DNA of 64,000 nt from a virus (Duplodnaviria; Heunggongvirae; Uroviricota; Caudoviricetes): IMG/VR virus record IMGVR_UViG_3300026549_002476. The stretch is one strand, 5' to 3'. Below are positions 1 to 64,000 of the stretch, piece by piece. The translations under genes and the position numbers were made by a program. The first letter of the stretch is position 1; every line of letters begins with the position of its first letter. The notes beneath the pieces are model-generated. The model was not told where the DNA came from and made no database searches. It was given only the letters and a program-made list of their open reading frames with translations.

Positions 1-1
1 T

Positions 2-37
2 ACTTTTGACATGGAAGATGAAGATGATGCATGGTAA
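2..37 (+). CDS. 3' end of an upstream gene (…TFDMEDEDDAW*), acidic C-terminus; partial
   Basis: Open frame from the window edge to a TAA at 35-37. Followed by the RBS and ATG of the next gene. Confidence 0.3.
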   Translation, partial: TFDMEDEDDAW

Positions 38-64
38 ATAATTTAGATTAAAAGGAGTAAAATT

Positions 65-1096
65 ATGGCAGAAGCAATTGTATCATATCCGGGAGCAAAG
101 TGGAGATTTTATCCACATATGGTTCAGTATTTTCCTGTTGATATGAAAACTTACATAGAACCTTTTCTTGGCGGTGGATCTGTTGCATTATCAATTTCAG
201 ATGATACAAGGTTTGATAAACTTGAGAGAATGATTCTTGGTGACTTATATAGTGAAATGTGGGCATTCTGGACTGGTGTTAAAAACAATCCAAATGATGT
301 TCATAAGATTGCAGTAGATTGGTTTACTAAGAATTGTCCTCATCAGATTGAGTTTAAAGACCAAGGAATTGATGCAGCTGGCGGAAGAGAACTTGAGGAT
401 AACATTTCTAAGATTGATACAGATGAAAAATTATCTGCTGAATATAAGAAGCAAGCTCACTTCAATTTGGAGTTATATCATGTAGTAAAGTCAGAAGCAG
501 AGAAGTTCTGGAAGTGGTGTGAAGATGTTGATTGTACAACACTTAGCATTCCAGAGAGAGCTGCTAGAATGTATCTTGTAAACAAGATGAGTTTTAGTGC
601 CATGGGTGATTCTGGTAGTTTATCAATGGATAGGTTTTGTGCATTTAGACTTGAGAATGCTAATCGTATTGAAGAGACAAGTAAACTTCTTACAAGAGCT
701 GAGATTTACAATGTATCTTTTGAAGATACTATGAAATATGGAAATGATGATCCAGATAATTCATTTATATTTTTGGATCCGCCATATTTTGACCAAGAAA
801 AGAGTGGTCTATATGGAAGAAATGGTAATATGCACCATGGATTTCCACATTTGAAATTTGCTGAATATACGAAGTCAATGAAGTGTAAGTGGTTTGTTAC
901 ATACGATGATTCTGTTGCAGTACGTAAGCTATTTTCTGGTAAAGATGCTTATGGAAAAGAGATACAGTTAATTCCATTTACAATACCTGGCGGTTATACA
1001 ATGGCACAGAAAAATGCTGAAGATGCACTTGCCGGTGAAGAATTGTTTATTATGAATTATAATAATTCAGATAATGAACTTGATTTTGATTTTTAA
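65..1096 (+). CDS. dam: N6-adenine DNA methyltransferase, Dam/D12 class (MethyltransfD12 family), with an internal insertion
   Basis: RBS aaaaggag 8 nt upstream. N-terminal YPGAKWR and EPFLGGGSV (AdoMet-binding F-x-G-x-G) motifs and a C-terminal catalytic DPPY motif (FLDPPYFDQ). At 343 aa it is longer than canonical Dam (about 280 aa), with extra sequence between motif I and DPPY. Confidence 0.85.
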   Translation: MAEAIVSYPGAKWRFYPHMVQYFPVDMKTYIEPFLGGGSVALSISDDTRFDKLERMILGDLYSEMWAFWTGVKNNPNDVHKIAVDWFTKNCPHQIEFKDQGIDAAGGRELEDNISKIDTDEKLSAEYKKQAHFNLELYHVVKSEAEKFWKWCEDVDCTTLSIPERAARMYLVNKMSFSAMGDSGSLSMDRFCAFRLENANRIEETSKLLTRAEIYNVSFEDTMKYGNDDPDNSFIFLDPPYFDQEKSGLYGRNGNMHHGFPHLKFAEYTKSMKCKWFVTYDDSVAVRKLFSGKDAYGKEIQLIPFTIPGGYTMAQKNAEDALAGEELFIMNYNNSDNELDFDF

Positions 1097-1112
1097 ATAT
1101 AATAAAAATTTT

Positions 1113-1150
1113 AAAGAGCCACTTAAATCATTAAGGTGGCTCTTTATTTA
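1113..1150 (+). terminator. rho-independent terminator after dam
   Basis: Inverted repeat agagccac…gtggctct followed by ttattt. Confidence 0.6.
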
Positions 1151-1413
1151 TATTTAGGAAGGCGTAAACAGGAGGGTTTATCTGATAGATACAAAAGGTG
1201 TAATTAAGAAGACCGTAAGATTGTTATTTATAGATATACAGAAGTTATACATAGACATATAGACAAAGAGAATATCAAATTTGTTGCTGATTAAACTTAT
1301 AGATAAAAGTAGAATTAACATATTTTTGTGCCTGTATTTATTATACAAATATAACTTTTAATTTAGTTACCTTTTTAGCTATACAAATAATAGAGTATGC
1401 CTAGGAGTTAAAA

Positions 1414-4400
1414 ATGAAACTGTTTATTGTTGGATACAGAAAAGAAATAAAAGAACATACAGTAATTATAACTAGATTAAGATTCTTAAATCTTGATACT
1501 GGTGAAATTGCTGATGTGCCATATAAAAATGTATATGATACATATAAGGCTGGCAAGAAAATTTTTGTTATAAATGCTAAGCTTAGTAATGAACATCCAA
1601 AGCAGTGTATACTCGAAAGTACATTTGGTAGCATATTTTCTTATCCGAACAACATGGATAATAATACTAATAAGGTAATAATTCTTGGTACCATTAATGA
1701 TAAATTCTTAACATCTGATTTCAATGGTAAACTCAGACTTATTCATCCAAGCAGATTAAGTAATTTTGTGGTTTGTAACAGAAAAGATAATATATCTTTG
1801 GATGACTATCCTACATTACCAAATCTTATTGCACCATTATATCAGAAATGCGAAATATTAAATAAAGAGCCAGTTAGTTTAATGATCAAACTATCAGAAA
1901 TAACTAATGAATATGATAAAAGCTATGGCCCATATGAGGTCAGTACTACTTTAAGAAAAAGCAGCATTTATGGTTGTATTAATGAAGTAGATGTAAGAAT
2001 TACACAAAATGCATTATATGCTGGTGATCCTGAAACAGAGATTGGTGACTTATACATTGATTTTGATTCACTAAAGGACGCATCTTATAGTAAAACATAT
2101 GATATATTAATAGATGGAATAAACTTAAATAATGTTTATATACTTGATAGGTTTAAAGCTGATTTAGCAAGTACTGATTATGTACATTTTTATGTAAAGA
2201 CAACTATAACTAATTGTACTATAAATAATTTTAATTATAAAAACCTTTCATATAAAGTTGACGAAAATAATTATATACTGTCAGAAAAGCACTTTAATAG
2301 AAGGGTGATTTTAAAAAACAGTACAATTAAAAATAAAGCTTTTATATACGGAGCAACAAGAACTTATCTAGTTAATAACTATATTAAAAATCTTGACATG
2401 ACAAGGTTTAGTAATGAGACATTTTCTAATATATTTGGTGTAGAAGCTAAAATAATTACTTACTGTGTGGGTGATGCTGTACAAGAAAATAATTGGAATA
2501 TAACAGCATTGAGCAGGTTTAACATTTGTAATAGTATATGGGTATATAATAAAGATAAGTGTGAACATCCAAACTATTATTTTAACGTAGCTGCTGGAGA
2601 TTTACATATAGATATAATAAATGCACCAAAGAATTCCGGAATTTTACTTGATAATGTCTTTTATAGCGATAATATTACAGAATTTGAACAATATATGTCT
2701 CAAAGTTATGCAAAACATAAGCTTGCTGAACTTCGGCAATATATACAACTAAATTCTAATGATAACTTTGATAAATCAACAGTAACTATAAGAAGTGATA
2801 GTAAGAATTTAAAGCTTAATAATGTCAGTATTGATAAAATTATACCAATAGATTGTAATATAAGATCTATAAATAATTTTCATTGTAATGGTAATGGAAA
2901 TGAATTAAACTTTCCTGGTATAGTAAACCTAACTGGCAAATTAATGATGGATGATTCACAGCATTTTATATTTGACTCATTACGCTGTGGAATGAATATG
3001 CGGCTGATGTTTAATCAGGATCTTAAAAATCCGGTAATTTGGGATATAAATAAAGACTTTAAATTTTCTTCTGAATACTATTATAGTGTAGAAAGAGAAT
3101 TAAAAGCAGCTATTACATCTGGAAAATTAGTGTTGAGGGTTAAATACGGAACATCTGCAATGCAGAGTTTAATGCAGTACGGAATCAAATATGAAATAAT
3201 TGATAAAGAGAATATACCAAGTGATGTTAAGAGCTTGACTTTGAAAGAAGATATGATCGGTAAATCAATATACGAAATACAGTATGAAAAATTCAAGGAC
3301 ATAGCATTTGATCACAAAGCAGATAAGGAATCATTTATTGAATTAAATAATTTACAGACTACTGGAAAGAAACTTGATAAGTTATTCTTTGAAACTTATT
3401 GTTGTAGGCCAAGCGGTGAAGATCATAATCAAAAACTTATTAGCTATGATGATATACAAAGATCATATGGTATAAGACAGTGTGAAGAAAAAATGTCTTA
3501 TCAATTTAAGTATAATTATGACTTAATTAAATACTTTGAATACAATGATAATATTTTGAATCCTAGTATAATGAAAATAATAAGTGAGGATCCAAAATTC
3601 ACTACAAGTTATAAGATAATACCTGACTTTGGTGGAAACAATGCAATATATGAGATAGCAATAAAGAACATAGATTATCCAGGGGTAGATGTTTATTATG
3701 TAGTGTGTCATTCAAATGAAATTTTATACTGTGCATATACTGGATCATACATATTGTTTGCTAATGATGATCAGGATAAAGAGGTTTCCAGTGTCATCCA
3801 TCAATTATATGATTTTTCAAGAGCTGACTTATGTTATTATAAAGTTGCATTATCTAGATCAACTAATCAAATAGATGATGAGACAAATAAGAATCTTGCT
3901 AGAGCTATTGGAAATATAGTTAAGAGCACATCTATGATGGTATCTAATAAAAAATCAAAGTTTATAATAACAGATGGAAGTAAGTATTATTGGTTCAATT
4001 ATAAGGGATATATACCAAGAAGATTCACACAGACTTATTATTCTAGGGGTTTAACAAATCTAGCTGGTGATATTCGTCAAATTTACTCAATAGAAGAATT
4101 GGAAAAGATTGATGATATTCCTGATAAAGTAGATGTATCTACTGATTTTTCAAAATCAGTTCTAAACATTTATATGCACAGTTTGAATGACCATAAAGAG
4201 TTGGAACATCCAAGAGTTTATATGAATGCTCAACATTACATTGAAGCATTTACAGCTCAAGATAAAATGGTATACGAGTTTTATAAACTTGATAAGTCAA
4301 GAGAGTTTATGCATACAATGCCATATGTTGTAGATGACAATAATAAGGTATTTGAGTTTTGTAAGAAATATTGTAATCTTAGATCACTTGAAAAAGACGG

Positions 4401-5337
4401 AGATAAATATATACGAGCTTTTGCAGATTTTCTTAAAATTGGAGCAGCCATTGAGGTATCTGAATATAACTTAAAGAAATATGAGATTTATAATTCTGAT
4501 ATGTCAAGGACTAGTCAAAAATATGGAGATAAACATGTACAAACTCAGAAGTTTGTAAGTAGTAATGGGAATATTACATTGACAGAAGGAATGTTACATG
4601 CTTATGGTAGTGTAGATAGAAAATTTTATAAGTTTGCTAATAAATTTAGTCCAGCAACAATTCATGATTTTGATTATCATATATTAAATATAAATGGTAA
4701 AACAAGATATTTTATAGAACCAGGGTTTACATTTGAACAGTTATTAAATTTAGCTAGTAGAATAAATGAGATTAGCAACATATATCAAGGTTATAAGAGA
4801 CGAGACATAGAAGATTACATAATAACACCATATGGAACTTCTCCAATGACTCTTGAAATTATGAGATCAAATTTTATGTTCTTGAGAAGAAGTTCTTTTG
4901 ATGATGATTCATATGGATATTTTGCTGTACAATGTAAATTAATTATGTCACCATGGACAGGAAGATACTATCTTGCTGTGGATAGATCAAAGGCAAAGAA
5001 TTTCACTGTAGTAGATAAGATATACACTCCCATTGATACAGTTACCTTGAATTGTGATGATATAGTATTAAGATTTATAGACTTTAATACAGCAATTAAT
5101 TTCTTTTATAGACTTAGAACATCATTACAATATTATGATACAAACTCTGCTGGATATGATATAAGAACTCCAGCAGGTAGCTTATTGACAGATGGGTGTA
5201 TTCAGGGATTGGAAAGAGTTCTTGAATATAACATGACAGATAAATTTGAGATTATAAATATGAATAATGGATGTGGTAGTCTTGTTTATCCGTTTATTCC
5301 ATACATGGCAGCTTACAAGGAATATGAAAAAGGTTAA
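1414..5337 (+). CDS. giant hypothetical protein (1307 aa), Asn/Tyr/Ile-rich; no recognisable motif
   Basis: Uninterrupted 3.9-kb ORF with RBS aggag upstream of the ATG. No catalytic motifs recognised by eye. Could be structural or host-interaction. Confidence 0.5.
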   Translation: MKLFIVGYRKEIKEHTVIITRLRFLNLDTGEIADVPYKNVYDTYKAGKKIFVINAKLSNEHPKQCILESTFGSIFSYPNNMDNNTNKVIILGTINDKFLTSDFNGKLRLIHPSRLSNFVVCNRKDNISLDDYPTLPNLIAPLYQKCEILNKEPVSLMIKLSEITNEYDKSYGPYEVSTTLRKSSIYGCINEVDVRITQNALYAGDPETEIGDLYIDFDSLKDASYSKTYDILIDGINLNNVYILDRFKADLASTDYVHFYVKTTITNCTINNFNYKNLSYKVDENNYILSEKHFNRRVILKNSTIKNKAFIYGATRTYLVNNYIKNLDMTRFSNETFSNIFGVEAKIITYCVGDAVQENNWNITALSRFNICNSIWVYNKDKCEHPNYYFNVAAGDLHIDIINAPKNSGILLDNVFYSDNITEFEQYMSQSYAKHKLAELRQYIQLNSNDNFDKSTVTIRSDSKNLKLNNVSIDKIIPIDCNIRSINNFHCNGNGNELNFPGIVNLTGKLMMDDSQHFIFDSLRCGMNMRLMFNQDLKNPVIWDINKDFKFSSEYYYSVERELKAAITSGKLVLRVKYGTSAMQSLMQYGIKYEIIDKENIPSDVKSLTLKEDMIGKSIYEIQYEKFKDIAFDHKADKESFIELNNLQTTGKKLDKLFFETYCCRPSGEDHNQKLISYDDIQRSYGIRQCEEKMSYQFKYNYDLIKYFEYNDNILNPSIMKIISEDPKFTTSYKIIPDFGGNNAIYEIAIKNIDYPGVDVYYVVCHSNEILYCAYTGSYILFANDDQDKEVSSVIHQLYDFSRADLCYYKVALSRSTNQIDDETNKNLARAIGNIVKSTSMMVSNKKSKFIITDGSKYYWFNYKGYIPRRFTQTYYSRGLTNLAGDIRQIYSIEELEKIDDIPDKVDVSTDFSKSVLNIYMHSLNDHKELEHPRVYMNAQHYIEAFTAQDKMVYEFYKLDKSREFMHTMPYVVDDNNKVFEFCKKYCNLRSLEKDGDKYIRAFADFLKIGAAIEVSEYNLKKYEIYNSDMSRTSQKYGDKHVQTQKFVSSNGNITLTEGMLHAYGSVDRKFYKFANKFSPATIHDFDYHILNINGKTRYFIEPGFTFEQLLNLASRINEISNIYQGYKRRDIEDYIITPYGTSPMTLEIMRSNFMFLRRSSFDDDSYGYFAVQCKLIMSPWTGRYYLAVDRSKAKNFTVVDKIYTPIDTVTLNCDDIVLRFIDFNTAINFFYRLRTSLQYYDTNSAGYDIRTPAGSLLTDGCIQGLERVLEYNMTDKFEIINMNNGCGSLVYPFIPYMAAYKEYEKG

Positions 5338-5461
5338 ACTTTAGATATTTTAATAAACACATTTAAAAAGTAGAGGATGCGTAAAAAATAACATAGAATT
5401 AAAGTATATGTAGATTTAATAAATTAAATCTTTTAACACTATAAAAAGGAGATAATAAACT

Positions 5462-6409
5462 ATGAGCATGAGAGCAACTATGATAGTTAGACATGGTAAA
5501 GATGCTAAGTCACCTGCTATGGCATATACCCTCATTAGCAGTAAATATCAGACACAGACATTCAGTGCTGACGACTTAGCTAAGAAGATTGCAAATAAGG
5601 AAATTGAGGTTTCTAACCTTGCAATTGAGAAAGGCAAGATTGTTTCTACTAATGGACAGATGTCTAATTACACATTTATTTTTAATGGCACTGGACAGGT
5701 TGTTGGTAAGGCAACTGGTGTTATTCTTGACAGAGTTGAGAAGAATGATAAACTCATTGGATACACTCTGTTTGATCCTAGTGGAATTTTGAGATCTATT
5801 AGCATTGCAGAAGCAGTTGACCTTTGCAACAAGAGACTAATTGCCAATGGTAAAATTCGTCACACTGATGCTGGTGATATTGTATCTTCAATTAAAGGTG
5901 ATTATCCAATCAGAGAGATCGCTCCTGAGAAAGCTCCAAAGGGTGATGTTACAATGAATGTTCTTTACTTTGGTATGGCTGGAGCAAAGAACCTTTACTT
6001 TGGAGCAATTGTTGACTGCACATCAGCAGAGAGAATGAATGAGCTTATTAGAGTTCTTACTGAGTCTAACAAGAAGGTTATTGAGAGATCTCTTGAAGCT
6101 GCTGATGGCAAGGATGAGTTCAATAGCCGTATTAAAGACTCTTGTAGAATTCAGAGAATCAATGCTAACTCAATTTACGGGGTATTTGAACTTAAGTACT
6201 TTGATAAGATCCGTAAGCTTGACAGTAAGTTTAGCCTTAGGGATAAAACACCTGTATCAAGTGTAAGATACATTGATGATGTTGTTGAAGCACGCGCCAT
6301 GATTGATAAATCTGGCAAGGTTGTTGAAGTTGGCGATTGTGATGATAAGGTAGCTAAGAATAGTCTTAAAGCTTATGTTGGTAAACTTGCAGAGATTCTT
6401 AATCAGTAA
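5462..6409 (+). CDS. hypothetical protein (315 aa) with GC-enriched codon usage suggestive of high expression
   Basis: Strong RBS aaaaggagat. Codon usage is visibly GC-richer than neighbouring genes. Confidence 0.5.
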   Translation: MSMRATMIVRHGKDAKSPAMAYTLISSKYQTQTFSADDLAKKIANKEIEVSNLAIEKGKIVSTNGQMSNYTFIFNGTGQVVGKATGVILDRVEKNDKLIGYTLFDPSGILRSISIAEAVDLCNKRLIANGKIRHTDAGDIVSSIKGDYPIREIAPEKAPKGDVTMNVLYFGMAGAKNLYFGAIVDCTSAERMNELIRVLTESNKKVIERSLEAADGKDEFNSRIKDSCRIQRINANSIYGVFELKYFDKIRKLDSKFSLRDKTPVSSVRYIDDVVEARAMIDKSGKVVEVGDCDDKVAKNSLKAYVGKLAEILNQ

Positions 6410-6429
6410 TGAGAGGAGGGTTAAAAACA

Positions 6430-8163
6430 ATGTGGCTTTTGACACATACAATAATTAATCCTTCAGGAATGTTGATAGGTTTTCAATGTTTAGAGAAAAC
6501 TAAACATGGAGAAAGAATCATAGCAGTTGGTACAAATACCATTGTTAAGAGCGGGTTTAAGAATAGACAGGTTTATGTGGCCAATGGAATGATTCATGAG
6601 AGCAATGGGTTTAGAATCAATTCACTTCCAATGTTGGTAGCATTCAATGGTAAGCTGGTACCAACTAAAAATGGTATAAAGCTTATATCTCGTTATCTTG
6701 ACAAAGATAAAGTTGTTAGATACGGTGTTGAGTTTGAGCATGGATATAAAATGGATCTTGAACTTAAAAACATCCTGGTGTATTCCAAGTGGTTTAGGCC
6801 AATCAACTTTATAGTCAAGTTTACTGCTACTGGTAAGCCTTTCATTGCTGGTAAACCTGGTCAAAAACTTGAAGATCTTCCAACAGTTCAGTTAAGCAAA
6901 GATGATGAAACTAAGAAAGCTGTTGATAAATTAAGTTCAGATAGTGTTAATGATTCAAACAAGGTAAATATTGTAAATAACAATATGGATGTGCTTGATT
7001 TTTACAGTTTGATTCATAGACTTAACGGTTATATAATTTATCTTCCAACTGAAACTTATCAAGCAGTTTCAAAGAACACAAATGATGGTGATTTTAAGGC
7101 TTATCCATATGGTGAGATTGCTCAGAGCTTTTTGCAGTTTAATGCAACTAAATTAAATGTGAATGCTCAGTTTAGAAAAGGTGGAGCAATCTACACTGAT
7201 ATGGGAGGCAAGAGAGTTCCAATTTACACTTATGTAATTAGAACGAAAAGCCTTATACTAGATGGTGAAAACCATGTTAAGAAACTTGGTATCATGGTAT
7301 CTGCTGATAAGGAAGATGAGTTTGTTAACTCCATTGGCAAGGACAGATTAATCAGCAAAGTAACTGATCCAGAAGAGCTTTCAACTTTTAACAGACTTGT
7401 AAATACTGAAAATAATGTTATTTACATTGTTAATATTTCTAAACTTCCTATAATGTCATCAAACAAAATTAGTAAATACGTTCCTAGTATTAATGACATA
7501 GCTGAAATTTCTAAGAATTTCCAGATAGCAAAGCTCAACAAGAAACTTATTGATTATGCACTTAGAGAATTAACTGATACATCAGCATCTGAATTATCAA
7601 CAAATGATGATTACGTTTATCCAACACTTGAAATGATTAATCCTAAGTATTATGATATGTTAGCATCTTTAGGAATTAATATTCATACAGGTGCTTATAC
7701 TCCAGTAAATTCAAGTGAAGAAACAAATCAAAAACCTGCATCGACAACTTCTCAAACAGCTGTCGTTATTGAGTATAACAATAAGAATGTTCCAGATAAT
7801 ACTGCTAAGGTTCTTATGAAAATAGCAACTTCTGGAGCAAGCAATGATAAAGAAAAGCCATTTGTAAGTTTGATTGCAGACACAGCAGAGATAATTAGAA
7901 AATACAAGACAGGTGGTTTAAACGTTAAAGATTATTTTACATGTCTTGATTCAGCCAAAAAGAAGTATTTGAAGCAGGAATCTGAACTAGCAGAAAAGCT
8001 TTGGACTTGTAATGTAGCTTTATATTTACAGGGAACCAAAAAGAAGATATTTGTTAATAATTCTTCTGACTGGGAATTTTCAAAGAATCTTAAGAATGGT
8101 TCTCTTTACATCTGTAAGTCTCATCCAGAACTTCGTATGAAAGTTCAGAATGTTACCGTTTAA
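6430..8163 (+). CDS. hypothetical protein (about 577 aa)
   Basis: Long ORF. RBS gaggagg 10 nt upstream of the ATG at 6430. The alternative ATG at 6409 overlaps the upstream stop. Confidence 0.45.
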   Translation: MWLLTHTIINPSGMLIGFQCLEKTKHGERIIAVGTNTIVKSGFKNRQVYVANGMIHESNGFRINSLPMLVAFNGKLVPTKNGIKLISRYLDKDKVVRYGVEFEHGYKMDLELKNILVYSKWFRPINFIVKFTATGKPFIAGKPGQKLEDLPTVQLSKDDETKKAVDKLSSDSVNDSNKVNIVNNNMDVLDFYSLIHRLNGYIIYLPTETYQAVSKNTNDGDFKAYPYGEIAQSFLQFNATKLNVNAQFRKGGAIYTDMGGKRVPIYTYVIRTKSLILDGENHVKKLGIMVSADKEDEFVNSIGKDRLISKVTDPEELSTFNRLVNTENNVIYIVNISKLPIMSSNKISKYVPSINDIAEISKNFQIAKLNKKLIDYALRELTDTSASELSTNDDYVYPTLEMINPKYYDMLASLGINIHTGAYTPVNSSEETNQKPASTTSQTAVVIEYNNKNVPDNTAKVLMKIATSGASNDKEKPFVSLIADTAEIIRKYKTGGLNVKDYFTCLDSAKKKYLKQESELAEKLWTCNVALYLQGTKKKIFVNNSSDWEFSKNLKNGSLYICKSHPELRMKVQNVTV

Positions 8164-8187
8164 CACATAAACAATTAAAAAATATTT

Positions 8188-8226
8188 AGAGCACTGTGGT
8201 ATGATTGACCATGGTGCTCTTTTTAT
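8188..8226 (+). terminator. rho-independent terminator
   Basis: agagcac…gtgctct inverted repeat followed by ttttatt. Confidence 0.5.
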
Positions 8227-8309
8227 TATATTAGTTGGTTTGGGATTAACATTTATATAAAAAGGGTAGTTATTTTAATTTAGGTTTTGTTTTGATATGG
8301 TGAATTGAT

Positions 8310-9518
8310 ATGATCTATAGATTTGAAGGAATACTTAGTGAAGATGTATATAGTAAATCAGATGTGCTATTTGCCGTTGGGAGAAATAACATATTTAATT
8401 TGATGGCTACTGATACAATTAAAGCTAAGTGTAAGTCTGAAACAGCTATAGACATTAGTTTTGATAGACAGTTATCAGATGATTTTGGATTTGACAGTAA
8501 ATCTGAAGCTGGTTTGAATAGCATAGACTTTGATACTTTTATGGAAACAGTTTATTCACCAAGTATAAATGGTAGGTGGTTTTGTATATCTGATCTTAGT
8601 GCAATGAATAAGAAGCAAAAAGATAAGCTACTTAAGTATATTAAAGATCCATCTGATAATGGTGTGTTATGCATTACAAGTACTGATTGGATGACTTATA
8701 GAGAATGGGAAAACAATAAAATTATTAAAACAAGTAAGAAAGTTAATTTACTTGACTTAAGTTTTCCAACTAGACAGATATTAAAAGATGTAGTAAAGCA
8801 AATGTTTGAAGATAAAAACATTAAGGTCGATAATTCTGGCATAGAAGCGTTTATCAATAGAATGGGAAATAAGTATGACGACTATGATAATGTTTTAAAT
8901 GACATTGCAGATGCATATGATGGCAGTGAACTAGATGCTAAAAGTATGAAAACTTATATGCATGGCATTGAAAATTATAGCCTTGATGATTTTATAATCG
9001 AACTTACTAAGCCATTAAGTAGCTCAAAAACTAATAATAAAAAAGTATTAAGAATCATGATGATGCTTGAAGATGAAATGGGGGCTGCTGATTTAGTTAG
9101 GAAAACTCTTAATAAAGTTGATGAGTGTATAGAATATCGTAAACTTATAAATTCTGGATATATACCTATAGGAATTAGATTCTTCTTTAATGATGTTATA
9201 AATGGACTTCCAGAAAGTATTAGAGATAAATATTCAAAGGTTAAGGAATACACATTTAGAAAGAAAGCACTTTTAGCATCTATGACATCTTTACAAGATT
9301 GGTGGTATATGCATATGATTTTATCAAGTGCTAATAAGAATGTAATGATATCTGAAAAAGAAAAAGATTTATACTGTCAGAAAGCTCTATATCAACTATG
9401 CACTAGAACTGTATTAACAAAGTCAAGATTGAATAACGATATAGGAGTTGAAGATATCATAGAATCTGGTTTGGACAGTTTAGATAAAAAGAAGTATATT
9501 GATAAAAATGATAGTTAA
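8310..9518 (+). CDS. hypothetical protein (402 aa); weak resemblance to clamp-loader delta-like proteins, unverified
   Basis: ORF with a weak RBS. Only a vague pattern similarity, no motif proof. Confidence 0.35.
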   Translation: MIYRFEGILSEDVYSKSDVLFAVGRNNIFNLMATDTIKAKCKSETAIDISFDRQLSDDFGFDSKSEAGLNSIDFDTFMETVYSPSINGRWFCISDLSAMNKKQKDKLLKYIKDPSDNGVLCITSTDWMTYREWENNKIIKTSKKVNLLDLSFPTRQILKDVVKQMFEDKNIKVDNSGIEAFINRMGNKYDDYDNVLNDIADAYDGSELDAKSMKTYMHGIENYSLDDFIIELTKPLSSSKTNNKKVLRIMMMLEDEMGAADLVRKTLNKVDECIEYRKLINSGYIPIGIRFFFNDVINGLPESIRDKYSKVKEYTFRKKALLASMTSLQDWWYMHMILSSANKNVMISEKEKDLYCQKALYQLCTRTVLTKSRLNNDIGVEDIIESGLDSLDKKKYIDKNDS

Positions 9519-9725
9519 ACATAGGGAGTAAACTTTGTATACGTTGAGTTTTTGAAGATAAACCTAGTTGGATAGACATTAAGGAAAAATAGGTATACAG
9601 TAGGGTATTTTACAACTTGTGAACAAAATTGTTATGAGATTTAGTTAATTTATCAAAAATTGAAATTTTGTTAAATGCTGGCACAAAATTGGTATAAACC
9701 ATAAAAATTGGGGTGTTCAGAAATT

Positions 9726-9778
9726 GAAAATTTATTATACAGTAATGAAAAATTTATTATACAGTAATGAAAAATTTG
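9726..9778. repeat. perfect 22-nt tandem direct repeat (tttattatacagtaatgaaaaa x2) inside a repeat-rich intergenic region
   Basis: Read directly in the sequence. Recurring aaaattg and ggtatacaNtaggg motifs lie nearby (9590-9800). Confidence 0.8.
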
Positions 9779-9923
9779 GTATACATTAGGGGATCGACCT
9801 AATTCTAATTTTTGAAGAGATTTTTGTAAGTTTTTGAGGGATGGTATTTTAGATTTTAGGCAGAAAGAGAATTGTAGTTAAATTTTAAATAATATATAAA
9901 ATTAAGACAATTTGGAGGTTAGT

Positions 9924-10706
9924 ATGATTACAACTTTAAGACTTACTGGAACATATGATATTAAGGTTAATTCAAAGTATGAAACATTGATAAATGGGGA
10001 TAAAATTAATATAAATAAAGATGTTGCATTGATGAGGTATTATTTTAGCTCATATGGAACCACTGAACTTAATTATATTAAGAAAATGACTGAAAGATTT
10101 CCTATTCAGGCTCATGTAGCTGAGATTAAGCTTGATGAAAATACAGATGCAACTCTTGCTTGGTTTGATGAAAATCTGAATAATGAAGTAGCAAGGTTTG
10201 TTTATTTTACAATCACAGATCAAGAAATTTCAAACCAAGATATGAACGGGAATATCACATTAAATGATGATACACTTAAAAATTTGAGTGGTATTAGCAG
10301 ACATAATGTAGAGAGATTCGTTATGATTGATAGATCTACTACTCTTGACTTGGCTGTAGCAAATAAGATTTTTAAGCAGTTAGAGAAGAGGTTTAATATC
10401 CCAGTAGACAAGTTTGGTATTTGCAACTCACCATTTTCATTTAGCGAATATGCTTGTATCAGTGCTGTTAAAGCAAGAGAAATTATTGCAAAATACGTTA
10501 AAGATGGAGTTGAAACACCTCGTCCAAGTGCAAATCATCAGGATATGAATTCTTGTGGATGCACCAGGTTTAATTTAGTAAATCATGATACTGAAGCAGC
10601 ACCAGAAACTGAGAAAAAGACACATGAGAAGAAAGCTGAGTCAAACAGTGATAAGACTGCTAAAAAGAAGAGTACTAAGCATTTTGAGCCTTTTAGAATT
10701 ATTTAA
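9924..10706 (+). CDS. hypothetical protein, Lys-rich C-terminal tail
   Basis: RBS ggagg 5 nt upstream of the ATG at 9924. The ORF-track start at 9912 is a TTG. Confidence 0.45.
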   Translation: MITTLRLTGTYDIKVNSKYETLINGDKININKDVALMRYYFSSYGTTELNYIKKMTERFPIQAHVAEIKLDENTDATLAWFDENLNNEVARFVYFTITDQEISNQDMNGNITLNDDTLKNLSGISRHNVERFVMIDRSTTLDLAVANKIFKQLEKRFNIPVDKFGICNSPFSFSEYACISAVKAREIIAKYVKDGVETPRPSANHQDMNSCGCTRFNLVNHDTEAAPETEKKTHEKKAESNSDKTAKKKSTKHFEPFRII

Positions 10707-10771
10707 AAAAATATAAATTCACATATACATTGTGTATAATTAGGTAATAAGCATTGATTTAAATTAGAAAG

Positions 10772-10807
10772 AACTCTGTCCATTGTTTAGTGGACAGAGT
10801 TTATTTT
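10772..10807 (+). terminator. rho-independent terminator
   Basis: aactctgtcca…tggacagagtt 11-bp stem followed by tatttt. Confidence 0.7.
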
Positions 10808-10983
10808 GTGCAAAATTGCTAAATTTATTGCTAGAAATTCTTGCAATTTGTATAGCAAGATTGTGTCCAAAATGTGTAATTTTTTGTTGAAATAGTTGGG
10901 AGTGCGGTGTAAAATAAATTTGTTAGGAAGTTAGTTAAGGTTTCAGTAATTCTGAAACCACATATCAGCTATGGAGGCAGATA

Positions 10984-11706
10984 ATGTTTGGTATAGATGA
11001 TGCTAGAGTGACAGTTAATTCTTCTTTTAATGACTTTGAAGAGAATCATGAAGCTAGTGAGTATTTAGTTAAGAATTATAAATCTTTATTAAGAATCATC
11101 TATAAGAAGGGAATCACTGATAAGGCTTATGACCTGTTGGATGATGTTTATATAAGTCTTAAGCTCAGCGAAGAGAATAATGAAGGTTTTGATGCTGAGA
11201 GATTAAAGAAGGACGGGTCTAATGCTACTGTTGAGAGTTTTGTACAGGGAAGAATTTCTCTGTATTGTAAGAATGTAAAATACAGCAACATGTATGTTGA
11301 AACTTATGCAGGTAAAGATGAAAACATTACTGTTATAGCCGCAACTCCGGAAGAAGGAAATGAGGATAGCGATAGTGGTAACAATACCAACATTCAGTTG
11401 GCTATGAAAAACGCTTCTGTTGTTGATTCTTCTGTTGAAGAGTTCATTACTCTTAATAGTGTAAGAGCACAGATTGATACTTGCATTGATATAGGAAATA
11501 TTCGTGGACTTGATATGTTGAGCTTTTTCAAGAATATTGATAAAATAGCTGAATTGATGACTCACATGAATAAAAAGGACAACATATTTGACAAGCTTAA
11601 AGATGTTATTGCTAATAACAGTGACTTTGAAGCTAGCTTAATGGATGTGATGCAGTTTAGACAGGATCACAAGGATATATTCAATACAATAATAGCTAGT
11701 TACTGA
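10984..11706 (+). CDS. hypothetical protein, paralog of the next gene; possibly a sigma-factor region-2-like regulator
   Basis: RBS ggagg. Shares D-x-x-D-D-[VI]-[YF]-x-x-L…A-T-[VL]-E-S-F-V…N motif order with ORF 11735-12580, vaguely like sigma-70/ECF region 2. Confidence 0.35.
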   Translation: MFGIDDARVTVNSSFNDFEENHEASEYLVKNYKSLLRIIYKKGITDKAYDLLDDVYISLKLSEENNEGFDAERLKKDGSNATVESFVQGRISLYCKNVKYSNMYVETYAGKDENITVIAATPEEGNEDSDSGNNTNIQLAMKNASVVDSSVEEFITLNSVRAQIDTCIDIGNIRGLDMLSFFKNIDKIAELMTHMNKKDNIFDKLKDVIANNSDFEASLMDVMQFRQDHKDIFNTIIASY

Positions 11707-11734
11707 TATAATTCCTGCCGGGAGGGATGTTGTT

Positions 11735-12580
11735 ATGGCTATAATAAATGATGAGATCATAAGTGAAGTTTATGATCAATTCAGAGAGAATAAAGATACA
11801 GAAGAATCAAACCAAATTGACTGGAATAAAGATACAGTTAAATGGGCTTTGGGCAACGAAAATACCTTACAGAAAAAATTAGTTGGACAGCTTAGACAAG
11901 AAGGCAGAATCATTGATATAAGAAATGATTTTGATGATATATTCGATAATTTATTATTGACACTTTCCAAGAAGGATGAGTATGACCCATTTGTAGTGGG
12001 CAAACGAAGCAATAAATCAGCCACCTTGGAAAGTTTTGTTGTAAATACAGCTAAATATGTTGTACTTAACATGGAGAAAGAAAAATATAACAGAAAAGAA
12101 GATTTTTCTCTTAATGAAACTATAGGTGATCCCAATAAAGATGGGGTCAGGAATGAAAGAATAGATTTTGAAATAGATCATAAAACAAGCGATGTTTATG
12201 AAGGAATTATGGATGACTTAGACGCTTGTTGTAATGGAATTACAAGATATTGTAACTGTGGATCTGACATATTTGCTTTATTCTACATTCAACTGCTTTT
12301 GAAAAAACATGAAGTTGATGATCCAAAGCAAAAAATATTTTATGATATTTTGGAGGTTCTTGGCATGTCACAGACATCCATTAAGCAGATGCTTTGTAAT
12401 GGAAATACAGCTAATGAGTCTAAAGAACTTGCAAAGGCAATAACAACAGTGGATCAAGATACAGCATTGAGTGTATTAGCAAAGTATGTTTATGGGGCTA
12501 AGAGCATAGAACATATGGTTAAAGAAATACAGCGCGATCAAGAAATACAGCATGCTCAGATTCAAAAAGTCAATGATTAA
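11735..12580 (+). CDS. hypothetical protein, paralog of the previous gene; possibly sigma-factor-like
   Basis: RBS gggaggg. Shared motifs with ORF 10984-11706. Confidence 0.35.
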   Translation: MAIINDEIISEVYDQFRENKDTEESNQIDWNKDTVKWALGNENTLQKKLVGQLRQEGRIIDIRNDFDDIFDNLLLTLSKKDEYDPFVVGKRSNKSATLESFVVNTAKYVVLNMEKEKYNRKEDFSLNETIGDPNKDGVRNERIDFEIDHKTSDVYEGIMDDLDACCNGITRYCNCGSDIFALFYIQLLLKKHEVDDPKQKIFYDILEVLGMSQTSIKQMLCNGNTANESKELAKAITTVDQDTALSVLAKYVYGAKSIEHMVKEIQRDQEIQHAQIQKVND

Positions 12581-12625
12581 AAAATTAAAGACGAAAGGAA
12601 AATATGAATATAGATAGGACTTTTT

Positions 12626-12658
12626 AAGGTACCCAATAAAATTGGGTACCTTATTTTT
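12626..12658 (+). terminator. rho-independent terminator
   Basis: aaggtacccaat aaaa ttgggtacctt followed by atttttat. Confidence 0.75.
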
Positions 12659-12732
12659 ATGAGTTTATAACAATAAAAAATTTTATTTTAGCTTGTTAGT
12701 AAAAAGGGTGTTTATTTTTATATTTATTTAAG

Positions 12733-13179
12733 ATGTGGGGTGAAACAATGACATATCCTGAAATATATGATAGACTTAATTTTGAGACTTTTGTCTTATT
12801 CTTTTGTAAGCGAAACGGTGATATAAGAGTTATGCTTGCAACAAGAAATAGTGATACATTTGAATTAATTCAGGACAGTAATTCTGGGGATCTTATAATT
12901 AAACTTGAGCAACATGATAGAAGATGCAATATAAACAATGGGAATGTCGCTGTCATTGATCTAGAGATTAAAGATGCCAGAAGTTTCAATATTAACAGGC
13001 TAATACAGTGTTACAGTTATGGTATTGTAAATACCAAAGAGCAACTCGTAGAAGTCATGCATAAATATATGGAGTTAAAATTAAACTATGAAAACTACAT
13101 AAAGAAAATTACAAATGGCACTGAGGTGGATAATGATACGTATAATTCAGCAGCAGCTCAACAGGGACAAGAGAAATAA
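12733..13179 (+). CDS. hypothetical protein (alternative start 12748)
   Basis: ORF. The second in-frame ATG at 12748 has a better-spaced G-rich RBS. Confidence 0.4.
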   Translation: MWGETMTYPEIYDRLNFETFVLFFCKRNGDIRVMLATRNSDTFELIQDSNSGDLIIKLEQHDRRCNINNGNVAVIDLEIKDARSFNINRLIQCYSYGIVNTKEQLVEVMHKYMELKLNYENYIKKITNGTEVDNDTYNSAAAQQGQEK

Positions 13180-13192
13180 AGTTTATGAGAAC

Positions 13193-14035
13193 ATGGGGGC
13201 AATTACATTAAATCTTGATGTTGGGGAAGTGATCAAGGATATAGGATTTTTGGAAAGATATAAGCCCCATGGAAAAGCAGATTTAAAAAATGCAAGCAGA
13301 ATTTTGGATTATCTTGATAAAATTACTGATCTTGTAGACGAAAATTCAAATATAAGCATTACATGGAATAAGAGATACTATAACATTCCAGATAGCAGTC
13401 CAATAAGATTTATTGATGAACCATTATATAAGGTAAATACTTGTAATTATATTATTGTTCCACCAAAGAAACGAATTATAGAACTTGATATGATTGATTT
13501 AGCAGATTTAATGACTGCTGAAATTATGCAGAATGATTTATTTATTAATGATTCTGGAAATAATAATATGCAAGCTGTCAATAAGTATGCTGAAGAATTA
13601 CTGAAAGATTATAGTATCATAGGGGCTGTAGATAGCACTGAATTTTTAAAGAAGATAAGAGATGATAATCCAGAGGGAATTTATCAAATGAGCCGGTGGA
13701 TGAGGTTTAGCAGTTCACCATATTATAGTTATGAGATAGGAAGAAATTCAGTCTTTGGTAAAAGAGTTTTAAACAGCTATTTTTATGACGGAGCAAAGTT
13801 TGACGCTGAATATTATAATGAAGTTGTAGATTACTCATGTAAATATGCTAATTTCATTGTTGCAGATTATGTAATTGAAAACAATAAATTTGCAAAACTT
13901 ATAATGATTGGGCCAACACGTATAACATTTATGGTAGACGATGATAATATGGAATTAATAGATAAGAATGAAGATATTACTGTGAGAGCCTTTGGAAGAA
14001 ACTTTATAGTAAAGCCAAAGATCACGGTGTACTAA
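13193..14035 (+). CDS. hypothetical protein
   Basis: First ATG after the upstream stop at 13179. The ORF-track start at 13115 overlaps the previous gene. Confidence 0.4.
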   Translation: MGAITLNLDVGEVIKDIGFLERYKPHGKADLKNASRILDYLDKITDLVDENSNISITWNKRYYNIPDSSPIRFIDEPLYKVNTCNYIIVPPKKRIIELDMIDLADLMTAEIMQNDLFINDSGNNNMQAVNKYAEELLKDYSIIGAVDSTEFLKKIRDDNPEGIYQMSRWMRFSSSPYYSYEIGRNSVFGKRVLNSYFYDGAKFDAEYYNEVVDYSCKYANFIVADYVIENNKFAKLIMIGPTRITFMVDDDNMELIDKNEDITVRAFGRNFIVKPKITVY

Positions 14036-14046
14036 GGAGGTAAATT

Positions 14047-14649
14047 ATGGGAAAAACCGTATATGAACACTTTTCTTTCAGACGGCCTAAAGGAAAAGAT
14101 TACGGTTACTTTGCTGTTGCATTCTTCTGGGATTATAATGGTAAACCAAAGAACTTGACTGCACAAATGACTAGAAAATTAAAACTTTGGGATAAAGATG
14201 CACAGTTTGTAGCAGCTTGTCAATCTTATGAAAATGCCCTGTATGCCATATATAAATGGCAAGGTATCATGCGAAAGAATGGTATTACAAATGTAATGCT
14301 CGTTACTGATGATAGTGCTCTTGCTGGCTGGATTGAGGATATAAAAAAGAGCAAATTTTATAGGCCATGGATGGAGAAAGCTACAGAGCAATATAGAGTT
14401 GGAGCACCAAGAGAAATCACAATGTCTGTGGGGCTTTGTGAAGTCAGAGATTATGAAAAGGCTTACAAATTTTGTAAGGAAGAATATGTAGTAAATAATA
14501 AAAAAGCAGTTGAAATAGACAAGTCAACTGGCACAAGTGCTCTTGATCTTGGTGCACTTGGAGTTAAGATTAAGACTATCACAGACATTAAAAAAGAATA
14601 TGAGCCTGAAATTTCTGGTATGAAAGAGATAGATAAATTAGACGACTGA
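14047..14649 (+). CDS. hypothetical protein with possible RNase H-like fold
   Basis: Strong RBS aaggaggt. Order of conserved acidic residues (WDYNG … CQSYENALYAI … VTDDSALAGWIED) loosely parallels the RNase HI D-E-D arrangement. Speculative. Confidence 0.3.
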   Translation: MGKTVYEHFSFRRPKGKDYGYFAVAFFWDYNGKPKNLTAQMTRKLKLWDKDAQFVAACQSYENALYAIYKWQGIMRKNGITNVMLVTDDSALAGWIEDIKKSKFYRPWMEKATEQYRVGAPREITMSVGLCEVRDYEKAYKFCKEEYVVNNKKAVEIDKSTGTSALDLGALGVKIKTITDIKKEYEPEISGMKEIDKLDD

Positions 14650-14700
14650 TATAATAGCCGATATATTTATTGAAATAAAAAATAAAATCGGAGGTTTGTC

Positions 14701-15822
14701 ATGGCAAGAGCAGGTGGAGGAAGCCATAGTAGTGGAGGAAGCCATAGTAGTAGCAGCAGTAGTTTCCATAGCAGCAGTAGCGGCGGACACAGCTATAGTT
14801 CTTCCCATGGCGGTGGACATACATTTGGGTCTAGTAGTTATTCAAGTTATCATACTGGAAGAGCTGGAGGAGGATCAAGTTCAAACCATAATTATGGAAC
14901 TGGGTATTCATCTAGGCATGATGGAGACGTCTATGTGCATAATGACTATTATAATTATGGTAGACCAGGATATAGTTATGGTCGGTCTGGAACACCAATT
15001 AATATAATCAGAACAATAATATTTGTCATAGTATTTATAGCTGTACTTATTACAATTTCAAAAGCATTTACAGCATTTAGTAGTGTTCCGAGTTCAACTA
15101 TTGAAAGAACTAAGTTAACTAATGTTCCAGATTATAATTATAATTGCATATTAGATGAACTTGGATATTTTGATGATACACATAAAGCTGCTAAGGGAAT
15201 TAAGAAATTTTATGATGAGACTGGTATACAGCCTTATATATACATCAAAGATTATGATCCATCTCTAACAACAAATGATGAAAAAGAGCAATATGCATTG
15301 AATTTCTATGATGAGAATATAGGAACAGACAATGGATTTTTGTTCATTTATTTTGCAAATGAAGATGAACATGCTGACATAGATGATTCTGATAAATCTA
15401 TTGGATATATGGCATATGCTTGTGGAAATTCTGCTAATACTATACTTGATGATGAAGCTATGAATATCTTCTGGGCATATATAGATAGCTATTGGGTATC
15501 CGATTTATCTATGGAAGACATGATGAATAGGGTTTATACAAACACAGCTGATTCAATAATGACTGTTAATAAAACAAGTGGCCAATTAACAAAAATGTTA
15601 GTTATCGGAATTGTTACAGTTGTTGGACTCATAGTTTTAGCTATTGTAATAAATACAAAGAGAAAGGCCGAAGCAGAGAAAGCTCAACATACTCAAGATA
15701 TATTGAATACACCTTTGAATGGGGTTGATAATTATAGTGGATTTAATCATCCTAATAGAAATGATCCTTTGGAAACTGATAGTTCTAATGGAAACAGCGA
15801 TATAGTGAATAAGTATTTGTAA
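14701..15822 (+). CDS. membrane protein with Gly/Ser/His/Tyr-rich low-complexity N-terminus and two predicted transmembrane helices
   Basis: RBS ggaggt. N-terminal SHSSGGSHSS repeats, then hydrophobic segments IIRTIIFVIVFIAVLITI and MLVIGIVTVVGLIVLAIVI. Confidence 0.5.
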   Translation: MARAGGGSHSSGGSHSSSSSSFHSSSSGGHSYSSSHGGGHTFGSSSYSSYHTGRAGGGSSSNHNYGTGYSSRHDGDVYVHNDYYNYGRPGYSYGRSGTPINIIRTIIFVIVFIAVLITISKAFTAFSSVPSSTIERTKLTNVPDYNYNCILDELGYFDDTHKAAKGIKKFYDETGIQPYIYIKDYDPSLTTNDEKEQYALNFYDENIGTDNGFLFIYFANEDEHADIDDSDKSIGYMAYACGNSANTILDDEAMNIFWAYIDSYWVSDLSMEDMMNRVYTNTADSIMTVNKTSGQLTKMLVIGIVTVVGLIVLAIVINTKRKAEAEKAQHTQDILNTPLNGVDNYSGFNHPNRNDPLETDSSNGNSDIVNKYL

Positions 15823-15832
15823 AGGTTAAGCA

Positions 15833-16993
15833 ATGCTTGTATTAAAAACAATTAACATAGATGGTGATATATTTTATCAGTGTAAGTTAGATAGGGGATT
15901 TGAAATTCATAATGAGTCTGATAATATAAACGTATTTTTTAAAAATAAAGATGATATTGAAAAATTAAGTTATCCCGAGGTAGGCAGCAATGACAAAAGA
16001 AATTATAGTGTTTACTCTGATGATGAAGTAATAAACGAGTATAATATAATAAAAGCAAAATGTAGAATGCTTGGATTAAATTATATTGAACTTGATGATC
16101 ATTGTATAGCTTATGATTGTGGGGATGAAACAAGAATAACAGGCTTGTTAGAGTTAGATAGCCCAAAACTTTATTTTAAGGATGACCAGGATGAGATAGA
16201 ATGGTTCAGAGATAAAAATGTTAAATCCTGTAAATTGAAGATAGTTGAATCTATTGGATTGTTTGAAAACTTTTGGATGCTAAGATTAGCAAATTCTATT
16301 GATTTTTCTAAAGATATAGAGTACAGGCCAAAAAAGTTATACAAAGGATTTTTAAAGTGTAAAGCTTATAAAATAGATTTAACTGGTATAGATATTGAAG
16401 ATTGCTACTCATTAGAGTCTACTTTTGAAGGATGCCGTAATTTAATATGGTTGAACATATCAAATTGGGATACAAGTAATGTAGAGTCAATGAAAAGAAT
16501 GTTTAGCGTGTGCAGGAATATCAAGAGATTAAACTTATTAAATTTTAGCACTCATAAAGTAAAAAAGATTGAAGGCATGTTTGAGTATTGTCAGAAGTTA
16601 ATTGCACTAAATACAAGCAATTTTGATCTGGATAACACAATGTTAAGCAGCATAAGGAAAATGTTTAATTGTTGCACAGAAATTAAAGATATAGAGTTAG
16701 GAGTTGTATCTTTAAATGAAAGTAAATCAGCATTTGGAATTTTCGATGGTACTGAACTTAATACAATCAAATTAAGAATACCAAATAATAATGCATTAGT
16801 TACATTACATAAACTATTAGATCAATATGGTGTTGCTAAAATAACAGCTAAGTTAGATGAAAATGGAAAATTAGTTGTAAGCACAAATGGTAAGCTAATA
16901 CGCATAAGTAATGTTGGTGAACAGTATAAAATAACATTTAGTCATTACAAATTAGATGAAAATGGAAAATTAGAATTGATAAATAATGGATAA
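15833..16993 (+). CDS. BspA-type leucine-rich repeat (LRR_5) protein
   Basis: Repeating segments such as FEGCRNLIWLNISNW / FSVCRNIKRLNLLNF / FEYCQKLIALNTSNF / FNCCTEIKDIEL, typical of BspA-like LRRs. Confidence 0.55.
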   Translation: MLVLKTINIDGDIFYQCKLDRGFEIHNESDNINVFFKNKDDIEKLSYPEVGSNDKRNYSVYSDDEVINEYNIIKAKCRMLGLNYIELDDHCIAYDCGDETRITGLLELDSPKLYFKDDQDEIEWFRDKNVKSCKLKIVESIGLFENFWMLRLANSIDFSKDIEYRPKKLYKGFLKCKAYKIDLTGIDIEDCYSLESTFEGCRNLIWLNISNWDTSNVESMKRMFSVCRNIKRLNLLNFSTHKVKKIEGMFEYCQKLIALNTSNFDLDNTMLSSIRKMFNCCTEIKDIELGVVSLNESKSAFGIFDGTELNTIKLRIPNNNALVTLHKLLDQYGVAKITAKLDENGKLVVSTNGKLIRISNVGEQYKITFSHYKLDENGKLELINNG

Positions 16994-17066
16994 TGTAATT
17001 TAATTTTTAAATTAAATTATCAAATATAGCATAGACATTAAAGAATAAATGGAGGAATAATAAACT

Positions 17067-17744
17067 ATGGCTAATATTCTTAGTAGGTTTGGAAGTATCA
17101 TGAGTGCAAACATTAATGCACTCCTTGATAAGGCAGAGGATCCTGAGAAGATGATTGATCAGAACCTTCGTGAGCTTCGTGAAGACCTTGCTGAAGTTAA
17201 GGAGCAGACAGCCGGTGTTATGGCTGATGAGAAGGCAGCTGCTAGAAAGCTTGAGGAGTGCAAGAAACACATCGCTGACTGTGAAAGAGCTCAGGTAAAT
17301 GCTGTTAAAGCTGGAGATGATGATGGTGCTCGGGCAATTATTTCGGAAAAGCTTCATTATCAGGGAAATCTTCCTTCACTTCAGCAGACTTATGATGTTG
17401 CACATGCTAACTCTGAAAAGATGAAGGCTATGTACAATAAGCTTGTTGGTGATATTAATCAACTTGAGTCTCGTAAGGATGCAATCAAGGGAAAGATTGC
17501 AGTAGCTAAGGCAACTGAGAAGGTCAATAAGATGACTTCCAATGCATCTAAAGCCAATTCTTCTATCGAAGATTTTGATAGGTGGGAAGATAGGGCTAAT
17601 AAGATGCTTGACAAGGCAAATGCTGAGACTGAACTTAACCAGCAGGATATAGCAGCTGAGGATTATGTTACAAAGTACAAGGATAGTACTGACTTTGACG
17701 TAGAAGCAGAACTTGCTAAGACAAAAGCAAGTCTTGGAATGTAA
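17067..17744 (+). CDS. pspA: PspA/IM30 family protein (phage-shock protein A / LiaH-like)
   Basis: Strong RBS atggaggaat. N-terminus MANILSRFGSIMSANINALLDKAEDPEKMIDQNLRELREDL closely matches the PspA N-terminus ([28 protein letters not shown]…), with a coiled-coil remainder. Confidence 0.85.
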   Translation: MANILSRFGSIMSANINALLDKAEDPEKMIDQNLRELREDLAEVKEQTAGVMADEKAAARKLEECKKHIADCERAQVNAVKAGDDDGARAIISEKLHYQGNLPSLQQTYDVAHANSEKMKAMYNKLVGDINQLESRKDAIKGKIAVAKATEKVNKMTSNASKANSSIEDFDRWEDRANKMLDKANAETELNQQDIAAEDYVTKYKDSTDFDVEAELAKTKASLGM

Positions 17745-18218
17745 ACAAAAATTTAAAAACTTAAAAACTTAATAGGAACTAGTTGATGTACGGATGATGC
17801 TTGATAAAATAGGTATCATCCATATGTAACTGTGATGTAACATTAGATTATAGGAGATATAATTTATAGTGTTTAGCCCAAGTATATTTTTAAGTACTTG
17901 GGCTAATTTCATGCAATGACAAATTTAGAATAAAGGTATATTTTTAAGAAAGAATAATATGTTTTGTGTTTGTCAGCAATTTGTATAAAAACTTGAATAT
18001 TATAATAAAATATAAAGTGAAATAAATATATATGCAACTGTTAATTGATTTTTAATTAGCTGTAAACAATTTTAAGTAAACGAATTAGAATTGGAGAATG
18101 AACATGAAAGTCATAATTTTTGAAGTGAATATGCTGGATACCAGTTTTGCATAAAATAGCAGATGAAGATAATTAAAACACTATTAGCATAAATTAAAAT
18201 CATTGTGGAGGTACTTAA

Positions 18219-18647
18219 ATGGAATGGGTATACACAGATGGTGGTAGAAAAGCAGCTGGTTTTAAAGGTGAAGCACGTGATTGTGTTTGTAGAGCAGTTG
18301 CAATTATTACTGGACTTCCATATAAGGAAGTATATAATACAATTAATAAATTAGCAAAAGAAGAAAAATTAAAACCTGGTGAAAGAAAGAGCTCAGCAAG
18401 AACTGGTATTAGTAGAAGTTTAACAAGAACAGTAATGGCTTATTATGGATTTGAATGGGTTCCAGTAATGAAAATAGGAAGCGGTTGTACAATGCATCTA
18501 AGAAGGGAAGAATTACCTAAAGGGAGAATTATAGCAAATTGCTCTGGGCATGTGGTAGCTTGTATAGATGGTGTTGTATATGATACTTTTAATAGTACCA
18601 GAGGTGGAACTAGATGTGTTTATGGGTATTGGTATAAACGGTATTGA
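18219..18647 (+). CDS. hypothetical protein; possible Cys/His peptidase-like
   Basis: RBS gtggaggt. Conserved-looking Cys (ARDCVCRAV), His (CSGHVVAC) and Asp (VYDT) in that order. Speculative. Confidence 0.35.
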   Translation: MEWVYTDGGRKAAGFKGEARDCVCRAVAIITGLPYKEVYNTINKLAKEEKLKPGERKSSARTGISRSLTRTVMAYYGFEWVPVMKIGSGCTMHLRREELPKGRIIANCSGHVVACIDGVVYDTFNSTRGGTRCVYGYWYKRY

Positions 18648-18728
18648 AGATGGATACTGCATCATTGGGATGCAACCACGAGGATGGAATTATATAGGGT
18701 TAGCACAGGCAGAAAGTGAGGATAAGGA

Positions 18729-19184
18729 ATGACGAATGAACAAGCAAAGAAGATGCTCAAAGCAAAGTTGGAGTGCTTAAAGCGTGAAACAAGCGGAACA
18801 GATTTTGATTGCAATAATAGTAATTGTGATGAATGCTCATTATGCTATGAACAGGGCAATATGGGGGAACAGAAAGAAGCACTTGATATGGCAATCAAGG
18901 CATTAGAGCAACAGCCTTGTGGGGATTGTATCAGCAGAGAAACGGCGAGAAGAATAGTGGATAGTGGAAGAACAAGGCAACAAATGATTGACATGATACT
19001 TGCCACTCCACCCGTCATACCACAGCCGAAGATTGGGCGGTGGATATTTGTTGATAAAGCAAAAGAACACGCACATTGTTCTGAATGCGATTATGGAGAT
19101 GTAGATTTATTTAATGGTAGACCACATAATTATTGTCCTAACTGTGGAGCAAAGATGGAAAGTGAGGAAAGGAATGACTCATGA
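18729..19184 (+). CDS. Cys-rich zinc-ribbon protein, C-terminal Y-C-P-N-C-G-A-K-M motif
   Basis: RBS gtgaggataagg. CSEC…YCPNCGAKME tail shared with small proteins at 37.6-41.5 kb. Confidence 0.45.
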   Translation: MTNEQAKKMLKAKLECLKRETSGTDFDCNNSNCDECSLCYEQGNMGEQKEALDMAIKALEQQPCGDCISRETARRIVDSGRTRQQMIDMILATPPVIPQPKIGRWIFVDKAKEHAHCSECDYGDVDLFNGRPHNYCPNCGAKMESEERNDS

Positions 19185-19398
19185 ATTAAAGGTTCTTTCA
19201 GAGTATTATTGGAAAATTCCATGTGAAAAGAAAACTTTTGAATTGCGTAAAGATGATAGAGATTACAAAGTAGGTGACATTCTTGACTTAAAAGAATGGG
19301 ATGGTGAAAAATTTACTGGGCATCATGTACGCCGTGAAATAACCTACATCTTACGAAATTGCAAACAATATGGTATTGAAGATGGATCTAACTGGTAA
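19174..19398 (+). CDS. DUF3850-like (ASCH-related) small protein
   Basis: RBS gaggaaagg upstream of the ATG at 19174. KKTFELRKDDRDYKVGDILDLKEWDG…GHHVRREITYIL resembles the DUF3850 signature. Confidence 0.45.
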   Translation: MTHELKVLSEYYWKIPCEKKTFELRKDDRDYKVGDILDLKEWDGEKFTGHHVRREITYILRNCKQYGIEDGSNW

Positions 19399-20815
19399 AG
19401 AATTTGGGGATTGGAAAGTTTTGCATAAAGCAGAGAAGGATCGATACTGGACTTGTCAGTGTAAATGTGGTACAGTAAAAGACGTATTAGATTACTCTCT
19501 AAAAAGTGGTAAATCAAAATCTTGTGGTCATTGTAATAATCCATATATTCATGCAGGAGATAAGTTTAATCATTGGACAGTTTTAGGCTGGGATAAAGAT
19601 AGAAATACATGGAAATGTCAGTGTGACTGTGGAAATATAGGATATGTTAGTGCAACGTCTTTAGTTAAGGGTTACTCAAAGTCATGTGGCTGCCAGCAAG
19701 GAAAATTAAGGGCAGTAACTATGATAAGTCGTTATGGTGAAACGGCTACTAATAAAGTAAACAGCCAATGTATTCGTGATGGATGGCAAGCTGAAACCAT
19801 GTATGACAAGGATAGACTGAAAGAATTTATAGTTAACCTTGGATATAAACCAACAATTGAAGATTTGGCTAATTTACTTGGAGTTCAGAGAGCAGCAATG
19901 CTGAAAAGAATAAATACACTTGAACTAAGGGATTATATAAACTTTGAGCATGACTATGCCAAATCAAATGGCGAAGATGAACTTTTAGAATATATAAAGA
20001 GCATATGCAATAAAGAGATAAAGACTCATGTAAAAGATGTAATTAAACCATATGAGTTGGACATTTATATGCCAGAATTAAACCTCGCATTTGAGTTTAA
20101 TGGAGATTATTGGCATAGTGAAGTATTCAAAGATAAGAAATATCATCAAAATAAATTTCTCATGTGTACTAAGAAAAACATTCAACTTATACAGATTTTT
20201 GAGAATGAATGGGAGCTTAACAGAGATAAAATTGAAGCTTATATCAAAGATAAAATAAACCCTGAACATGTGTTATATGCTAGGAAATGTAAAGTAAAAT
20301 ACATAGATTCAAAAGATGCTGTAGATTTTGAGAACTTATATCATATAAGCGGCGGAGTAACTGCAGCAATTAATCTTGGAATTTATTATAATGACAAGTT
20401 AATCGGAGTAATGACTTTTAATAAATCAAGGTTTAACAGTAATTATCAGTATGAAATAATAAGAAGCTGTTATAAGGCTGGATATATAGTTGTTGGCGGA
20501 TCAGAAAGAATGATCAAGCAGTTTATAAAAGATTACAAGCCAAGAAGCATAGTAAGCTACTGTGATTTAAGCAAGTTTGTGGGTCTATCTTATTTGCACA
20601 TGGGATTTAAAATGAACCGAGTTACAGAGCCTAATTATGTTTGGATGAATTTAAACAACTCAGACATTAGAAGTAGATACCAGTGCATGAAGCAGAAATT
20701 AATAAAAAATGGTTGGGGTACAGAAGACCAAACTGAAAATGACATTATGCATAATCACGGGTATACAAAGATTTGGGGTTGCGGAAACGCAGAATATGTT
20801 TGGGTGGATGAATAA
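19370..20815 (+). CDS. multi-domain protein: two tandem Cys-rich zinc modules (W-x-C-x-C-x-C-G…S-C-G-[CH]) plus a Vsr/DUF559-like PD-(D/E)xK nuclease-like core and a further C-terminal domain; paralog of the next gene; possible free-standing homing-endonuclease-like element
   Basis: Repeats WTCQCKCGTV…SCGHC and WKCQCDCGNI…SCGC. YELDIYMPELNLAFEFNGDYWHS resembles Vsr/DUF559 cores. Collinear similarity with ORF 20818-22545. Confidence 0.4.
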   Translation: MVLKMDLTGKEFGDWKVLHKAEKDRYWTCQCKCGTVKDVLDYSLKSGKSKSCGHCNNPYIHAGDKFNHWTVLGWDKDRNTWKCQCDCGNIGYVSATSLVKGYSKSCGCQQGKLRAVTMISRYGETATNKVNSQCIRDGWQAETMYDKDRLKEFIVNLGYKPTIEDLANLLGVQRAAMLKRINTLELRDYINFEHDYAKSNGEDELLEYIKSICNKEIKTHVKDVIKPYELDIYMPELNLAFEFNGDYWHSEVFKDKKYHQNKFLMCTKKNIQLIQIFENEWELNRDKIEAYIKDKINPEHVLYARKCKVKYIDSKDAVDFENLYHISGGVTAAINLGIYYNDKLIGVMTFNKSRFNSNYQYEIIRSCYKAGYIVVGGSERMIKQFIKDYKPRSIVSYCDLSKFVGLSYLHMGFKMNRVTEPNYVWMNLNNSDIRSRYQCMKQKLIKNGWGTEDQTENDIMHNHGYTKIWGCGNAEYVWVDE

Positions 20816-20817
20816 GG

Positions 20818-22545
20818 ATGGAAAGTAAAAAGAAAAGATTAACTTCAAAAGACATAATAGGACATAGATTTGGAAGGCTTGTAGCTTTGTCATATGCTGG
20901 AGATGGCAAATATTTGTGCCAGTGTGACTGTGGAAATAAGAAGTTAATTGCCACATATAGCCTTACAAGTGGAGCAACACAATCTTGTGGGTGTTTAAGG
21001 CGTGAAGTAACTAGTAAAACTATGATGAAATATGATTTAACCGGACAGACATTTGGTGAATGGACTGTTATAGCTCATCATGGATCAGGCAGTTTATGGT
21101 TATGTCGATGTAGCTGTGGAAAAGAAAAACTTATAGCTGCAAGCCATTTATTAAGTGGAATTACAAAATCTTGTGGACATAATACAACGGGATTTAAGGA
21201 TTTAACAGGACAAAAATTTGGCAGACTTACAGTAATTAGTTACAATGGGCATAGAAGTTGGCATTGTAAGTGTGATTGCGACAGAGAGACTGATGTAGTA
21301 ACAGATAATTTAATTAATGGTCGAACTACATCTTGTGGGCATCATCTAAAGAACGAAGATCAGTTTATAGATATATCTGGAAGAACGTTTGGATACTTAA
21401 CAGCTATTAAATATGTTGGTGGAAATAAGTGGCTATGCAAATGTATTTGTGGAAATTATACTATTAAAGATTCACAGCATTTAAGAAGATCTGATACTAT
21501 ATCATGTGGGTGTAAAGAACCTAAAAAATGGACTGAGGATGAAATAATAGAAAAAATAAATGAATATATAAAGATAAATGGGGAAAGACCATATAGATAT
21601 GACTTATGTTCTTTGTTGAATCTTTCACATACTTCTGTAGAAAGATGGATACAAAGGTATAATTTGTATGAATATATTGGATCAACTTATAGAAGCAGAT
21701 ATGAAGAAGAAATAAATAAAATGTTTCCAACTAATTTTGTTAATGATAGGCATGAAATACCTGGGTATGAACTAGATCTATATTATCCAGAGCAGAGAGT
21801 AGCAATAGAGTTCAATGGGAATCTATGGCATTCAGACAGATATAAGGATAAAAATTATCATAAGAATAAAGCAATAACTTGTGGAAAAAATAATATAAAG
21901 TTAATAAGTATATTTGAATACGAGTGGGAAGATCCAAACAAAAAATCTAAAATTATTAATCTAATAAAAAGAGAACTTAACATAGATAAACCGAATATTA
22001 TATATGGAAGAAAAACTTATATACATACAATAGATAGTGACACAGCTAAAAATTTTCTTGAATTATATCATATAGATGGCAATGCAACATCTAGTATTCA
22101 AGTAGGGATGTTTTTTGATAATGAACTAATAGGGGTTATTACTCTTGGGAAACCAAGGTTTAATAATAAATATGAGTATGAAATAATAAGATTGTGTTGG
22201 AAAGATAATACAGCAGTTATTGGTGGGACTAACAAATTAATAAGATATGTTATTAAAAAATATAATATAAAATCTTTAATAACATATGCAGATTTATCAA
22301 AGTTTAATGGAATGTCCTATAAAAAGTTTGGGTTTAAAGTAGATGGTATAACTGATCCTAATTACATATGGTGGACATCTAATGGAAATGAAGTATTAAC
22401 AAGATATCAAACTCAAAAACATAAATTAATTCAATTAGGACTTGGTAAAGCAGATGAAACAGAAGAAGAAATCATGACAAAAATGGGATATAATAAAATA
22501 TATGATTGTGGCAATATGAGGTATACATGGATTAGAAATAATTAA
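20818..22545 (+). CDS. paralog of the previous gene with four Cys-rich zinc modules plus the same nuclease-like and C-terminal domains
   Basis: Four repeats of about 48 aa, each with a (D)LTGQ-FG-(R)L-T-V-I…W-x-C-x-C-x-C-G…S-C-G-[CH] pattern. YELDLYYPEQRVAIEFNGNLWHS core. Confidence 0.4.
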   Translation: MESKKKRLTSKDIIGHRFGRLVALSYAGDGKYLCQCDCGNKKLIATYSLTSGATQSCGCLRREVTSKTMMKYDLTGQTFGEWTVIAHHGSGSLWLCRCSCGKEKLIAASHLLSGITKSCGHNTTGFKDLTGQKFGRLTVISYNGHRSWHCKCDCDRETDVVTDNLINGRTTSCGHHLKNEDQFIDISGRTFGYLTAIKYVGGNKWLCKCICGNYTIKDSQHLRRSDTISCGCKEPKKWTEDEIIEKINEYIKINGERPYRYDLCSLLNLSHTSVERWIQRYNLYEYIGSTYRSRYEEEINKMFPTNFVNDRHEIPGYELDLYYPEQRVAIEFNGNLWHSDRYKDKNYHKNKAITCGKNNIKLISIFEYEWEDPNKKSKIINLIKRELNIDKPNIIYGRKTYIHTIDSDTAKNFLELYHIDGNATSSIQVGMFFDNELIGVITLGKPRFNNKYEYEIIRLCWKDNTAVIGGTNKLIRYVIKKYNIKSLITYADLSKFNGMSYKKFGFKVDGITDPNYIWWTSNGNEVLTRYQTQKHKLIQLGLGKADETEEEIMTKMGYNKIYDCGNMRYTWIRNN

Positions 22546-22561
22546 ATTATAGAGGTTGTGT

Positions 22562-25500
22562 ATGTATAGTAAAGGTAAATTTCATTCAAAAGGTAAAGAT
22601 TATGATGCTCTCGTAAATTACACGAAGAGTAGGACAGAAGTCCTGTTAATATCAAAAGGAACTATTGTATCAGCTTACAAAACTGATAAAACTGGGAATT
22701 ACAGCTTTGCAAGTATGGCTGCTCAGGATTTATTTAAGGTGGTATCAAAAGGTCTTGGCTATTGTAACTCTAAGAATGGAACACCTATGCCATTCGTTGG
22801 GTTAGGAGCAGTAACTAGACATGAGTTTAGCAAGATGAAGCTACACTATGATATTACTGAAATTAACCATGAGCTTGTGGAATGTGACATATCAAATAAT
22901 GAGACAGATGACAATGGAAGTTCTAAAATGACTCTTAATTTGTCTCATATTGATAAAGCTATTATTCCAAATAACATTGCATATGTTAAACTTACTGAAG
23001 TAAAAGATGTAAAAACTGTAGAAAATGCTGAAGAAGACCTTGACAATATAGTTACACGAAGTATTGAAGAGATTGCTCTAACTAAGGAAGACGGTGGAGC
23101 ATGGCTTAAGAACAAGAAATACTATATTGTCAATGATGACGCAACAGCTGAGCAGATTTTTGAATACCTTGACAATTATGATGGTGCTATTGCATATGAT
23201 ACAGAGACTACAGGGTTAAAGATTAACTGCTTTGGTAAAGTTGGTTCACATTATGAAAAGGAATTAGCAGAATATAATGCAAGTCACCCTGATGAAAAGA
23301 TTCGTGAGGACCGGCTTGTTGGGATTATTTTCTGTGTTGAACCGAATGTGAGCTATTATTTTCCAGTGTTTAACAGAAAGTTTAAGAATCTATATCAGGA
23401 TTTAAACAGTCCAATCCGTAAGAAAACTGTAGAGATCATTAAAGCAAGATATACAATTGGCGAGTTTAGGGATAGAGATTCTGACATGGCTAATTACATC
23501 AGAAACACCCCAGAGAATGAGTGGAGACTTGATGTAATTCTGATGGAACGTGTCAGAGATATTTTAAGCAAGAAGCATATTGTCACACATGGCGGAATTT
23601 TTGAGTGGCGCGTTGGATGGACTTATGAAATTGATACAAATATCTGCGATGACACGATGATTATTCATCAGTTAATTTATAAGTTTAGAAGTACAACGAG
23701 CAATGCAGGTGAGCCTTCTAACCTGAAGTATCTAGCTAAGCATGATCTTGGTGTTGACCAGTGGGAATTAAAGGATTTCTTCCCGAATTTCAAGGCTGAC
23801 GATACCGGACTTGTTAAAGAGCGTAAAGATGGTAAAGGGCCTAAAAAGGGAAGTAGAATTGATTTCTCATATATGGATTATGCTGGTACACAGATTTATG
23901 CACCAGCTGATGGAGACATGACTCTCGAGTTGTATTTGAAGTACAAGAAAGATATGCTTGAACATTTTAAGGACTTTGAGTATATCTATAATATTGAGAT
24001 TATTGTAACTTGTGCCATGGGTTATGTTGAGTTTTATGGACATAGAATTAATGAGAGTAAGATCAATGGTGCTCGTTTACAGACTGCCGCTGAAATAGTA
24101 GATGTAGAAGAGCAGATTAGACAAGCTATTAATTATGCTAGCCAAGATGAAATAAATGTACATAATCAGTTAAAGACGGCTATGACTGAGGCTGAAAAAG
24201 GCGATGTAAACGATCCAGCTATTTCTGGCAAGCTTGACGGGTTAGCTAAAAAACTTAGAGAAACAATTGATGCAAATACAGATCATGCTTTAAACATCAA
24301 TTCACCTGCACAGGTAGCTGCATTATTCTTTGATGTACTTGGTTATCCCGATCCAGATGGAAAGAGATCAGTGAGCAAGAAGGTTTACAAAGGTCTTGCA
24401 AAGGAAGTTGGGGATGACGGTAAACTGAAGTATCCAATCGCTGGTTTATATCAGAAATACAAGGCTAAGGTAACACTTCAAACAAAATTCTTTGATCAAT
24501 TGCAGTATTTCCAGTATCCAGAGGGGTTGATTTTTTCTGATTTTGGTCAGATCAGTACTGCTACAGGCCGTATGAGTTGCAAACATCCAAATTGCCAGCA
24601 GTACCCTAAAGTTATTACCAAGATCGTTGAGCCAAGACCTGGATACATTATGTTGGATGCTGATTATTCACAGATTGAGTATCGTGTCCTTACAGCATTA
24701 GCTCATAACTCTGGATTAAGAGAACTGTTTAGTAGTCCTGATAGTGATTATCATACACTTATGGCTTCTCTAATGTATGGTGTTCCATATGCAAGCGTGA
24801 CACCACAGATGAGATCATCTGCAAAGAGTTTCAATTTTGGTATACCATATGGCATGGGCTTTAAGTCATTAGCAATATTACTTCATGGAAACGCATCTCC
24901 AGAATCAGTAGATGACGCAAAAGTCAAATATGAAATGTATTTTAAGAACCAGCCAAACACTCGCAAATTCTTTGATAATGTTAAGGAACAAGCTCAGGTG
25001 TATGGATATACTAAAACAGCATTTAATCGTAGGAGATATTATAATTTTACATCAAAAGATGGAACAGTTAATAATGCAAAAAAGGCAGCAGCATTAAGAC
25101 AAGCAGGTAACGCTGTTATTCAAGGATGCCTCAGTGGTGAAACTAGGATACAAACGAAAGAATTAGGTATCATTAAAATTAAGGATGCAGTCAATACACA
25201 TCTACATGTATGGGATGGTAATACCTGGGCAGAAGGAGATGTACTTTATTCAGGAAAGAAACAGAAGTGCATTGTTACATTCAGTAATGGACAAAAGTTC
25301 ATTTGCAGTCCAATTCATAAGTTTCTTGTGAAGAGCCATAAGGGTAATACCAGGTTTGTAGAGTGTAAGGATCTGTTAACCAAAGCAAATTCAAAGAACC
25401 CTCATAGGATTGTGATTAATCCTAAGTATGAGAAGTCTGATTTTGTTTATTCTAGCAATTGGGCTAGAAGATATGATGAAATTAGTAACAATGCTAATAA

Positions 25501-27274
25501 TGCACATTTAGATGATGCAGATAACTCTTTTGATGCAGGAGTTGTACTTGGAAGACTGGCATCAGTTGGTACAATTGGAAAAAGAGAAGAAGGCGCATCT
25601 TACATTTTAAACTCTGTAGCAGAACATGAGAAGAATATAGTTCCTGAATTGAGAAGATGTTTGAGCTTTTACGGAGATGTAAAGGAACATATATTAAATA
25701 GAGAAGGCAAGAATGAGGCTATAGATAGAATGTACATTTATAGCAAGTCTCTTGTTGACGAAGTAAGCGAGCTTGATATTAAGCACCATATTAGCGATTT
25801 AATATTCCAAGACACTGAAATGCTTAGAGGTTTTTTGAGGGGAATATTTGATGGCGATGGCGGAATCATGGGAAAAACGATCACTTTGACTTTTGGTAAG
25901 CAGAGCGATTTTACAGAGTACATGAGAGATATTCAGAAGGCTCTTGCATTTTTTGGTATTAGAAGCAGAATATATGAATTTAAAGACTGCTATCATGTTA
26001 CAATTAAAGAGAATGATAACAATAGATTTTTGGACCTTATTGGATTTATGAATAAAGACAAGCAGGATAAAAGGGATGACATACAGCCAATTAGAGATGA
26101 GCATATTTTTGGAAGAATCCTTATTCCTGAATCCGTAGAGATCACTGACGAATGGATTGACATGTATGATGTGTGTAATACAACTAATGGTTACTATGTA
26201 GCTGACGGAATTGTAACACATAACACAGCTGCTGATATTTTTAAAATCAGCCTTGCTCGTAATTTTACATTTATTAGAAATCATAATCTTTATGGTAAAT
26301 TGTTAATTATAAATCTTATTCATGATGAGCAACTTATGGAAGTAGATGTGCAGCATTTAAATGCTCAGAGGATACTTGCAGAAGTTGGAAGAAACATGCA
26401 GTTCAGCTTGCCAGAGTTTCCACCTTTGTACATTGGTGCAGGTATTGGTAAAGCTTGGGGCACTGCTAAAGGCAAGATGGCAGAGATTCATCCGCTCTTG
26501 CTTGAGCAGTATACTAAAGAAGCTGAGAATATTCCGATTGAGAGAGCTGAAGCAACTTGGAATGATCCTAATAAAGTAATTGAGTACTTTGATGATAGAA
26601 ACTTAGAATTCAGACGTAAGAAAGTAGCTGATTACATTACAGATCCAAGCCATTGGAATCAGCCATTACACCCTGCAATTGGTGGTCTAATCAATCTTCA
26701 GTTTAATTATGGACGTGGTGGTGATGCTAAGGCTTATGTAGATGAAAATGGAAATCATGTGACAGATGCAGAATTTCTTGAAATGAACTTAGCAGACTTC
26801 ATTAAAGAAAATGGATTAAATGTTGATCCACATACATTCTTTGAGGACAAAGATCAAGTTCAGGCTGAAACACAAGATGAAGAAGAAGACAAAGAATACG
26901 ATGACGATGATGATGAAAATCCAGATGACATTGCAACATCAATTAGTGACGACCCAGATAAGGTATTTTCAGTAGTTGATGAATCTGATAAAACATTTGG
27001 ATCCTCTCTTCAAGACATTATATCTGTGTTTGGATGCTGTTTATTGGAAAATCAAAGAGTGTGTGGTATTGATTTAAGAGGTATGAGTAACAAAGGACGT
27101 AATAGCATGATTGATGCTATTTGTGAGTATGTATGTGAACCAACAGATAGTAAGGGATTACAGCTTGTGTTTCTTAAAGACGGAAACATCCTAGATAAAA
27201 CAGGGGTTTATGTTTCTGGAATCAATGGTTCTACAGCTGAAGCTGAATACAAGAAATTTAAAGCTTTACACTAA
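22562..27274 (+). CDS. polA: DNA polymerase I-like family A polymerase (3'-5' exonuclease plus polymerase), intein-containing, with about 300-aa acidic/Cys-containing C-terminal extension
   Basis: RBS agagg plus ATG at 22562. Exo motif IAYDTETTGL. Pol motifs LDADYSQIEYRVLTAL (A), KSFNFGIPYGMG (B), NAVIQG/TAADIFKISLA (Taq NMPVQGTAADLMKLAM), LIHDEQLMEV (C). Confidence 0.9.
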   Translation: MYSKGKFHSKGKDYDALVNYTKSRTEVLLISKGTIVSAYKTDKTGNYSFASMAAQDLFKVVSKGLGYCNSKNGTPMPFVGLGAVTRHEFSKMKLHYDITEINHELVECDISNNETDDNGSSKMTLNLSHIDKAIIPNNIAYVKLTEVKDVKTVENAEEDLDNIVTRSIEEIALTKEDGGAWLKNKKYYIVNDDATAEQIFEYLDNYDGAIAYDTETTGLKINCFGKVGSHYEKELAEYNASHPDEKIREDRLVGIIFCVEPNVSYYFPVFNRKFKNLYQDLNSPIRKKTVEIIKARYTIGEFRDRDSDMANYIRNTPENEWRLDVILMERVRDILSKKHIVTHGGIFEWRVGWTYEIDTNICDDTMIIHQLIYKFRSTTSNAGEPSNLKYLAKHDLGVDQWELKDFFPNFKADDTGLVKERKDGKGPKKGSRIDFSYMDYAGTQIYAPADGDMTLELYLKYKKDMLEHFKDFEYIYNIEIIVTCAMGYVEFYGHRINESKINGARLQTAAEIVDVEEQIRQAINYASQDEINVHNQLKTAMTEAEKGDVNDPAISGKLDGLAKKLRETIDANTDHALNINSPAQVAALFFDVLGYPDPDGKRSVSKKVYKGLAKEVGDDGKLKYPIAGLYQKYKAKVTLQTKFFDQLQYFQYPEGLIFSDFGQISTATGRMSCKHPNCQQYPKVITKIVEPRPGYIMLDADYSQIEYRVLTALAHNSGLRELFSSPDSDYHTLMASLMYGVPYASVTPQMRSSAKSFNFGIPYGMGFKSLAILLHGNASPESVDDAKVKYEMYFKNQPNTRKFFDNVKEQAQVYGYTKTAFNRRRYYNFTSKDGTVNNAKKAAALRQAGNAVIQGCLSGETRIQTKELGIIKIKDAVNTHLHVWDGNTWAEGDVLYSGKKQKCIVTFSNGQKFICSPIHKFLVKSHKGNTRFVECKDLLTKANSKNPHRIVINPKYEKSDFVYSSNWARRYDEISNNANNAHLDDADNSFDAGVVLGRLASVGTIGKREEGASYILNSVAEHEKNIVPELRRCLSFYGDVKEHILNREGKNEAIDRMYIYSKSLVDEVSELDIKHHISDLIFQDTEMLRGFLRGIFDGDGGIMGKTITLTFGKQSDFTEYMRDIQKALAFFGIRSRIYEFKDCYHVTIKENDNNRFLDLIGFMNKDKQDKRDDIQPIRDEHIFGRILIPESVEITDEWIDMYDVCNTTNGYYVADGIVTHNTAADIFKISLARNFTFIRNHNLYGKLLIINLIHDEQLMEVDVQHLNAQRILAEVGRNMQFSLPEFPPLYIGAGIGKAWGTAKGKMAEIHPLLLEQYTKEAENIPIERAEATWNDPNKVIEYFDDRNLEFRRKKVADYITDPSHWNQPLHPAIGGLINLQFNYGRGGDAKAYVDENGNHVTDAEFLEMNLADFIKENGLNVDPHTFFEDKDQVQAETQDEEEDKEYDDDDDENPDDIATSISDDPDKVFSVVDESDKTFGSSLQDIISVFGCCLLENQRVCGIDLRGMSNKGRNSMIDAICEYVCEPTDSKGLQLVFLKDGNILDKTGVYVSGINGSTAEAEYKKFKALH
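25127..26224 (+). mobile_element. intein (366 aa) with LAGLIDADG homing-endonuclease domain, inserted between Q-G and T-A-A-D of the polymerase
   Basis: In frame with polA. Begins CLSGET and ends VTHN followed by Thr. Internal FLRGIFDGDGGI and DAGVVLGRLASVG LAGLIDADG-type blocks. Extein halves re-join into the conserved PolA motif. Confidence 0.8.
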
Positions 27275-27305
27275 GTTGTATTAATAATAAGATAAATAAT
27301 ATAAT

Positions 27306-27364
27306 AGCATTGAAGTATAATAAGTATATTTAAAAATTAATTACTTCAATGCTATTTTTATTTT
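27306..27364 (+). terminator. hairpin/terminator after polA
   Basis: agcattgaagt … acttcaatgct 11-bp stem with a large loop, followed by atttttatttt. Confidence 0.45.
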
Positions 27365-27404
27365 AAGTATTAGAAGTAAAATACACATAATTGGTGATAC
27401 TTAA

Positions 27405-27893
27405 ATGGACAATAATAATACAATTGTAATGCCTGGGCATGATAATACAGGCGCTGATATGTTAAAACAATCTAATGCATTGGCTAGTGATCGTGAAAAG
27501 GTAAAGGATGCAATCTCTGGCAGAGAAGTTGATATTGTAATTATACCTAAGGAAAAAACTATTGATCCAAAGAATTACTTATTATACATAGCTAATTGCA
27601 AACTAAATCCTATACAAACAGGTGTATTAAAAATGTTAACTGTTAAGAATAGTGATATTGACGCAATTAATCAAATTGATGAAGAAGATAGAGTCACAGT
27701 TTACTTGTATAATAAGAATAAAGGTATTTTAAACATTGGAATAGGTAATGATAGACAATTAAGTCGATTGTTACCATTGATTAAAAAATATGATTTTGAT
27801 GATAAAATACATATTTATGTAAATGTTGAAGCAGGTAAGCCATTAAAAGAGCTTAATGAAGTCAATTTCTCTAAATTTAGATTAAGAATTTAG
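27405..27893 (+). CDS. hypothetical protein
   Basis: ORF with a modest RBS. Confidence 0.4.
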   Translation: MDNNNTIVMPGHDNTGADMLKQSNALASDREKVKDAISGREVDIVIIPKEKTIDPKNYLLYIANCKLNPIQTGVLKMLTVKNSDIDAINQIDEEDRVTVYLYNKNKGILNIGIGNDRQLSRLLPLIKKYDFDDKIHIYVNVEAGKPLKELNEVNFSKFRLRI

Positions 27894-27940
27894 CCTAGAT
27901 GTAGTCAAAGTATATTAAAAATTAAAATAGGAGGTTTGCT

Positions 27941-28372
27941 ATGAATGATAACACTAATATTAATAATATAAACTCTGAAAATACTGTGAATACTAAGGCA
28001 AAATCTGATCCAGAAATTGATAATTGTATGAATAATCTTATGAAGATGAAGTTTTCAGAGAAGAGTACAAAGGTAGCTGTTTCTTTTAGAAAAACTTGCT
28101 TTATTAGAGATTACGAAACGGAAGTTGTCGAGGCAGACACAGAAGTTACATTTGATCATGAAATTTCTGGGGCAGAAAGAGAGTTTGTAGCTACTGCACT
28201 TCAGGCTCAAATGGAATACGCAGGATATGCTGGTTTGAGAAGTAAAAAGCTTATTTCTGAAAAGGAGTTTGCAGAGCGCAAGAAGGATTTAGCTACTTCT
28301 GTAGTAAGCTTTGCAAACAAACTGGAACAGATTGAAGGGCCTGGAAGTGTAGCTAAATACTTTAAGGATTAA
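27941..28372 (+). CDS. hypothetical protein
   Basis: Strong RBS aggaggtt. Confidence 0.45.
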   Translation: MNDNTNINNINSENTVNTKAKSDPEIDNCMNNLMKMKFSEKSTKVAVSFRKTCFIRDYETEVVEADTEVTFDHEISGAEREFVATALQAQMEYAGYAGLRSKKLISEKEFAERKKDLATSVVSFANKLEQIEGPGSVAKYFKD

Positions 28373-28376
28373 AGCT

Positions 28377-29060
28377 ATGAGATATAACATTAAATGTGAA
28401 CCATTTCCAATAGTTGTATGCAATTTAAGTGATGGCGAGGAAATTATTACTGAAAGCGGAGTGATGGTTTGGATGTCTCCTAACATGGAGATGCAAACAC
28501 AAGCTGGTGGTATAGGTGGATTCTTTTCAAAAACATTATCTGGTGAACATGGATTTACTAATACTTATGTATCACATGGAAAAGGATTAATTACACTCGG
28601 AAGTCACTTTGCAGGACAAATAGTAGATATTGATATAACACCAGAAAAAGATTTTATACTTCAAAAAGGTGCTTTCTTAGGTATGGAATCTGGGGTCAAC
28701 ATGTCAATATTTTTCAGACCAAACCTTGTGACAGGAAGCTTTGGTGGTGAAGGGTTTATAATGCATAGACTTTCAGGGAACGGAAAAGTTTTTGCAGAAG
28801 TAGATGGGTCTTTGGTTAAATATCAGTTGGAACCAGGACAGCAGATGATAGTTAGCACAGGACATGTTATAGGTATGGATTCAACTGTTATAATGGACAT
28901 TAAAACAGTTGCAGGGTTGAAAAATAAATTGTTTGGCGGATATGGATTTTTCAATACTGTTTTAACTGGGCCAGGAGTTATTTATTTGCAGACAATGCCA
29001 ATTAGTAAGTTAGCAAGATCTATTATTCCATACTTACCAAGAGATGACAGTAAATATTAA
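28377..29060 (+). CDS. AIM24/TIGR00266 (DUF124) family protein
   Basis: Gly-rich repetitive beta pattern (GGIGGFFSK…GEGFIMHRLSGNGKVFAEVDGSLVKYQLEPGQQMIVSTGHVIGMD…GGYGFFNTVLTGPGVIYLQTMP) typical of this family. Confidence 0.6.
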   Translation: MRYNIKCEPFPIVVCNLSDGEEIITESGVMVWMSPNMEMQTQAGGIGGFFSKTLSGEHGFTNTYVSHGKGLITLGSHFAGQIVDIDITPEKDFILQKGAFLGMESGVNMSIFFRPNLVTGSFGGEGFIMHRLSGNGKVFAEVDGSLVKYQLEPGQQMIVSTGHVIGMDSTVIMDIKTVAGLKNKLFGGYGFFNTVLTGPGVIYLQTMPISKLARSIIPYLPRDDSKY

Positions 29061-29088
29061 AGACTAAAAGAATGACAGGTGTATTCTT

Positions 29089-29343
29089 ATGGAAGACAGA
29101 TCGGATAGATATGTAATGCTGGTTAATGACAGATGGCTCTTTGACAGAGAAAAGAACATTTGTTATCAGATTAGTTATAATCAGAATGGAGAGTATAGCA
29201 AGTATAAAGAAGCATTTAACATTACTTTTGATGATAATAACAATATGATTTTCAATAAGAAAATCAGAGTTCCACTTCTTATACTAAAGGAGGCATCGTA
29301 TCAGTCAACAAAACCAAGAAAGTTTGTGGAGGACAATGAGTGA
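29089..29343 (+). CDS. hypothetical small protein
   Basis: ORF with a weak RBS. Confidence 0.3.
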   Translation: MEDRSDRYVMLVNDRWLFDREKNICYQISYNQNGEYSKYKEAFNITFDDNNNMIFNKKIRVPLLILKEASYQSTKPRKFVEDNE

Positions 29344-30115
29344 AAATAGTATAAGAAACATAAAAAAATTGCATAGAAAGCCAAGAAAGAAAAAGGCTAG
29401 CACTAGGCATGATCTATATTATTCCGAAAGATTTCATGGGCATAGACAAAAGAAGAATAAGGAATATATAGATAAAATATTACAATCAAAAACAAGATTA
29501 ATGGTTGACATAACAAATTTTCATTGTACATACTGTGGAAGTGCAATGAAGCAAACTAAGATGATTGAAACTACTACAATTGCAAATAGTGAAGAACAGG
29601 AGAAAAGAGGCACAAAAATCATCGAAATTGAAGAATCAAGGATGCTGATTCTTCCAAAGAATGAGTTTTACATGGTTTGTCCTAAGTGTGGAGCCAGGTG
29701 CAGGGTTAAAAAGACAAATGGAAATAATTATAGAGTTATTTCCACACCAGCAGATGTACTTCTTAGAAAGCGTAGAGCTGAAGCACATTTCTATTTTAAT
29801 AGGCTTGTTAAATATGGAATAATAGACAGTGTGTATGATGCATATAACTGGTTAACTCAAGTTACTGGGATTAACATGTATGGTGTGACTACTCAAAGGC
29901 ACATCGGAGAAATGGGTAAAGCACTCTGTGAAAAAGTAATAACCGAGTCAGTAACTAAGTTATGTGAGAATTGGGATAAATGGCCAAAGTTGTTGCCAGT
30001 TTACAGGTCAAATGATAAAGATACTGGTAAAAATTTAAGTTATGTCAATAGTAATAATGAATTGAAACAAATGATAAGAGAAGCTAATAAGAAGTTTTCG
30101 GAAAGGACATCATAA
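29336..30115 (+). CDS. zinc-ribbon protein (C-x-x-C-G … C-P-K-C-G)
   Basis: RBS gtggagg plus ATG at 29336 (the track start at 29324 is a TTG). FHCTYCGSAMK and YMVCPKCGARCRV motifs. Confidence 0.4.
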   Translation: MSENSIRNIKKLHRKPRKKKASTRHDLYYSERFHGHRQKKNKEYIDKILQSKTRLMVDITNFHCTYCGSAMKQTKMIETTTIANSEEQEKRGTKIIEIEESRMLILPKNEFYMVCPKCGARCRVKKTNGNNYRVISTPADVLLRKRRAEAHFYFNRLVKYGIIDSVYDAYNWLTQVTGINMYGVTTQRHIGEMGKALCEKVITESVTKLCENWDKWPKLLPVYRSNDKDTGKNLSYVNSNNELKQMIREANKKFSERTS

Positions 30116-30121
30116 GTTAAT

Positions 30122-30913
30122 ATGCAAGCAATTGACAGCATGGAGAAATACACTGAAGAGTTTACTTCATATGTAAAAGATATGGAAGAACGTGCTGGTG
30201 ATAATAAGTTACAAGATTTTGCAAACTTAAGAAGATTTCCAATGGACATAATTAAGAAATCAGACATCTTTTATATTGAAGACGCAACTGAGATGCTTGT
30301 GCCTAAATACTTAAGTGAAGTTGATGACTTTGGAGTTATTTCTCCAACAAATAGAAAACCTATATTCCACAATAGATATGTAATTCCGATTAAGGATGTA
30401 AATGGGAATGTGCTAAACTTAGTTGGATACAGTCATGACGCAGATGAAAGATATGTTTATGGGACTGCCAAGTATTATAGACGTCGTGAAACAATGTATG
30501 GGCTTGAAAATTTGGAAATAGCATATGATTTAGGATATGCAATAGTGACTGAAGGTATTACTGATACTATTAGAGTGAGAAGCCTTGGATATCCAAATTG
30601 TTTTGCAATGTGTGGCACTCATAAAAGTGAGTTTATAATGAAACAGCTGAATAGATGCAGATATGGCGTGATTAAAATTCCAGACAGAGATGCACCTGGG
30701 CGTAGAGCATTGAAGGGTTGGGAGTGCAACCGGGGAGTTACATTATTTACATTTGTAACATATAAAGATATAGATGAAATGTGTGCTGATCCTGAACATC
30801 CAGATAATGAAAACATAGTTAAGGAATATATAGATGGATGCATAGAATGGTTAAAAACTCATGAACATAACGGAATCAAGTGTGAAAATGAAGAATTAAC
30901 AATAAACATTTAA
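30122..30913 (+). CDS. Toprim-domain protein, DnaG-type primase-like
   Basis: AIVTEGITDTIRV (Toprim E-G motif) and IKIPDRDAPGRRA (compare DnaG D-G-D-R-A-G-R-x-A). Confidence 0.55.
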   Translation: MQAIDSMEKYTEEFTSYVKDMEERAGDNKLQDFANLRRFPMDIIKKSDIFYIEDATEMLVPKYLSEVDDFGVISPTNRKPIFHNRYVIPIKDVNGNVLNLVGYSHDADERYVYGTAKYYRRRETMYGLENLEIAYDLGYAIVTEGITDTIRVRSLGYPNCFAMCGTHKSEFIMKQLNRCRYGVIKIPDRDAPGRRALKGWECNRGVTLFTFVTYKDIDEMCADPEHPDNENIVKEYIDGCIEWLKTHEHNGIKCENEELTINI

Positions 30914-31094
30914 AATTTAGGGGGTTATTAAAAATGATCTTTAAAGCAGCTATGATAGTAATTAGCAGTTTGCTTGCTTTTATAGCAGATGATGTAATCT
31001 AACATTGAGGTGAAGTATGAACTCACGTAACACTGATGGTTGGCATTGTGCAGATGATTGTGGAACAGATTGCAAAGGAAGAAGAATGTAAACT

Positions 31095-31481
31095 ATGCTG
31101 ACGCTGACAATTAAGAAGAAATGGTTTGACATGATTATGTCTGGAGAGAAAAAGGAAGAGTACCGGGAGATTAAGCCGTACTACGATTCCAGATTCCGAC
31201 ATGTTTGGCAGAGGAGCTTTGTAGGAGGCAAGGCACCACGGAAAATCAGGTTTCGCAACGGCTATTCCGCAGACTCACCGTCATTCATTGCGGCCTGCAC
31301 TTTGGATGTCGGGGAAGGGCAACCGGAATGGGGAGCAGAACCAGGTAAGCAGTATTATCGACTGCATATATTATCTGTAAATAATGAGAAAGATCCAAAA
31401 TGGTTTAAATTAGTCAATGAAAGTATAAATGAATATGAAGAAGTAAATCAAGCTGACATAATAGAAAAGTTTGACTTTTAA
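31095..31481 (+). CDS. ASCH-domain-like protein
   Basis: N-terminus MLTLTIKKKWFDMIMSGEKKEEYREIKPYY resembles the ASCH/PUA-like beta-barrel signature. The 5' two-thirds is conspicuously GC-rich. Confidence 0.45.
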   Translation: MLTLTIKKKWFDMIMSGEKKEEYREIKPYYDSRFRHVWQRSFVGGKAPRKIRFRNGYSADSPSFIAACTLDVGEGQPEWGAEPGKQYYRLHILSVNNEKDPKWFKLVNESINEYEEVNQADIIEKFDF

Positions 31482-31562
31482 TAATATATAAATGGCTTAA
31501 TATGTAAAACAAGGTTGTGGATTAAACATAATAAAATTTTTAATATAACAGAGGATTAAAAA

Positions 31563-32444
31563 ATGACTAAGAATTCTAATATTAAAAGTAAGAGAATTAT
31601 TGTTGTAGCTGTCGTAGTTATTATTGTACTTGCCATTATTAAACAGTCCATAGTGGTAATTCCCACAGGGTATACTGGTGTAAAATCTATTTTTGGGCAG
31701 GTAAGTAAGCAGTCTATGCCTAATGGCATTAATTTTAAAATCCCGTTTGTTGAGAAAGTGACAAAGGTCAATACAAAACAGCAGGATGATTATTTTGAAG
31801 GACAGATTTGGTCAGAGACTTCAGATATGACTGAAATTTACTATGATCAGATTACAGTAACATATCAGATTCTTCCTGACAAGGCTTCATGGATTGTGTC
31901 AAATGTGACGAATTACAGGGATGCTCTTGTGAACGCTACATCTGTGAGTTCTGCTGTAAAGGAAGCATCTCGACAGCTTGATTCTAAAAATGCAACGAAT
32001 CGTGGAAAGATTGAACCTTTAGTTCTGCAGTCTTTACAGGATTCTCTTGATAAGAAATATGGTGATCAGGTGGTAACAATTGATCGTGTTGTAATTGGGG
32101 ATGCTAACTTCGAGGAAAGTTATAACGAAGCTATTGCATCCAGACAGAAAGCCCAGATTGAAGCTGAGCAGCAGGCGATTGAGAACCAGAAAGCGATTGA
32201 CAAGGCGACTGCTGATGCAAAAGTTAAGACAACACAAGCTCAGGCTGATGCAGATGCAGCAGTGATTGAGGCTCAGGGCCAGGCTGATGCAAATAAACTG
32301 TTGAATGATTCAATTACTGATAAAACTTTAAAGCAGCAGTATCTTGATAAGTGGAACGGAGAACTTCCAAAGGTAACTTCTGGTTCTGATGTGATTGTTG
32401 GAATGGATGACCTTGGCAGTTCAGATAGTTCCGGAGCAGACTAA
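31563..32444 (+). CDS. SPFH/band-7 (prohibitin/stomatin/HflKC-like) membrane protein
   Basis: N-terminal TM helix IIVVAVVVIIVLAII, then GYTGVKSIFGQV…FKIPFVEKVTKVNTKQQ… SPFH-like core and an Ala/Gln-rich coiled-coil C-terminus. Confidence 0.65.
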   Translation: MTKNSNIKSKRIIVVAVVVIIVLAIIKQSIVVIPTGYTGVKSIFGQVSKQSMPNGINFKIPFVEKVTKVNTKQQDDYFEGQIWSETSDMTEIYYDQITVTYQILPDKASWIVSNVTNYRDALVNATSVSSAVKEASRQLDSKNATNRGKIEPLVLQSLQDSLDKKYGDQVVTIDRVVIGDANFEESYNEAIASRQKAQIEAEQQAIENQKAIDKATADAKVKTTQAQADADAAVIEAQGQADANKLLNDSITDKTLKQQYLDKWNGELPKVTSGSDVIVGMDDLGSSDSSGAD

Positions 32445-32449
32445 ATACA

Positions 32450-32848
32450 GTGGCATATACTTTTAAGATTGGAGATGTTACAGTGAATAAGAAATATAAA
32501 CTTGAGTATTATGTACTCAACGAAGAGTTTAATACCAATGAGATTGAAGAGTTTAACATCTTTAGAAATGCTGAATTGTATGAAAGTACATGTAATAACT
32601 TGGATGACTATTACAAAAATAAAATAACATTTAAAGAGTTTTGTGAAAAACTTGATAAAGATGTTATGTGGCAGGAATGGTCTAGGGCTGAATATGAAAT
32701 TTATGTATTGAAGCCCAGATATTCTAAGGGTACACCAGTAGAAAAACTGGATTTTGCAAAGATTGACTGCTATGCACAGTTTCATCCAAATTGCGAAATG
32801 GTGGCAAGGAACATTATTGAAATCAATAGGCCAAAGAAAGGAAATTGA
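32450..32848 (+). CDS. hypothetical protein (GTG start)
   Basis: ORF track only. Confidence 0.3.
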   Translation: MAYTFKIGDVTVNKKYKLEYYVLNEEFNTNEIEEFNIFRNAELYESTCNNLDDYYKNKITFKEFCEKLDKDVMWQEWSRAEYEIYVLKPRYSKGTPVEKLDFAKIDCYAQFHPNCEMVARNIIEINRPKKGN

Positions 32849-32854
32849 AATCAA

Positions 32855-33184
32855 ATGGATGTTAAGAATTACTGGAGTGTAAGTAGACAGCCATTTTGGA
32901 AAGCACATTATATGTTCTTAGACATTAGGAATGAGCTATCAACTAATGTATTCAAGAAATATAACTTACATGTTTATACAAGAGAAGAATACATTTCCAA
33001 GGACGGAACGTACAAGTTTATCTTTTGTGATATAGCAAAGAAAGATGTTGAAACATTCGAGAAATGTATGAAAGAACTTAGAAACAAGATGATTATACTT
33101 GAAAAAACAGATTATGATAAAATATGTGAAACAATAAACAATGATGTAAATAATAGACGTATCAATAATTTAAATAACAACTAA
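32855..33184 (+). CDS. hypothetical protein
   Basis: ORF with a weak RBS aagga. Confidence 0.35.
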   Translation: MDVKNYWSVSRQPFWKAHYMFLDIRNELSTNVFKKYNLHVYTREEYISKDGTYKFIFCDIAKKDVETFEKCMKELRNKMIILEKTDYDKICETINNDVNNRRINNLNNN

Positions 33185-33326
33185 AAATGATAGAGCTAGT
33201 TTGGATAATAGATATAAAACAAATATTAAATATGGGTTTAGTTTGAAAAATGATAGCATAACTTTTAGAAAATAGATCTAACTATGTAACCTATAAAATG
33301 ACTTTATTTTCATAAGTGGTGTAATT

Positions 33327-33361
33327 AAAAATCACAATTCTTGGCATGGATTGTGATTTTT
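33327..33361 (+). terminator. rho-independent terminator
   Basis: aaaatcacaat…attgtgatttt followed by taac. Confidence 0.55.
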
Positions 33362-33434
33362 AACATATAAGCCCGATGGTGGTGAATCTAGGGTGATCCT
33401 TAAATTATTTATATACTTAGGAGGAAATTTTATT

Positions 33435-35945
33435 ATGCCACAGGTAGTAAAAAGAGACAATCGAGTAGTTCAATTTGATGCGTCTAAAATTGAAAATGCA
33501 GTTTTGAAAGCATTCATTGACGTAGACAAGGAGGTGACGCCATTTGCAAGAGATAAGGCCCACAATATTGCAGTATATATTGAGGGTCAGGCTCAAGACA
33601 AAACACTGACAATTGAACAGATTCAGGATTACGTAGAGAATGGTTTAATGGCTACTAAGAGAAAAGATGTAGCCAGAGCTTACATGAGTTACCGAATGAA
33701 TAGAACGATAGCTCGTGAAAGAAAATCTTCTTTACACAAAGCCATTGAAGAGAAAATCTTGGCCAGTGATGTTAAGAATCAGAACGCCAATGTTGATGAA
33801 CACAGTTTTGGTGGTCGTAAAGGAGAAGCAGATAGTGTTTATATGAAGCAGTATGCTTTAAACTATCTTATCTCTGATAAGGCAAGATTCAATCATGAGA
33901 ATAACAGAATTTACATTCATGATCTTGATAGCTACGCAGTTGGTTCTCACAATTGCCTTACAGTACCATTTGATCACCTTCTGTCACATGGGTTCACAAC
34001 TCGCCAGACTGACGTTAGACCAGCAAGAAGTATCAGTACAGCAATGCAGTTGGTAGCAGTTATTTTCCAGCTACAGTCACTTGACCAGTTCGGTGGTGTA
34101 AGTGCAAGTCATATTGACACTTCGATGGTGCCATATGTAAGAATGAGCTTTAAGAAGCATTACATTACTTCTTATGTACTTGACTCAGATGATTTTGATA
34201 AGCTCAATGTTGATACAATGACTGAAGAAGAGCTTGATGACTTCATTGATGAGCGTAAAGATGAGTACATGAAGAAGTTAAACCTTACTGATTCAGATTT
34301 TACATTTGACAGTACAAAACTTGATGAACATCTCAAGAAGAAGGCAATACTTCTCACACGCAGGGAAGTTTATCAGGCAGTCGAAGCAACATTCCATAAC
34401 CTAAATACCTTGCAGAGCAGAAGTGGCAACCAGCTCCCCTTTACAAGCATTAATTTTGGATTGGATACTTCCCAAGAGGGTCGTTTAGTAACTCGTGCAC
34501 TTCTTGAGAAATCTATTGAGGGCGTTGGAAGTGTTCATAGAACATCAGTATTTCCTTGTTCCATTTTTCAAGTTAAGTCTGGCATTAACAAGTATCCGGA
34601 TGATCCGAACTACGACTTGTTTATGCTAGCTTTAAAGAGTACATCATTACGACTTTACCCAAATTATGCAAATGCAAATGTTAAGATGCAGCAGAATTGG
34701 GTTAAGATGGACAGGGAAGTTAAGCACAGAGTGATTAATGAGATGTCCGATGAAGATAAAAAGACATTAGCAATTAGATTAAAAGAGAATCCGAGTTTAC
34801 AGGAATCACTTCTTCTCGACTTACATGATGATGGTACATTCACAGTTCATGAAGAAGAAGTACCTATTGAAGTGTTCTCAACCATGGGATGCAGGACTCA
34901 GAACGGCTTTGATTGTTGGGCTGAACATTCATTTAGAGAGAATGTGGCTCATGTAATTAAAGACGGAACATTGTATGATAATTATGTATCTGGAGCACAG
35001 AAAGATGGACGTGGAAACATTTGTCCAGCTACAATAATTCTTCCTACACTTGCTATGGAGGCAAGAGAGAAGGCAGGAGATGGAGCAACTGAAGATGAAC
35101 TTGTAGAAACTTTTATGAATATACTTTCAGTTGCACTTGATGACACTAGGGATGAATTGATGGAGCGTTTCGAGCATATTTGTTCACAGTCAGCTAAGTC
35201 AGCTCCGTTTATGTATCCTAATAACACAATGTATGGATATGTACCTGCTGAAGGAATTCGTTCAGCATTACGCCATGGGACATTAGCCGTAGGTCAGTTG
35301 GGTATAGCAGAAACACTTCAGCTTCTGATTGGTTGTGATCAGACTAATCCAAAGGGTTTGGCATTAGCTGAAAGAATTGAACAGCTTTATGAAAAGAAAT
35401 GTAACGAGTTTAAAAAGAAGTATCATTTGAATTTTGGAGTATACTTCACCCCAGCAGAGAACCTGTGTTATACTGCAATGCTTAAGTTCCAGAGTAAGTA
35501 TGGCAAGATTAAGGGTGTATCAGACAAGGATTTCTTCACAAACAGCATGCATGTGCCAGTTTGGGATAAGATTGATCCATTTAAGAAAATTGACATTGAA
35601 TCTAAATTAACTAAGTATAGTACAGCTGGATGCATTACTTACATTGAACTTGACAATAATTGTCGTAACAACTTAAAAGTGTTGGAGCAGATGGTAGTTT
35701 ATGCCATGGATCATGATGTTCCATACTTTGCAATTAATGTGCCGAATGACACATGTTTGGATTGCGGTTATACTGGTGAGTTTAATGATCATTGTCCAGT
35801 GTGTGGAAGTAAACATATTCAACAGTTACGACGTGTAACTGGCTATCTTACTGGCAATTACACAACAGCATTTAATAAAGGTAAGCAAGAAGAAGTTAGG
35901 ATGCGCTATAAGCATTCAAATAGCTTAAGTAACTGGAATAAATAA
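33435..35945 (+). CDS. nrdD: anaerobic ribonucleoside-triphosphate reductase (class III RNR)
   Basis: RBS ggagga plus ATG at 33435. N-terminal ATP-cone (VVKRDNRVVQFDASKIENAV). C-terminal Zn ribbon CLDCGYTGEF…CPVCGS and glycine-radical motif RRVTGYL. Confidence 0.85.
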   Translation: MPQVVKRDNRVVQFDASKIENAVLKAFIDVDKEVTPFARDKAHNIAVYIEGQAQDKTLTIEQIQDYVENGLMATKRKDVARAYMSYRMNRTIARERKSSLHKAIEEKILASDVKNQNANVDEHSFGGRKGEADSVYMKQYALNYLISDKARFNHENNRIYIHDLDSYAVGSHNCLTVPFDHLLSHGFTTRQTDVRPARSISTAMQLVAVIFQLQSLDQFGGVSASHIDTSMVPYVRMSFKKHYITSYVLDSDDFDKLNVDTMTEEELDDFIDERKDEYMKKLNLTDSDFTFDSTKLDEHLKKKAILLTRREVYQAVEATFHNLNTLQSRSGNQLPFTSINFGLDTSQEGRLVTRALLEKSIEGVGSVHRTSVFPCSIFQVKSGINKYPDDPNYDLFMLALKSTSLRLYPNYANANVKMQQNWVKMDREVKHRVINEMSDEDKKTLAIRLKENPSLQESLLLDLHDDGTFTVHEEEVPIEVFSTMGCRTQNGFDCWAEHSFRENVAHVIKDGTLYDNYVSGAQKDGRGNICPATIILPTLAMEAREKAGDGATEDELVETFMNILSVALDDTRDELMERFEHICSQSAKSAPFMYPNNTMYGYVPAEGIRSALRHGTLAVGQLGIAETLQLLIGCDQTNPKGLALAERIEQLYEKKCNEFKKKYHLNFGVYFTPAENLCYTAMLKFQSKYGKIKGVSDKDFFTNSMHVPVWDKIDPFKKIDIESKLTKYSTAGCITYIELDNNCRNNLKVLEQMVVYAMDHDVPYFAINVPNDTCLDCGYTGEFNDHCPVCGSKHIQQLRRVTGYLTGNYTTAFNKGKQEEVRMRYKHSNSLSNWNK

Positions 35946-35967
35946 CGAATTGTAAGAAGTGATAGTG

Positions 35968-36006
35968 ATACCTACTGCCATCTATTATAGGCAGTAGGTA
36001 TTTTTA
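35968..36006 (+). terminator. rho-independent terminator after nrdD
   Basis: atacctactgcc…ggcagtaggtat 12-bp stem plus ttttt. Confidence 0.75.
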
Positions 36007-36063
36007 TGATTTGACTTATATGTAATGGGGATGTATTTTTAATTAGATTTTGGAGATTTTATT

Positions 36064-36618
36064 ATGAATATTCATTACGCTGGCCTTATGTACAATGATG
36101 TATTAGATTCAGTTGAAGGAATAGCAGTATCATTTTGGACTCAAGGCTGTCCATATCATTGTGAGGGATGTCATAATCCACAGACATGGGATCCAAATGG
36201 GGGCTTACAGATAGATCTTGAATTACTTAAACAAGGGATTTTGCAGGGTTTGATAGCTGATGGGGTTGAAAGAAACTTTTCAATTCTTGGTGGTGAACCA
36301 TTGTATGATGGAAATATTCAGATTACAGAAAGTTTACTCACATCAGTAAAACTAGTTTATCCATGGGTTAAAACTACAGTTTGGACAGGAAATACCTATG
36401 AAAAAATAGTGACTGATAAAAGATTTGAAAAGGTACTTAATAACTTAGATTATATGATAGATGGGCCTTTTATTCTAAGCAAGAGAGATATTACATTACC
36501 ATTAAGGGGTTCAAGTAATCAGAGAATAATAGATGTTAAGCAGTCATTAAAAGATGGGGAAGTTAAAGAAATTGATATAGAAAGTATGAAAGATCCACAG
36601 ATGAGGTATAAAGCATGA
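36064..36618 (+). CDS. nrdG: anaerobic RNR activating protein (radical-SAM)
   Basis: N-terminus YAGLMYNDVLDSVEGIAVSFWTQGCPYHCEGCHN, the typical NrdG start with its Cys cluster. Immediately downstream of nrdD. Confidence 0.8.
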   Translation: MNIHYAGLMYNDVLDSVEGIAVSFWTQGCPYHCEGCHNPQTWDPNGGLQIDLELLKQGILQGLIADGVERNFSILGGEPLYDGNIQITESLLTSVKLVYPWVKTTVWTGNTYEKIVTDKRFEKVLNNLDYMIDGPFILSKRDITLPLRGSSNQRIIDVKQSLKDGEVKEIDIESMKDPQMRYKA

Positions 36619-37004
36619 AGATTATAGATTTTAAGAAAAAGGGAAACGTAGTTAGGTTTTATCTTGGCAATGATAATTTAAAAGACTGGTATGGTGACGA
36701 TTGGAATGACGTCTCATATGAGCACAATGCCGGAGATGTTTATAGCGAGTTTATCAAAGGAACTAAGGACATAGTATTTCCGTTTGATGATCTCGTATTA
36801 GAGCCAAGTGACACTTATGAGGCTGAGAGCGGATACTGTAAGAACGATATGGTTGACAGAAGAATTCCATGTATTATTGTAGTGCCTGGTAAATTAGCTA
36901 CAAATTCATATCATGAAGACTTTGGATATTGGGTTGGATCTGATAAGATTAAGAAGTTTTACTTTGGTGATAAAATGGAACCAGATGAAAATTATAACAA
37001 ATAG
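36615..37004 (+). CDS. hypothetical protein
   Basis: ORF overlapping the nrdG stop (ATGA). Confidence 0.4.
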   Translation: MKIIDFKKKGNVVRFYLGNDNLKDWYGDDWNDVSYEHNAGDVYSEFIKGTKDIVFPFDDLVLEPSDTYEAESGYCKNDMVDRRIPCIIVVPGKLATNSYHEDFGYWVGSDKIKKFYFGDKMEPDENYNK

Positions 37005-37129
37005 TGATGGGAACTCGATCAGCTGGATAGGGCAGAGGAAGACAGCGGAGAACCCGAGTGGGACGTTAGATCACACAAGCCGATGATGTGCGGCAGAGAG
37101 CCAGTCCCGAATATTGAGAGGGTGGACGG

Positions 37130-37285
37130 ATGAAAGAGACAACGCTTTATGTTTGCGAAATCTGCGGCACAAGGTACACCAGCATAACAGAAGCACCTTC
37201 AGAACCTACGGCGGACATGGGCGAAGGTTTTATGCGCATTCCAGACGGGGTAGACGATGAAGGACTCCCATTCAATTGTGGTTAA
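37130..37285 (+). CDS. small zinc-ribbon protein (51 aa, CEICGTRY…)
   Basis: RBS gagagggtggacgg plus ATG at 37130. Below the ORF-track size cutoff. Overlaps the annotated start of the next ORF. Confidence 0.3.
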   Translation: MKETTLYVCEICGTRYTSITEAPSEPTADMGEGFMRIPDGVDDEGLPFNCG

Positions 37286-37682
37286 TGAGGTAACGGAATG
37301 GAGCAAGCAAATGAACATTGAAAATATAGCAATCAAAGATATAAAACTATATGAGCGGAATGCGAAGAAATATGATGAGCGACAAATAAAAAATGTAATG
37401 CAATCAATTAAAAATTATCGCATAGTTCAGCCATTGGTTGTTGATAAAGATAATGTTCTAATAATTGGACATTGTAGACTTATTGCATGTAAACGTTTAG
37501 GCATAACCGAAGTGCATGTTGTGAGAAAAGACGATTTGACACAAGAGGATGTGGACAAATTACGGCTTTTAGACAACAAGTTAAACGAAAGCGAATGGGA
37601 TTTTGATTTACTTTGCGAAGCAGAACAGTGGAAAAGGAAGATCAAAAATGAACACGGAAACGTTAGTAAATCAGATATTTGA
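37257..37682 (+). CDS. ParB-like nuclease domain (ParBc) protein; likely true start 37311
   Basis: IAIKDIKLYERNAKKYDERQIKNVMQSIKNYRIVQPLVVDKDNVLIIGHCRLIACKRLGITEV matches the ParB N-terminal/ParBc core. Confidence 0.5.
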   Translation: MKDSHSIVVNEVTEWSKQMNIENIAIKDIKLYERNAKKYDERQIKNVMQSIKNYRIVQPLVVDKDNVLIIGHCRLIACKRLGITEVHVVRKDDLTQEDVDKLRLLDNKLNESEWDFDLLCEAEQWKRKIKNEHGNVSKSDI

Positions 37683-37905
37683 AAAAGAGCCGAATGCCGT
37701 TACACCGAATGATATTATGCGGTTTCCTTCCGCACAGCCAGAACGTCAGAAGGGTGAGTGGATAGAAATACCCTCAATAAGTCACACTTATAAATGCTCA
37801 GAGTGTGGAAGGCTTCTTGTCAATATCACGGATGGTAAAAACAATGTTGCAAGGAATTATCCGTATTGTCACTGTGGAGCAGATATGAGAGGTGAACAGG
37901 AATGA
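37648..37905 (+). CDS. small zinc-ribbon protein (CSECG…YCHCGADM)
   Basis: RBS ggaaaaggaag plus ATG at 37648. CxxC…CxC, tail similar to other Zn-ribbon proteins in the window. Confidence 0.4.
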   Translation: MNTETLVNQIFEKEPNAVTPNDIMRFPSAQPERQKGEWIEIPSISHTYKCSECGRLLVNITDGKNNVARNYPYCHCGADMRGEQE

Positions 37906-38150
37906 TTGATGCAGGTACGATCTTGGAAGTTACAAGAAATCTGATAGGTGCAACCGAGCCATACGGCGATTCTGCCATTGACAGAGAGCGTACGCAGAAT
38001 CTTGACAAGCTGATTTACATCGTTGATGAATTGCTATATGACGTTGAGAAGGTGGCGGTTAATAAAGCATTGGAAGCAATAGAGGCGTTGCCATCCGCAC
38101 AGCAGTGGATACCGTGCAGTGAAGTGACCGGAGAAAGGAAAGAAGAATGA
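37902..38150 (+). CDS. hypothetical small protein
   Basis: ATGA overlap with the upstream stop. Confidence 0.35.
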   Translation: MIDAGTILEVTRNLIGATEPYGDSAIDRERTQNLDKLIYIVDELLYDVEKVAVNKALEAIEALPSAQQWIPCSEVTGERKEE

Positions 38151-38302
38151 ACATCAGAGCATGCAAGGGATGTATTTATTTCACAAAATATTACGGAAAC
38201 AAGAACAAGAAGGGCGAACAAACCGTAAGCAACTATTGGTGCGTAGCAAAGCAAACAATGCTTAAGAGGTTTCCAAAAGAATGCGAAAGGAAAGAAGAAT
38301 GA
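38147..38302 (+). CDS. small Cys-containing protein (51 aa)
   Basis: ATGA overlap with the upstream stop (translational coupling). CKGC…C…C residues. Confidence 0.25.
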   Translation: MNIRACKGCIYFTKYYGNKNKKGEQTVSNYWCVAKQTMLKRFPKECERKEE

Positions 38303-38332
38303 CAAAACGTTTCAAAAGATGTCTGGTGGCAG

Positions 38333-38530
38333 ATGATTCAGCTTCTTCCAGAATCTTATAATCAGCGAAGAACTATCACGATGAACTACGAGAATGTCTT
38401 TACGATCATTAAGCAGAGAAGTGGACACAAGTTGGATGAGTGGGTTGAGTTCATTAAAATTCTTAAAACACTGCTGTATGTAATGGAGATTGGAGGTATG
38501 AATGACAAAGGAGGAAATGGCAATGAGTGA
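38333..38530 (+). CDS. hypothetical small protein
   Basis: ORF track only. Confidence 0.25.
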   Translation: MIQLLPESYNQRRTITMNYENVFTIIKQRSGHKLDEWVEFIKILKTLLYVMEIGGMNDKGGNGNE

Positions 38531-38843
38531 GTATAAGTTAATTGCTGAAGAGGGATATAATGATGGATATTACTGGGATCAGAGGTACTGCTTTGAACTA
38601 GATGGTAAGCGATACATTTTGGTAGATGTTGGAAGCTTGTCTGGATATATCTCAAACCATGGAGAAATCATGGAAGTGGAAAACGATGAAAGTCTAGATA
38701 TTTTGCTTAAAGATTGGGATATTGATAAAATGGATAAACCACATGATCTTGCTGAGGAAGACGCAATTCAATATGTAAAGCAATTAAAGGAGTCGGGGAT
38801 ACAGGCAGGTGAATCGTTTGAACTGTGGAGCTATGATTGGTAA
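38502..38843 (+). CDS. hypothetical protein
   Basis: ORF with RBS-like ggagg upstream. Confidence 0.35.
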   Translation: MTKEEMAMSEYKLIAEEGYNDGYYWDQRYCFELDGKRYILVDVGSLSGYISNHGEIMEVENDESLDILLKDWDIDKMDKPHDLAEEDAIQYVKQLKESGIQAGESFELWSYDW

Positions 38844-38988
38844 GTTGAGCAGTTTCGACCAAAATAAGATAGATGCTTTTTACAAGGGTTCAGTACCTAT
38901 TGCCTGGATGCCATTACCAAAGTCATACAATGCAGAAACGAGGTAGAGAAGAAATTCATTATACTAAGCAATTATAGGAGAAATAACT

Positions 38989-39495
38989 ATGAAGACATTC
39001 ACTGAGGCTGAAAAAACTATTGCCAGAAATATTGATTGGGAGTATAAATGGATGGCTAGAGACTGGGATGGAAATTTGTGTATTTATGAAGAAAAGCCTA
39101 AGAAAAGAAATGACAGATGGATCTCTGATGATTATGATTACATTTTCTATTTCAACTATTTGTTTTCAGCTATCAAATGGGAGGACGATGAGCCTACTTT
39201 AATTCGTGATATCTACAATCCGCCGGTTCTTAACGACGCGGAGCGGGAATATCTCAAAACGGTTCTGAAACCATTTCATGAGAATGTGGCTTATGTTGAA
39301 AAAGTACATTATTATCCTATAAACGGAGATACTTCTTCTAGTCTGGCATTCTTATTCATAAAACTTCATGACGGAAAGCTAGAATTTCCTAATTTTGATT
39401 TGAGAAAAATGTACTTGGGAATGGAGTTAAACAAAAAGTATAAGATGGGCGAACTTGGAATTACATACGAGGAGGATAATCATGACGATCAATGA
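38989..39495 (+). CDS. hypothetical protein
   Basis: RBS aggag plus ATG. Confidence 0.4.
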   Translation: MKTFTEAEKTIARNIDWEYKWMARDWDGNLCIYEEKPKKRNDRWISDDYDYIFYFNYLFSAIKWEDDEPTLIRDIYNPPVLNDAEREYLKTVLKPFHENVAYVEKVHYYPINGDTSSSLAFLFIKLHDGKLEFPNFDLRKMYLGMELNKKYKMGELGITYEEDNHDDQ

Positions 39496-39737
39496 AAAGC
39501 AGGAACTTGTAAAGCCAGTAGTACACGCGCTGGGTGCCATGTGAAGACGAATACGAAGATGAATATAAATGTTCTGTATGCGGCGGAACCCATTTTTCGC
39601 TATGACACCGCAAGATGAAGGATGGGAATATTGCCCACATTGCGGCGCAAAGATGGACGAGAAGACGGACGATTAAACTAACGAGCTTGTAAGTCAAAAA
39701 AATCCACGATTATTGAACTAAGAGAGGAGCGAGAAAA

Positions 39738-40319
39738 ATGAAAATCGAGAGAATGACAGAAATTGAGACATCCGTTATCGAAGTTGGCGACCGGATCCAC
39801 GTCGATCACTACACGGCGACATGTCAGGAACTCACGCCGAAGGGCGCGCTATTCTTCCTCGATCAGTACCTCGACAAGGCATATCCGATGAATCTGAATA
39901 ACACCAACAAGGGCGGCTACCCGGAGAGCGATCTGCGGAAAGCTCTGCAAAGCGACGAGGTGCTTAATATCTTTGCGGACATCCGCGACTACATGGTTCC
40001 GTTCGATAACGGCGATCTGCTCCGGATCCCGTTCGCCGGAGAGATGTTCGGCGACGAGGTGCCGCAATGGATCGAGTCTGACAGCAATGAACAGTGGCCG
40101 CTCATGAAAGACGCGCACAACCGCATAGCGTCAAGGTGCGGAGATCCCGAATGGGGATGGCTCGCGAACACATCCCGCGATACCTCGCCGGCTTTCTGCT
40201 CTGTCACCGCCTACGGCGCTGCGAACGGCTGGCTCGCCTCGTACGTCTTCGGGGTCCGGCCGGTTTTCCTGATCGCGCGCGAGACTATAGCAGATGAGGG
40301 AAAAGATGAGACTGGTTGA
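39738..40319 (+). CDS. DUF6273-like domain protein encoded in a GC-rich segment well above the surrounding AT-rich DNA
   Basis: Strong RBS gagaggag. WGWLANTSRD…GWLASYVFGVRPVF resembles the W-L-R-S…G-V-R-P-A signature of DUF6273. Confidence 0.4.
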   Translation: MKIERMTEIETSVIEVGDRIHVDHYTATCQELTPKGALFFLDQYLDKAYPMNLNNTNKGGYPESDLRKALQSDEVLNIFADIRDYMVPFDNGDLLRIPFAGEMFGDEVPQWIESDSNEQWPLMKDAHNRIASRCGDPEWGWLANTSRDTSPAFCSVTAYGAANGWLASYVFGVRPVFLIARETIADEGKDETG

Positions 40320-40358
40320 TGCAGATGCGTTAGCGGTGAGGGAAATGCGGAGTTTAGG

Positions 40359-40649
40359 ATGATGTTACATAAGTGGAATTATAAAACCAATGAGTATGAT
40401 CCCTACGAAGTCCCGGACGGCTGGGATGTATCGACTTTCGAGACTGATATGGGATCTATAGTCAACTGTGCGGAATGTGGGAAATCAATCACGTTCGGGC
40501 AAGGATACACCAGCAGGAAGATCCACACGCTTTTCGGCATGGGATATGTCGTTTGCAAAGACTGTTACGACAAAGAAATATTAAGGTGTTTTGCACTATC
40601 GCGGCAGCAACATTTATCACGATTATCGCGAGTAGGATTGCGCTCATAA
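40359..40649 (+). CDS. small zinc-ribbon protein (CAECG…CKDC)
   Basis: ORF with two CxxC pairs. Confidence 0.35.
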   Translation: MMLHKWNYKTNEYDPYEVPDGWDVSTFETDMGSIVNCAECGKSITFGQGYTSRKIHTLFGMGYVVCKDCYDKEILRCFALSRQQHLSRLSRVGLRS

Positions 40650-40699
40650 CAGCGCTTCTGAAAGTGAGAAAATTTCAGGAGGAAAGCAGGGAGTAAGTA

Positions 40700-41077
40700 A
40701 TGAAAGTGCATGAATTAGCATCACAGCTTAGCGAGTATATTGAGTCTAGACACGCAGAGGATACTGTTGTAATCGCTCTGCAGGAAAGAAGCTTCGGCCC
40801 GGAAGCGGCAGAAGAGGTGAAATATTGCTGTGCGGGATTTGATTGGGACAATGGAAGGATCTTCCTTGTTCCGAAAGAACCTCTTGTGCATTACAGAAAC
40901 GAAAGGGACAAAGCACAGTCCGCAATCCGGATAAGTTACAAAAATAACTATGGCGGAAAGATCAGACCAACACTTCATTGTCCGCGATGCGAAGCAAAGC
41001 TGAGCAAGGAAATGAGATATTGCCCTAAATGTGGGCAGCGCGTTGACACAGAAAATGTACGTGACGTCATGATTTAA
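40700..41077 (+). CDS. zinc-ribbon protein with C-terminal CPRC…YCPKCGQRV tail
   Basis: Strong RBS caggaggaaagcaggg. The C-terminal 22 codons are duplicated at 41432-41497. Confidence 0.45.
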   Translation: MKVHELASQLSEYIESRHAEDTVVIALQERSFGPEAAEEVKYCCAGFDWDNGRIFLVPKEPLVHYRNERDKAQSAIRISYKNNYGGKIRPTLHCPRCEAKLSKEMRYCPKCGQRVDTENVRDVMI

Positions 41078-41097
41078 AAGGAGAAAAAGGAGAAAAA

Positions 41098-41466
41098 ATG
41101 AGTAAAGAAATGTTGGTAACGGTTAATGGTGGCCGGTTATATTTCAAGGTGAATGCAAAAACGGCAAGTGCCGGGTTTGACCATCTTATGGAGGCGCTCA
41201 ATGACGCCGGCATTGACGTGTCGAACGTTGAGTTTGGAAGCTGCGAGCTTCGAGATGAGAACGGAGGCACAATAGATGAATTTCAGATCAATCCGGCACG
41301 CAATCGCCATTATGACTGTAATCATGATTGTGATGCAGTCTATCAGGCTTATCAGAAAGGTAAGCACGACGAGCGCAATCGCATCCTGAAAGCAATTTTA
41401 TGCTCGAAAAACGGGCAGAGAGGGAATAAAAATGAGGTATTGCCCGAAATGTGGGGAGAGCGTTGA
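41098..41466 (+). CDS. hypothetical protein; its 3' end runs out of frame into a duplicated zinc-ribbon tail (possible frameshifted gene)
   Basis: RBS aaaggagaaaaaggag. Ends NEVLPEMWGER* while the +1 frame reads MRYCPKCGESVDTENVHDVLI. Confidence 0.35.
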   Translation: MSKEMLVTVNGGRLYFKVNAKTASAGFDHLMEALNDAGIDVSNVEFGSCELRDENGGTIDEFQINPARNRHYDCNHDCDAVYQAYQKGKHDERNRILKAILCSKNGQRGNKNEVLPEMWGER

Positions 41467-41584
41467 CACAGAAAATGTACATGATGTCTTGATTTAAGAG
41501 CACTTTTTCTAGAAAGGAAAAATATTATGAGATGTATGACTGTGATGTTTACTTATATGCATTAGCAAATATGTATTGATAGCC

Positions 41585-41846
41585 TATAAATAATAGGGGT
41601 ATGATTTTTAATTAAGAATTTAAAAAGTTGTTATTTATAAGGTCAACATTAATTAAAAACAAACTTATAAAAAATTGAAGAATGACTTATAAATAATAAG
41701 GGTATGATTTTTAATTAAGAATTTGAAAAATTGTTATTTTATAAGACCGACATCAATTAAAAATAAACTTATAAAAAATTGAAGAATGACTTATAAATAA
41801 TAAAGGTATGATTTTTAATTAAGAATTTGAAAAATTGTTATTTTGG
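41585..41846. repeat. tandem direct repeat, about 2.5 copies of a 103-104-bp AT-rich unit
   Basis: Units begin tataaataatagggg… at 41585, 41688 and 41792. Near-identical copies. Confidence 0.85.
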
Positions 41847-41911
41847 TTAAAACATTCCGGCCGGATGTTTAACAATATAAATGTGTTAAACCTACTAAGA
41901 TTAGAAACGTA

Positions 41912-42059
41912 GAGAATAAAGGATTAAAGGATTAAAAGGTTAAAAGGATTAAAAGGTAAAAGGATCATTTATTTTCAAAGGTTTAAAGCATTTAAAGGTA
42001 AAAGAAACTAAAGGTAAAAAGGTAAAAAAGGTTAAAAGCATTTTGGAGGTTTAAGAATT
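41912..42059 (+). promoter_or_regulatory. A/G-rich microrepeat leader (AAAGGWTWAA-like elements) ending in the RBS ggaggt of the gp32-like gene; candidate unstructured translational operator or UP-like element
   Basis: taaaggattaaaggattaaaaggttaaaaggattaaaaggtaaaagg … aaaggtaaaaaggtaaaaaaggttaaaag. Purine-only, low-structure sequence. Confidence 0.4.
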
Positions 42060-43247
42060 ATGGCACTTAAGAGTTTTATCTCTACGGCTAAGCGTGTAAC
42101 TGATGTGAGGACTTTCCTCAAGGATTCTGCTAAGGGAAACAGTATCAAGTATACTTCTGAGCAGAACAAGAGAGATGTTCTGTATGTACCCATGATCAAG
42201 CAGCAGGTTACCGATGAGAATGGAAATACTGTTGAGGTCAATTCCATTATTTCTATTGAAGCTGACATTCATGAGTGGCGTGACAGTAGCAACAATTCTT
42301 TCCATGGTTGTGTCTGTATGAAGAATGTTGTACGCACTGATGATGATGGAAATACCATCAATGACGGTACTTGCCCGTTCTGTGACAGAGTTAATGATAG
42401 CTGGGCTATCTACAACTACAGAAAGAACATTGAGGAAGCTAACTGCAAGCTGACTGGTGATGATCGTGACAAGTTCCTCAAGGAGAAGGGATCATCATTC
42501 CGTGACGAGATGAAGATTAAGGCAGCAAAGCCTTACATGTATATCCTCGTTGCAAAGTTTAGAACTGAGGGGAATCAGTTTGTACTTGATGATTCTGGTA
42601 TGCCTGAATATGATCTCAAGGTTTGGAAGGTTTCTGCAAGCCGTGCACAGGCTCTGTATGATATTCCTCACAATACTGGCCTTGAACTTCCGGGATGTAC
42701 TCTTGTTATCAAGTATCCGGATGAAGCAAACGTAATGCAGAGAGCTGGTCATGCAACAATTACTGCTACTAACCAGCCGACTATTGCTCCGACTGCTAAG
42801 TATCCGGCACTTGCTGATAAGATCAATGCAGAAGCAGCAAAGTTCGATTGGGAAGGCATTTCTAAGGCATTCCCTGAGTTTGAAGGTATGTCTACTGCAC
42901 AGGCTAAGAAGATTATGGATAACAGCTTTGAGCAGTGGGATTCTTACCAGAAGGAACTTGAGGTTAACAAGGATGCTAAGTACCTTGAGTATGTAGTTGA
43001 GCCTGTTAAGACTGCTCCGTCAACTGTTACTCCTGCTCTTGGAGCTGTTCCTGTTCCTAACATTCCGAATGTTGGTCAGGCAGCTAATGTTCAGATGCCA
43101 GGTCAGGGCGTCCAGCCGACAGTACAGCAGGCAGTACCTCAGCAGGCAGCACCTCAGCAGGCAGCACCTCAGCAGGCAGCACCTCAGCAGGCAGCACCTC
43201 AGCAGAGCAATCCGTTTGCAAATATGGCACCAACTCTTAATCTGTAA
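42060..43247 (+). CDS. putative T4 gp32-like ssDNA-binding protein with C-terminal (P-Q-Q-A-A)n repeats
   Basis: Strong RBS ggaggtttaag. Zn-site-like H…C-x-C…C-P-F-C as in gp32 (His64/Cys77/Cys87/Cys90). YMYILVAKF… and LKVWKVSASRAQALYD resemble the gp32 core (YWANILVVKDP, VFKYRFGKKIWDKI). GC-rich codon usage and a strong terminator suggest high expression. Confidence 0.45.
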   Translation: MALKSFISTAKRVTDVRTFLKDSAKGNSIKYTSEQNKRDVLYVPMIKQQVTDENGNTVEVNSIISIEADIHEWRDSSNNSFHGCVCMKNVVRTDDDGNTINDGTCPFCDRVNDSWAIYNYRKNIEEANCKLTGDDRDKFLKEKGSSFRDEMKIKAAKPYMYILVAKFRTEGNQFVLDDSGMPEYDLKVWKVSASRAQALYDIPHNTGLELPGCTLVIKYPDEANVMQRAGHATITATNQPTIAPTAKYPALADKINAEAAKFDWEGISKAFPEFEGMSTAQAKKIMDNSFEQWDSYQKELEVNKDAKYLEYVVEPVKTAPSTVTPALGAVPVPNIPNVGQAANVQMPGQGVQPTVQQAVPQQAAPQQAAPQQAAPQQAAPQQSNPFANMAPTLNL

Positions 43248-43280
43248 TAGATAAGAGTTGGCCCGTAGCCTTAGGGCATT

Positions 43281-43318
43281 GGGCACGGCATTGAATATAA
43301 ATGTCGTGCCCTTTTTTT
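43281..43318 (+). terminator. strong rho-independent terminator
   Basis: gggcacg…cgtgccc stem followed by ttttttt. Confidence 0.8.
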
Positions 43319-43344
43319 ATTACTAATTGACATTAGGACAAAAG

Positions 43345-44220
43345 ATGGCACATAAATATTATGCAGTAGTAAGAGGAAACTTCACTGGAATTTTTAATGG
43401 ACTAGATGAGTTCAATAAGGCTACTAAAGGTTCTAAGCGTACAATAGCTAAAGGATTTGATAACTTAAGTTCAGCATCTGATTACATGATAAAAAATGGT
43501 GTTAAATCCAGTAAGGTTAAGAAATACTGTAAGAAACTAAATGCAAACAATAAAGAAGAGAATCAGAGTTTAGCAGATAAGATTAAAGACCTTGAGATTG
43601 AAAGTAACAATTATGAAGGCAGTATAACAATTAGTTCTACTGATGATACATCTGTTAATAATGAAGAAACGAGCTATCAGCAAGAAGATATAAGTGACAT
43701 TGATACTTCTCATGGAAGTGTAGCTGATATAAAGAGTTGTATAGAATCTCTTGATAGAAATTCTATCATAGCTATAGTAGATGGCAGCTGCGATGCAGGG
43801 TATTCTGGAAATATAGCTAGCGCTTGTATAATTTATGAGAAAACTAATGGAATTATAAAAAAGAACATTATCTGGAAAGCTAACAATGTTTCAGTATCTG
43901 ATGGAAAAATAACAAGCCAGTTTGTTGAAGTTGAAGCCATAATGTTAGCTTTGCAATATGCCAAGTATCATAAGAAAAAGAAAGTAGTAGTTTACAATGA
44001 TTGTTTACCGGCTTTATATTTATTGAATAACAATAAAGGGAATGATGAGAAAACAGTCATTTACAGTTGGAAATACCAGAGATACTTAAATGATCTAGAT
44101 ATAACATTGAGATACATACCTGGGCATTCTGGTAATTTTTATCAAGATGAAGTTGATAAATTAGCAGTTGCAGTTAGATCCAATACAGATCTATGGGGAA
44201 TAAAATTCTTGGAGGTTTAA
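43345..44220 (+). CDS. rnhA: ribonuclease H with N-terminal Cauli_VI / RNase H1 N-terminal domain
   Basis: N-terminus MAHKYYAVVRGNFTGIFNGLDEFNKATKGSKRTIAKGFDNLSSASDYM is the Cauli_VI signature. C-terminal IVDGSCDAGYSG…VEVEAIMLALQYA…VYNDCLPALYLL…GHSGNFYQDEVDKLA matches the RNase H D-E-D-(H)-D motifs. ATG at 43345 (the track start at 43327 is a TTG). Confidence 0.8.
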   Translation: MAHKYYAVVRGNFTGIFNGLDEFNKATKGSKRTIAKGFDNLSSASDYMIKNGVKSSKVKKYCKKLNANNKEENQSLADKIKDLEIESNNYEGSITISSTDDTSVNNEETSYQQEDISDIDTSHGSVADIKSCIESLDRNSIIAIVDGSCDAGYSGNIASACIIYEKTNGIIKKNIIWKANNVSVSDGKITSQFVEVEAIMLALQYAKYHKKKKVVVYNDCLPALYLLNNNKGNDEKTVIYSWKYQRYLNDLDITLRYIPGHSGNFYQDEVDKLAVAVRSNTDLWGIKFLEV

Positions 44221-44221
44221 T

Positions 44222-45652
44222 ATGAAGTACAGTCCAATATCAAAAATTTACATCCAAGATTTTAGAAATCTTGGTAATGTAGCAATTGACTGGACAAAAT
44301 CACCTATAGTAGTGTTGACTGGTGAAAATGAAGCTGGTAAGACTTCAGTTATTAAAGCCTTTACAGTATTAGCTCTTCATGCAACACCAAATGCACAGAG
44401 TGGTTATATCAGAGATGGACAGAAGCAGTTTGGAGTTGCTTGTGACTTAGCTGATGGAACAAGAATTATAAGAGTTAAGCAGAGACCTGGTGGATTTGGT
44501 ACAGTAAACAATTATAGCATAACTTATCCAGATGGTAAAAAGTGGGCAATTAATAAACTTAGTGATGGACTTCCAAAGCCAGTATCTGATCTAATGGGAA
44601 TGATTGTTGAGCCAGATACAGGCGAGTATTTACAGGTTAGAACATACGAAGATAAGTTATTATTTGCTGTAACCCCGTTTAGTACTAACTATAAAGTTAT
44701 GTACAATGCTTTAAAAGTTGAGCAGTTGACAAAGGCTATTAAACTTGGAAGCGATGAAGTTAATAGATTGAAGAGAGAGATTGAATCAACTGAAACAAGT
44801 ATTTTGACTCTTAGAGATCAGGCTAGAGAAATTAAGGTTCTTGATACTGAAACTCTTGTAAACATCAAAGATAGGCTTAAGGATGAATTAAATACTCTTG
44901 ATAAAATTGAAAAGCTTAAGTCATTGATTGATAATGTAGATAGGGCTGAAGATCAACTTGGAGCATTGGCGTTGATTGATAAGTTTGGACTTAGAAGCAT
45001 TGATGAGATTCATTGTTTAAGAGTATTAAACATTGCTAAAGCTTTAGATAATATTAAGAAAGCTGAAGATCAACTTGGAAGTTTAAAATTAATCACAGAT
45101 AATAACTTGCATGGCATAGATGAAATGCTAGCATCTAATTTGAAAAATGCTAGCCGATTGATAGAAAACTCAACTAAACTGAAGAATAAGTTATCAAAGG
45201 TTAGTGAGGTAAGTACTATTCATGAAATTGATCTGAGCCAGTTAAATCAGATAGAAAAAGTGATTAATAAAAAGGCTTACATTGAGAGAAAATTAAGTGA
45301 CTCTCACGGGCTGACATTGGTTAATGATTTGCAGGAAATTTCTGGTACTGATATGGTACGTTTAGATAAGCTATCAAATCTTTATCAGTTGATAAACGAT
45401 GTAAAGCAAAAAGAAAGCAAGTTAAAGATTATTGATACCTCTGAGTATAAAGAAATAAGCATAGATTATCTTGAGAAGTTTGATAAAATTAGAAATTATC
45501 TTGCTGATTCTAATGAGAAGCAGCAGACTGTAAATAAGGTCAAAGATTTTCTGGAACAGGCTAATAACTGGCTTAAGCAACAGGGTATTGCAGTTGAAAC
45601 TTGTCCAAATTGTGGTGAAACAGTAATTTTTGATCTTGATAAACTGAGGTGA
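44222..45652 (+). CDS. SbcC/Rad50-like ATPase, N-terminal half (Walker A plus long coiled coil ending in a CPNC zinc hook)
   Basis: RBS ggaggtt. YIQDFRNLGNVAIDWTKSPIVVLTGENEAGKTSV (AAA_23-like P-loop). Coiled coil with an internal 39-aa tandem repeat. Ends …CPNCGETVIFDLDKLR. Confidence 0.5.
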   Translation: MKYSPISKIYIQDFRNLGNVAIDWTKSPIVVLTGENEAGKTSVIKAFTVLALHATPNAQSGYIRDGQKQFGVACDLADGTRIIRVKQRPGGFGTVNNYSITYPDGKKWAINKLSDGLPKPVSDLMGMIVEPDTGEYLQVRTYEDKLLFAVTPFSTNYKVMYNALKVEQLTKAIKLGSDEVNRLKREIESTETSILTLRDQAREIKVLDTETLVNIKDRLKDELNTLDKIEKLKSLIDNVDRAEDQLGALALIDKFGLRSIDEIHCLRVLNIAKALDNIKKAEDQLGSLKLITDNNLHGIDEMLASNLKNASRLIENSTKLKNKLSKVSEVSTIHEIDLSQLNQIEKVINKKAYIERKLSDSHGLTLVNDLQEISGTDMVRLDKLSNLYQLINDVKQKESKLKIIDTSEYKEISIDYLEKFDKIRNYLADSNEKQQTVNKVKDFLEQANNWLKQQGIAVETCPNCGETVIFDLDKLR

Positions 45653-45657
45653 TTCTA

Positions 45658-46635
45658 ATGGCTAATTTAATTGCAAGAATAGGTATTTATGGGGACATTC
45701 ATTTGAGTAGCAAGAACTATGGAGCACATAGAGATTATCCTAATGAAAGTCTCAATTACTTTAGAAACATTACAAAGATAGCCGAAGAAGGAAGGTTTAC
45801 ACATCTTATTGGTTGTGGTGACTTTTCCTTCGGCAGATTTGGTACTCTTGAATATAGATTGGCAGTTGAGGAAGAACTCCAGAAGCAGTGTAATCTTACA
45901 AAAGGCAATAGATATGAATTGAAAGGCAATCATGATATTGCTGGATACGGTATGACAGAAAGAGATTACTATATTAAGAAGGGATTGATCAAAGACTCAA
46001 CTAATTTTAGCATTGGGAATCTTAACATATCAATGGTAGATTATGGATGTGCTAATACAGCTAATATGAACATCAAGTTAGATTCTGGAATGGTCAATTT
46101 AGCTATAGCTCATGACTTTTATAGATTCAGCAATACTAATACACCACAGTTCGGGCAGGCCATAATTCTTGACAATATGAAGAATTGGTTTGGACTTGAC
46201 TATTTGATTTGTGGTCATGTACATAAGCAGATGACATTTGAAGGTGAAATTGAAAATGCAGATAAAACAGCAAAACATAAGCTGATTGTTGATTATCCAG
46301 GTTCACCTTCTAGACCATCATATAGAGAAGGATACATGGATGAAAATGGTCAAGTGCCAATAATAGATGTTTATGATGATGGAAAGATTGATTTTAACAT
46401 TGCCGAGTTTGATTTGTTGCCATTGAGTGAATCCTTTAATCTCGAAGAAAAGGCTGAAGAAGCTAAGCAAAAAGAAGAGAAAGAAAAGAAAGTTGATATT
46501 TCTGACATAGTGCAGGAATTGGATGCTCATGATAGAAATGTTGGAAACCCAGAAGATATTATAAGATCTATGGAAAATATTGATCAACGATATAAAGATA
46601 AGGCTATTGATTTACTTGAAAGGGCTTTAGCTTAA
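45658..46635 (+). CDS. sbcD: SbcD/Mre11-like calcineurin-type phosphoesterase (nuclease)
   Basis: RBS gaggtg plus ATG at 45658. Phosphoesterase motifs GIYGDIHLS, GCGDFSFG and GNHD. Confidence 0.7.
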   Translation: MANLIARIGIYGDIHLSSKNYGAHRDYPNESLNYFRNITKIAEEGRFTHLIGCGDFSFGRFGTLEYRLAVEEELQKQCNLTKGNRYELKGNHDIAGYGMTERDYYIKKGLIKDSTNFSIGNLNISMVDYGCANTANMNIKLDSGMVNLAIAHDFYRFSNTNTPQFGQAIILDNMKNWFGLDYLICGHVHKQMTFEGEIENADKTAKHKLIVDYPGSPSRPSYREGYMDENGQVPIIDVYDDGKIDFNIAEFDLLPLSESFNLEEKAEEAKQKEEKEKKVDISDIVQELDAHDRNVGNPEDIIRSMENIDQRYKDKAIDLLERALA

Positions 46636-46721
46636 TAAATTTGATAAGATGACATAATTCTAATAAAGGTGTTTTTAAAATTTAATTTATTAGATTTAAA
46701 ATTTTTGGAGGATCTAAACAA

Positions 46722-47255
46722 ATGATGCCGGTTAACATTGAAGAAATTAAAAAGTATAACCAGTCTTTGAAGCAGTACAAGGATAAGGCAGCCAGTTTAA
46801 CTGCTGAAATTGAGTACAACAATAGGGAAATTGACAACCTTTGTAAAGAGCTTTCAGCTGAGTTAGGAGTTGAGGTAACTAGGGATAACATTGAAGAAAT
46901 CTATAATGACCAGGTTAATAAGATTAATTCAATGTTACAGACTGGAACCACAGTACTTCAGAAGATTGCAAACGAAGAGAGTAAGGCAGAAGTACAGGCA
47001 CCTGTTGAGGAAACACCTGTAGATACAACAGCTTCAGCAAATCCTGTAACACCAACAAATCCAGTTAATCAGATGCCACAGTTTAGTTTTGGTAATGAGC
47101 CAGAAAGAGAATCTCATATAAATGTAGATGTTGAGAAGACACCTGAGGGTACCTCAACAACATTTGAACTTCCTGACGATGACGATGAAGATGAAGAGTC
47201 ATCAAATTTTGGTAGTTTTGATCCTAATAAGATCCCACCATTGTTTAATAACTAA
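46722..47255 (+). CDS. hypothetical coiled-coil protein with acidic C-terminal tail (…DDDDEDEESSNFGSFDPNKIPPLFNN)
   Basis: Strong RBS ggaggatct. The tail resembles SSB-type acidic C-terminal tips. Confidence 0.4.
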   Translation: MMPVNIEEIKKYNQSLKQYKDKAASLTAEIEYNNREIDNLCKELSAELGVEVTRDNIEEIYNDQVNKINSMLQTGTTVLQKIANEESKAEVQAPVEETPVDTTASANPVTPTNPVNQMPQFSFGNEPERESHINVDVEKTPEGTSTTFELPDDDDEDEESSNFGSFDPNKIPPLFNN

Positions 47256-47288
47256 TAAATAGATTTGTAATTGGAGGACTTTAATAGT

Positions 47289-48665
47289 ATGATTATTGAT
47301 ATTAATGTTATTAATTCAGCACTTGATAAGATTTCAGATTTAACTTCTGGTGACAAGTCAATGCCCGGACTTCTTCTTGATATTCATGATGAGGACATGG
47401 ATGTTTGTTACTCCGACGGACGCAAGTCTATCATTGATACTATTCCTATCAAAACTGAAGATGGGGATGTCAAGGAGAGAATTGCAGTTACTTATGAGTT
47501 ATTCAAGAATGCAATCAATAACTGTAAGCCAAGCGGAGATATTATTGTAGATAACATCAAGTTTGTGTTTCATACTGATAATTCTACTTTTGATATCATC
47601 AGTGATAATAAGTGTAAAATTGGTGATGGAGATGATGCACAGTATAAGAAGATTTCTACAAAGCAGTTTCTTATTAAGTACACTAATCCTGAAGCTGATA
47701 ACAGAATGAAAGTTCTTTTGAGAGCGAAATACTCAGAAATGTTTAATCCAGAAGCAAATCCTGATACACTTTCAAAGGATGAGCTTACAAATGCTCTTAG
47801 CAAGACAGCTACTGAAAAGGGTAAGCAGGTTTACATTTCAAAAGGTAAGCAGACAGTATTTGTTGTAAACCAGAATTTTGTAACTTGTGTACCGATTGCA
47901 CCTAATGAAGACGGAAGCAATAAGTTGAATTACTCCATGGTAATTCCACAGAACATTGCAAAGTCTATTGTAAACATTGCAAATAGAGTTGCATCTGATG
48001 CTTGGTCATTGTATAATAAGGATCAGAACATCTGTGTTATGTTTACAGAAACAGAGAATGAAAGAGTTGGCATTAGTTTCCAGATGCCAAGTGCTCAGAA
48101 GACTATTGTAGCAGCTCTTCAGAGATATGAGAGTCTTAATTATGATTCTTATAGAATGATGTTTATGAGAGCATTCTTTGTAGATGCTGTTAAGACAGCT
48201 AAGGCTTCTGTAGAGAATCCTAATGTAGAAATTGACTTTGAGAACACCGATGAAGGCATGAAGATGGTCATCAATGGTGGAAATGCAAATGCTTCTACTA
48301 AGAATAAGTATGAAATTACTTGTGAAGATGTACTTGATAATGTTGGTGATCTAGATGGAAAGAAGTATACAATGTCAATTAACAATTTGAGTGATGTTCT
48401 TAATCAGTTTGATGCTGGAGACATTGTATTTGATATTACAGACGATCCAGATGCAAAGATGGTTTATGTAAGGGTAGCTGATGTTGATCGTGATAAACTT
48501 GTTGAAGATTTTGGTAAGATGAGAGAAGAGATGCAGCAGCGTTGCGTTGATAGGGGAGAGACTTTTGATCCTGCTGTTACTCCTACTGATAAGGATCTTA
48601 AAACTAAGTGGCTTAGAAACTGTATGACAACAAAAGAATACTTTATTGTTAATAACAAAGCTTAA
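47289..48665 (+). CDS. hypothetical protein (possibly a replisome accessory protein; unverified)
   Basis: RBS ggagg plus ATG at 47289. Location within the recombination/replication cluster. Confidence 0.35.
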   Translation: MIIDINVINSALDKISDLTSGDKSMPGLLLDIHDEDMDVCYSDGRKSIIDTIPIKTEDGDVKERIAVTYELFKNAINNCKPSGDIIVDNIKFVFHTDNSTFDIISDNKCKIGDGDDAQYKKISTKQFLIKYTNPEADNRMKVLLRAKYSEMFNPEANPDTLSKDELTNALSKTATEKGKQVYISKGKQTVFVVNQNFVTCVPIAPNEDGSNKLNYSMVIPQNIAKSIVNIANRVASDAWSLYNKDQNICVMFTETENERVGISFQMPSAQKTIVAALQRYESLNYDSYRMMFMRAFFVDAVKTAKASVENPNVEIDFENTDEGMKMVINGGNANASTKNKYEITCEDVLDNVGDLDGKKYTMSINNLSDVLNQFDAGDIVFDITDDPDAKMVYVRVADVDRDKLVEDFGKMREEMQQRCVDRGETFDPAVTPTDKDLKTKWLRNCMTTKEYFIVNNKA

Positions 48666-48672
48666 ATTGATT

Positions 48673-49176
48673 ATGAAAAGAGTCTATTTTGATCAAGATG
48701 GTGTCTTAGCTGAATATAAAGTTGAATCAACGGATGTAGATTATGCCCGTGAAGGATACTATTCAGAATTAAAACCAACTAAAGTAGTTGAATATGTTAA
48801 TTCATTGATTAAAGCAAACATAGCTGAAGTATATGTAATAACAATATATTATAAAAAGCCTGCATTTAAAGAAAAAGACGAATGGATGAGCAGATACTTA
48901 CCAAGCTTGGATTCAAAACATAGAATAATTCTTCCTTGGGGAAGCAGTAAGCCATTAGAAGTCGAAAAGATAACAGGTTGTAGGCTAAGCAGTAATGATA
49001 TATTGGTAGATGATCATACTCCAAACTGTTTAGATTGGCAAAGTTTTGGTGGTATGGCAATCAAATGGATTAATGGTATAAACGGAAATCGAAATAGGTT
49101 TAATGGATTACGTATTGACAATTTAAATGAATTAGATAGCATTATTACTGGAGGCAAATTACTGTGGAAAACGTAA
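48673..49176 (+). CDS. NT5C-family 5'(3')-deoxyribonucleotidase (HAD superfamily)
   Basis: N-terminus KRVYFDQDGVLAEY carries the D-x-D-G-V-L motif of NT5C/HAD phosphatases. Confidence 0.55.
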   Translation: MKRVYFDQDGVLAEYKVESTDVDYAREGYYSELKPTKVVEYVNSLIKANIAEVYVITIYYKKPAFKEKDEWMSRYLPSLDSKHRIILPWGSSKPLEVEKITGCRLSSNDILVDDHTPNCLDWQSFGGMAIKWINGINGNRNRFNGLRIDNLNELDSIITGGKLLWKT

Positions 49177-49760
49177 AATTTAGAGTAACAAAGAATAATA
49201 GTGATAGTTTTGGAAAGTATCTTTCTTATCTGCTTAGACATCATCCTGATAAGATTAATCTTTGGGTTGATCTTGATGGCGGTTGGACTAACACAGATGA
49301 TCTTATTGAGAAGATCAATGCATCTGATACAAATCCATTTACAATTACTAAGCCTGTACTTATTGATATTGTAGAAGCTGATGAAAAGAAGAGATTCTCT
49401 TTTAGAGATGATTATAGATACATTAGAGCAAACAGCGGTCATTCTATTCCGGTTCAGCTGAAGTTTGATGAAGTTACACCTGAGAATGATTTGTTCCACG
49501 GGACAGCTCCTCGTACTGCTAAGAGTATTCAGCAGAGTAAGTACATTATTCCAATGAACAGAATGTATGTGCATCTTTCAGATAATGTTGAAACTGCTAA
49601 AAAGGTTGGCGCTAGACATTGTAAGGACGGAGAAACTCCTGTTGTATTTCGTATTGATGTAAAGAAATGTCTTGAACTTGGTGTGAAATTCTATAAGTCA
49701 GAGAATGGAATTTATATGGCAACTAGAATTCCAACTGAAGCAATCAAGGTTGAAGAGTAA
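49164..49760 (+). CDS. kptA: RNA 2'-phosphotransferase Tpt1/KptA
   Basis: GTG start with RBS ggagg. FGKYLSYLLRHHPDKINLWVDLDGGWTNTDDLI, KRFSF, GHS, LFHGTAPRTAKSI, YVHLSDNVETAKKVGARH align well with E. coli KptA (SKFLSFVLRHKPE…, LYHGTASRF…, YVHLSADEATARKVGARH). Confidence 0.85.
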   Translation: MENVKFRVTKNNSDSFGKYLSYLLRHHPDKINLWVDLDGGWTNTDDLIEKINASDTNPFTITKPVLIDIVEADEKKRFSFRDDYRYIRANSGHSIPVQLKFDEVTPENDLFHGTAPRTAKSIQQSKYIIPMNRMYVHLSDNVETAKKVGARHCKDGETPVVFRIDVKKCLELGVKFYKSENGIYMATRIPTEAIKVEE

Positions 49761-49787
49761 TAATTATCTAGGAGATAGATAAATATA

Positions 49788-50549
49788 ATGAATACAGATG
49801 AACTTAGAAAGCAGGCCAATGACTTTATTACAGCTGTTGAGCAGATAGATATTGAAAATAGGGCTGCCATCAGAAGTAAGGAAGCCTTGATGAAGTCAAT
49901 CAATGAACTTGATAAAAAGTGTAAAGATAACAGAGAAGCTCATGAAATAGCTCAAAATGCTATTACAATACTTAGACAGGTATCTGATGAAGCAGTCGGA
50001 AAAGCCTATAAATTCCTTGAGCAGAGTTTAAATGCAGCTTTAGCAAGAATGTTCGTTAGTTCAACTCGTAAGATTGAACTTAAGGAACATACACTTAGAA
50101 ATCAGTATCCACAGCTTGAGATTATTCTCCATGTAGGTGGTGGTAAAACAAGATCATTGAAAACTGATAGTGGTCACGGAATTGCTCAGATTGTATCATT
50201 GTTGAGTGTATTGAGTTTGATAGTTATTTCTGGTTGTAGACGTATCCTTGTTATGGATGAAATCCTTAGTGGTATTTCAGCTAGAAATAGAAAAATTGTA
50301 TCTGACATTCTGTGGTCATTTACAACAATAGGGTTCCAGTTCATGATAGTTGAGCGAGGTTTCATTCCAGAAGGTGCTCAGGTATACAATCTTAAAATGG
50401 AGGGTGACGTTAGCCATGTAGTTGATTCCTATATAGAAACTGATGGAGTATACTTAATGGCTGATGAATCCGCTCAGTTTAAGAATGACAGTGGGATAGA
50501 TGTTAAGGCTTCTAAAACATCTGCTGATAATGAAGTTGTTAGTATTTAA
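49788..50549 (+). CDS. SbcC/Rad50-like ATPase, C-terminal half (short coiled coil, signature-like motif, Walker B)
   Basis: RBS aggagat. …KTDSGHGIAQIVSLLSVL… then RRILVMDEILSGIS (Walker B/D-loop) and MIVERG. Confidence 0.45.
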   Translation: MNTDELRKQANDFITAVEQIDIENRAAIRSKEALMKSINELDKKCKDNREAHEIAQNAITILRQVSDEAVGKAYKFLEQSLNAALARMFVSSTRKIELKEHTLRNQYPQLEIILHVGGGKTRSLKTDSGHGIAQIVSLLSVLSLIVISGCRRILVMDEILSGISARNRKIVSDILWSFTTIGFQFMIVERGFIPEGAQVYNLKMEGDVSHVVDSYIETDGVYLMADESAQFKNDSGIDVKASKTSADNEVVSI

Positions 50550-50572
50550 ATACTTAGATTATAGTGTAGCGT

Positions 50573-50616
50573 TAAGACTCCTAGTAAGCATTATTTACTA
50601 GGAGTCTTAATTTTTT
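50573..50616 (+). terminator. rho-independent terminator
   Basis: taagactcctagtaa…ttactaggagtctta followed by atttttt. Confidence 0.75.
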
Positions 50617-50761
50617 ACCGAAGTGATTATTATTTTTATAGACTTAATTATAACTAGTTGTTATTGTTGATTAGCATACAAAATTTAACCTTAAAAGGAT
50701 CATAGAAATTATATAAAAAATGAAATTTATTTTTAAAACTAAAAATTAGAGGGAATTAACC

Positions 50762-52276
50762 ATGAATCAACAACAAGCTTATTGCATAATAATAGTCAGC
50801 ATTAAGAAAAATTATGTGACTGGTAAAATAATTTCTTACGATATTATAACAAATAGAGGGGAAGTGCTGTTTGACCTTAGAGAAGAAGAATTACTTGTAA
50901 AAGTATGGTCTCTTAGGGGAAGTAATGTTGTAACAGTCAATTTTGAAGTAAATAAAAATAAAATTGTTATGTTAAACATGCTTCCTGGTAAGAAAGCTAG
51001 GTATTATGCTAAAAAGACAGTATCAAAATCTGAAAGAAGATATTTTTACATTGTTGTAACTGGATATGACATGAATAATGGAACTTTTGACTATGTTGCA
51101 GAAAAGCCAGATAGAAAGGTTATTCGTGGAAACAGTGCAATTATAGAAGAACTTGTTGGATTGCCAATAAGCAGCAATGATGATTCTGCTGACTTGAGAT
51201 TTTATAATGCATATATAGATAACACAATAAGTAGTAGAAAAACAATGTTTAGACTTGTAGTATATAATAAAAATACTGATGGATATACAGTTCTTCCAGT
51301 TGCTAGAATAAGCAAAAAAGATTTTAACTTAAAGATTAATAGTGATTTTTCAGCACATGGGTTTAAACAAGAAAATGCTGGAATAACTATTAGAAAGATA
51401 ACTCAAGATATAGTAAGAAGAGATAGTACACTCGAAATTCCAGATGGTGTAACTCAATTAGGTAGACTTGAATCATATGGGCCTGTTATAGTATCTTGTC
51501 CAGACTCATTAGTTAACCTTGGAAATGGTTGTTTTGCTAAATATGTAAATCATAGGAACGGTGAATCTTTTAATAAAGCAAATATACTAAATGAGCAAGA
51601 CTATACAGAGTGCCAGTTATCAGAGATATACTTAGGTTCTGGCATTCGAATTATTCCAAAAGATTGTTTTGCATATTCACCAGTTAAGTTTGTGCAGTTA
51701 TCCGGTAGGGAAGTATATATAGCAAATGGGGCTTTTAAATACACAGAGAATCTTAGCGGAACAGTAAGTACAACTGCTAGAAAAATAGGAGTATCTGCTT
51801 TTGAAGGTTCTGGAATAAATACGTTTACTGGGGATAAGCTAGAGTACATTGGTATGAAAGCCTTTAGTAAATGTCCAAACTTATACAGAGTAAAGATCAA
51901 AGGCGAGTTACTGATTATTGGAATGAATATCTTTGATGGAGATGCTAACCTAAGATATGTGTCATTACCAGATAGTGTTGAAGAAATAGGGGCTGAAGCA
52001 TTTCGTGGTTGTAAGCAATTAACAATGATGTTCATGCCAAGAAACATTAGGAAGGTTGGAATAAATGCTTTTAAAGGTTCTGGATTAGCTCAAGCTATAT
52101 TTGGAAATAGCCTTGAAAAAATAGATGAATCAGCATTTGATGATTGTAAGGAAATTCAAAGAATTGAAATACCAAGCACTGCTAAAATAATTCATCGAAT
52201 GAATGATAAAAAGGAACATTTATTAACATCAGAGAAACTCCAGAAAAGATATAATGTTAGAGTATATAAAGTTTAA
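50762..52276 (+). CDS. protein with C-terminal BspA-type leucine-rich repeats
   Basis: Repeats …GNGCFAKY / IPKDCFAYSPV / IANGAFKYTENL / IGVSAFEGSGI / IGMKAFSKCPNL / IGMNIFDGDANL / IGAEAFRGCKQL / VGINAFKGSGL / IDESAFDDCKEI. Confidence 0.55.
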   Translation: MNQQQAYCIIIVSIKKNYVTGKIISYDIITNRGEVLFDLREEELLVKVWSLRGSNVVTVNFEVNKNKIVMLNMLPGKKARYYAKKTVSKSERRYFYIVVTGYDMNNGTFDYVAEKPDRKVIRGNSAIIEELVGLPISSNDDSADLRFYNAYIDNTISSRKTMFRLVVYNKNTDGYTVLPVARISKKDFNLKINSDFSAHGFKQENAGITIRKITQDIVRRDSTLEIPDGVTQLGRLESYGPVIVSCPDSLVNLGNGCFAKYVNHRNGESFNKANILNEQDYTECQLSEIYLGSGIRIIPKDCFAYSPVKFVQLSGREVYIANGAFKYTENLSGTVSTTARKIGVSAFEGSGINTFTGDKLEYIGMKAFSKCPNLYRVKIKGELLIIGMNIFDGDANLRYVSLPDSVEEIGAEAFRGCKQLTMMFMPRNIRKVGINAFKGSGLAQAIFGNSLEKIDESAFDDCKEIQRIEIPSTAKIIHRMNDKKEHLLTSEKLQKRYNVRVYKV

Positions 52277-52287
52277 CGGAGATAAAA

Positions 52288-53538
52288 ATGTCTAAGATAA
52301 GTTATGATCTAACAAGTTTATATAGGCAAGCTGTTCATTTTCCAAGAGTATCAAAAGATACTGGTGGATCATTGCCATTGTATCCTAGAGTACCTAATAG
52401 TCAAAGTGATGATTCATATAGCTCTGACTACTATAAAGAGATAGAAAAGAATGCTATGTATATGAAAGCAGCTCAGAGTAGCTATAATTCTCCTACTAAT
52501 ATTCGTAGACTTCTTATAACTGGTACTCAAGTAGTAGTAAATTTTTATGCAGCACCAATGTTAAAGGGAAAACGGGCAGAGGCAACATTTACTAGAAAAT
52601 TAAAGGATAGAAATAATAATGAGATAAATATAAAAGAAGTGATCAAAGATAAACTCTTGTATAATGTCAATTACAACAGATATTTACAGGAGAAGACATT
52701 TAATGGCAATGCTGTTGAGCCACAAAAGATAGAGATAAAAGGTAGTGCTATAGGTATACTTGCAAGTCCATGGGTATTATCAAATATTGAAGAGATATAC
52801 TTTGATTGGACTGTATTAGCTTCTGAAGATGTAGCAGCATTGTTTAGGAATTACAGCGGAGATGCTCAATTACAACAGTTCTATATGAACAGGATACCTC
52901 CAAAAATTGATACTAGCCAAAACAGTGTGATACTGGAGTGGTTTATTAGAAATGCATCTGGAAATGTAAAAGATATAACAAAAAGATTTCCAAGGTTAAA
53001 GTATATTGGAATTATATCAAACCTTGATGATGTTATAGAGAAAATAAATAGTCAAGGTCATGTATTTGCAGATCTTAAAAATCCTAGCTATGATAGTGAG
53101 AATAAATCTAGAGATACTTGGTTAATTAGCAATGCTGACATACTAAAAAATAGTTACATAATGCTTGGAACTATAAGTAATAAAAATACATTATTGGACT
53201 CAAACTTTATATCAAAGGAATACATTTACAAATTTGATAGTGAAATCTTAGCGGGTTATTTTGCAAGCTTAAGGACTAAGATAGAGGCTGCTAGACTCAA
53301 ATCTTCTGTTTCAAGAGAAGAAGCTATGGAATCTACAGAAGACATGGGTGAGCTAGAGAAAGAACTTGTTGAAATTAGAGATAAATATGGGGATGCTGCC
53401 ATAAAGCAGATAAAATTTGTGTTTAGAAACTCACATGATGTACAGACAGCAACTGATACACTTAAGTACATTTACAGTGGATTTACATACAATAATAAAA
53501 AGATATTTAAGCCTTTATTCTTTGAAAGTGATAAGTAA
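52288..53538 (+). CDS. hypothetical protein
   Basis: RBS acggagat. Confidence 0.4.
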   Translation: MSKISYDLTSLYRQAVHFPRVSKDTGGSLPLYPRVPNSQSDDSYSSDYYKEIEKNAMYMKAAQSSYNSPTNIRRLLITGTQVVVNFYAAPMLKGKRAEATFTRKLKDRNNNEINIKEVIKDKLLYNVNYNRYLQEKTFNGNAVEPQKIEIKGSAIGILASPWVLSNIEEIYFDWTVLASEDVAALFRNYSGDAQLQQFYMNRIPPKIDTSQNSVILEWFIRNASGNVKDITKRFPRLKYIGIISNLDDVIEKINSQGHVFADLKNPSYDSENKSRDTWLISNADILKNSYIMLGTISNKNTLLDSNFISKEYIYKFDSEILAGYFASLRTKIEAARLKSSVSREEAMESTEDMGELEKELVEIRDKYGDAAIKQIKFVFRNSHDVQTATDTLKYIYSGFTYNNKKIFKPLFFESDK

Positions 53539-53553
53539 TTTTGGGAGAATAAT

Positions 53554-56500
53554 ATGAACAAGTACGAAAAGCTTTTGCAATCAACAATAGATAATTGGAA
53601 ATATGTCCAGGGTTTATCTGATGCAGACATTAAAGATATTATGGCTAAATATGATATTCTTGCATCTGCTTTGCTCCCTACATCATCATCTACTTACTCA
53701 CAGGATGTTGCTCAAGACATTATAACAAAGAATAAGAAAACTTTTAGAACTTTGTTAAATAAAGAATATTATTATTCAATAATGCTTACTGCTCGTAGTA
53801 AGAGTGAAATACTTAGTAATGATGCCCTTAATACTGTATATACAAGGGTTGGTGGTACTTCTAAGAAGTTGTATGTACAGCTGTTAAATTCTTATACTAA
53901 GTTAAATAATGGAGTAAACGATGTATACAGTGACATAACCCCTGATAAATTTAAAGAATCATTAGCATTGTTTGGTTTAAAGAGAGTAGACAATTCTGAT
54001 GATTTAGATGATCAGCTTAATGCTGCTGAAATATCTAAAGAAGACCTTGAAGCATTTGGTGTGTTTGCAGATCAAGATGAAATTAGTAAAAAACTTGATG
54101 AAACACAGCAGGCATTGGATGCTGATGATGACGACGATGGTGATGGTGAAACAGCCGAAGATTTTAATAAGCCATTTAGTCTAGATGATTTTGATAATTT
54201 AGAAACAGAAGAAAACTCAGGTGAAACAAAAGAGTTTGAGGAAAATACTAGTGCTGATGATGATGAAAACTTTGGTAATCTAGAAGACGAAAAAGATGCT
54301 GCAGCACATGTTGAAGAAGATACTACAGCACATATTGAAGAATACATTGGTAAAGATGCTGATGATGAAATAGACATTAGTGAAGATGATTATAGTAAAA
54401 CAGCTGAAACAAATGCCAGTAATGAAGATGAAATAAGAAAGCGTGTAGAAGAAGCAGAAAGAGCTAAAGAAGAGCTCAAAAAAATTGAAGAAAAACAAAG
54501 AGAAAATGGAGAGTATACTGGTGGTATAAATGAAGATGATATTGTAAGAAATAAGATAAAAAATTCAGATATATATAAAGCAGGATTTTTATATGATGAT
54601 AGTGCAATAATAAATTCTGTGAATAATATAATTGACAGATTGAGAGATATGTATGCTAATTTGTACACTGATTTACCATTTGGTGTACTCGGACCATATG
54701 GTGATGACGGAAATCCAAAAGCAATATACATACAATTGAATTCTAAAGAAAAAATAGCTGGTCAAAATACTGTTGAGACTGATGTTCGAAGAACAATGAA
54801 TATTCAGTGTAATAAGATATATAGAATAATAAAAGATCTTGATAATACTTTAAAGCCAGTGCCATATAAATATACAGATAAGGCTAAAGATTTACAAGTA
54901 AATGAAGAGTGGATGAGGCCAGATGGAACAATGATTTATAATTATTGGCCTGTTATGCAAGCTAGAATAGCTTTTGGTGTGTATAAAGTAGAGGAGGGCA
55001 AGGGAATTTCGCCAGAACTAGTAGGAAAGTTTGTAAGAGCAAATTCATGGACTGAATACGTGCAATATTTTAGAAACAAAATAACTATAGCAATTAAAAT
55101 GTTTTTAACAAGATTGAAGGCAAATTCAGAAGATGAATGGGCAGATCTTATTGATATTGCTCTTGGTAGCATAGAGGCTTTTTATACTAATTCAATTCTA
55201 ATAAATAAAATTGATACAGAGGCATTTAGATATGCTGTATGTTTAAGTGGATTCAACAATCCAAAAAGTCTTAAATCATATAGATCAATATCTGAAGCAA
55301 TAAAAAATTCAGATCTATTTCATATAGGAAGTCCATCAAAATATTTAATAGCAGGAGACAAAGAAAAAGATGGTGCTTATAGTGGACTTATAGTGCTTAA
55401 TAAAGAAAGATTTATAGGTTCGGTGGGATTTGCATATAAAACAGTTGGTAAGGCTGTAATGCACGGAGCTAAAATCAGTCTTGATAATGCAATAATTGGA
55501 CAAACTTTCAGCGGCGAAACTAGAGGTATTTCATTAAATGATAATTCATGTACAGTACTTGGAATCATTGCAGCATCTAGATCTGGCAAGGGTGTATTAA
55601 CATTATCATTGTTAGCCCAGATGCTTGCTTGTGGGGCTCCAGTATGCTATATAGATTTTAAACCAGATATGGCTAAACTATTTTGGGATTTGTCAAATAA
55701 ATATAATGTTCCTGTATATGCAATTGATGCTAGTACAAATATGCCGGGTGTCGATAAAAAGACCAAACAGCCAAAGAAAAGACCTTATCCATATACTTTT
55801 GGAAATTCACATAACAATAAATTACTTAATGATATGGCTGCTTATACAAAAGTGTCCAGTATGAATGCTTCTAATCTTAGAAAAGCATTTCAGTTTATAC
55901 CATATGTTAAATCTATATATTTAATGAAGGCTATAGCAACAGCTAGAATGGGAAACAGAGGGGAAGAATTAAAAACAGGAAGTAATAAAATATATTTTGT
56001 ATTTGATGAATTACAATCTTTGAGTGCTGAAATAGCAAGTGTAATTGATGGACTTTGCAGTGTATCTAAGGATAAGACAGCAGGAAAACCCATATTTAAT
56101 GGAACTAAAAATAATCCATCATTACTTCCAGATTCATTAGTACCAGGATTAGCAGATAGTATATATACATACTTTAGAGATGCTCCCAATGCTCTAGAAA
56201 CATTTAGAAATCAGGCTTCAGGGAGTGGTAAAGTAACAGCTATAGTTTTTGCTCAGAATGCAATGGCTACAGAAATAAAGGGGCCATTTGCAAAAACAAT
56301 GCTGAATAGAGCATGTGCTTTGCTTGGTAAAGGAACCGTAAAAGATAGCAGTTATGGAATTAGGCCAAATATTGATCTTGAAAACAAAGAGTTGCTGAAT
56401 AACCGAGGTGTATTTGCTTATTGTACAGCTCCAACGGTAACTGGTAATAGTGATACAACAGTCATAAAAACATCAATGGTGCTTAATGATGCAGATTGGG

Positions 56501-57207
56501 ATCCAGATCCTAATAAAGTAGGCGAATATACTGATGGGCTATTGCATGGTATGAAAAACAAGGATGATCCTGGTTTGAGTAAGCAACTTCAAGATTACAC
56601 TATTAATCATGATTTTATAGTAAGTGAAGATAATGAAGTAGCTCTTGATTATGGATGTAAAGTTGGCGATATTAATCCACTTATAGGGTTTCCAGGATAC
56701 CTAGACTATTTAATGAAACATACAAGTGAATCCACAGATTTTGAGGGTAATCCATTAACTATACAAACTGCATTGTCATCTGGACACCGTATATGTACAA
56801 AGTTCTTAAAGGCTATAGGAATTATCAGTACTGGGCATTATGCATCTCTGGAAGATTGGTTGTTTAGCATAGATCCTGATTCTTTGGTTAATGCAGATAT
56901 AATGGCAAATACATTCAATGACCATAAGTCAGTGTATGATAATATGACTAGCAGAACATCAGATAGTAATATAGATTCTGATAAGATGATAGAGCTTAAA
57001 GGATCTGCTAATGCATATGCAGGATCTAATGATACTGAACAAGATGGTACTGAACAAGATGATAGAATGTCAGATGCAGAGATTTATGAAGTTGCAGAAA
57101 ATTTCATGTTACAGGTAGAACAAAGTATAAATCAGACTGCTAGAGAACCATTGAGAACTAACCTAATAAAAATAATAGTAGAAACATTTAGAGATTGGGG
57201 GATGTAA
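53554..57207 (+). CDS. large protein (1217 aa) with acidic low-complexity region and a central P-loop NTPase (FtsK/HerA/VirB4-like) domain
   Basis: Walker A GIIAASRSGKGVLTL and Walker B-like IYFVFDELQSL. Acidic D/E-rich segment about residues 180-280. Confidence 0.45.
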   Translation: MNKYEKLLQSTIDNWKYVQGLSDADIKDIMAKYDILASALLPTSSSTYSQDVAQDIITKNKKTFRTLLNKEYYYSIMLTARSKSEILSNDALNTVYTRVGGTSKKLYVQLLNSYTKLNNGVNDVYSDITPDKFKESLALFGLKRVDNSDDLDDQLNAAEISKEDLEAFGVFADQDEISKKLDETQQALDADDDDDGDGETAEDFNKPFSLDDFDNLETEENSGETKEFEENTSADDDENFGNLEDEKDAAAHVEEDTTAHIEEYIGKDADDEIDISEDDYSKTAETNASNEDEIRKRVEEAERAKEELKKIEEKQRENGEYTGGINEDDIVRNKIKNSDIYKAGFLYDDSAIINSVNNIIDRLRDMYANLYTDLPFGVLGPYGDDGNPKAIYIQLNSKEKIAGQNTVETDVRRTMNIQCNKIYRIIKDLDNTLKPVPYKYTDKAKDLQVNEEWMRPDGTMIYNYWPVMQARIAFGVYKVEEGKGISPELVGKFVRANSWTEYVQYFRNKITIAIKMFLTRLKANSEDEWADLIDIALGSIEAFYTNSILINKIDTEAFRYAVCLSGFNNPKSLKSYRSISEAIKNSDLFHIGSPSKYLIAGDKEKDGAYSGLIVLNKERFIGSVGFAYKTVGKAVMHGAKISLDNAIIGQTFSGETRGISLNDNSCTVLGIIAASRSGKGVLTLSLLAQMLACGAPVCYIDFKPDMAKLFWDLSNKYNVPVYAIDASTNMPGVDKKTKQPKKRPYPYTFGNSHNNKLLNDMAAYTKVSSMNASNLRKAFQFIPYVKSIYLMKAIATARMGNRGEELKTGSNKIYFVFDELQSLSAEIASVIDGLCSVSKDKTAGKPIFNGTKNNPSLLPDSLVPGLADSIYTYFRDAPNALETFRNQASGSGKVTAIVFAQNAMATEIKGPFAKTMLNRACALLGKGTVKDSSYGIRPNIDLENKELLNNRGVFAYCTAPTVTGNSDTTVIKTSMVLNDADWDPDPNKVGEYTDGLLHGMKNKDDPGLSKQLQDYTINHDFIVSEDNEVALDYGCKVGDINPLIGFPGYLDYLMKHTSESTDFEGNPLTIQTALSSGHRICTKFLKAIGIISTGHYASLEDWLFSIDPDSLVNADIMANTFNDHKSVYDNMTSRTSDSNIDSDKMIELKGSANAYAGSNDTEQDGTEQDDRMSDAEIYEVAENFMLQVEQSINQTAREPLRTNLIKIIVETFRDWGM

Positions 57208-57212
57208 TAATT

Positions 57213-57350
57213 ATGAAACCTGATGATAAAGAAGAATTAATGGAAAGTTTAAAAGCTACTATTATTGCGATGATAAAAGCAGATCAAGCAGCTAGTCAAA
57301 CAGTCAACCAAACAACTGGCAGTAATAAAGAAAATAATAATCAGAGGTAA
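57213..57350 (+). CDS. small protein (45 aa)
   Basis: RBS gggggatg region plus ATG at 57213, between two large genes. Below the ORF-track cutoff. Confidence 0.25.
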   Translation: MKPDDKEELMESLKATIIAMIKADQAASQTVNQTTGSNKENNNQR

Positions 57351-57354
57351 AGTT

Positions 57355-59235
57355 ATGAAACCTACTGAAGAACAATTAAATGTATTAGCAGTTAAATTGG
57401 CACAAGCAATACAACAGGATAATGCTTCTAGAAACAGTGGTCAGTTTGAGTCAGTAGATAAACAGACTGAAAGAGAATCAAAGGTATCACAGGAAAGTTT
57501 AGACCAATTATCTAAAGCTGTAGCAGATAGTATCAAAGCTTCTCAGCCATCACAATCACAACAGACTTATACTAGTAATTCATCCTCTGAAAAGTACTTT
57601 GATAACATTAAAGGTCAAGAGTCAGCTAGGATAGAAAAATTTATGCCAGTGTCTCAGCTGAAGAAGATACCATATACATCTGAGAGTTTAAATGAATACT
57701 ATAAGCAGTTCATTTATAAGTTTGTATGTAATGTTAACAATCTTCATGTATTCTATAAAGATGGAAAGTGTGATAGTAACACTGTAAGGACTGTTGAATA
57801 CCTAAGTAATTTTCATTATATAGCTATTCAAGGACAAACAGATGGTTTGGATGTAGTAAACTATATTAATACTTTAAGTAGAGAATTTACTAGAAGAGCA
57901 CAAATAGATAGACATAGTAAAAGTTTGCCAGCTTTGGCTTTTGCAATTAAGCTTTTACAGGCATATGATGCAAATAATTTTCCTTATGATAAAGTGCCAT
58001 CAGTAAACATGTGCAAAACCTGGATGGATCAGTGTAACTCTGAATTAATTCCAAAACCAGGTGAGAAAGCTTCTCGTGAACAGGTTTATGAGAGTTCAAC
58101 TTATATGAATTCAAATCAACAAGTTAAGACTGAACCTGACACTACATCAACTAGTGATGGTGATAAGCCATTAAATGATAATGATGGATCAATGGGTGAT
58201 TGGAGTACTGATAATAGTTCCAGTAATGCCAATGATGATCCAGAAGGGTTTGAATCATATAATGATAAGGATTCTTATTCATCTAGTTATGATGCATACG
58301 AACCATCTGTTCAACAATTTGGTGAGCCATGTTTCACAATTGATAATTCTGGAAACATAAAAGTAACTAGCACTAGACCGAATCAGCATGTGATAGCTTT
58401 TTCACCTGAGCAGATTGACAAAGTAAATAGAAGAAGCGTTAGTAGGGTTGAGAGATTTAAGAAGATGTTTAGAAACTCTAGAGGTACAACATGGCAGTGC
58501 CAAAAGAGATGGGAACTCATCCTTGATGTCATACATGGAAGATTTATAGATAATAATGAAGTTACAAGAATAGGCATTTATAATAACTGTATATATGCTA
58601 AAAATACAAGAGTTAATGTTGAACAACTTCTAGATAATGAATATGATCTTGATTTGTATGAAATCATTGATTATAGAGAGTTGTTTAAAAAGTTTAAGAA
58701 TATACAGTTGTTATTGTTGGATTATCCAGCTCTTGAAAAAGTAGATCAGCAGTTTGGAACAGATGCAGATGGCATTTGGGCTTTATTCCAAGCTGAAAAG
58801 TCATTACAAAAAGTATCTATTATACAGCAGGGTGGGGATAAAACTAAAGATTATACCAGAAAAGATTTTAACAGTCAGGCAGATGATGCTGACAAAACAA
58901 TGAAAGGTATACATTTCGATAGAGCATTTGAAAGTATGTGTGCTCGTAAGAATCCAAACCTTGAAGAAAAAGGTCCTGGTTATTTACTTGATAATATAGG
59001 ATCAGGCAGTGCTAAAAAGACTAGAGAACAAAAGAAGCTTGAAAGAAAAAATAGAAGACCTATTGGAAGCAAATTAGCTGGCAATGCAACTGGAATTAAG
59101 AAAGCAGCTACATTCTTTGGGGCTGGTCTGGCTGGTAGTTTATTTGGGCCAGCTGGAATACTTATTGCAGGTTCCATTTGGTTGGCCTCTAGTGCATATA
59201 ATCGTAGACATGCCTATGATCGTAATGCAGGATGA
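57355..59235 (+). CDS. hypothetical protein with C-terminal Gly/Ala-rich hydrophobic segment
   Basis: RBS cagaggtaaag. C-terminus AATFFGAGLAGSLFGPAGILIAGSIWLASSAY is TM/amphipathic-like. Confidence 0.4.
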   Translation: MKPTEEQLNVLAVKLAQAIQQDNASRNSGQFESVDKQTERESKVSQESLDQLSKAVADSIKASQPSQSQQTYTSNSSSEKYFDNIKGQESARIEKFMPVSQLKKIPYTSESLNEYYKQFIYKFVCNVNNLHVFYKDGKCDSNTVRTVEYLSNFHYIAIQGQTDGLDVVNYINTLSREFTRRAQIDRHSKSLPALAFAIKLLQAYDANNFPYDKVPSVNMCKTWMDQCNSELIPKPGEKASREQVYESSTYMNSNQQVKTEPDTTSTSDGDKPLNDNDGSMGDWSTDNSSSNANDDPEGFESYNDKDSYSSSYDAYEPSVQQFGEPCFTIDNSGNIKVTSTRPNQHVIAFSPEQIDKVNRRSVSRVERFKKMFRNSRGTTWQCQKRWELILDVIHGRFIDNNEVTRIGIYNNCIYAKNTRVNVEQLLDNEYDLDLYEIIDYRELFKKFKNIQLLLLDYPALEKVDQQFGTDADGIWALFQAEKSLQKVSIIQQGGDKTKDYTRKDFNSQADDADKTMKGIHFDRAFESMCARKNPNLEEKGPGYLLDNIGSGSAKKTREQKKLERKNRRPIGSKLAGNATGIKKAATFFGAGLAGSLFGPAGILIAGSIWLASSAYNRRHAYDRNAG

Positions 59236-59246
59236 GGTTAAACAGT

Positions 59247-60035
59247 ATGAAAAATAAGATTATAATTTTAAGTTTAATTTTAACAATGCCAATTAGTTTA
59301 TGTGCTTGTGGAAATAAAAAAGAAGATGCCAAAGTAACAAGTGTAGTAGAGTCAACAGAAGCAAGTACTGAGTCATCTTCTGAAAGTAGTACTGAAACTG
59401 AAATAGATGAAAGTGATGTATCAACTACATATACTGAAGAAGAAAAACAGATATATGAAGATGCTGAACAAGCTGCTGAAGCTGCTCCATATTATGACAT
59501 ATCAACTATCTTAAATGATACTGATTTACAGAGTAGCTTGAATAATAAAGCAGTTGTAGTTGGGGGCATTGCTATTGATATAACAGATAAAGGCTTCACA
59601 CTTGTTGATTCTGCTGATGATACTTCTGGGATTGATGTTGAAATATATGATGAATACAGTGAAGAGCCAGCAGATCTGAGTTTATCAGAGAGGATAGATA
59701 ATAATACAGAGTTAATAGTATCTGGTGTTTTATCAATAGATAAAGATAAACTTGAATTAGATGGAACTGACTATTTTGATATTATTCCATTTTATAAAGA
59801 AACTTGGGGTAGCATTACATATTGTGGAGATGACACTAAATCTGCTGAGTACTTCAATAAAGATGATTTTGATAGCAGAGGATATTGGAAGAATTTTGAG
59901 GGAAATAATTTGAGTAACCTGTTTAATGCAATAGATACAGATATGAATCCTGATGAAACTTCTAATCCAATTTGGATTAAATATTATAATAACCAAGATA
60001 AATTAAATGATGTAAAAGATGCCTTAGCTAATTGA
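59247..60035 (+). CDS. acidic lipoprotein
   Basis: MKNKIIILSLILTMPISLCACGN signal peptide with a lipobox L-C-A-C. RBS gaggt upstream of the ATG at 59247. Confidence 0.55.
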   Translation: MKNKIIILSLILTMPISLCACGNKKEDAKVTSVVESTEASTESSSESSTETEIDESDVSTTYTEEEKQIYEDAEQAAEAAPYYDISTILNDTDLQSSLNNKAVVVGGIAIDITDKGFTLVDSADDTSGIDVEIYDEYSEEPADLSLSERIDNNTELIVSGVLSIDKDKLELDGTDYFDIIPFYKETWGSITYCGDDTKSAEYFNKDDFDSRGYWKNFEGNNLSNLFNAIDTDMNPDETSNPIWIKYYNNQDKLNDVKDALAN

Positions 60036-60174
60036 ATTAAACAGTAAATAGATGATAGAATAAAGGTAGGAATGTGATTTTTAGCATTTCTGCCTTTTAT
60101 TTTGTTAATAAACATTTTTATAAAAGAGGTGTTTAATTTTATTTTAGTTTTAATTGATTTATTAGGAGTTGAAT

Positions 60175-63100
60175 ATGCTTGATACTAGTTCGATTAACAT
60201 TTATAATTTAGGTGAAGATGCTTGTAAGTTAATCATTAAGACACTAAAGCTTGATATGTCTGTTGAAGATATTTTTAATCAGATAACAAGCACTATTGAT
60301 TCTATGACAATATGGTTCATAATCATAGGTGTTATAACTTGCATACTTGCTTGGACTGGCAGTAGATTTATACAGGCAGCACAAGGGTTTGTTTGTGGTG
60401 CATTTATAGCCAATCTTGGAGGAATTGTATTATCTTGGTTTGATCCTACAGTAACCACAGAATTTATACATGAATTTTCAATGTTTGCAGGGTTACTCGG
60501 AGCGATTATTGGAATCACATTAAACCAGTTAAGTATACTATTAAATTGTTCAATAACAGGAATAATGGCTGGGATACTCATTTTTAATGGAAAGTTCGAT
60601 ATAATAATGAGTATGTTACTTGGTCTTGTTCTTGGAATCATTATTTCAGTTATCATGGTAGCTGTTAAATCTGTTTCAGCTCCGATTGAATATGCAGTAT
60701 CTGGTGCAATTGATTTTGGTATTGCAGTAACATTCAGGACTGGAAATAAAACACTTGGAATATGGATGTTTATTTTATTTGCAGTTGGTTCAATCAGTGT
60801 TTATTATTTATATTATAATAAATTGTATAAAAGAACTCCTGAGGAAAAGAGAAAAGACCTTGTGAAACTTAAGCTTTCAAATATGTTTGAGATTGAAGAT
60901 GAAAAGTATTACAGACATAAGAGATTAGTAAAGAGCAAAAAGATTTCCATTACAGTACTTGTTGTATCTGCTGTTATTCTTCTTATGATGGTTCTACTAC
61001 CAAAGAGCAAAACTTATATGTACCATTATTACATGATAAGAGCTTCATATGCAAGAACAAACAATGAGAAAGAGAGTTTGTATGACATAGCTAAGTCTTA
61101 TAGAAGTGACAAGTTTAATGTTTATAAGAGATTGGCTGAGTTATACAGCCAGGATGGTAGTACAAGTAACGTAAATAATGAAATTGAAGAAGCAACTAAT
61201 ATATTTGGAGCAGATGATAAGAGAGTAAATGATTTAATTAATGAGTTAACAGTTTCAGTTCCAGTATTCAGTGTAAATTCTGGTGATTATACAGAGTCAC
61301 AAGTAGTTAGACTTACAGCTTCTGAGAATAATAAAATAGTTTATTCTATTAAATCTACTGGATCTGTTGTTTCTGAATCAGATAACAAAGATTATATAAG
61401 TCCAATAAATCTTGATTCTGATGGTACTTATAAGATTTCAGCTAGAACAGTAACACCTGAAGGATACACTAGTGAATTAGTTACAAATACTTATACATTG
61501 GATTTGAACTTTCCAGGTCAGGTTAAAGCAGATATAGAGTCTGGAGATTACGAGGAACCAATAAAGGTTAAGCTTAGTTCTGATGAAGGTTACATTCTAT
61601 ATACAACAGATGGAACAATTCCGAATAATACATCTAAACTTTATAACGGAGCATTGAATGTAGGACTTGGTGTCACAACTATTAATTCTGTAACAGTAAA
61701 TGCTAAAGGAAAGATGAGTAAGGTTTCTAGTGATACATACAGAATTAGCTATTATGATCCAGCCTCAACAACAAAATATTCCAGTGGGTTTAGTGGTTAT
61801 TTTTATGATTACATTTGTAACAATGGAGTGATTAGTGTAAGAAGTAAAACATCAAATAAAGAAGTTGACTCACTTAGTGGTCAGTATCCAAACGAGTATA
61901 ATGATTTAATGTACTATAAAGATAAAGATGGAATAATAGAAGTTTATGATCCATCAACAAATGTTAGCAAGGTGGTTGATACAAATATTGGAAGCATTGG
62001 AATGATGGTAGTTGAACATAATGGAATCTATTATACACCAACTGATAACAAAGGAATGAAATTTTACAGCTTTGACAGTAATAAATCAGTCAAGGTATTA
62101 AATGAAGATGAAACAGTTGTAATGATGATGAGATGCCAAGGGATGTTGTATTTTGTAAGCAACAGCAGACTTGCAAGAATTGAGAAACCTAATGATGTTC
62201 CAGTTGAGCTTGTAAAGTGTGGAAGTAAAGCCAAAGAAGAAAATGAAAAGCTCAAAAAACTCGAGATTGGTTTAAATAATACAGAGACAGATAACAGTGA
62301 TGAACTTGAAGTTAAAAAGACAAATAATTCAGATGACTTATATGGGCTAAAGAGTCTTATTACAGAGAAAGATAAGCAATATGTAATAACCGATGTTTAC
62401 ACTAAAGATAATAAAAACATCTATTATATTGAAGATGGTGCCTTGTATTATTTGGATTACAAGAATAATAAAACTGAAACACTTATTGATACGAAAACAT
62501 CATTTGATGAGAAGTTACCAAGTGGTTGGAAGATCAATGATGATGGTACAGTAACGATTATTAATGAAGATGGAACATATGGAATTTGGAGGAATAATAA
62601 TTCTATTACTTATCCAGTAGTTAAAGCAGATACAACTGATAATAGTGATGAAGCAGATGTAGATGATGTGAATGAAAGAGTCGTTTATCCTGATTACACA
62701 AGTCTTCCATGGGTAAACAAATCAAATGCTGATTCAATTATTAAGAGATATACAGATTTAAGAAGTTTAGCCAATGATGCAGTTGAAAAAAGAACCCCAC
62801 ATATACATGATTTAAATGGGGCAATTCAAAATGAAGATGGTACTTTTACATTAACTGATGGTTCTATTTTATATACTGATGGAACGATTGTAGAAACTGA
62901 TGGAACGATTGTATCACCTACTGGTTCAATAGCTTATGCAGATGGAACAATGGTTTATGAAGATGGCACTGTTAAATATACTGATGGAACTACAGTAGCA
63001 GCTGATGGAACTTCTACATTTACAAATGGAACAGTAGTTGATTCTGATAAGAATATTCATTATAGTGATGGTTCTGTTATAGGTATTGATAATCTTAGAG

Positions 63101-63471
63101 AGTTTACTGATGGGCATAAGGAAGATGCCTACGGAAACATTTATAATGAGGATGGAACTATTACTTATAAGGGGCCTACAAGTTCAAATATTCAGAATTA
63201 TAGTCTGAATGAAATAAACCTTGAGTGTATAGGTTTACAGGGTAGTCATAATACTTTGATTGTAAGAGTTAAGGATACTGAGACAGCTATGACAGTTGAT
63301 TACTTTACTAATAAAATTAGTAATCCCGAAACAAGTTCAAGTGAATATTGGGATTTGGTATCATTAACAGATAACAAGACAAGCAAGTTTGATAGTCCGT
63401 CAGAGTATATATTCTTTGTAGACAATGGTTATTATAGTAATAACAATGTATTTAATAATTATAGTCATTGA
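60175..63471 (+). CDS. large multi-pass membrane protein with extracellular Ig/Fn3-like segments and C-terminal tandem D-G-T repeats
   Basis: RBS aggag plus ATG at 60175. At least six hydrophobic helices in the first 230 aa. Repeated …YTDGTIVETDGTIVSPTGSIAYADGTMVYEDGTVKYTDGTTVAADGT…. Confidence 0.45.
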   Translation: MLDTSSINIYNLGEDACKLIIKTLKLDMSVEDIFNQITSTIDSMTIWFIIIGVITCILAWTGSRFIQAAQGFVCGAFIANLGGIVLSWFDPTVTTEFIHEFSMFAGLLGAIIGITLNQLSILLNCSITGIMAGILIFNGKFDIIMSMLLGLVLGIIISVIMVAVKSVSAPIEYAVSGAIDFGIAVTFRTGNKTLGIWMFILFAVGSISVYYLYYNKLYKRTPEEKRKDLVKLKLSNMFEIEDEKYYRHKRLVKSKKISITVLVVSAVILLMMVLLPKSKTYMYHYYMIRASYARTNNEKESLYDIAKSYRSDKFNVYKRLAELYSQDGSTSNVNNEIEEATNIFGADDKRVNDLINELTVSVPVFSVNSGDYTESQVVRLTASENNKIVYSIKSTGSVVSESDNKDYISPINLDSDGTYKISARTVTPEGYTSELVTNTYTLDLNFPGQVKADIESGDYEEPIKVKLSSDEGYILYTTDGTIPNNTSKLYNGALNVGLGVTTINSVTVNAKGKMSKVSSDTYRISYYDPASTTKYSSGFSGYFYDYICNNGVISVRSKTSNKEVDSLSGQYPNEYNDLMYYKDKDGIIEVYDPSTNVSKVVDTNIGSIGMMVVEHNGIYYTPTDNKGMKFYSFDSNKSVKVLNEDETVVMMMRCQGMLYFVSNSRLARIEKPNDVPVELVKCGSKAKEENEKLKKLEIGLNNTETDNSDELEVKKTNNSDDLYGLKSLITEKDKQYVITDVYTKDNKNIYYIEDGALYYLDYKNNKTETLIDTKTSFDEKLPSGWKINDDGTVTIINEDGTYGIWRNNNSITYPVVKADTTDNSDEADVDDVNERVVYPDYTSLPWVNKSNADSIIKRYTDLRSLANDAVEKRTPHIHDLNGAIQNEDGTFTLTDGSILYTDGTIVETDGTIVSPTGSIAYADGTMVYEDGTVKYTDGTTVAADGTSTFTNGTVVDSDKNIHYSDGSVIGIDNLREFTDGHKEDAYGNIYNEDGTITYKGPTSSNIQNYSLNEINLECIGLQGSHNTLIVRVKDTETAMTVDYFTNKISNPETSSSEYWDLVSLTDNKTSKFDSPSEYIFFVDNGYYSNNNVFNNYSH
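62875..62916 (+). repeat. 21-nt tandem repeat (actgatggaacgattgta-NNN x2) encoding the TDGTIV repeats
   Basis: Read directly in the sequence. Degenerate gatgg(a/t)ac copies continue to about 63080. Confidence 0.7.
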
Positions 63472-63481
63472 TAGGTGATGG

Positions 63482-63601
63482 ATGATGAAAAATAAAAAGA
63501 CAAATAAAAAGAAACAAATAAAAACTAGAATACTTGCCGCAATCTTAATTGCAGCAATGCTAATTTCAATTATCATTCCAGTGGTTGAGCAAGTAGGATA
63601 A
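63482..63601 (+). CDS. small Lys-rich/hydrophobic membrane peptide (39 aa)
   Basis: MMKNKKTNKKKQIKTRILAAILIAAMLISIIIPVVEQVG. Below the ORF-track cutoff. Confidence 0.25.
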   Translation: MMKNKKTNKKKQIKTRILAAILIAAMLISIIIPVVEQVG

Positions 63602-63624
63602 AATGAAACAGGAGAAATGATAAT

Positions 63625-64000
63625 ATGACTTTCACAATGATGTGTGGTTTGCCTGGTTCTGGAAAAAGTACTTACGCAAAAGAATTAGAAGATACTAATA
63701 CAGTTTTATTATCATCAGATAGAATTAGAGGAGAAATCTTTGGTGATGAAACTGATCAATGTCATAATAAAGAGATCTTTGAAGAAATGTTCAATAGAAC
63801 TATAAACAATCTCAATGCTGGCAAGAATGTTGTTTATGATGCTACCAATATTGATAGAATGAACAGAATGAATACTTTGAATAACATTAAGTATTCTCTT
63901 AGGGATGCAGGAAGTGTTGAGTTTAAAATCATTGTAGTCGTAAGAGCATTTGATGATTGTGTTGTAGCTGATGCTGAAAGAGAAAGAACAGTTGGTGAAA
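63625..64000 (+). CDS. P-loop kinase, polynucleotide kinase (T4 Pnk kinase-domain)-like; truncated by the window end
   Basis: RBS caggagaaatg plus ATG. MMCGLPGSGKSTYAKE (compare T4 Pnk IGCPGSGKSTWARE), downstream Asp residues. Confidence 0.5.
   Translation, partial: MTFTMMCGLPGSGKSTYAKELEDTNTVLLSSDRIRGEIFGDETDQCHNKEIFEEMFNRTINNLNAGKNVVYDATNIDRMNRMNTLNNIKYSLRDAGSVEFKIIVVVRAFDDCVVADAERERTVGE

Follow-up and report, generated by a model that had tools for sequence, protein, structure and literature searches.

Tpt1/KptA enzymes are established as NAD-dependent enzymes that strip 2'-phosphates from RNA, and the question raised by the locus described here is what such an enzyme does in a phage. The DNA analysed (hereafter the window) was a stretch of 64,000 nucleotides from an uncultivated jumbo phage with a genome of at least 241 kb, found in animal-gut samples. 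In a first-pass annotation, a Tpt1 gene, an adjoining NT5C nucleotidase gene and a truncated T4-Pnk-like kinase gene were read together as a non-canonical phage RNA-repair set, with a ligase possibly lying just beyond the window. Approximately 93 kb of the genome were examined, including 10 kb upstream and 9.5 kb downstream of the window. No DNA-level relative was found among GenBank phages, a search of IMG/VR with Tpt1 patterns did not retrieve the phage, and the PolA was about 25–26% identical to the best known phage match; by sequence comparison, the phage appears to be a new lineage of gut jumbo phage. Coordinates of the features are given in Table 1.

Table 1. Features of the predicted Tpt1 transcription unit and the kinase gene (positions within the window)
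Feature	Position	Strand	Details
Stem-loop terminator ahead of the Tpt1 unit	43281-43311		
Tpt1 transcription unit (inferred)	43327..50549	+	gene gaps -13 to 86 nt; terminators on both sides
Split Rad50/SbcC-like ABC ATPase, N-terminal half	44222..45652	+	AAA_23, E 3e-7
Mre11/SbcD-like calcineurin-type phosphoesterase	45649..46635	+	Metallophos, E 1.1e-6
NT5C-clade HAD phosphatase (predicted)	48673..49176	+	167 aa; motif I FDQDG (D7, D9), K93, motif IV D113-D114
Tpt1/KptA NAD+-dependent RNA 2'-phosphotransferase	49164..49760	+	198 aa; GTG start; PF01885, phrog_5470, 7kw8
Split ABC ATPase, C-terminal half	49788..50549	+	phrog_15167 ATPase, E 9e-7
Intrinsic-terminator-like hairpin closing the unit	50571..50611	+	18 pairs and T-run
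Pnk-HD gene, 5' part	63625..64000	+	ATG start; complete gene 306 aa, truncated at the window end

The Tpt1 and HAD open reading frames were both found on the plus strand where the first-pass annotation had placed them, and the Tpt1/KptA identity proposed there was borne out by profile match, active site and fold. The protein matched PF01885 in Pfam with an E-value of 4.1e-37 (128.4 bits against a cutoff of 26, profile positions 4–175 of 177) and phrog_5470 in PHROGs with an E-value of 5.7e-53. The best match among solved structures was the Runella enzyme 7kw8 (E 3.9e-32, 42% identity). In an alignment of 24 sequences all four residues of the R-H-R-R tetrad were present in invariant columns; R25, H26, R88 and R133 aligned to R16, H17, R64 and R119 of Runella (Runella residues from PMC6097658), and an HGT motif was located at residues 112–114. 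The AF2 model (pLDDT 94.8) had the two-lobe fold, with an N-terminal winged helix and a C-terminal ART-like NAD+ lobe, and was superposed on 9ldg, 6ede, 6e3a and 8tfz with TMq of 0.77–0.80, TMt of 0.86–0.89 and rmsd of 2.0–2.6 Å. The best score against the NCBIfam equivalogs NF002012-15 was 164.6 bits, below the cutoff of 239, and the protein is a family member, yet one divergent from these curated bacterial equivalogs. We conclude that the gene encodes a genuine Tpt1/KptA, and the conserved residues and the predicted fold suggest that it is catalytically competent in the chemistry of its family. A ribosome-binding site (GGAGG, 49150–49154 on the plus strand) precedes the GTG by 9 nt and falls within the last part of the HAD gene, and the identical start was chosen by the gene caller in all contigs. 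On contigs from 69 collection blocks the Tpt1 protein has one and the same sequence (100% identity).

The HAD gene runs 13 nt into the Tpt1 gene, which suggests translational coupling. Alone, the HAD protein matched the Pfam family NT5C (PF06941) weakly (E 4.4e-4, 20.6 bits, below the cutoff of 24.8); it matched phrog_2643 with an E-value of 2.5e-9 and the structure 3bwv weakly. A word-index homolog search retrieved the HAD protein alone, and its relatives (n=1649) came from a full HMMER scan; 57 of the 63 sampled matched NT5C, with a best E-value of 8e-13. Across 63 sequences D7-Q-D9, K93 and D113-D114, which belong to motifs I, III and IV, were invariant or nearly so. Single-sequence AF2 prediction gave a poor model (pLDDT 37). 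The protein appears to be a catalytically intact phosphatase of the NT5C clade. Its relatives are often fused to LPD11, LPD25, MuF_C, ArdC-N, YodL or RadC domains, and the clade is a common one in polyvalent proteins of phages and plasmids, where it has no RNA-repair link. The nucleotidase call was upheld at the level of the clade, but the part assigned to the protein in an RNA-repair set was not. A conserved HAD-Tpt1 pairing was also considered and rejected, since the adjacency was absent at the eight other Tpt1 loci inspected. Assignment to the 'Swiss-army-knife' RNA-repair HADs (HAD_SAK) was rejected as well, as the protein is unlike the HAD_SAK_2 protein of another Tpt1 contig (L017) and its relatives are NT5C. 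Most likely it is an ordinary (deoxy)nucleotidase of phages and mobile elements, co-transcribed with Tpt1 and not mechanistically tied to it.

The predicted transcription unit comprises, in order, genes for RNase H, the N-terminal half of a Rad50/SbcC-like ATPase, an Mre11/SbcD-like protein, a protein of 177 aa, a protein of 458 aa with a weak clamp-like match, the HAD protein, Tpt1 and the C-terminal half of the ATPase, so that HAD and Tpt1 are nested between the two halves of the split ATPase. The N-terminal half has a Walker A motif (GENEAGKTS), a coiled coil and a zinc-hook-like CPNCG motif at its end, and covers positions 2–228 of the 374 of the mad3 model. The C-terminal half has a signature-like DSGHG followed by Walker B (ILVMDE) and covers positions 176–349 of the same model (E 3.8e-8). 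The operon was rejected as a defence system: PADLOC returned generic ABC-ATPase head matches, and none for Tpt1 or HAD.

This setting raises an explanation in which Tpt1 modifies DNA or RNA ends within a recombination module, by NAD+-dependent ADP-ribose capping of 5'-phosphates or by removal of terminal 3'- or 2'-phosphates, with the Mre11/Rad50-like nuclease, RNase H and HAD as partners, for example in protecting or processing phage DNA ends or primers. Besides the position of Tpt1 and HAD inside the split ATPase, in one unit with the Mre11-like and RNase H genes, it would fit the finding that a subset of Tpt1 enzymes caps 5'-phosphorylated RNA and DNA and removes terminal 2'- or 3'-phosphates (PMC6573784), and complexes of KptA with DNA have been crystallised (9ldg and others; PMC12678800). 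However, phage gene order often mirrors the timing of expression and not a common function, the linkage of Tpt1 to recombination genes was seen only in this phage species, and no reversal enzyme of the Macro or PARG type was detected. Moreover, Runella Tpt1, the closest relative that has been characterised, neither caps 5' ends nor removes terminal phosphates (PMC6573784). We consider end modification unlikely, and the fuller proposal, that Tpt1 and HAD are functional parts of the Mre11/Rad50 (split SbcC) module and serve NAD+-dependent end processing and not tRNA repair, rather improbable.

The kinase gene lies 13.9 kb from Tpt1, outside the terminator-bracketed unit. As the first-pass annotation had it, this is a truncated kinase gene, a P-loop kinase opened by ATG and cut by the window end. 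Its complete sequence was taken from a contig that matches the window with 100% identity over 13.7 kb. The part in the window matched AAA_33 (E 6.5e-17) and phrog_505 polynucleotide kinase (E 3e-14). At full length, AAA_33 was matched with an E-value of 5.5e-18 and the Pfam HD family with an E-value of 2.3e-3, below the cutoff, and H...HD...H...D motifs are visible in the C-terminal domain, which lies outside the window. The kinase domain has a P-loop starting at G8 (G8-S-G-K-S-T), D32 and R35; it alone was covered by the match to the bacterial Pnkp family TIGR04075 (E 1e-11), and the match to the Clostridium thermocellum Pnkp (CthPnkp) kinase 4gp6 (E 5.5e-7) aligned SSDxxRG. GSGKST corresponds to the P-loop of CthPnk, and D32 and R35, the predicted Asp (general base) and Arg of the 5'-OH acceptor site, correspond to D38 and R41 (PMC3902929). 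The gene thus appears to encode a bacterial-Pnkp-type polynucleotide kinase fused to a putative HD phosphoesterase (Pnk-HD). The label T4-Pnk-like holds as far as polynucleotide kinase, but the protein is closer to C. thermocellum Pnkp than to T4 and its putative phosphatase domain would be of the HD and not the HAD type.

Pnk-HD is flanked by a gene for a 1098-aa surface-type protein and, directly after it, one for a YhaM-like 3'-5' exoribonuclease (NF010007, E 7.8e-34). The 9.5 kb beyond the window encode this exoribonuclease, a GNAT protein, a DUF4349 protein, an FtsH-like protease, DnaJ, three proteins without a family match (320, 94 and 378 aa) and an uncharacterised protein of 185 aa. 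A metagenome scan with the downstream DnaJ gave generic J-domain matches alone. Bacillus Tsamsaviruses encode full-length homologs of Pnk-HD with the same architecture; these lie immediately downstream of a tRNA ligase gene, in a region that also has a second RNA ligase and genes for NAD salvage.

A search for partners was made across the approximately 93 kb. Pfam and PHROGs, run in the window on essentially all ORFs of at least 200 aa, detected no RNA ligase, 2H/LigT CPDase, Macro or NADAR in this sequence; no convincing ligase candidate came out of a scan for the K-x-[DN]-G motif, and in tblastn no hit to four Tsamsavirus queries (tRNA ligase, RNA ligase, DNA ligase and nucleotidyltransferase) was better than E 0.87. 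The suggestion of a ligase just beyond the window was not supported, as neither an RNA ligase nor a CPDase was found in the 9.5 kb downstream. The window and its flanks yielded no tRNA genes, and the window no Rfam families and no ArkI-like gene. Of the RNA-repair set first proposed, Tpt1 and the kinase are both present, but they are 13.9 kb apart in separate units and no ligase was found.

A strict fungal/plant pathway, in which a Trl1-like phage ligase requiring a 2'-phosphate and a CPDase are encoded elsewhere and Tpt1 removes the junction phosphate after sealing, would agree with the presence of the kinase and with the finding that the Runella-type Tpt1 (42% identity) is proficient only on internal 2'-phosphates (PMC6573784). 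It is nevertheless improbable, with neither ligase nor 2H CPDase in the approximately 93 kb, and the putative HD domain of the kinase protein is of a class for which 2',3'-phosphoesterase activity is described (PMC6097658). Such an enzyme would be expected to yield 3'-OH/2'-OH ends and not a retained 2'-phosphate.

The missing ligase near Tpt1 would be accounted for if the enzyme erased internal RNA 2'-phosphates independently of ligation, either Up47-type tRNA marks or those set by a 2'-phosphorylating host defence. Removal of Up47 by KptA homologs, that of E. coli among them, takes place both in vitro and in vivo, and some bacteria have ArkI kinases (PMC9095486). Yet Up47 is known mainly from thermophiles and the phage is from animal-gut samples, and the window has no ArkI-like gene. 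In addition, we know of no RNA 2'-kinase defence, and this role appears quite improbable. An accessory gene that acts on neither RNA nor DNA in infection, and instead, for example, consumes NAD+, makes an ADP-ribose-cyclic-phosphate signal or decoy or is a recent passenger, would suit the isolation of the Tpt1 cluster (next relative 49% identical) and its changing neighbours, but is very unlikely given the perfect conservation of the protein across many samples, the intact active site, the strong ribosome-binding site and the need of Tpt1 turnover for a phosphorylated acceptor.

Tpt1 is already known from phages. A KptA annotation is carried by 98 phage records in GenBank, among them Erwinia Alexandravirus, Klebsiella Siatvirus and C. 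difficile phiCD211, and two comparative surveys discuss the phage enzyme as part of RNA repair (Iyer et al. 2021, PMC7824862; 2022, PMC9503650); 'non-canonical', as the set was first called, therefore overstates its novelty. On other phage-like contigs, genes for RNA repair or ADPr processing lie no more than 10 kb from a related Tpt1: HAD_SAK_2 on L017, Macro and HAD_SAK_2 on L024 and NADAR twice on L025, while the closest Tpt1 relative (L029) has a tRNA gene alongside. The neighbours differ at every phage locus inspected. No experimental test of any phage Tpt1 was found in the literature.

The reading we prefer, at what we would call an even chance, is that Tpt1 does the cleaning up when the phage repairs RNA, probably tRNA. 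Host ribotoxins would cut RNA to 2',3'-cyclic-phosphate ends, healing or ligation of these ends would leave 2'-phosphates, and Tpt1 would remove them. Likely helpers, 14 kb downstream, are the YhaM-like exoribonuclease and Pnk-HD, which would heal the ends; a ligase may be encoded elsewhere in the genome of at least 241 kb or supplied by the host. This role is favoured because a putative end-healing Pnk-HD with CthPnkp-like catalytic motifs is encoded in the same genome, because the Tsamsavirus Pnk-HD homologs follow a tRNA ligase gene, because other phage-like Tpt1 contigs carry RNA-repair or ADPr-processing genes, and because the Tpt1 protein is conserved without change across the 69 collection blocks. 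The 42% identity to the proven Runella enzyme (PMC6097658) and the same prediction for phage KptA in both surveys (PMC7824862, PMC9503650) also argue for it. It is disfavoured because the approximately 93 kb yielded no RNA ligase, 2H CPDase, Macro or NADAR and the window and flanks no tRNA genes, and because Tpt1 sits with DNA recombination and replication genes and is not clustered with Pnk-HD. Furthermore, no natural 2'-phosphate RNA substrate is established in bacteria (PMC6573784).

How organisms that lack a fungal-type tRNA ligase use Tpt1/KptA has long been an open question (PMC6573784); by itself this instance does not make it more testable, since the phage is uncultivated. What is added is a well-conserved and apparently active Tpt1 from a new gut jumbo-phage lineage in an unusual context, an Mre11/Rad50-like operon with the Pnk-HD/YhaM pair elsewhere in the genome. 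A true link to the recombination module would suggest that nucleic-acid ends are a physiological substrate of Tpt1. Phage Tpt1 itself is not new, and the finding mostly confirms the earlier comparative surveys.

Repair of tRNA by phage T4 needs no Tpt1. As predicted for Pnk-HD, its Pnkp, acting with Rnl1, joins a 5'-OH polynucleotide kinase to a 3'-end phosphoesterase in one phage protein, but the T4 phosphatase is a HAD (DxDxT) where an HD domain is predicted here, and no Rnl1 was found here. Fungal and plant splicing by Trl1 and Tpt1 shares the Tpt1 chemistry and catalytic residues; however, a Trl1-type ligase and a 2H CPDase were not detected in the approximately 93 kb, and there is no sign of intron-containing tRNAs. 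Likewise, the partners in the KptA-Macro/NADAR/2H network for Appr>p (Iyer et al. 2022) were not found in the approximately 93 kb. With the NT5C (mdN/cdN-type) 5'(3')-deoxyribonucleotidases and the NT5C-like modules of polyvalent proteins from phages and conjugative elements, the HAD protein has motifs I, III and IV in common, although it scores under the Pfam cutoff and its relatives are often domain fusions.

The Bacillus Tsamsavirus cassette (for example Skywalker gp122-gp121) has a full-length homolog of Pnk-HD (29% identity, E 4e-32). There, Pnk-HD comes straight after a tRNA ligase gene, with a second RNA ligase at a distance of 3 kb; here a homolog of neither was found, and the neighbours are the surface-type protein and the exoribonuclease. 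Runella Tpt1, a proven 2'-phosphotransferase, is encoded in an HD-Pnk/ligase/Tpt1/MTase-HIT cluster (PMC6097658). The Runella slithyformis system has the same R-H-R-R tetrad, and this genome also has a predicted kinase and HD end-healing enzyme; it differs in the order of the domains (Pnk-HD here, HD-Pnk in Runella), in the distance between the genes (13.9 kb, where those of Runella are clustered), in that no ligase or MTase-HIT was found, and in being a phage and not a bacterial chromosome. The KptA proteins of jumbo and other large phages are likewise stand-alone Tpt1 enzymes of about 180–200 aa, 38–43% identical to the one described here and with a predicted RNA-repair role, whereas this one belongs to a different lineage, is nested in an Mre11/Rad50-like operon and overlaps an NT5C-like HAD gene.

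The Tpt1/KptA gene and the upstream gene for an NT5C-like HAD protein (hereafter HAD) overlap in a window of low GC content (~31-40%) whose long ORFs are essentially all on the + strand, and both received identical gene calls on all metagenomic contigs bearing them. GGAGG is found within the 3' end of the HAD gene, 9 nt before the Tpt1 GTG. The Tpt1 protein matched Pfam PTS_2-RNA/Tpt1-KptA nearly end to end (E 4.1e-37, 128 bits, cutoff 26) and PHROG 5470 'RNA 2'-phosphotransferase' (E 5.7e-53), and its best match among solved Tpt1 structures was that of Runella slithyformis (7kw8; E 3.9e-32, 42% identity), which bears out the first-pass annotation of this gene. The residues essential in Runella Tpt1, R16, H17, R64 and R119 (PMC6097658), align with R25, H26, R88 and R133 of the phage protein. 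These four and the HGT motif were invariant in an alignment of Tpt1 and 23 homologs, and an AlphaFold model built on the 23-homolog alignment (pLDDT 94.8) was superposed on Tpt1/KptA crystal structures from Thermococcus, Clostridium thermocellum and Pyrococcus with TM 0.77-0.89; the objection that the catalytic tetrad might be absent therefore fails. Judged from sequence and model, the enzyme looks active. Its identity is established, and its substrate and partners we infer.

Features of the window, its flanks and related Tpt1 loci (L008, contig identical to the window along 13.7 kb and extending 9.5 kb downstream; L012, 10 kb upstream; L024, L025 and L029, other phage-like metagenomic contigs)
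Feature	Position	Strand	Description
Second LRR_5 protein	L012 1-2408		>1331 aa
D12 adenine methyltransferase	65-1096
Family A DNA polymerase	22556-27274		1572 aa; interrupted by intein with LAGLIDADG homing endonuclease domain
NrdD	33393-35945
NrdG-type activase	36064-36618
Hairpin terminator	43281-43311		Strong
Unit gene 1: RNase H
Unit gene 2: ABC/SMC-type ATPase	44222-45652		476 aa; Walker A, long coiled coil, terminal CPNCG hook-like motif
Unit gene 3: Mre11/SbcD-like phosphoesterase
Unit gene 4: acidic coiled-coil protein			177 aa
Unit gene 5			458 aa; weak match to clamp family
Unit gene 6: NT5C-like HAD	48673-49176	+	167 aa; Pfam NT5C, PHROG 2643, HMMER relatives
Unit gene 7: Tpt1/KptA	49164-49760	+	198 aa, GTG start; Pfam, PHROG, structure matches
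Unit gene 8	49788-50549		253 aa; signature-like motif, Walker B
Hairpin terminator	50571-50611		Strong
BspA-type LRR_5 protein	50762-52276		504 aa
Transmembrane protein	60169-63471		1100 aa; multiple transmembrane helices, CHB_HEX_C/Fn3_assoc domains
Pnk-HD	from 63625, past window end	+	P-loop kinase N-terminal, HD motifs C-terminal
YhaM-like OB+HD 3'-5' exoribonuclease	L008 14468-15490		~840 nt past window end, next gene after Pnk-HD; NF010007 E 7.8e-34
FtsH-like AAA+/M41 protease and DnaJ-domain protein	L008 20211-23219		605 aa and 201 aa
Other genes in the same 9.5 kb			GNAT, DUF4349 protein, unknown proteins of 320, 94, 378 and 185 aa
Tpt1 neighbourhood	L024 5084-6400		Tpt1 within 4-10 kb of Macro and HAD_SAK_2
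Tpt1 neighbourhood	L025 1-868		Tpt1 within 4-10 kb of two NADAR genes
Locus of closest Tpt1 relative	L029 792-1311		49% identity; then tRNA-Met gene (989-1062)

For the kinase gene cut off by the window end, the full 306 aa were read from a contig sharing 13.7 kb with the window at 100% identity. The N-terminal domain of the protein is similar to the bacterial Pnkp kinase domain (TIGR04075, E 1e-11; C. thermocellum Pnkp 4gp6, E 5.5e-7), and the P-loop and SSD-x-x-R acceptor motif both align with CthPnk, D32 corresponding to its general base D38. HD-domain motifs occur in the C-terminal half (Pfam HD E 2.3e-3, sub-cutoff), which argues for a Pnk-HD fusion and against the T4-type enzyme first proposed, although the polynucleotide-kinase assignment itself stands. 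In T4 Pnk the kinase is fused to a HAD phosphatase domain, whereas here it appears to be fused to an HD domain; Runella HD-Pnk has the same two modules in the opposite order. Full-length homologs were found in Bacillus Tsamsaviruses, where the gene lies directly 3' of a 'tRNA ligase' gene and close to another RNA ligase and to genes for NAD salvage; this context favours a function of the family in RNA end healing. The YhaM-like gene directly downstream of Pnk-HD is a pairing not seen in the Tsamsavirus cassette.

A ligase had been suggested just beyond the window, and no recognisable one was present among the genes of the downstream 9.5 kb. RNA ligase, RtcB, 2H, Macro and NADAR were likewise not detected by Pfam and PHROG in essentially every window ORF, nor in the 10 kb upstream, and Tsamsavirus tRNA ligase, RNA ligase and DNA ligase used as tblastn queries returned nothing; only Pnk-HD was matched. 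These searches covered ~93 kb of a genome of at least 241 kb, elsewhere in which an RNA ligase may be encoded. The proposed RNA-repair set was recovered in part, with Tpt1 and the kinase but not the ligase. The leading explanation, which we regard as an even call, is that Tpt1 is an active NAD+-dependent 2'-phosphotransferase acting in phage RNA repair, in which Pnk-HD would heal RNA ends as its partner and the YhaM-like exoribonuclease would possibly do the trimming.

Tpt1 lies 13.9 kb from Pnk-HD, with genes for large repeat/surface-type proteins in between. Two BspA-type LRR_5 proteins were observed, of a kind that gut Firmicutes and Bacteroidota typically carry on their surface. Around Tpt1 itself, eight tightly packed genes are bracketed by the terminators. 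The 476-aa and 253-aa products match complementary parts of one ABC ATPase model (mad3, 374 positions: 2-228 and 176-349, respectively) and so look like two halves of a Rad50/SbcC-like ATPase split at the zinc-hook (CPNCG). They are encoded ~4.1 kb apart, with the Mre11-like, 177-aa, 458-aa, HAD and Tpt1 genes between them. By gene content, Tpt1 appears nested in a DNA recombination/replication operon, and the main rival explanation is accordingly an end-processing role within an Mre11/Rad50 module. Some Tpt1 enzymes have been shown to ADP-ribosylate 5'-phosphate DNA/RNA ends or to remove terminal 2'/3'-phosphates (PMC6573784; PMC12678800). However, Runella Tpt1, the closest characterised relative, is without these side activities (PMC6573784), and the gene order may reflect co-expression timing only; we consider this role unlikely. 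Alternatively, by analogy with Up47/ArkI-KptA (PMC9095486), Tpt1 might erase RNA 2'-phosphate marks independently of ligation. A strict Trl1-type pathway or a passenger gene are the other options.

HAD alone was a marginal Pfam NT5C match (E 4.4e-4, under the Pfam cutoff) and matched PHROG 2643 '5'-3' deoxyribonucleotidase' at E 2.5e-9. A word-indexed homolog search returned only HAD itself; an exhaustive HMMER scan gave 1649 relatives. Pfam NT5C was matched by 57 of 63 sampled relatives, and the alignment shows conservation of the HAD-family catalytic residues D7/D9, K93 and D113-D114, so the nucleotidase label holds at clade level. Many relatives carry fused LPD11, LPD25, MuF_C, ArdC-N, YodL or RadC domains, which are typical of the 'polyvalent proteins' of phages and conjugative elements, and fusions to AAA_28 kinases also occur (relatives P0079-P0227). 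Together these fusions suggest that in mobile elements the clade serves as a conflict-related nucleotidase module. Nothing ties the clade to RNA repair, and HAD's proposed membership in such a set was not upheld. HAD-Tpt1 adjacency was absent at the eight other Tpt1 loci fetched. HAD was also considered as a HAD_SAK 'Swiss-army-knife' RNA-repair phosphatase and rejected, being unrelated to the HAD_SAK protein near Tpt1 in other phage contigs.

The genome size follows from one sample (ERZ27252065), because the window spans the junction of k141_64279 (124.8 kb) and k141_923847 (116.4 kb); among the contigs given for the window's protein clusters is one of 400,213 bp. This jumbo phage was seen across numerous runs, one of them a wolf-gut assembly, and neither GenBank nor IMG/VR holds a close relative; a search of IMG/VR by Tpt1 patterns did not recover the phage itself. 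At the DNA level it resembles no GenBank phage, its PolA shares no more than 26% identity with that of any known phage, and by these comparisons it can be taken as a new lineage. Pooled scans of ORFs between 5462 and 32444 gave PspA/IM30, AIM24, SPFH/Band_7, DUF285 and ParB_N matches, two Mom-like DNA-modification proteins and two homing/HNH endonucleases.

Tpt1 was found by tblastn in 98 GenBank phage records (38-43% identity), many already annotated kptA, including Erwinia, Dickeya, Klebsiella and Serratia jumbo phages and C. difficile phiCD211-like, Bacillus and Listeria phages; its neighbours there are mostly hypothetical proteins. The literature search turned up no experiments on a phage Tpt1. 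KptA of large/jumbo phages is explicitly treated in two comparative surveys, which predict that it clears 2'-phosphates as part of NAD+-dependent tRNA repair, alongside 2H, Macro and ligases (PMC7824862; PMC9503650). The metagenomic relatives fit this picture, lying near HAD_SAK_2 (contig L017), Macro and HAD_SAK_2 (L024), NADAR (L025) or a tRNA gene (L029). Further GGTTCGA-type T-arm-like motifs on L029 were not called by ARAGORN. ADPr-processing partners (Macro, NADAR) near Tpt1 in L024 and L025 are missing around the window Tpt1, which belongs to the already known phage-encoded Tpt1/KptA and lies in a mildly unusual genomic setting.
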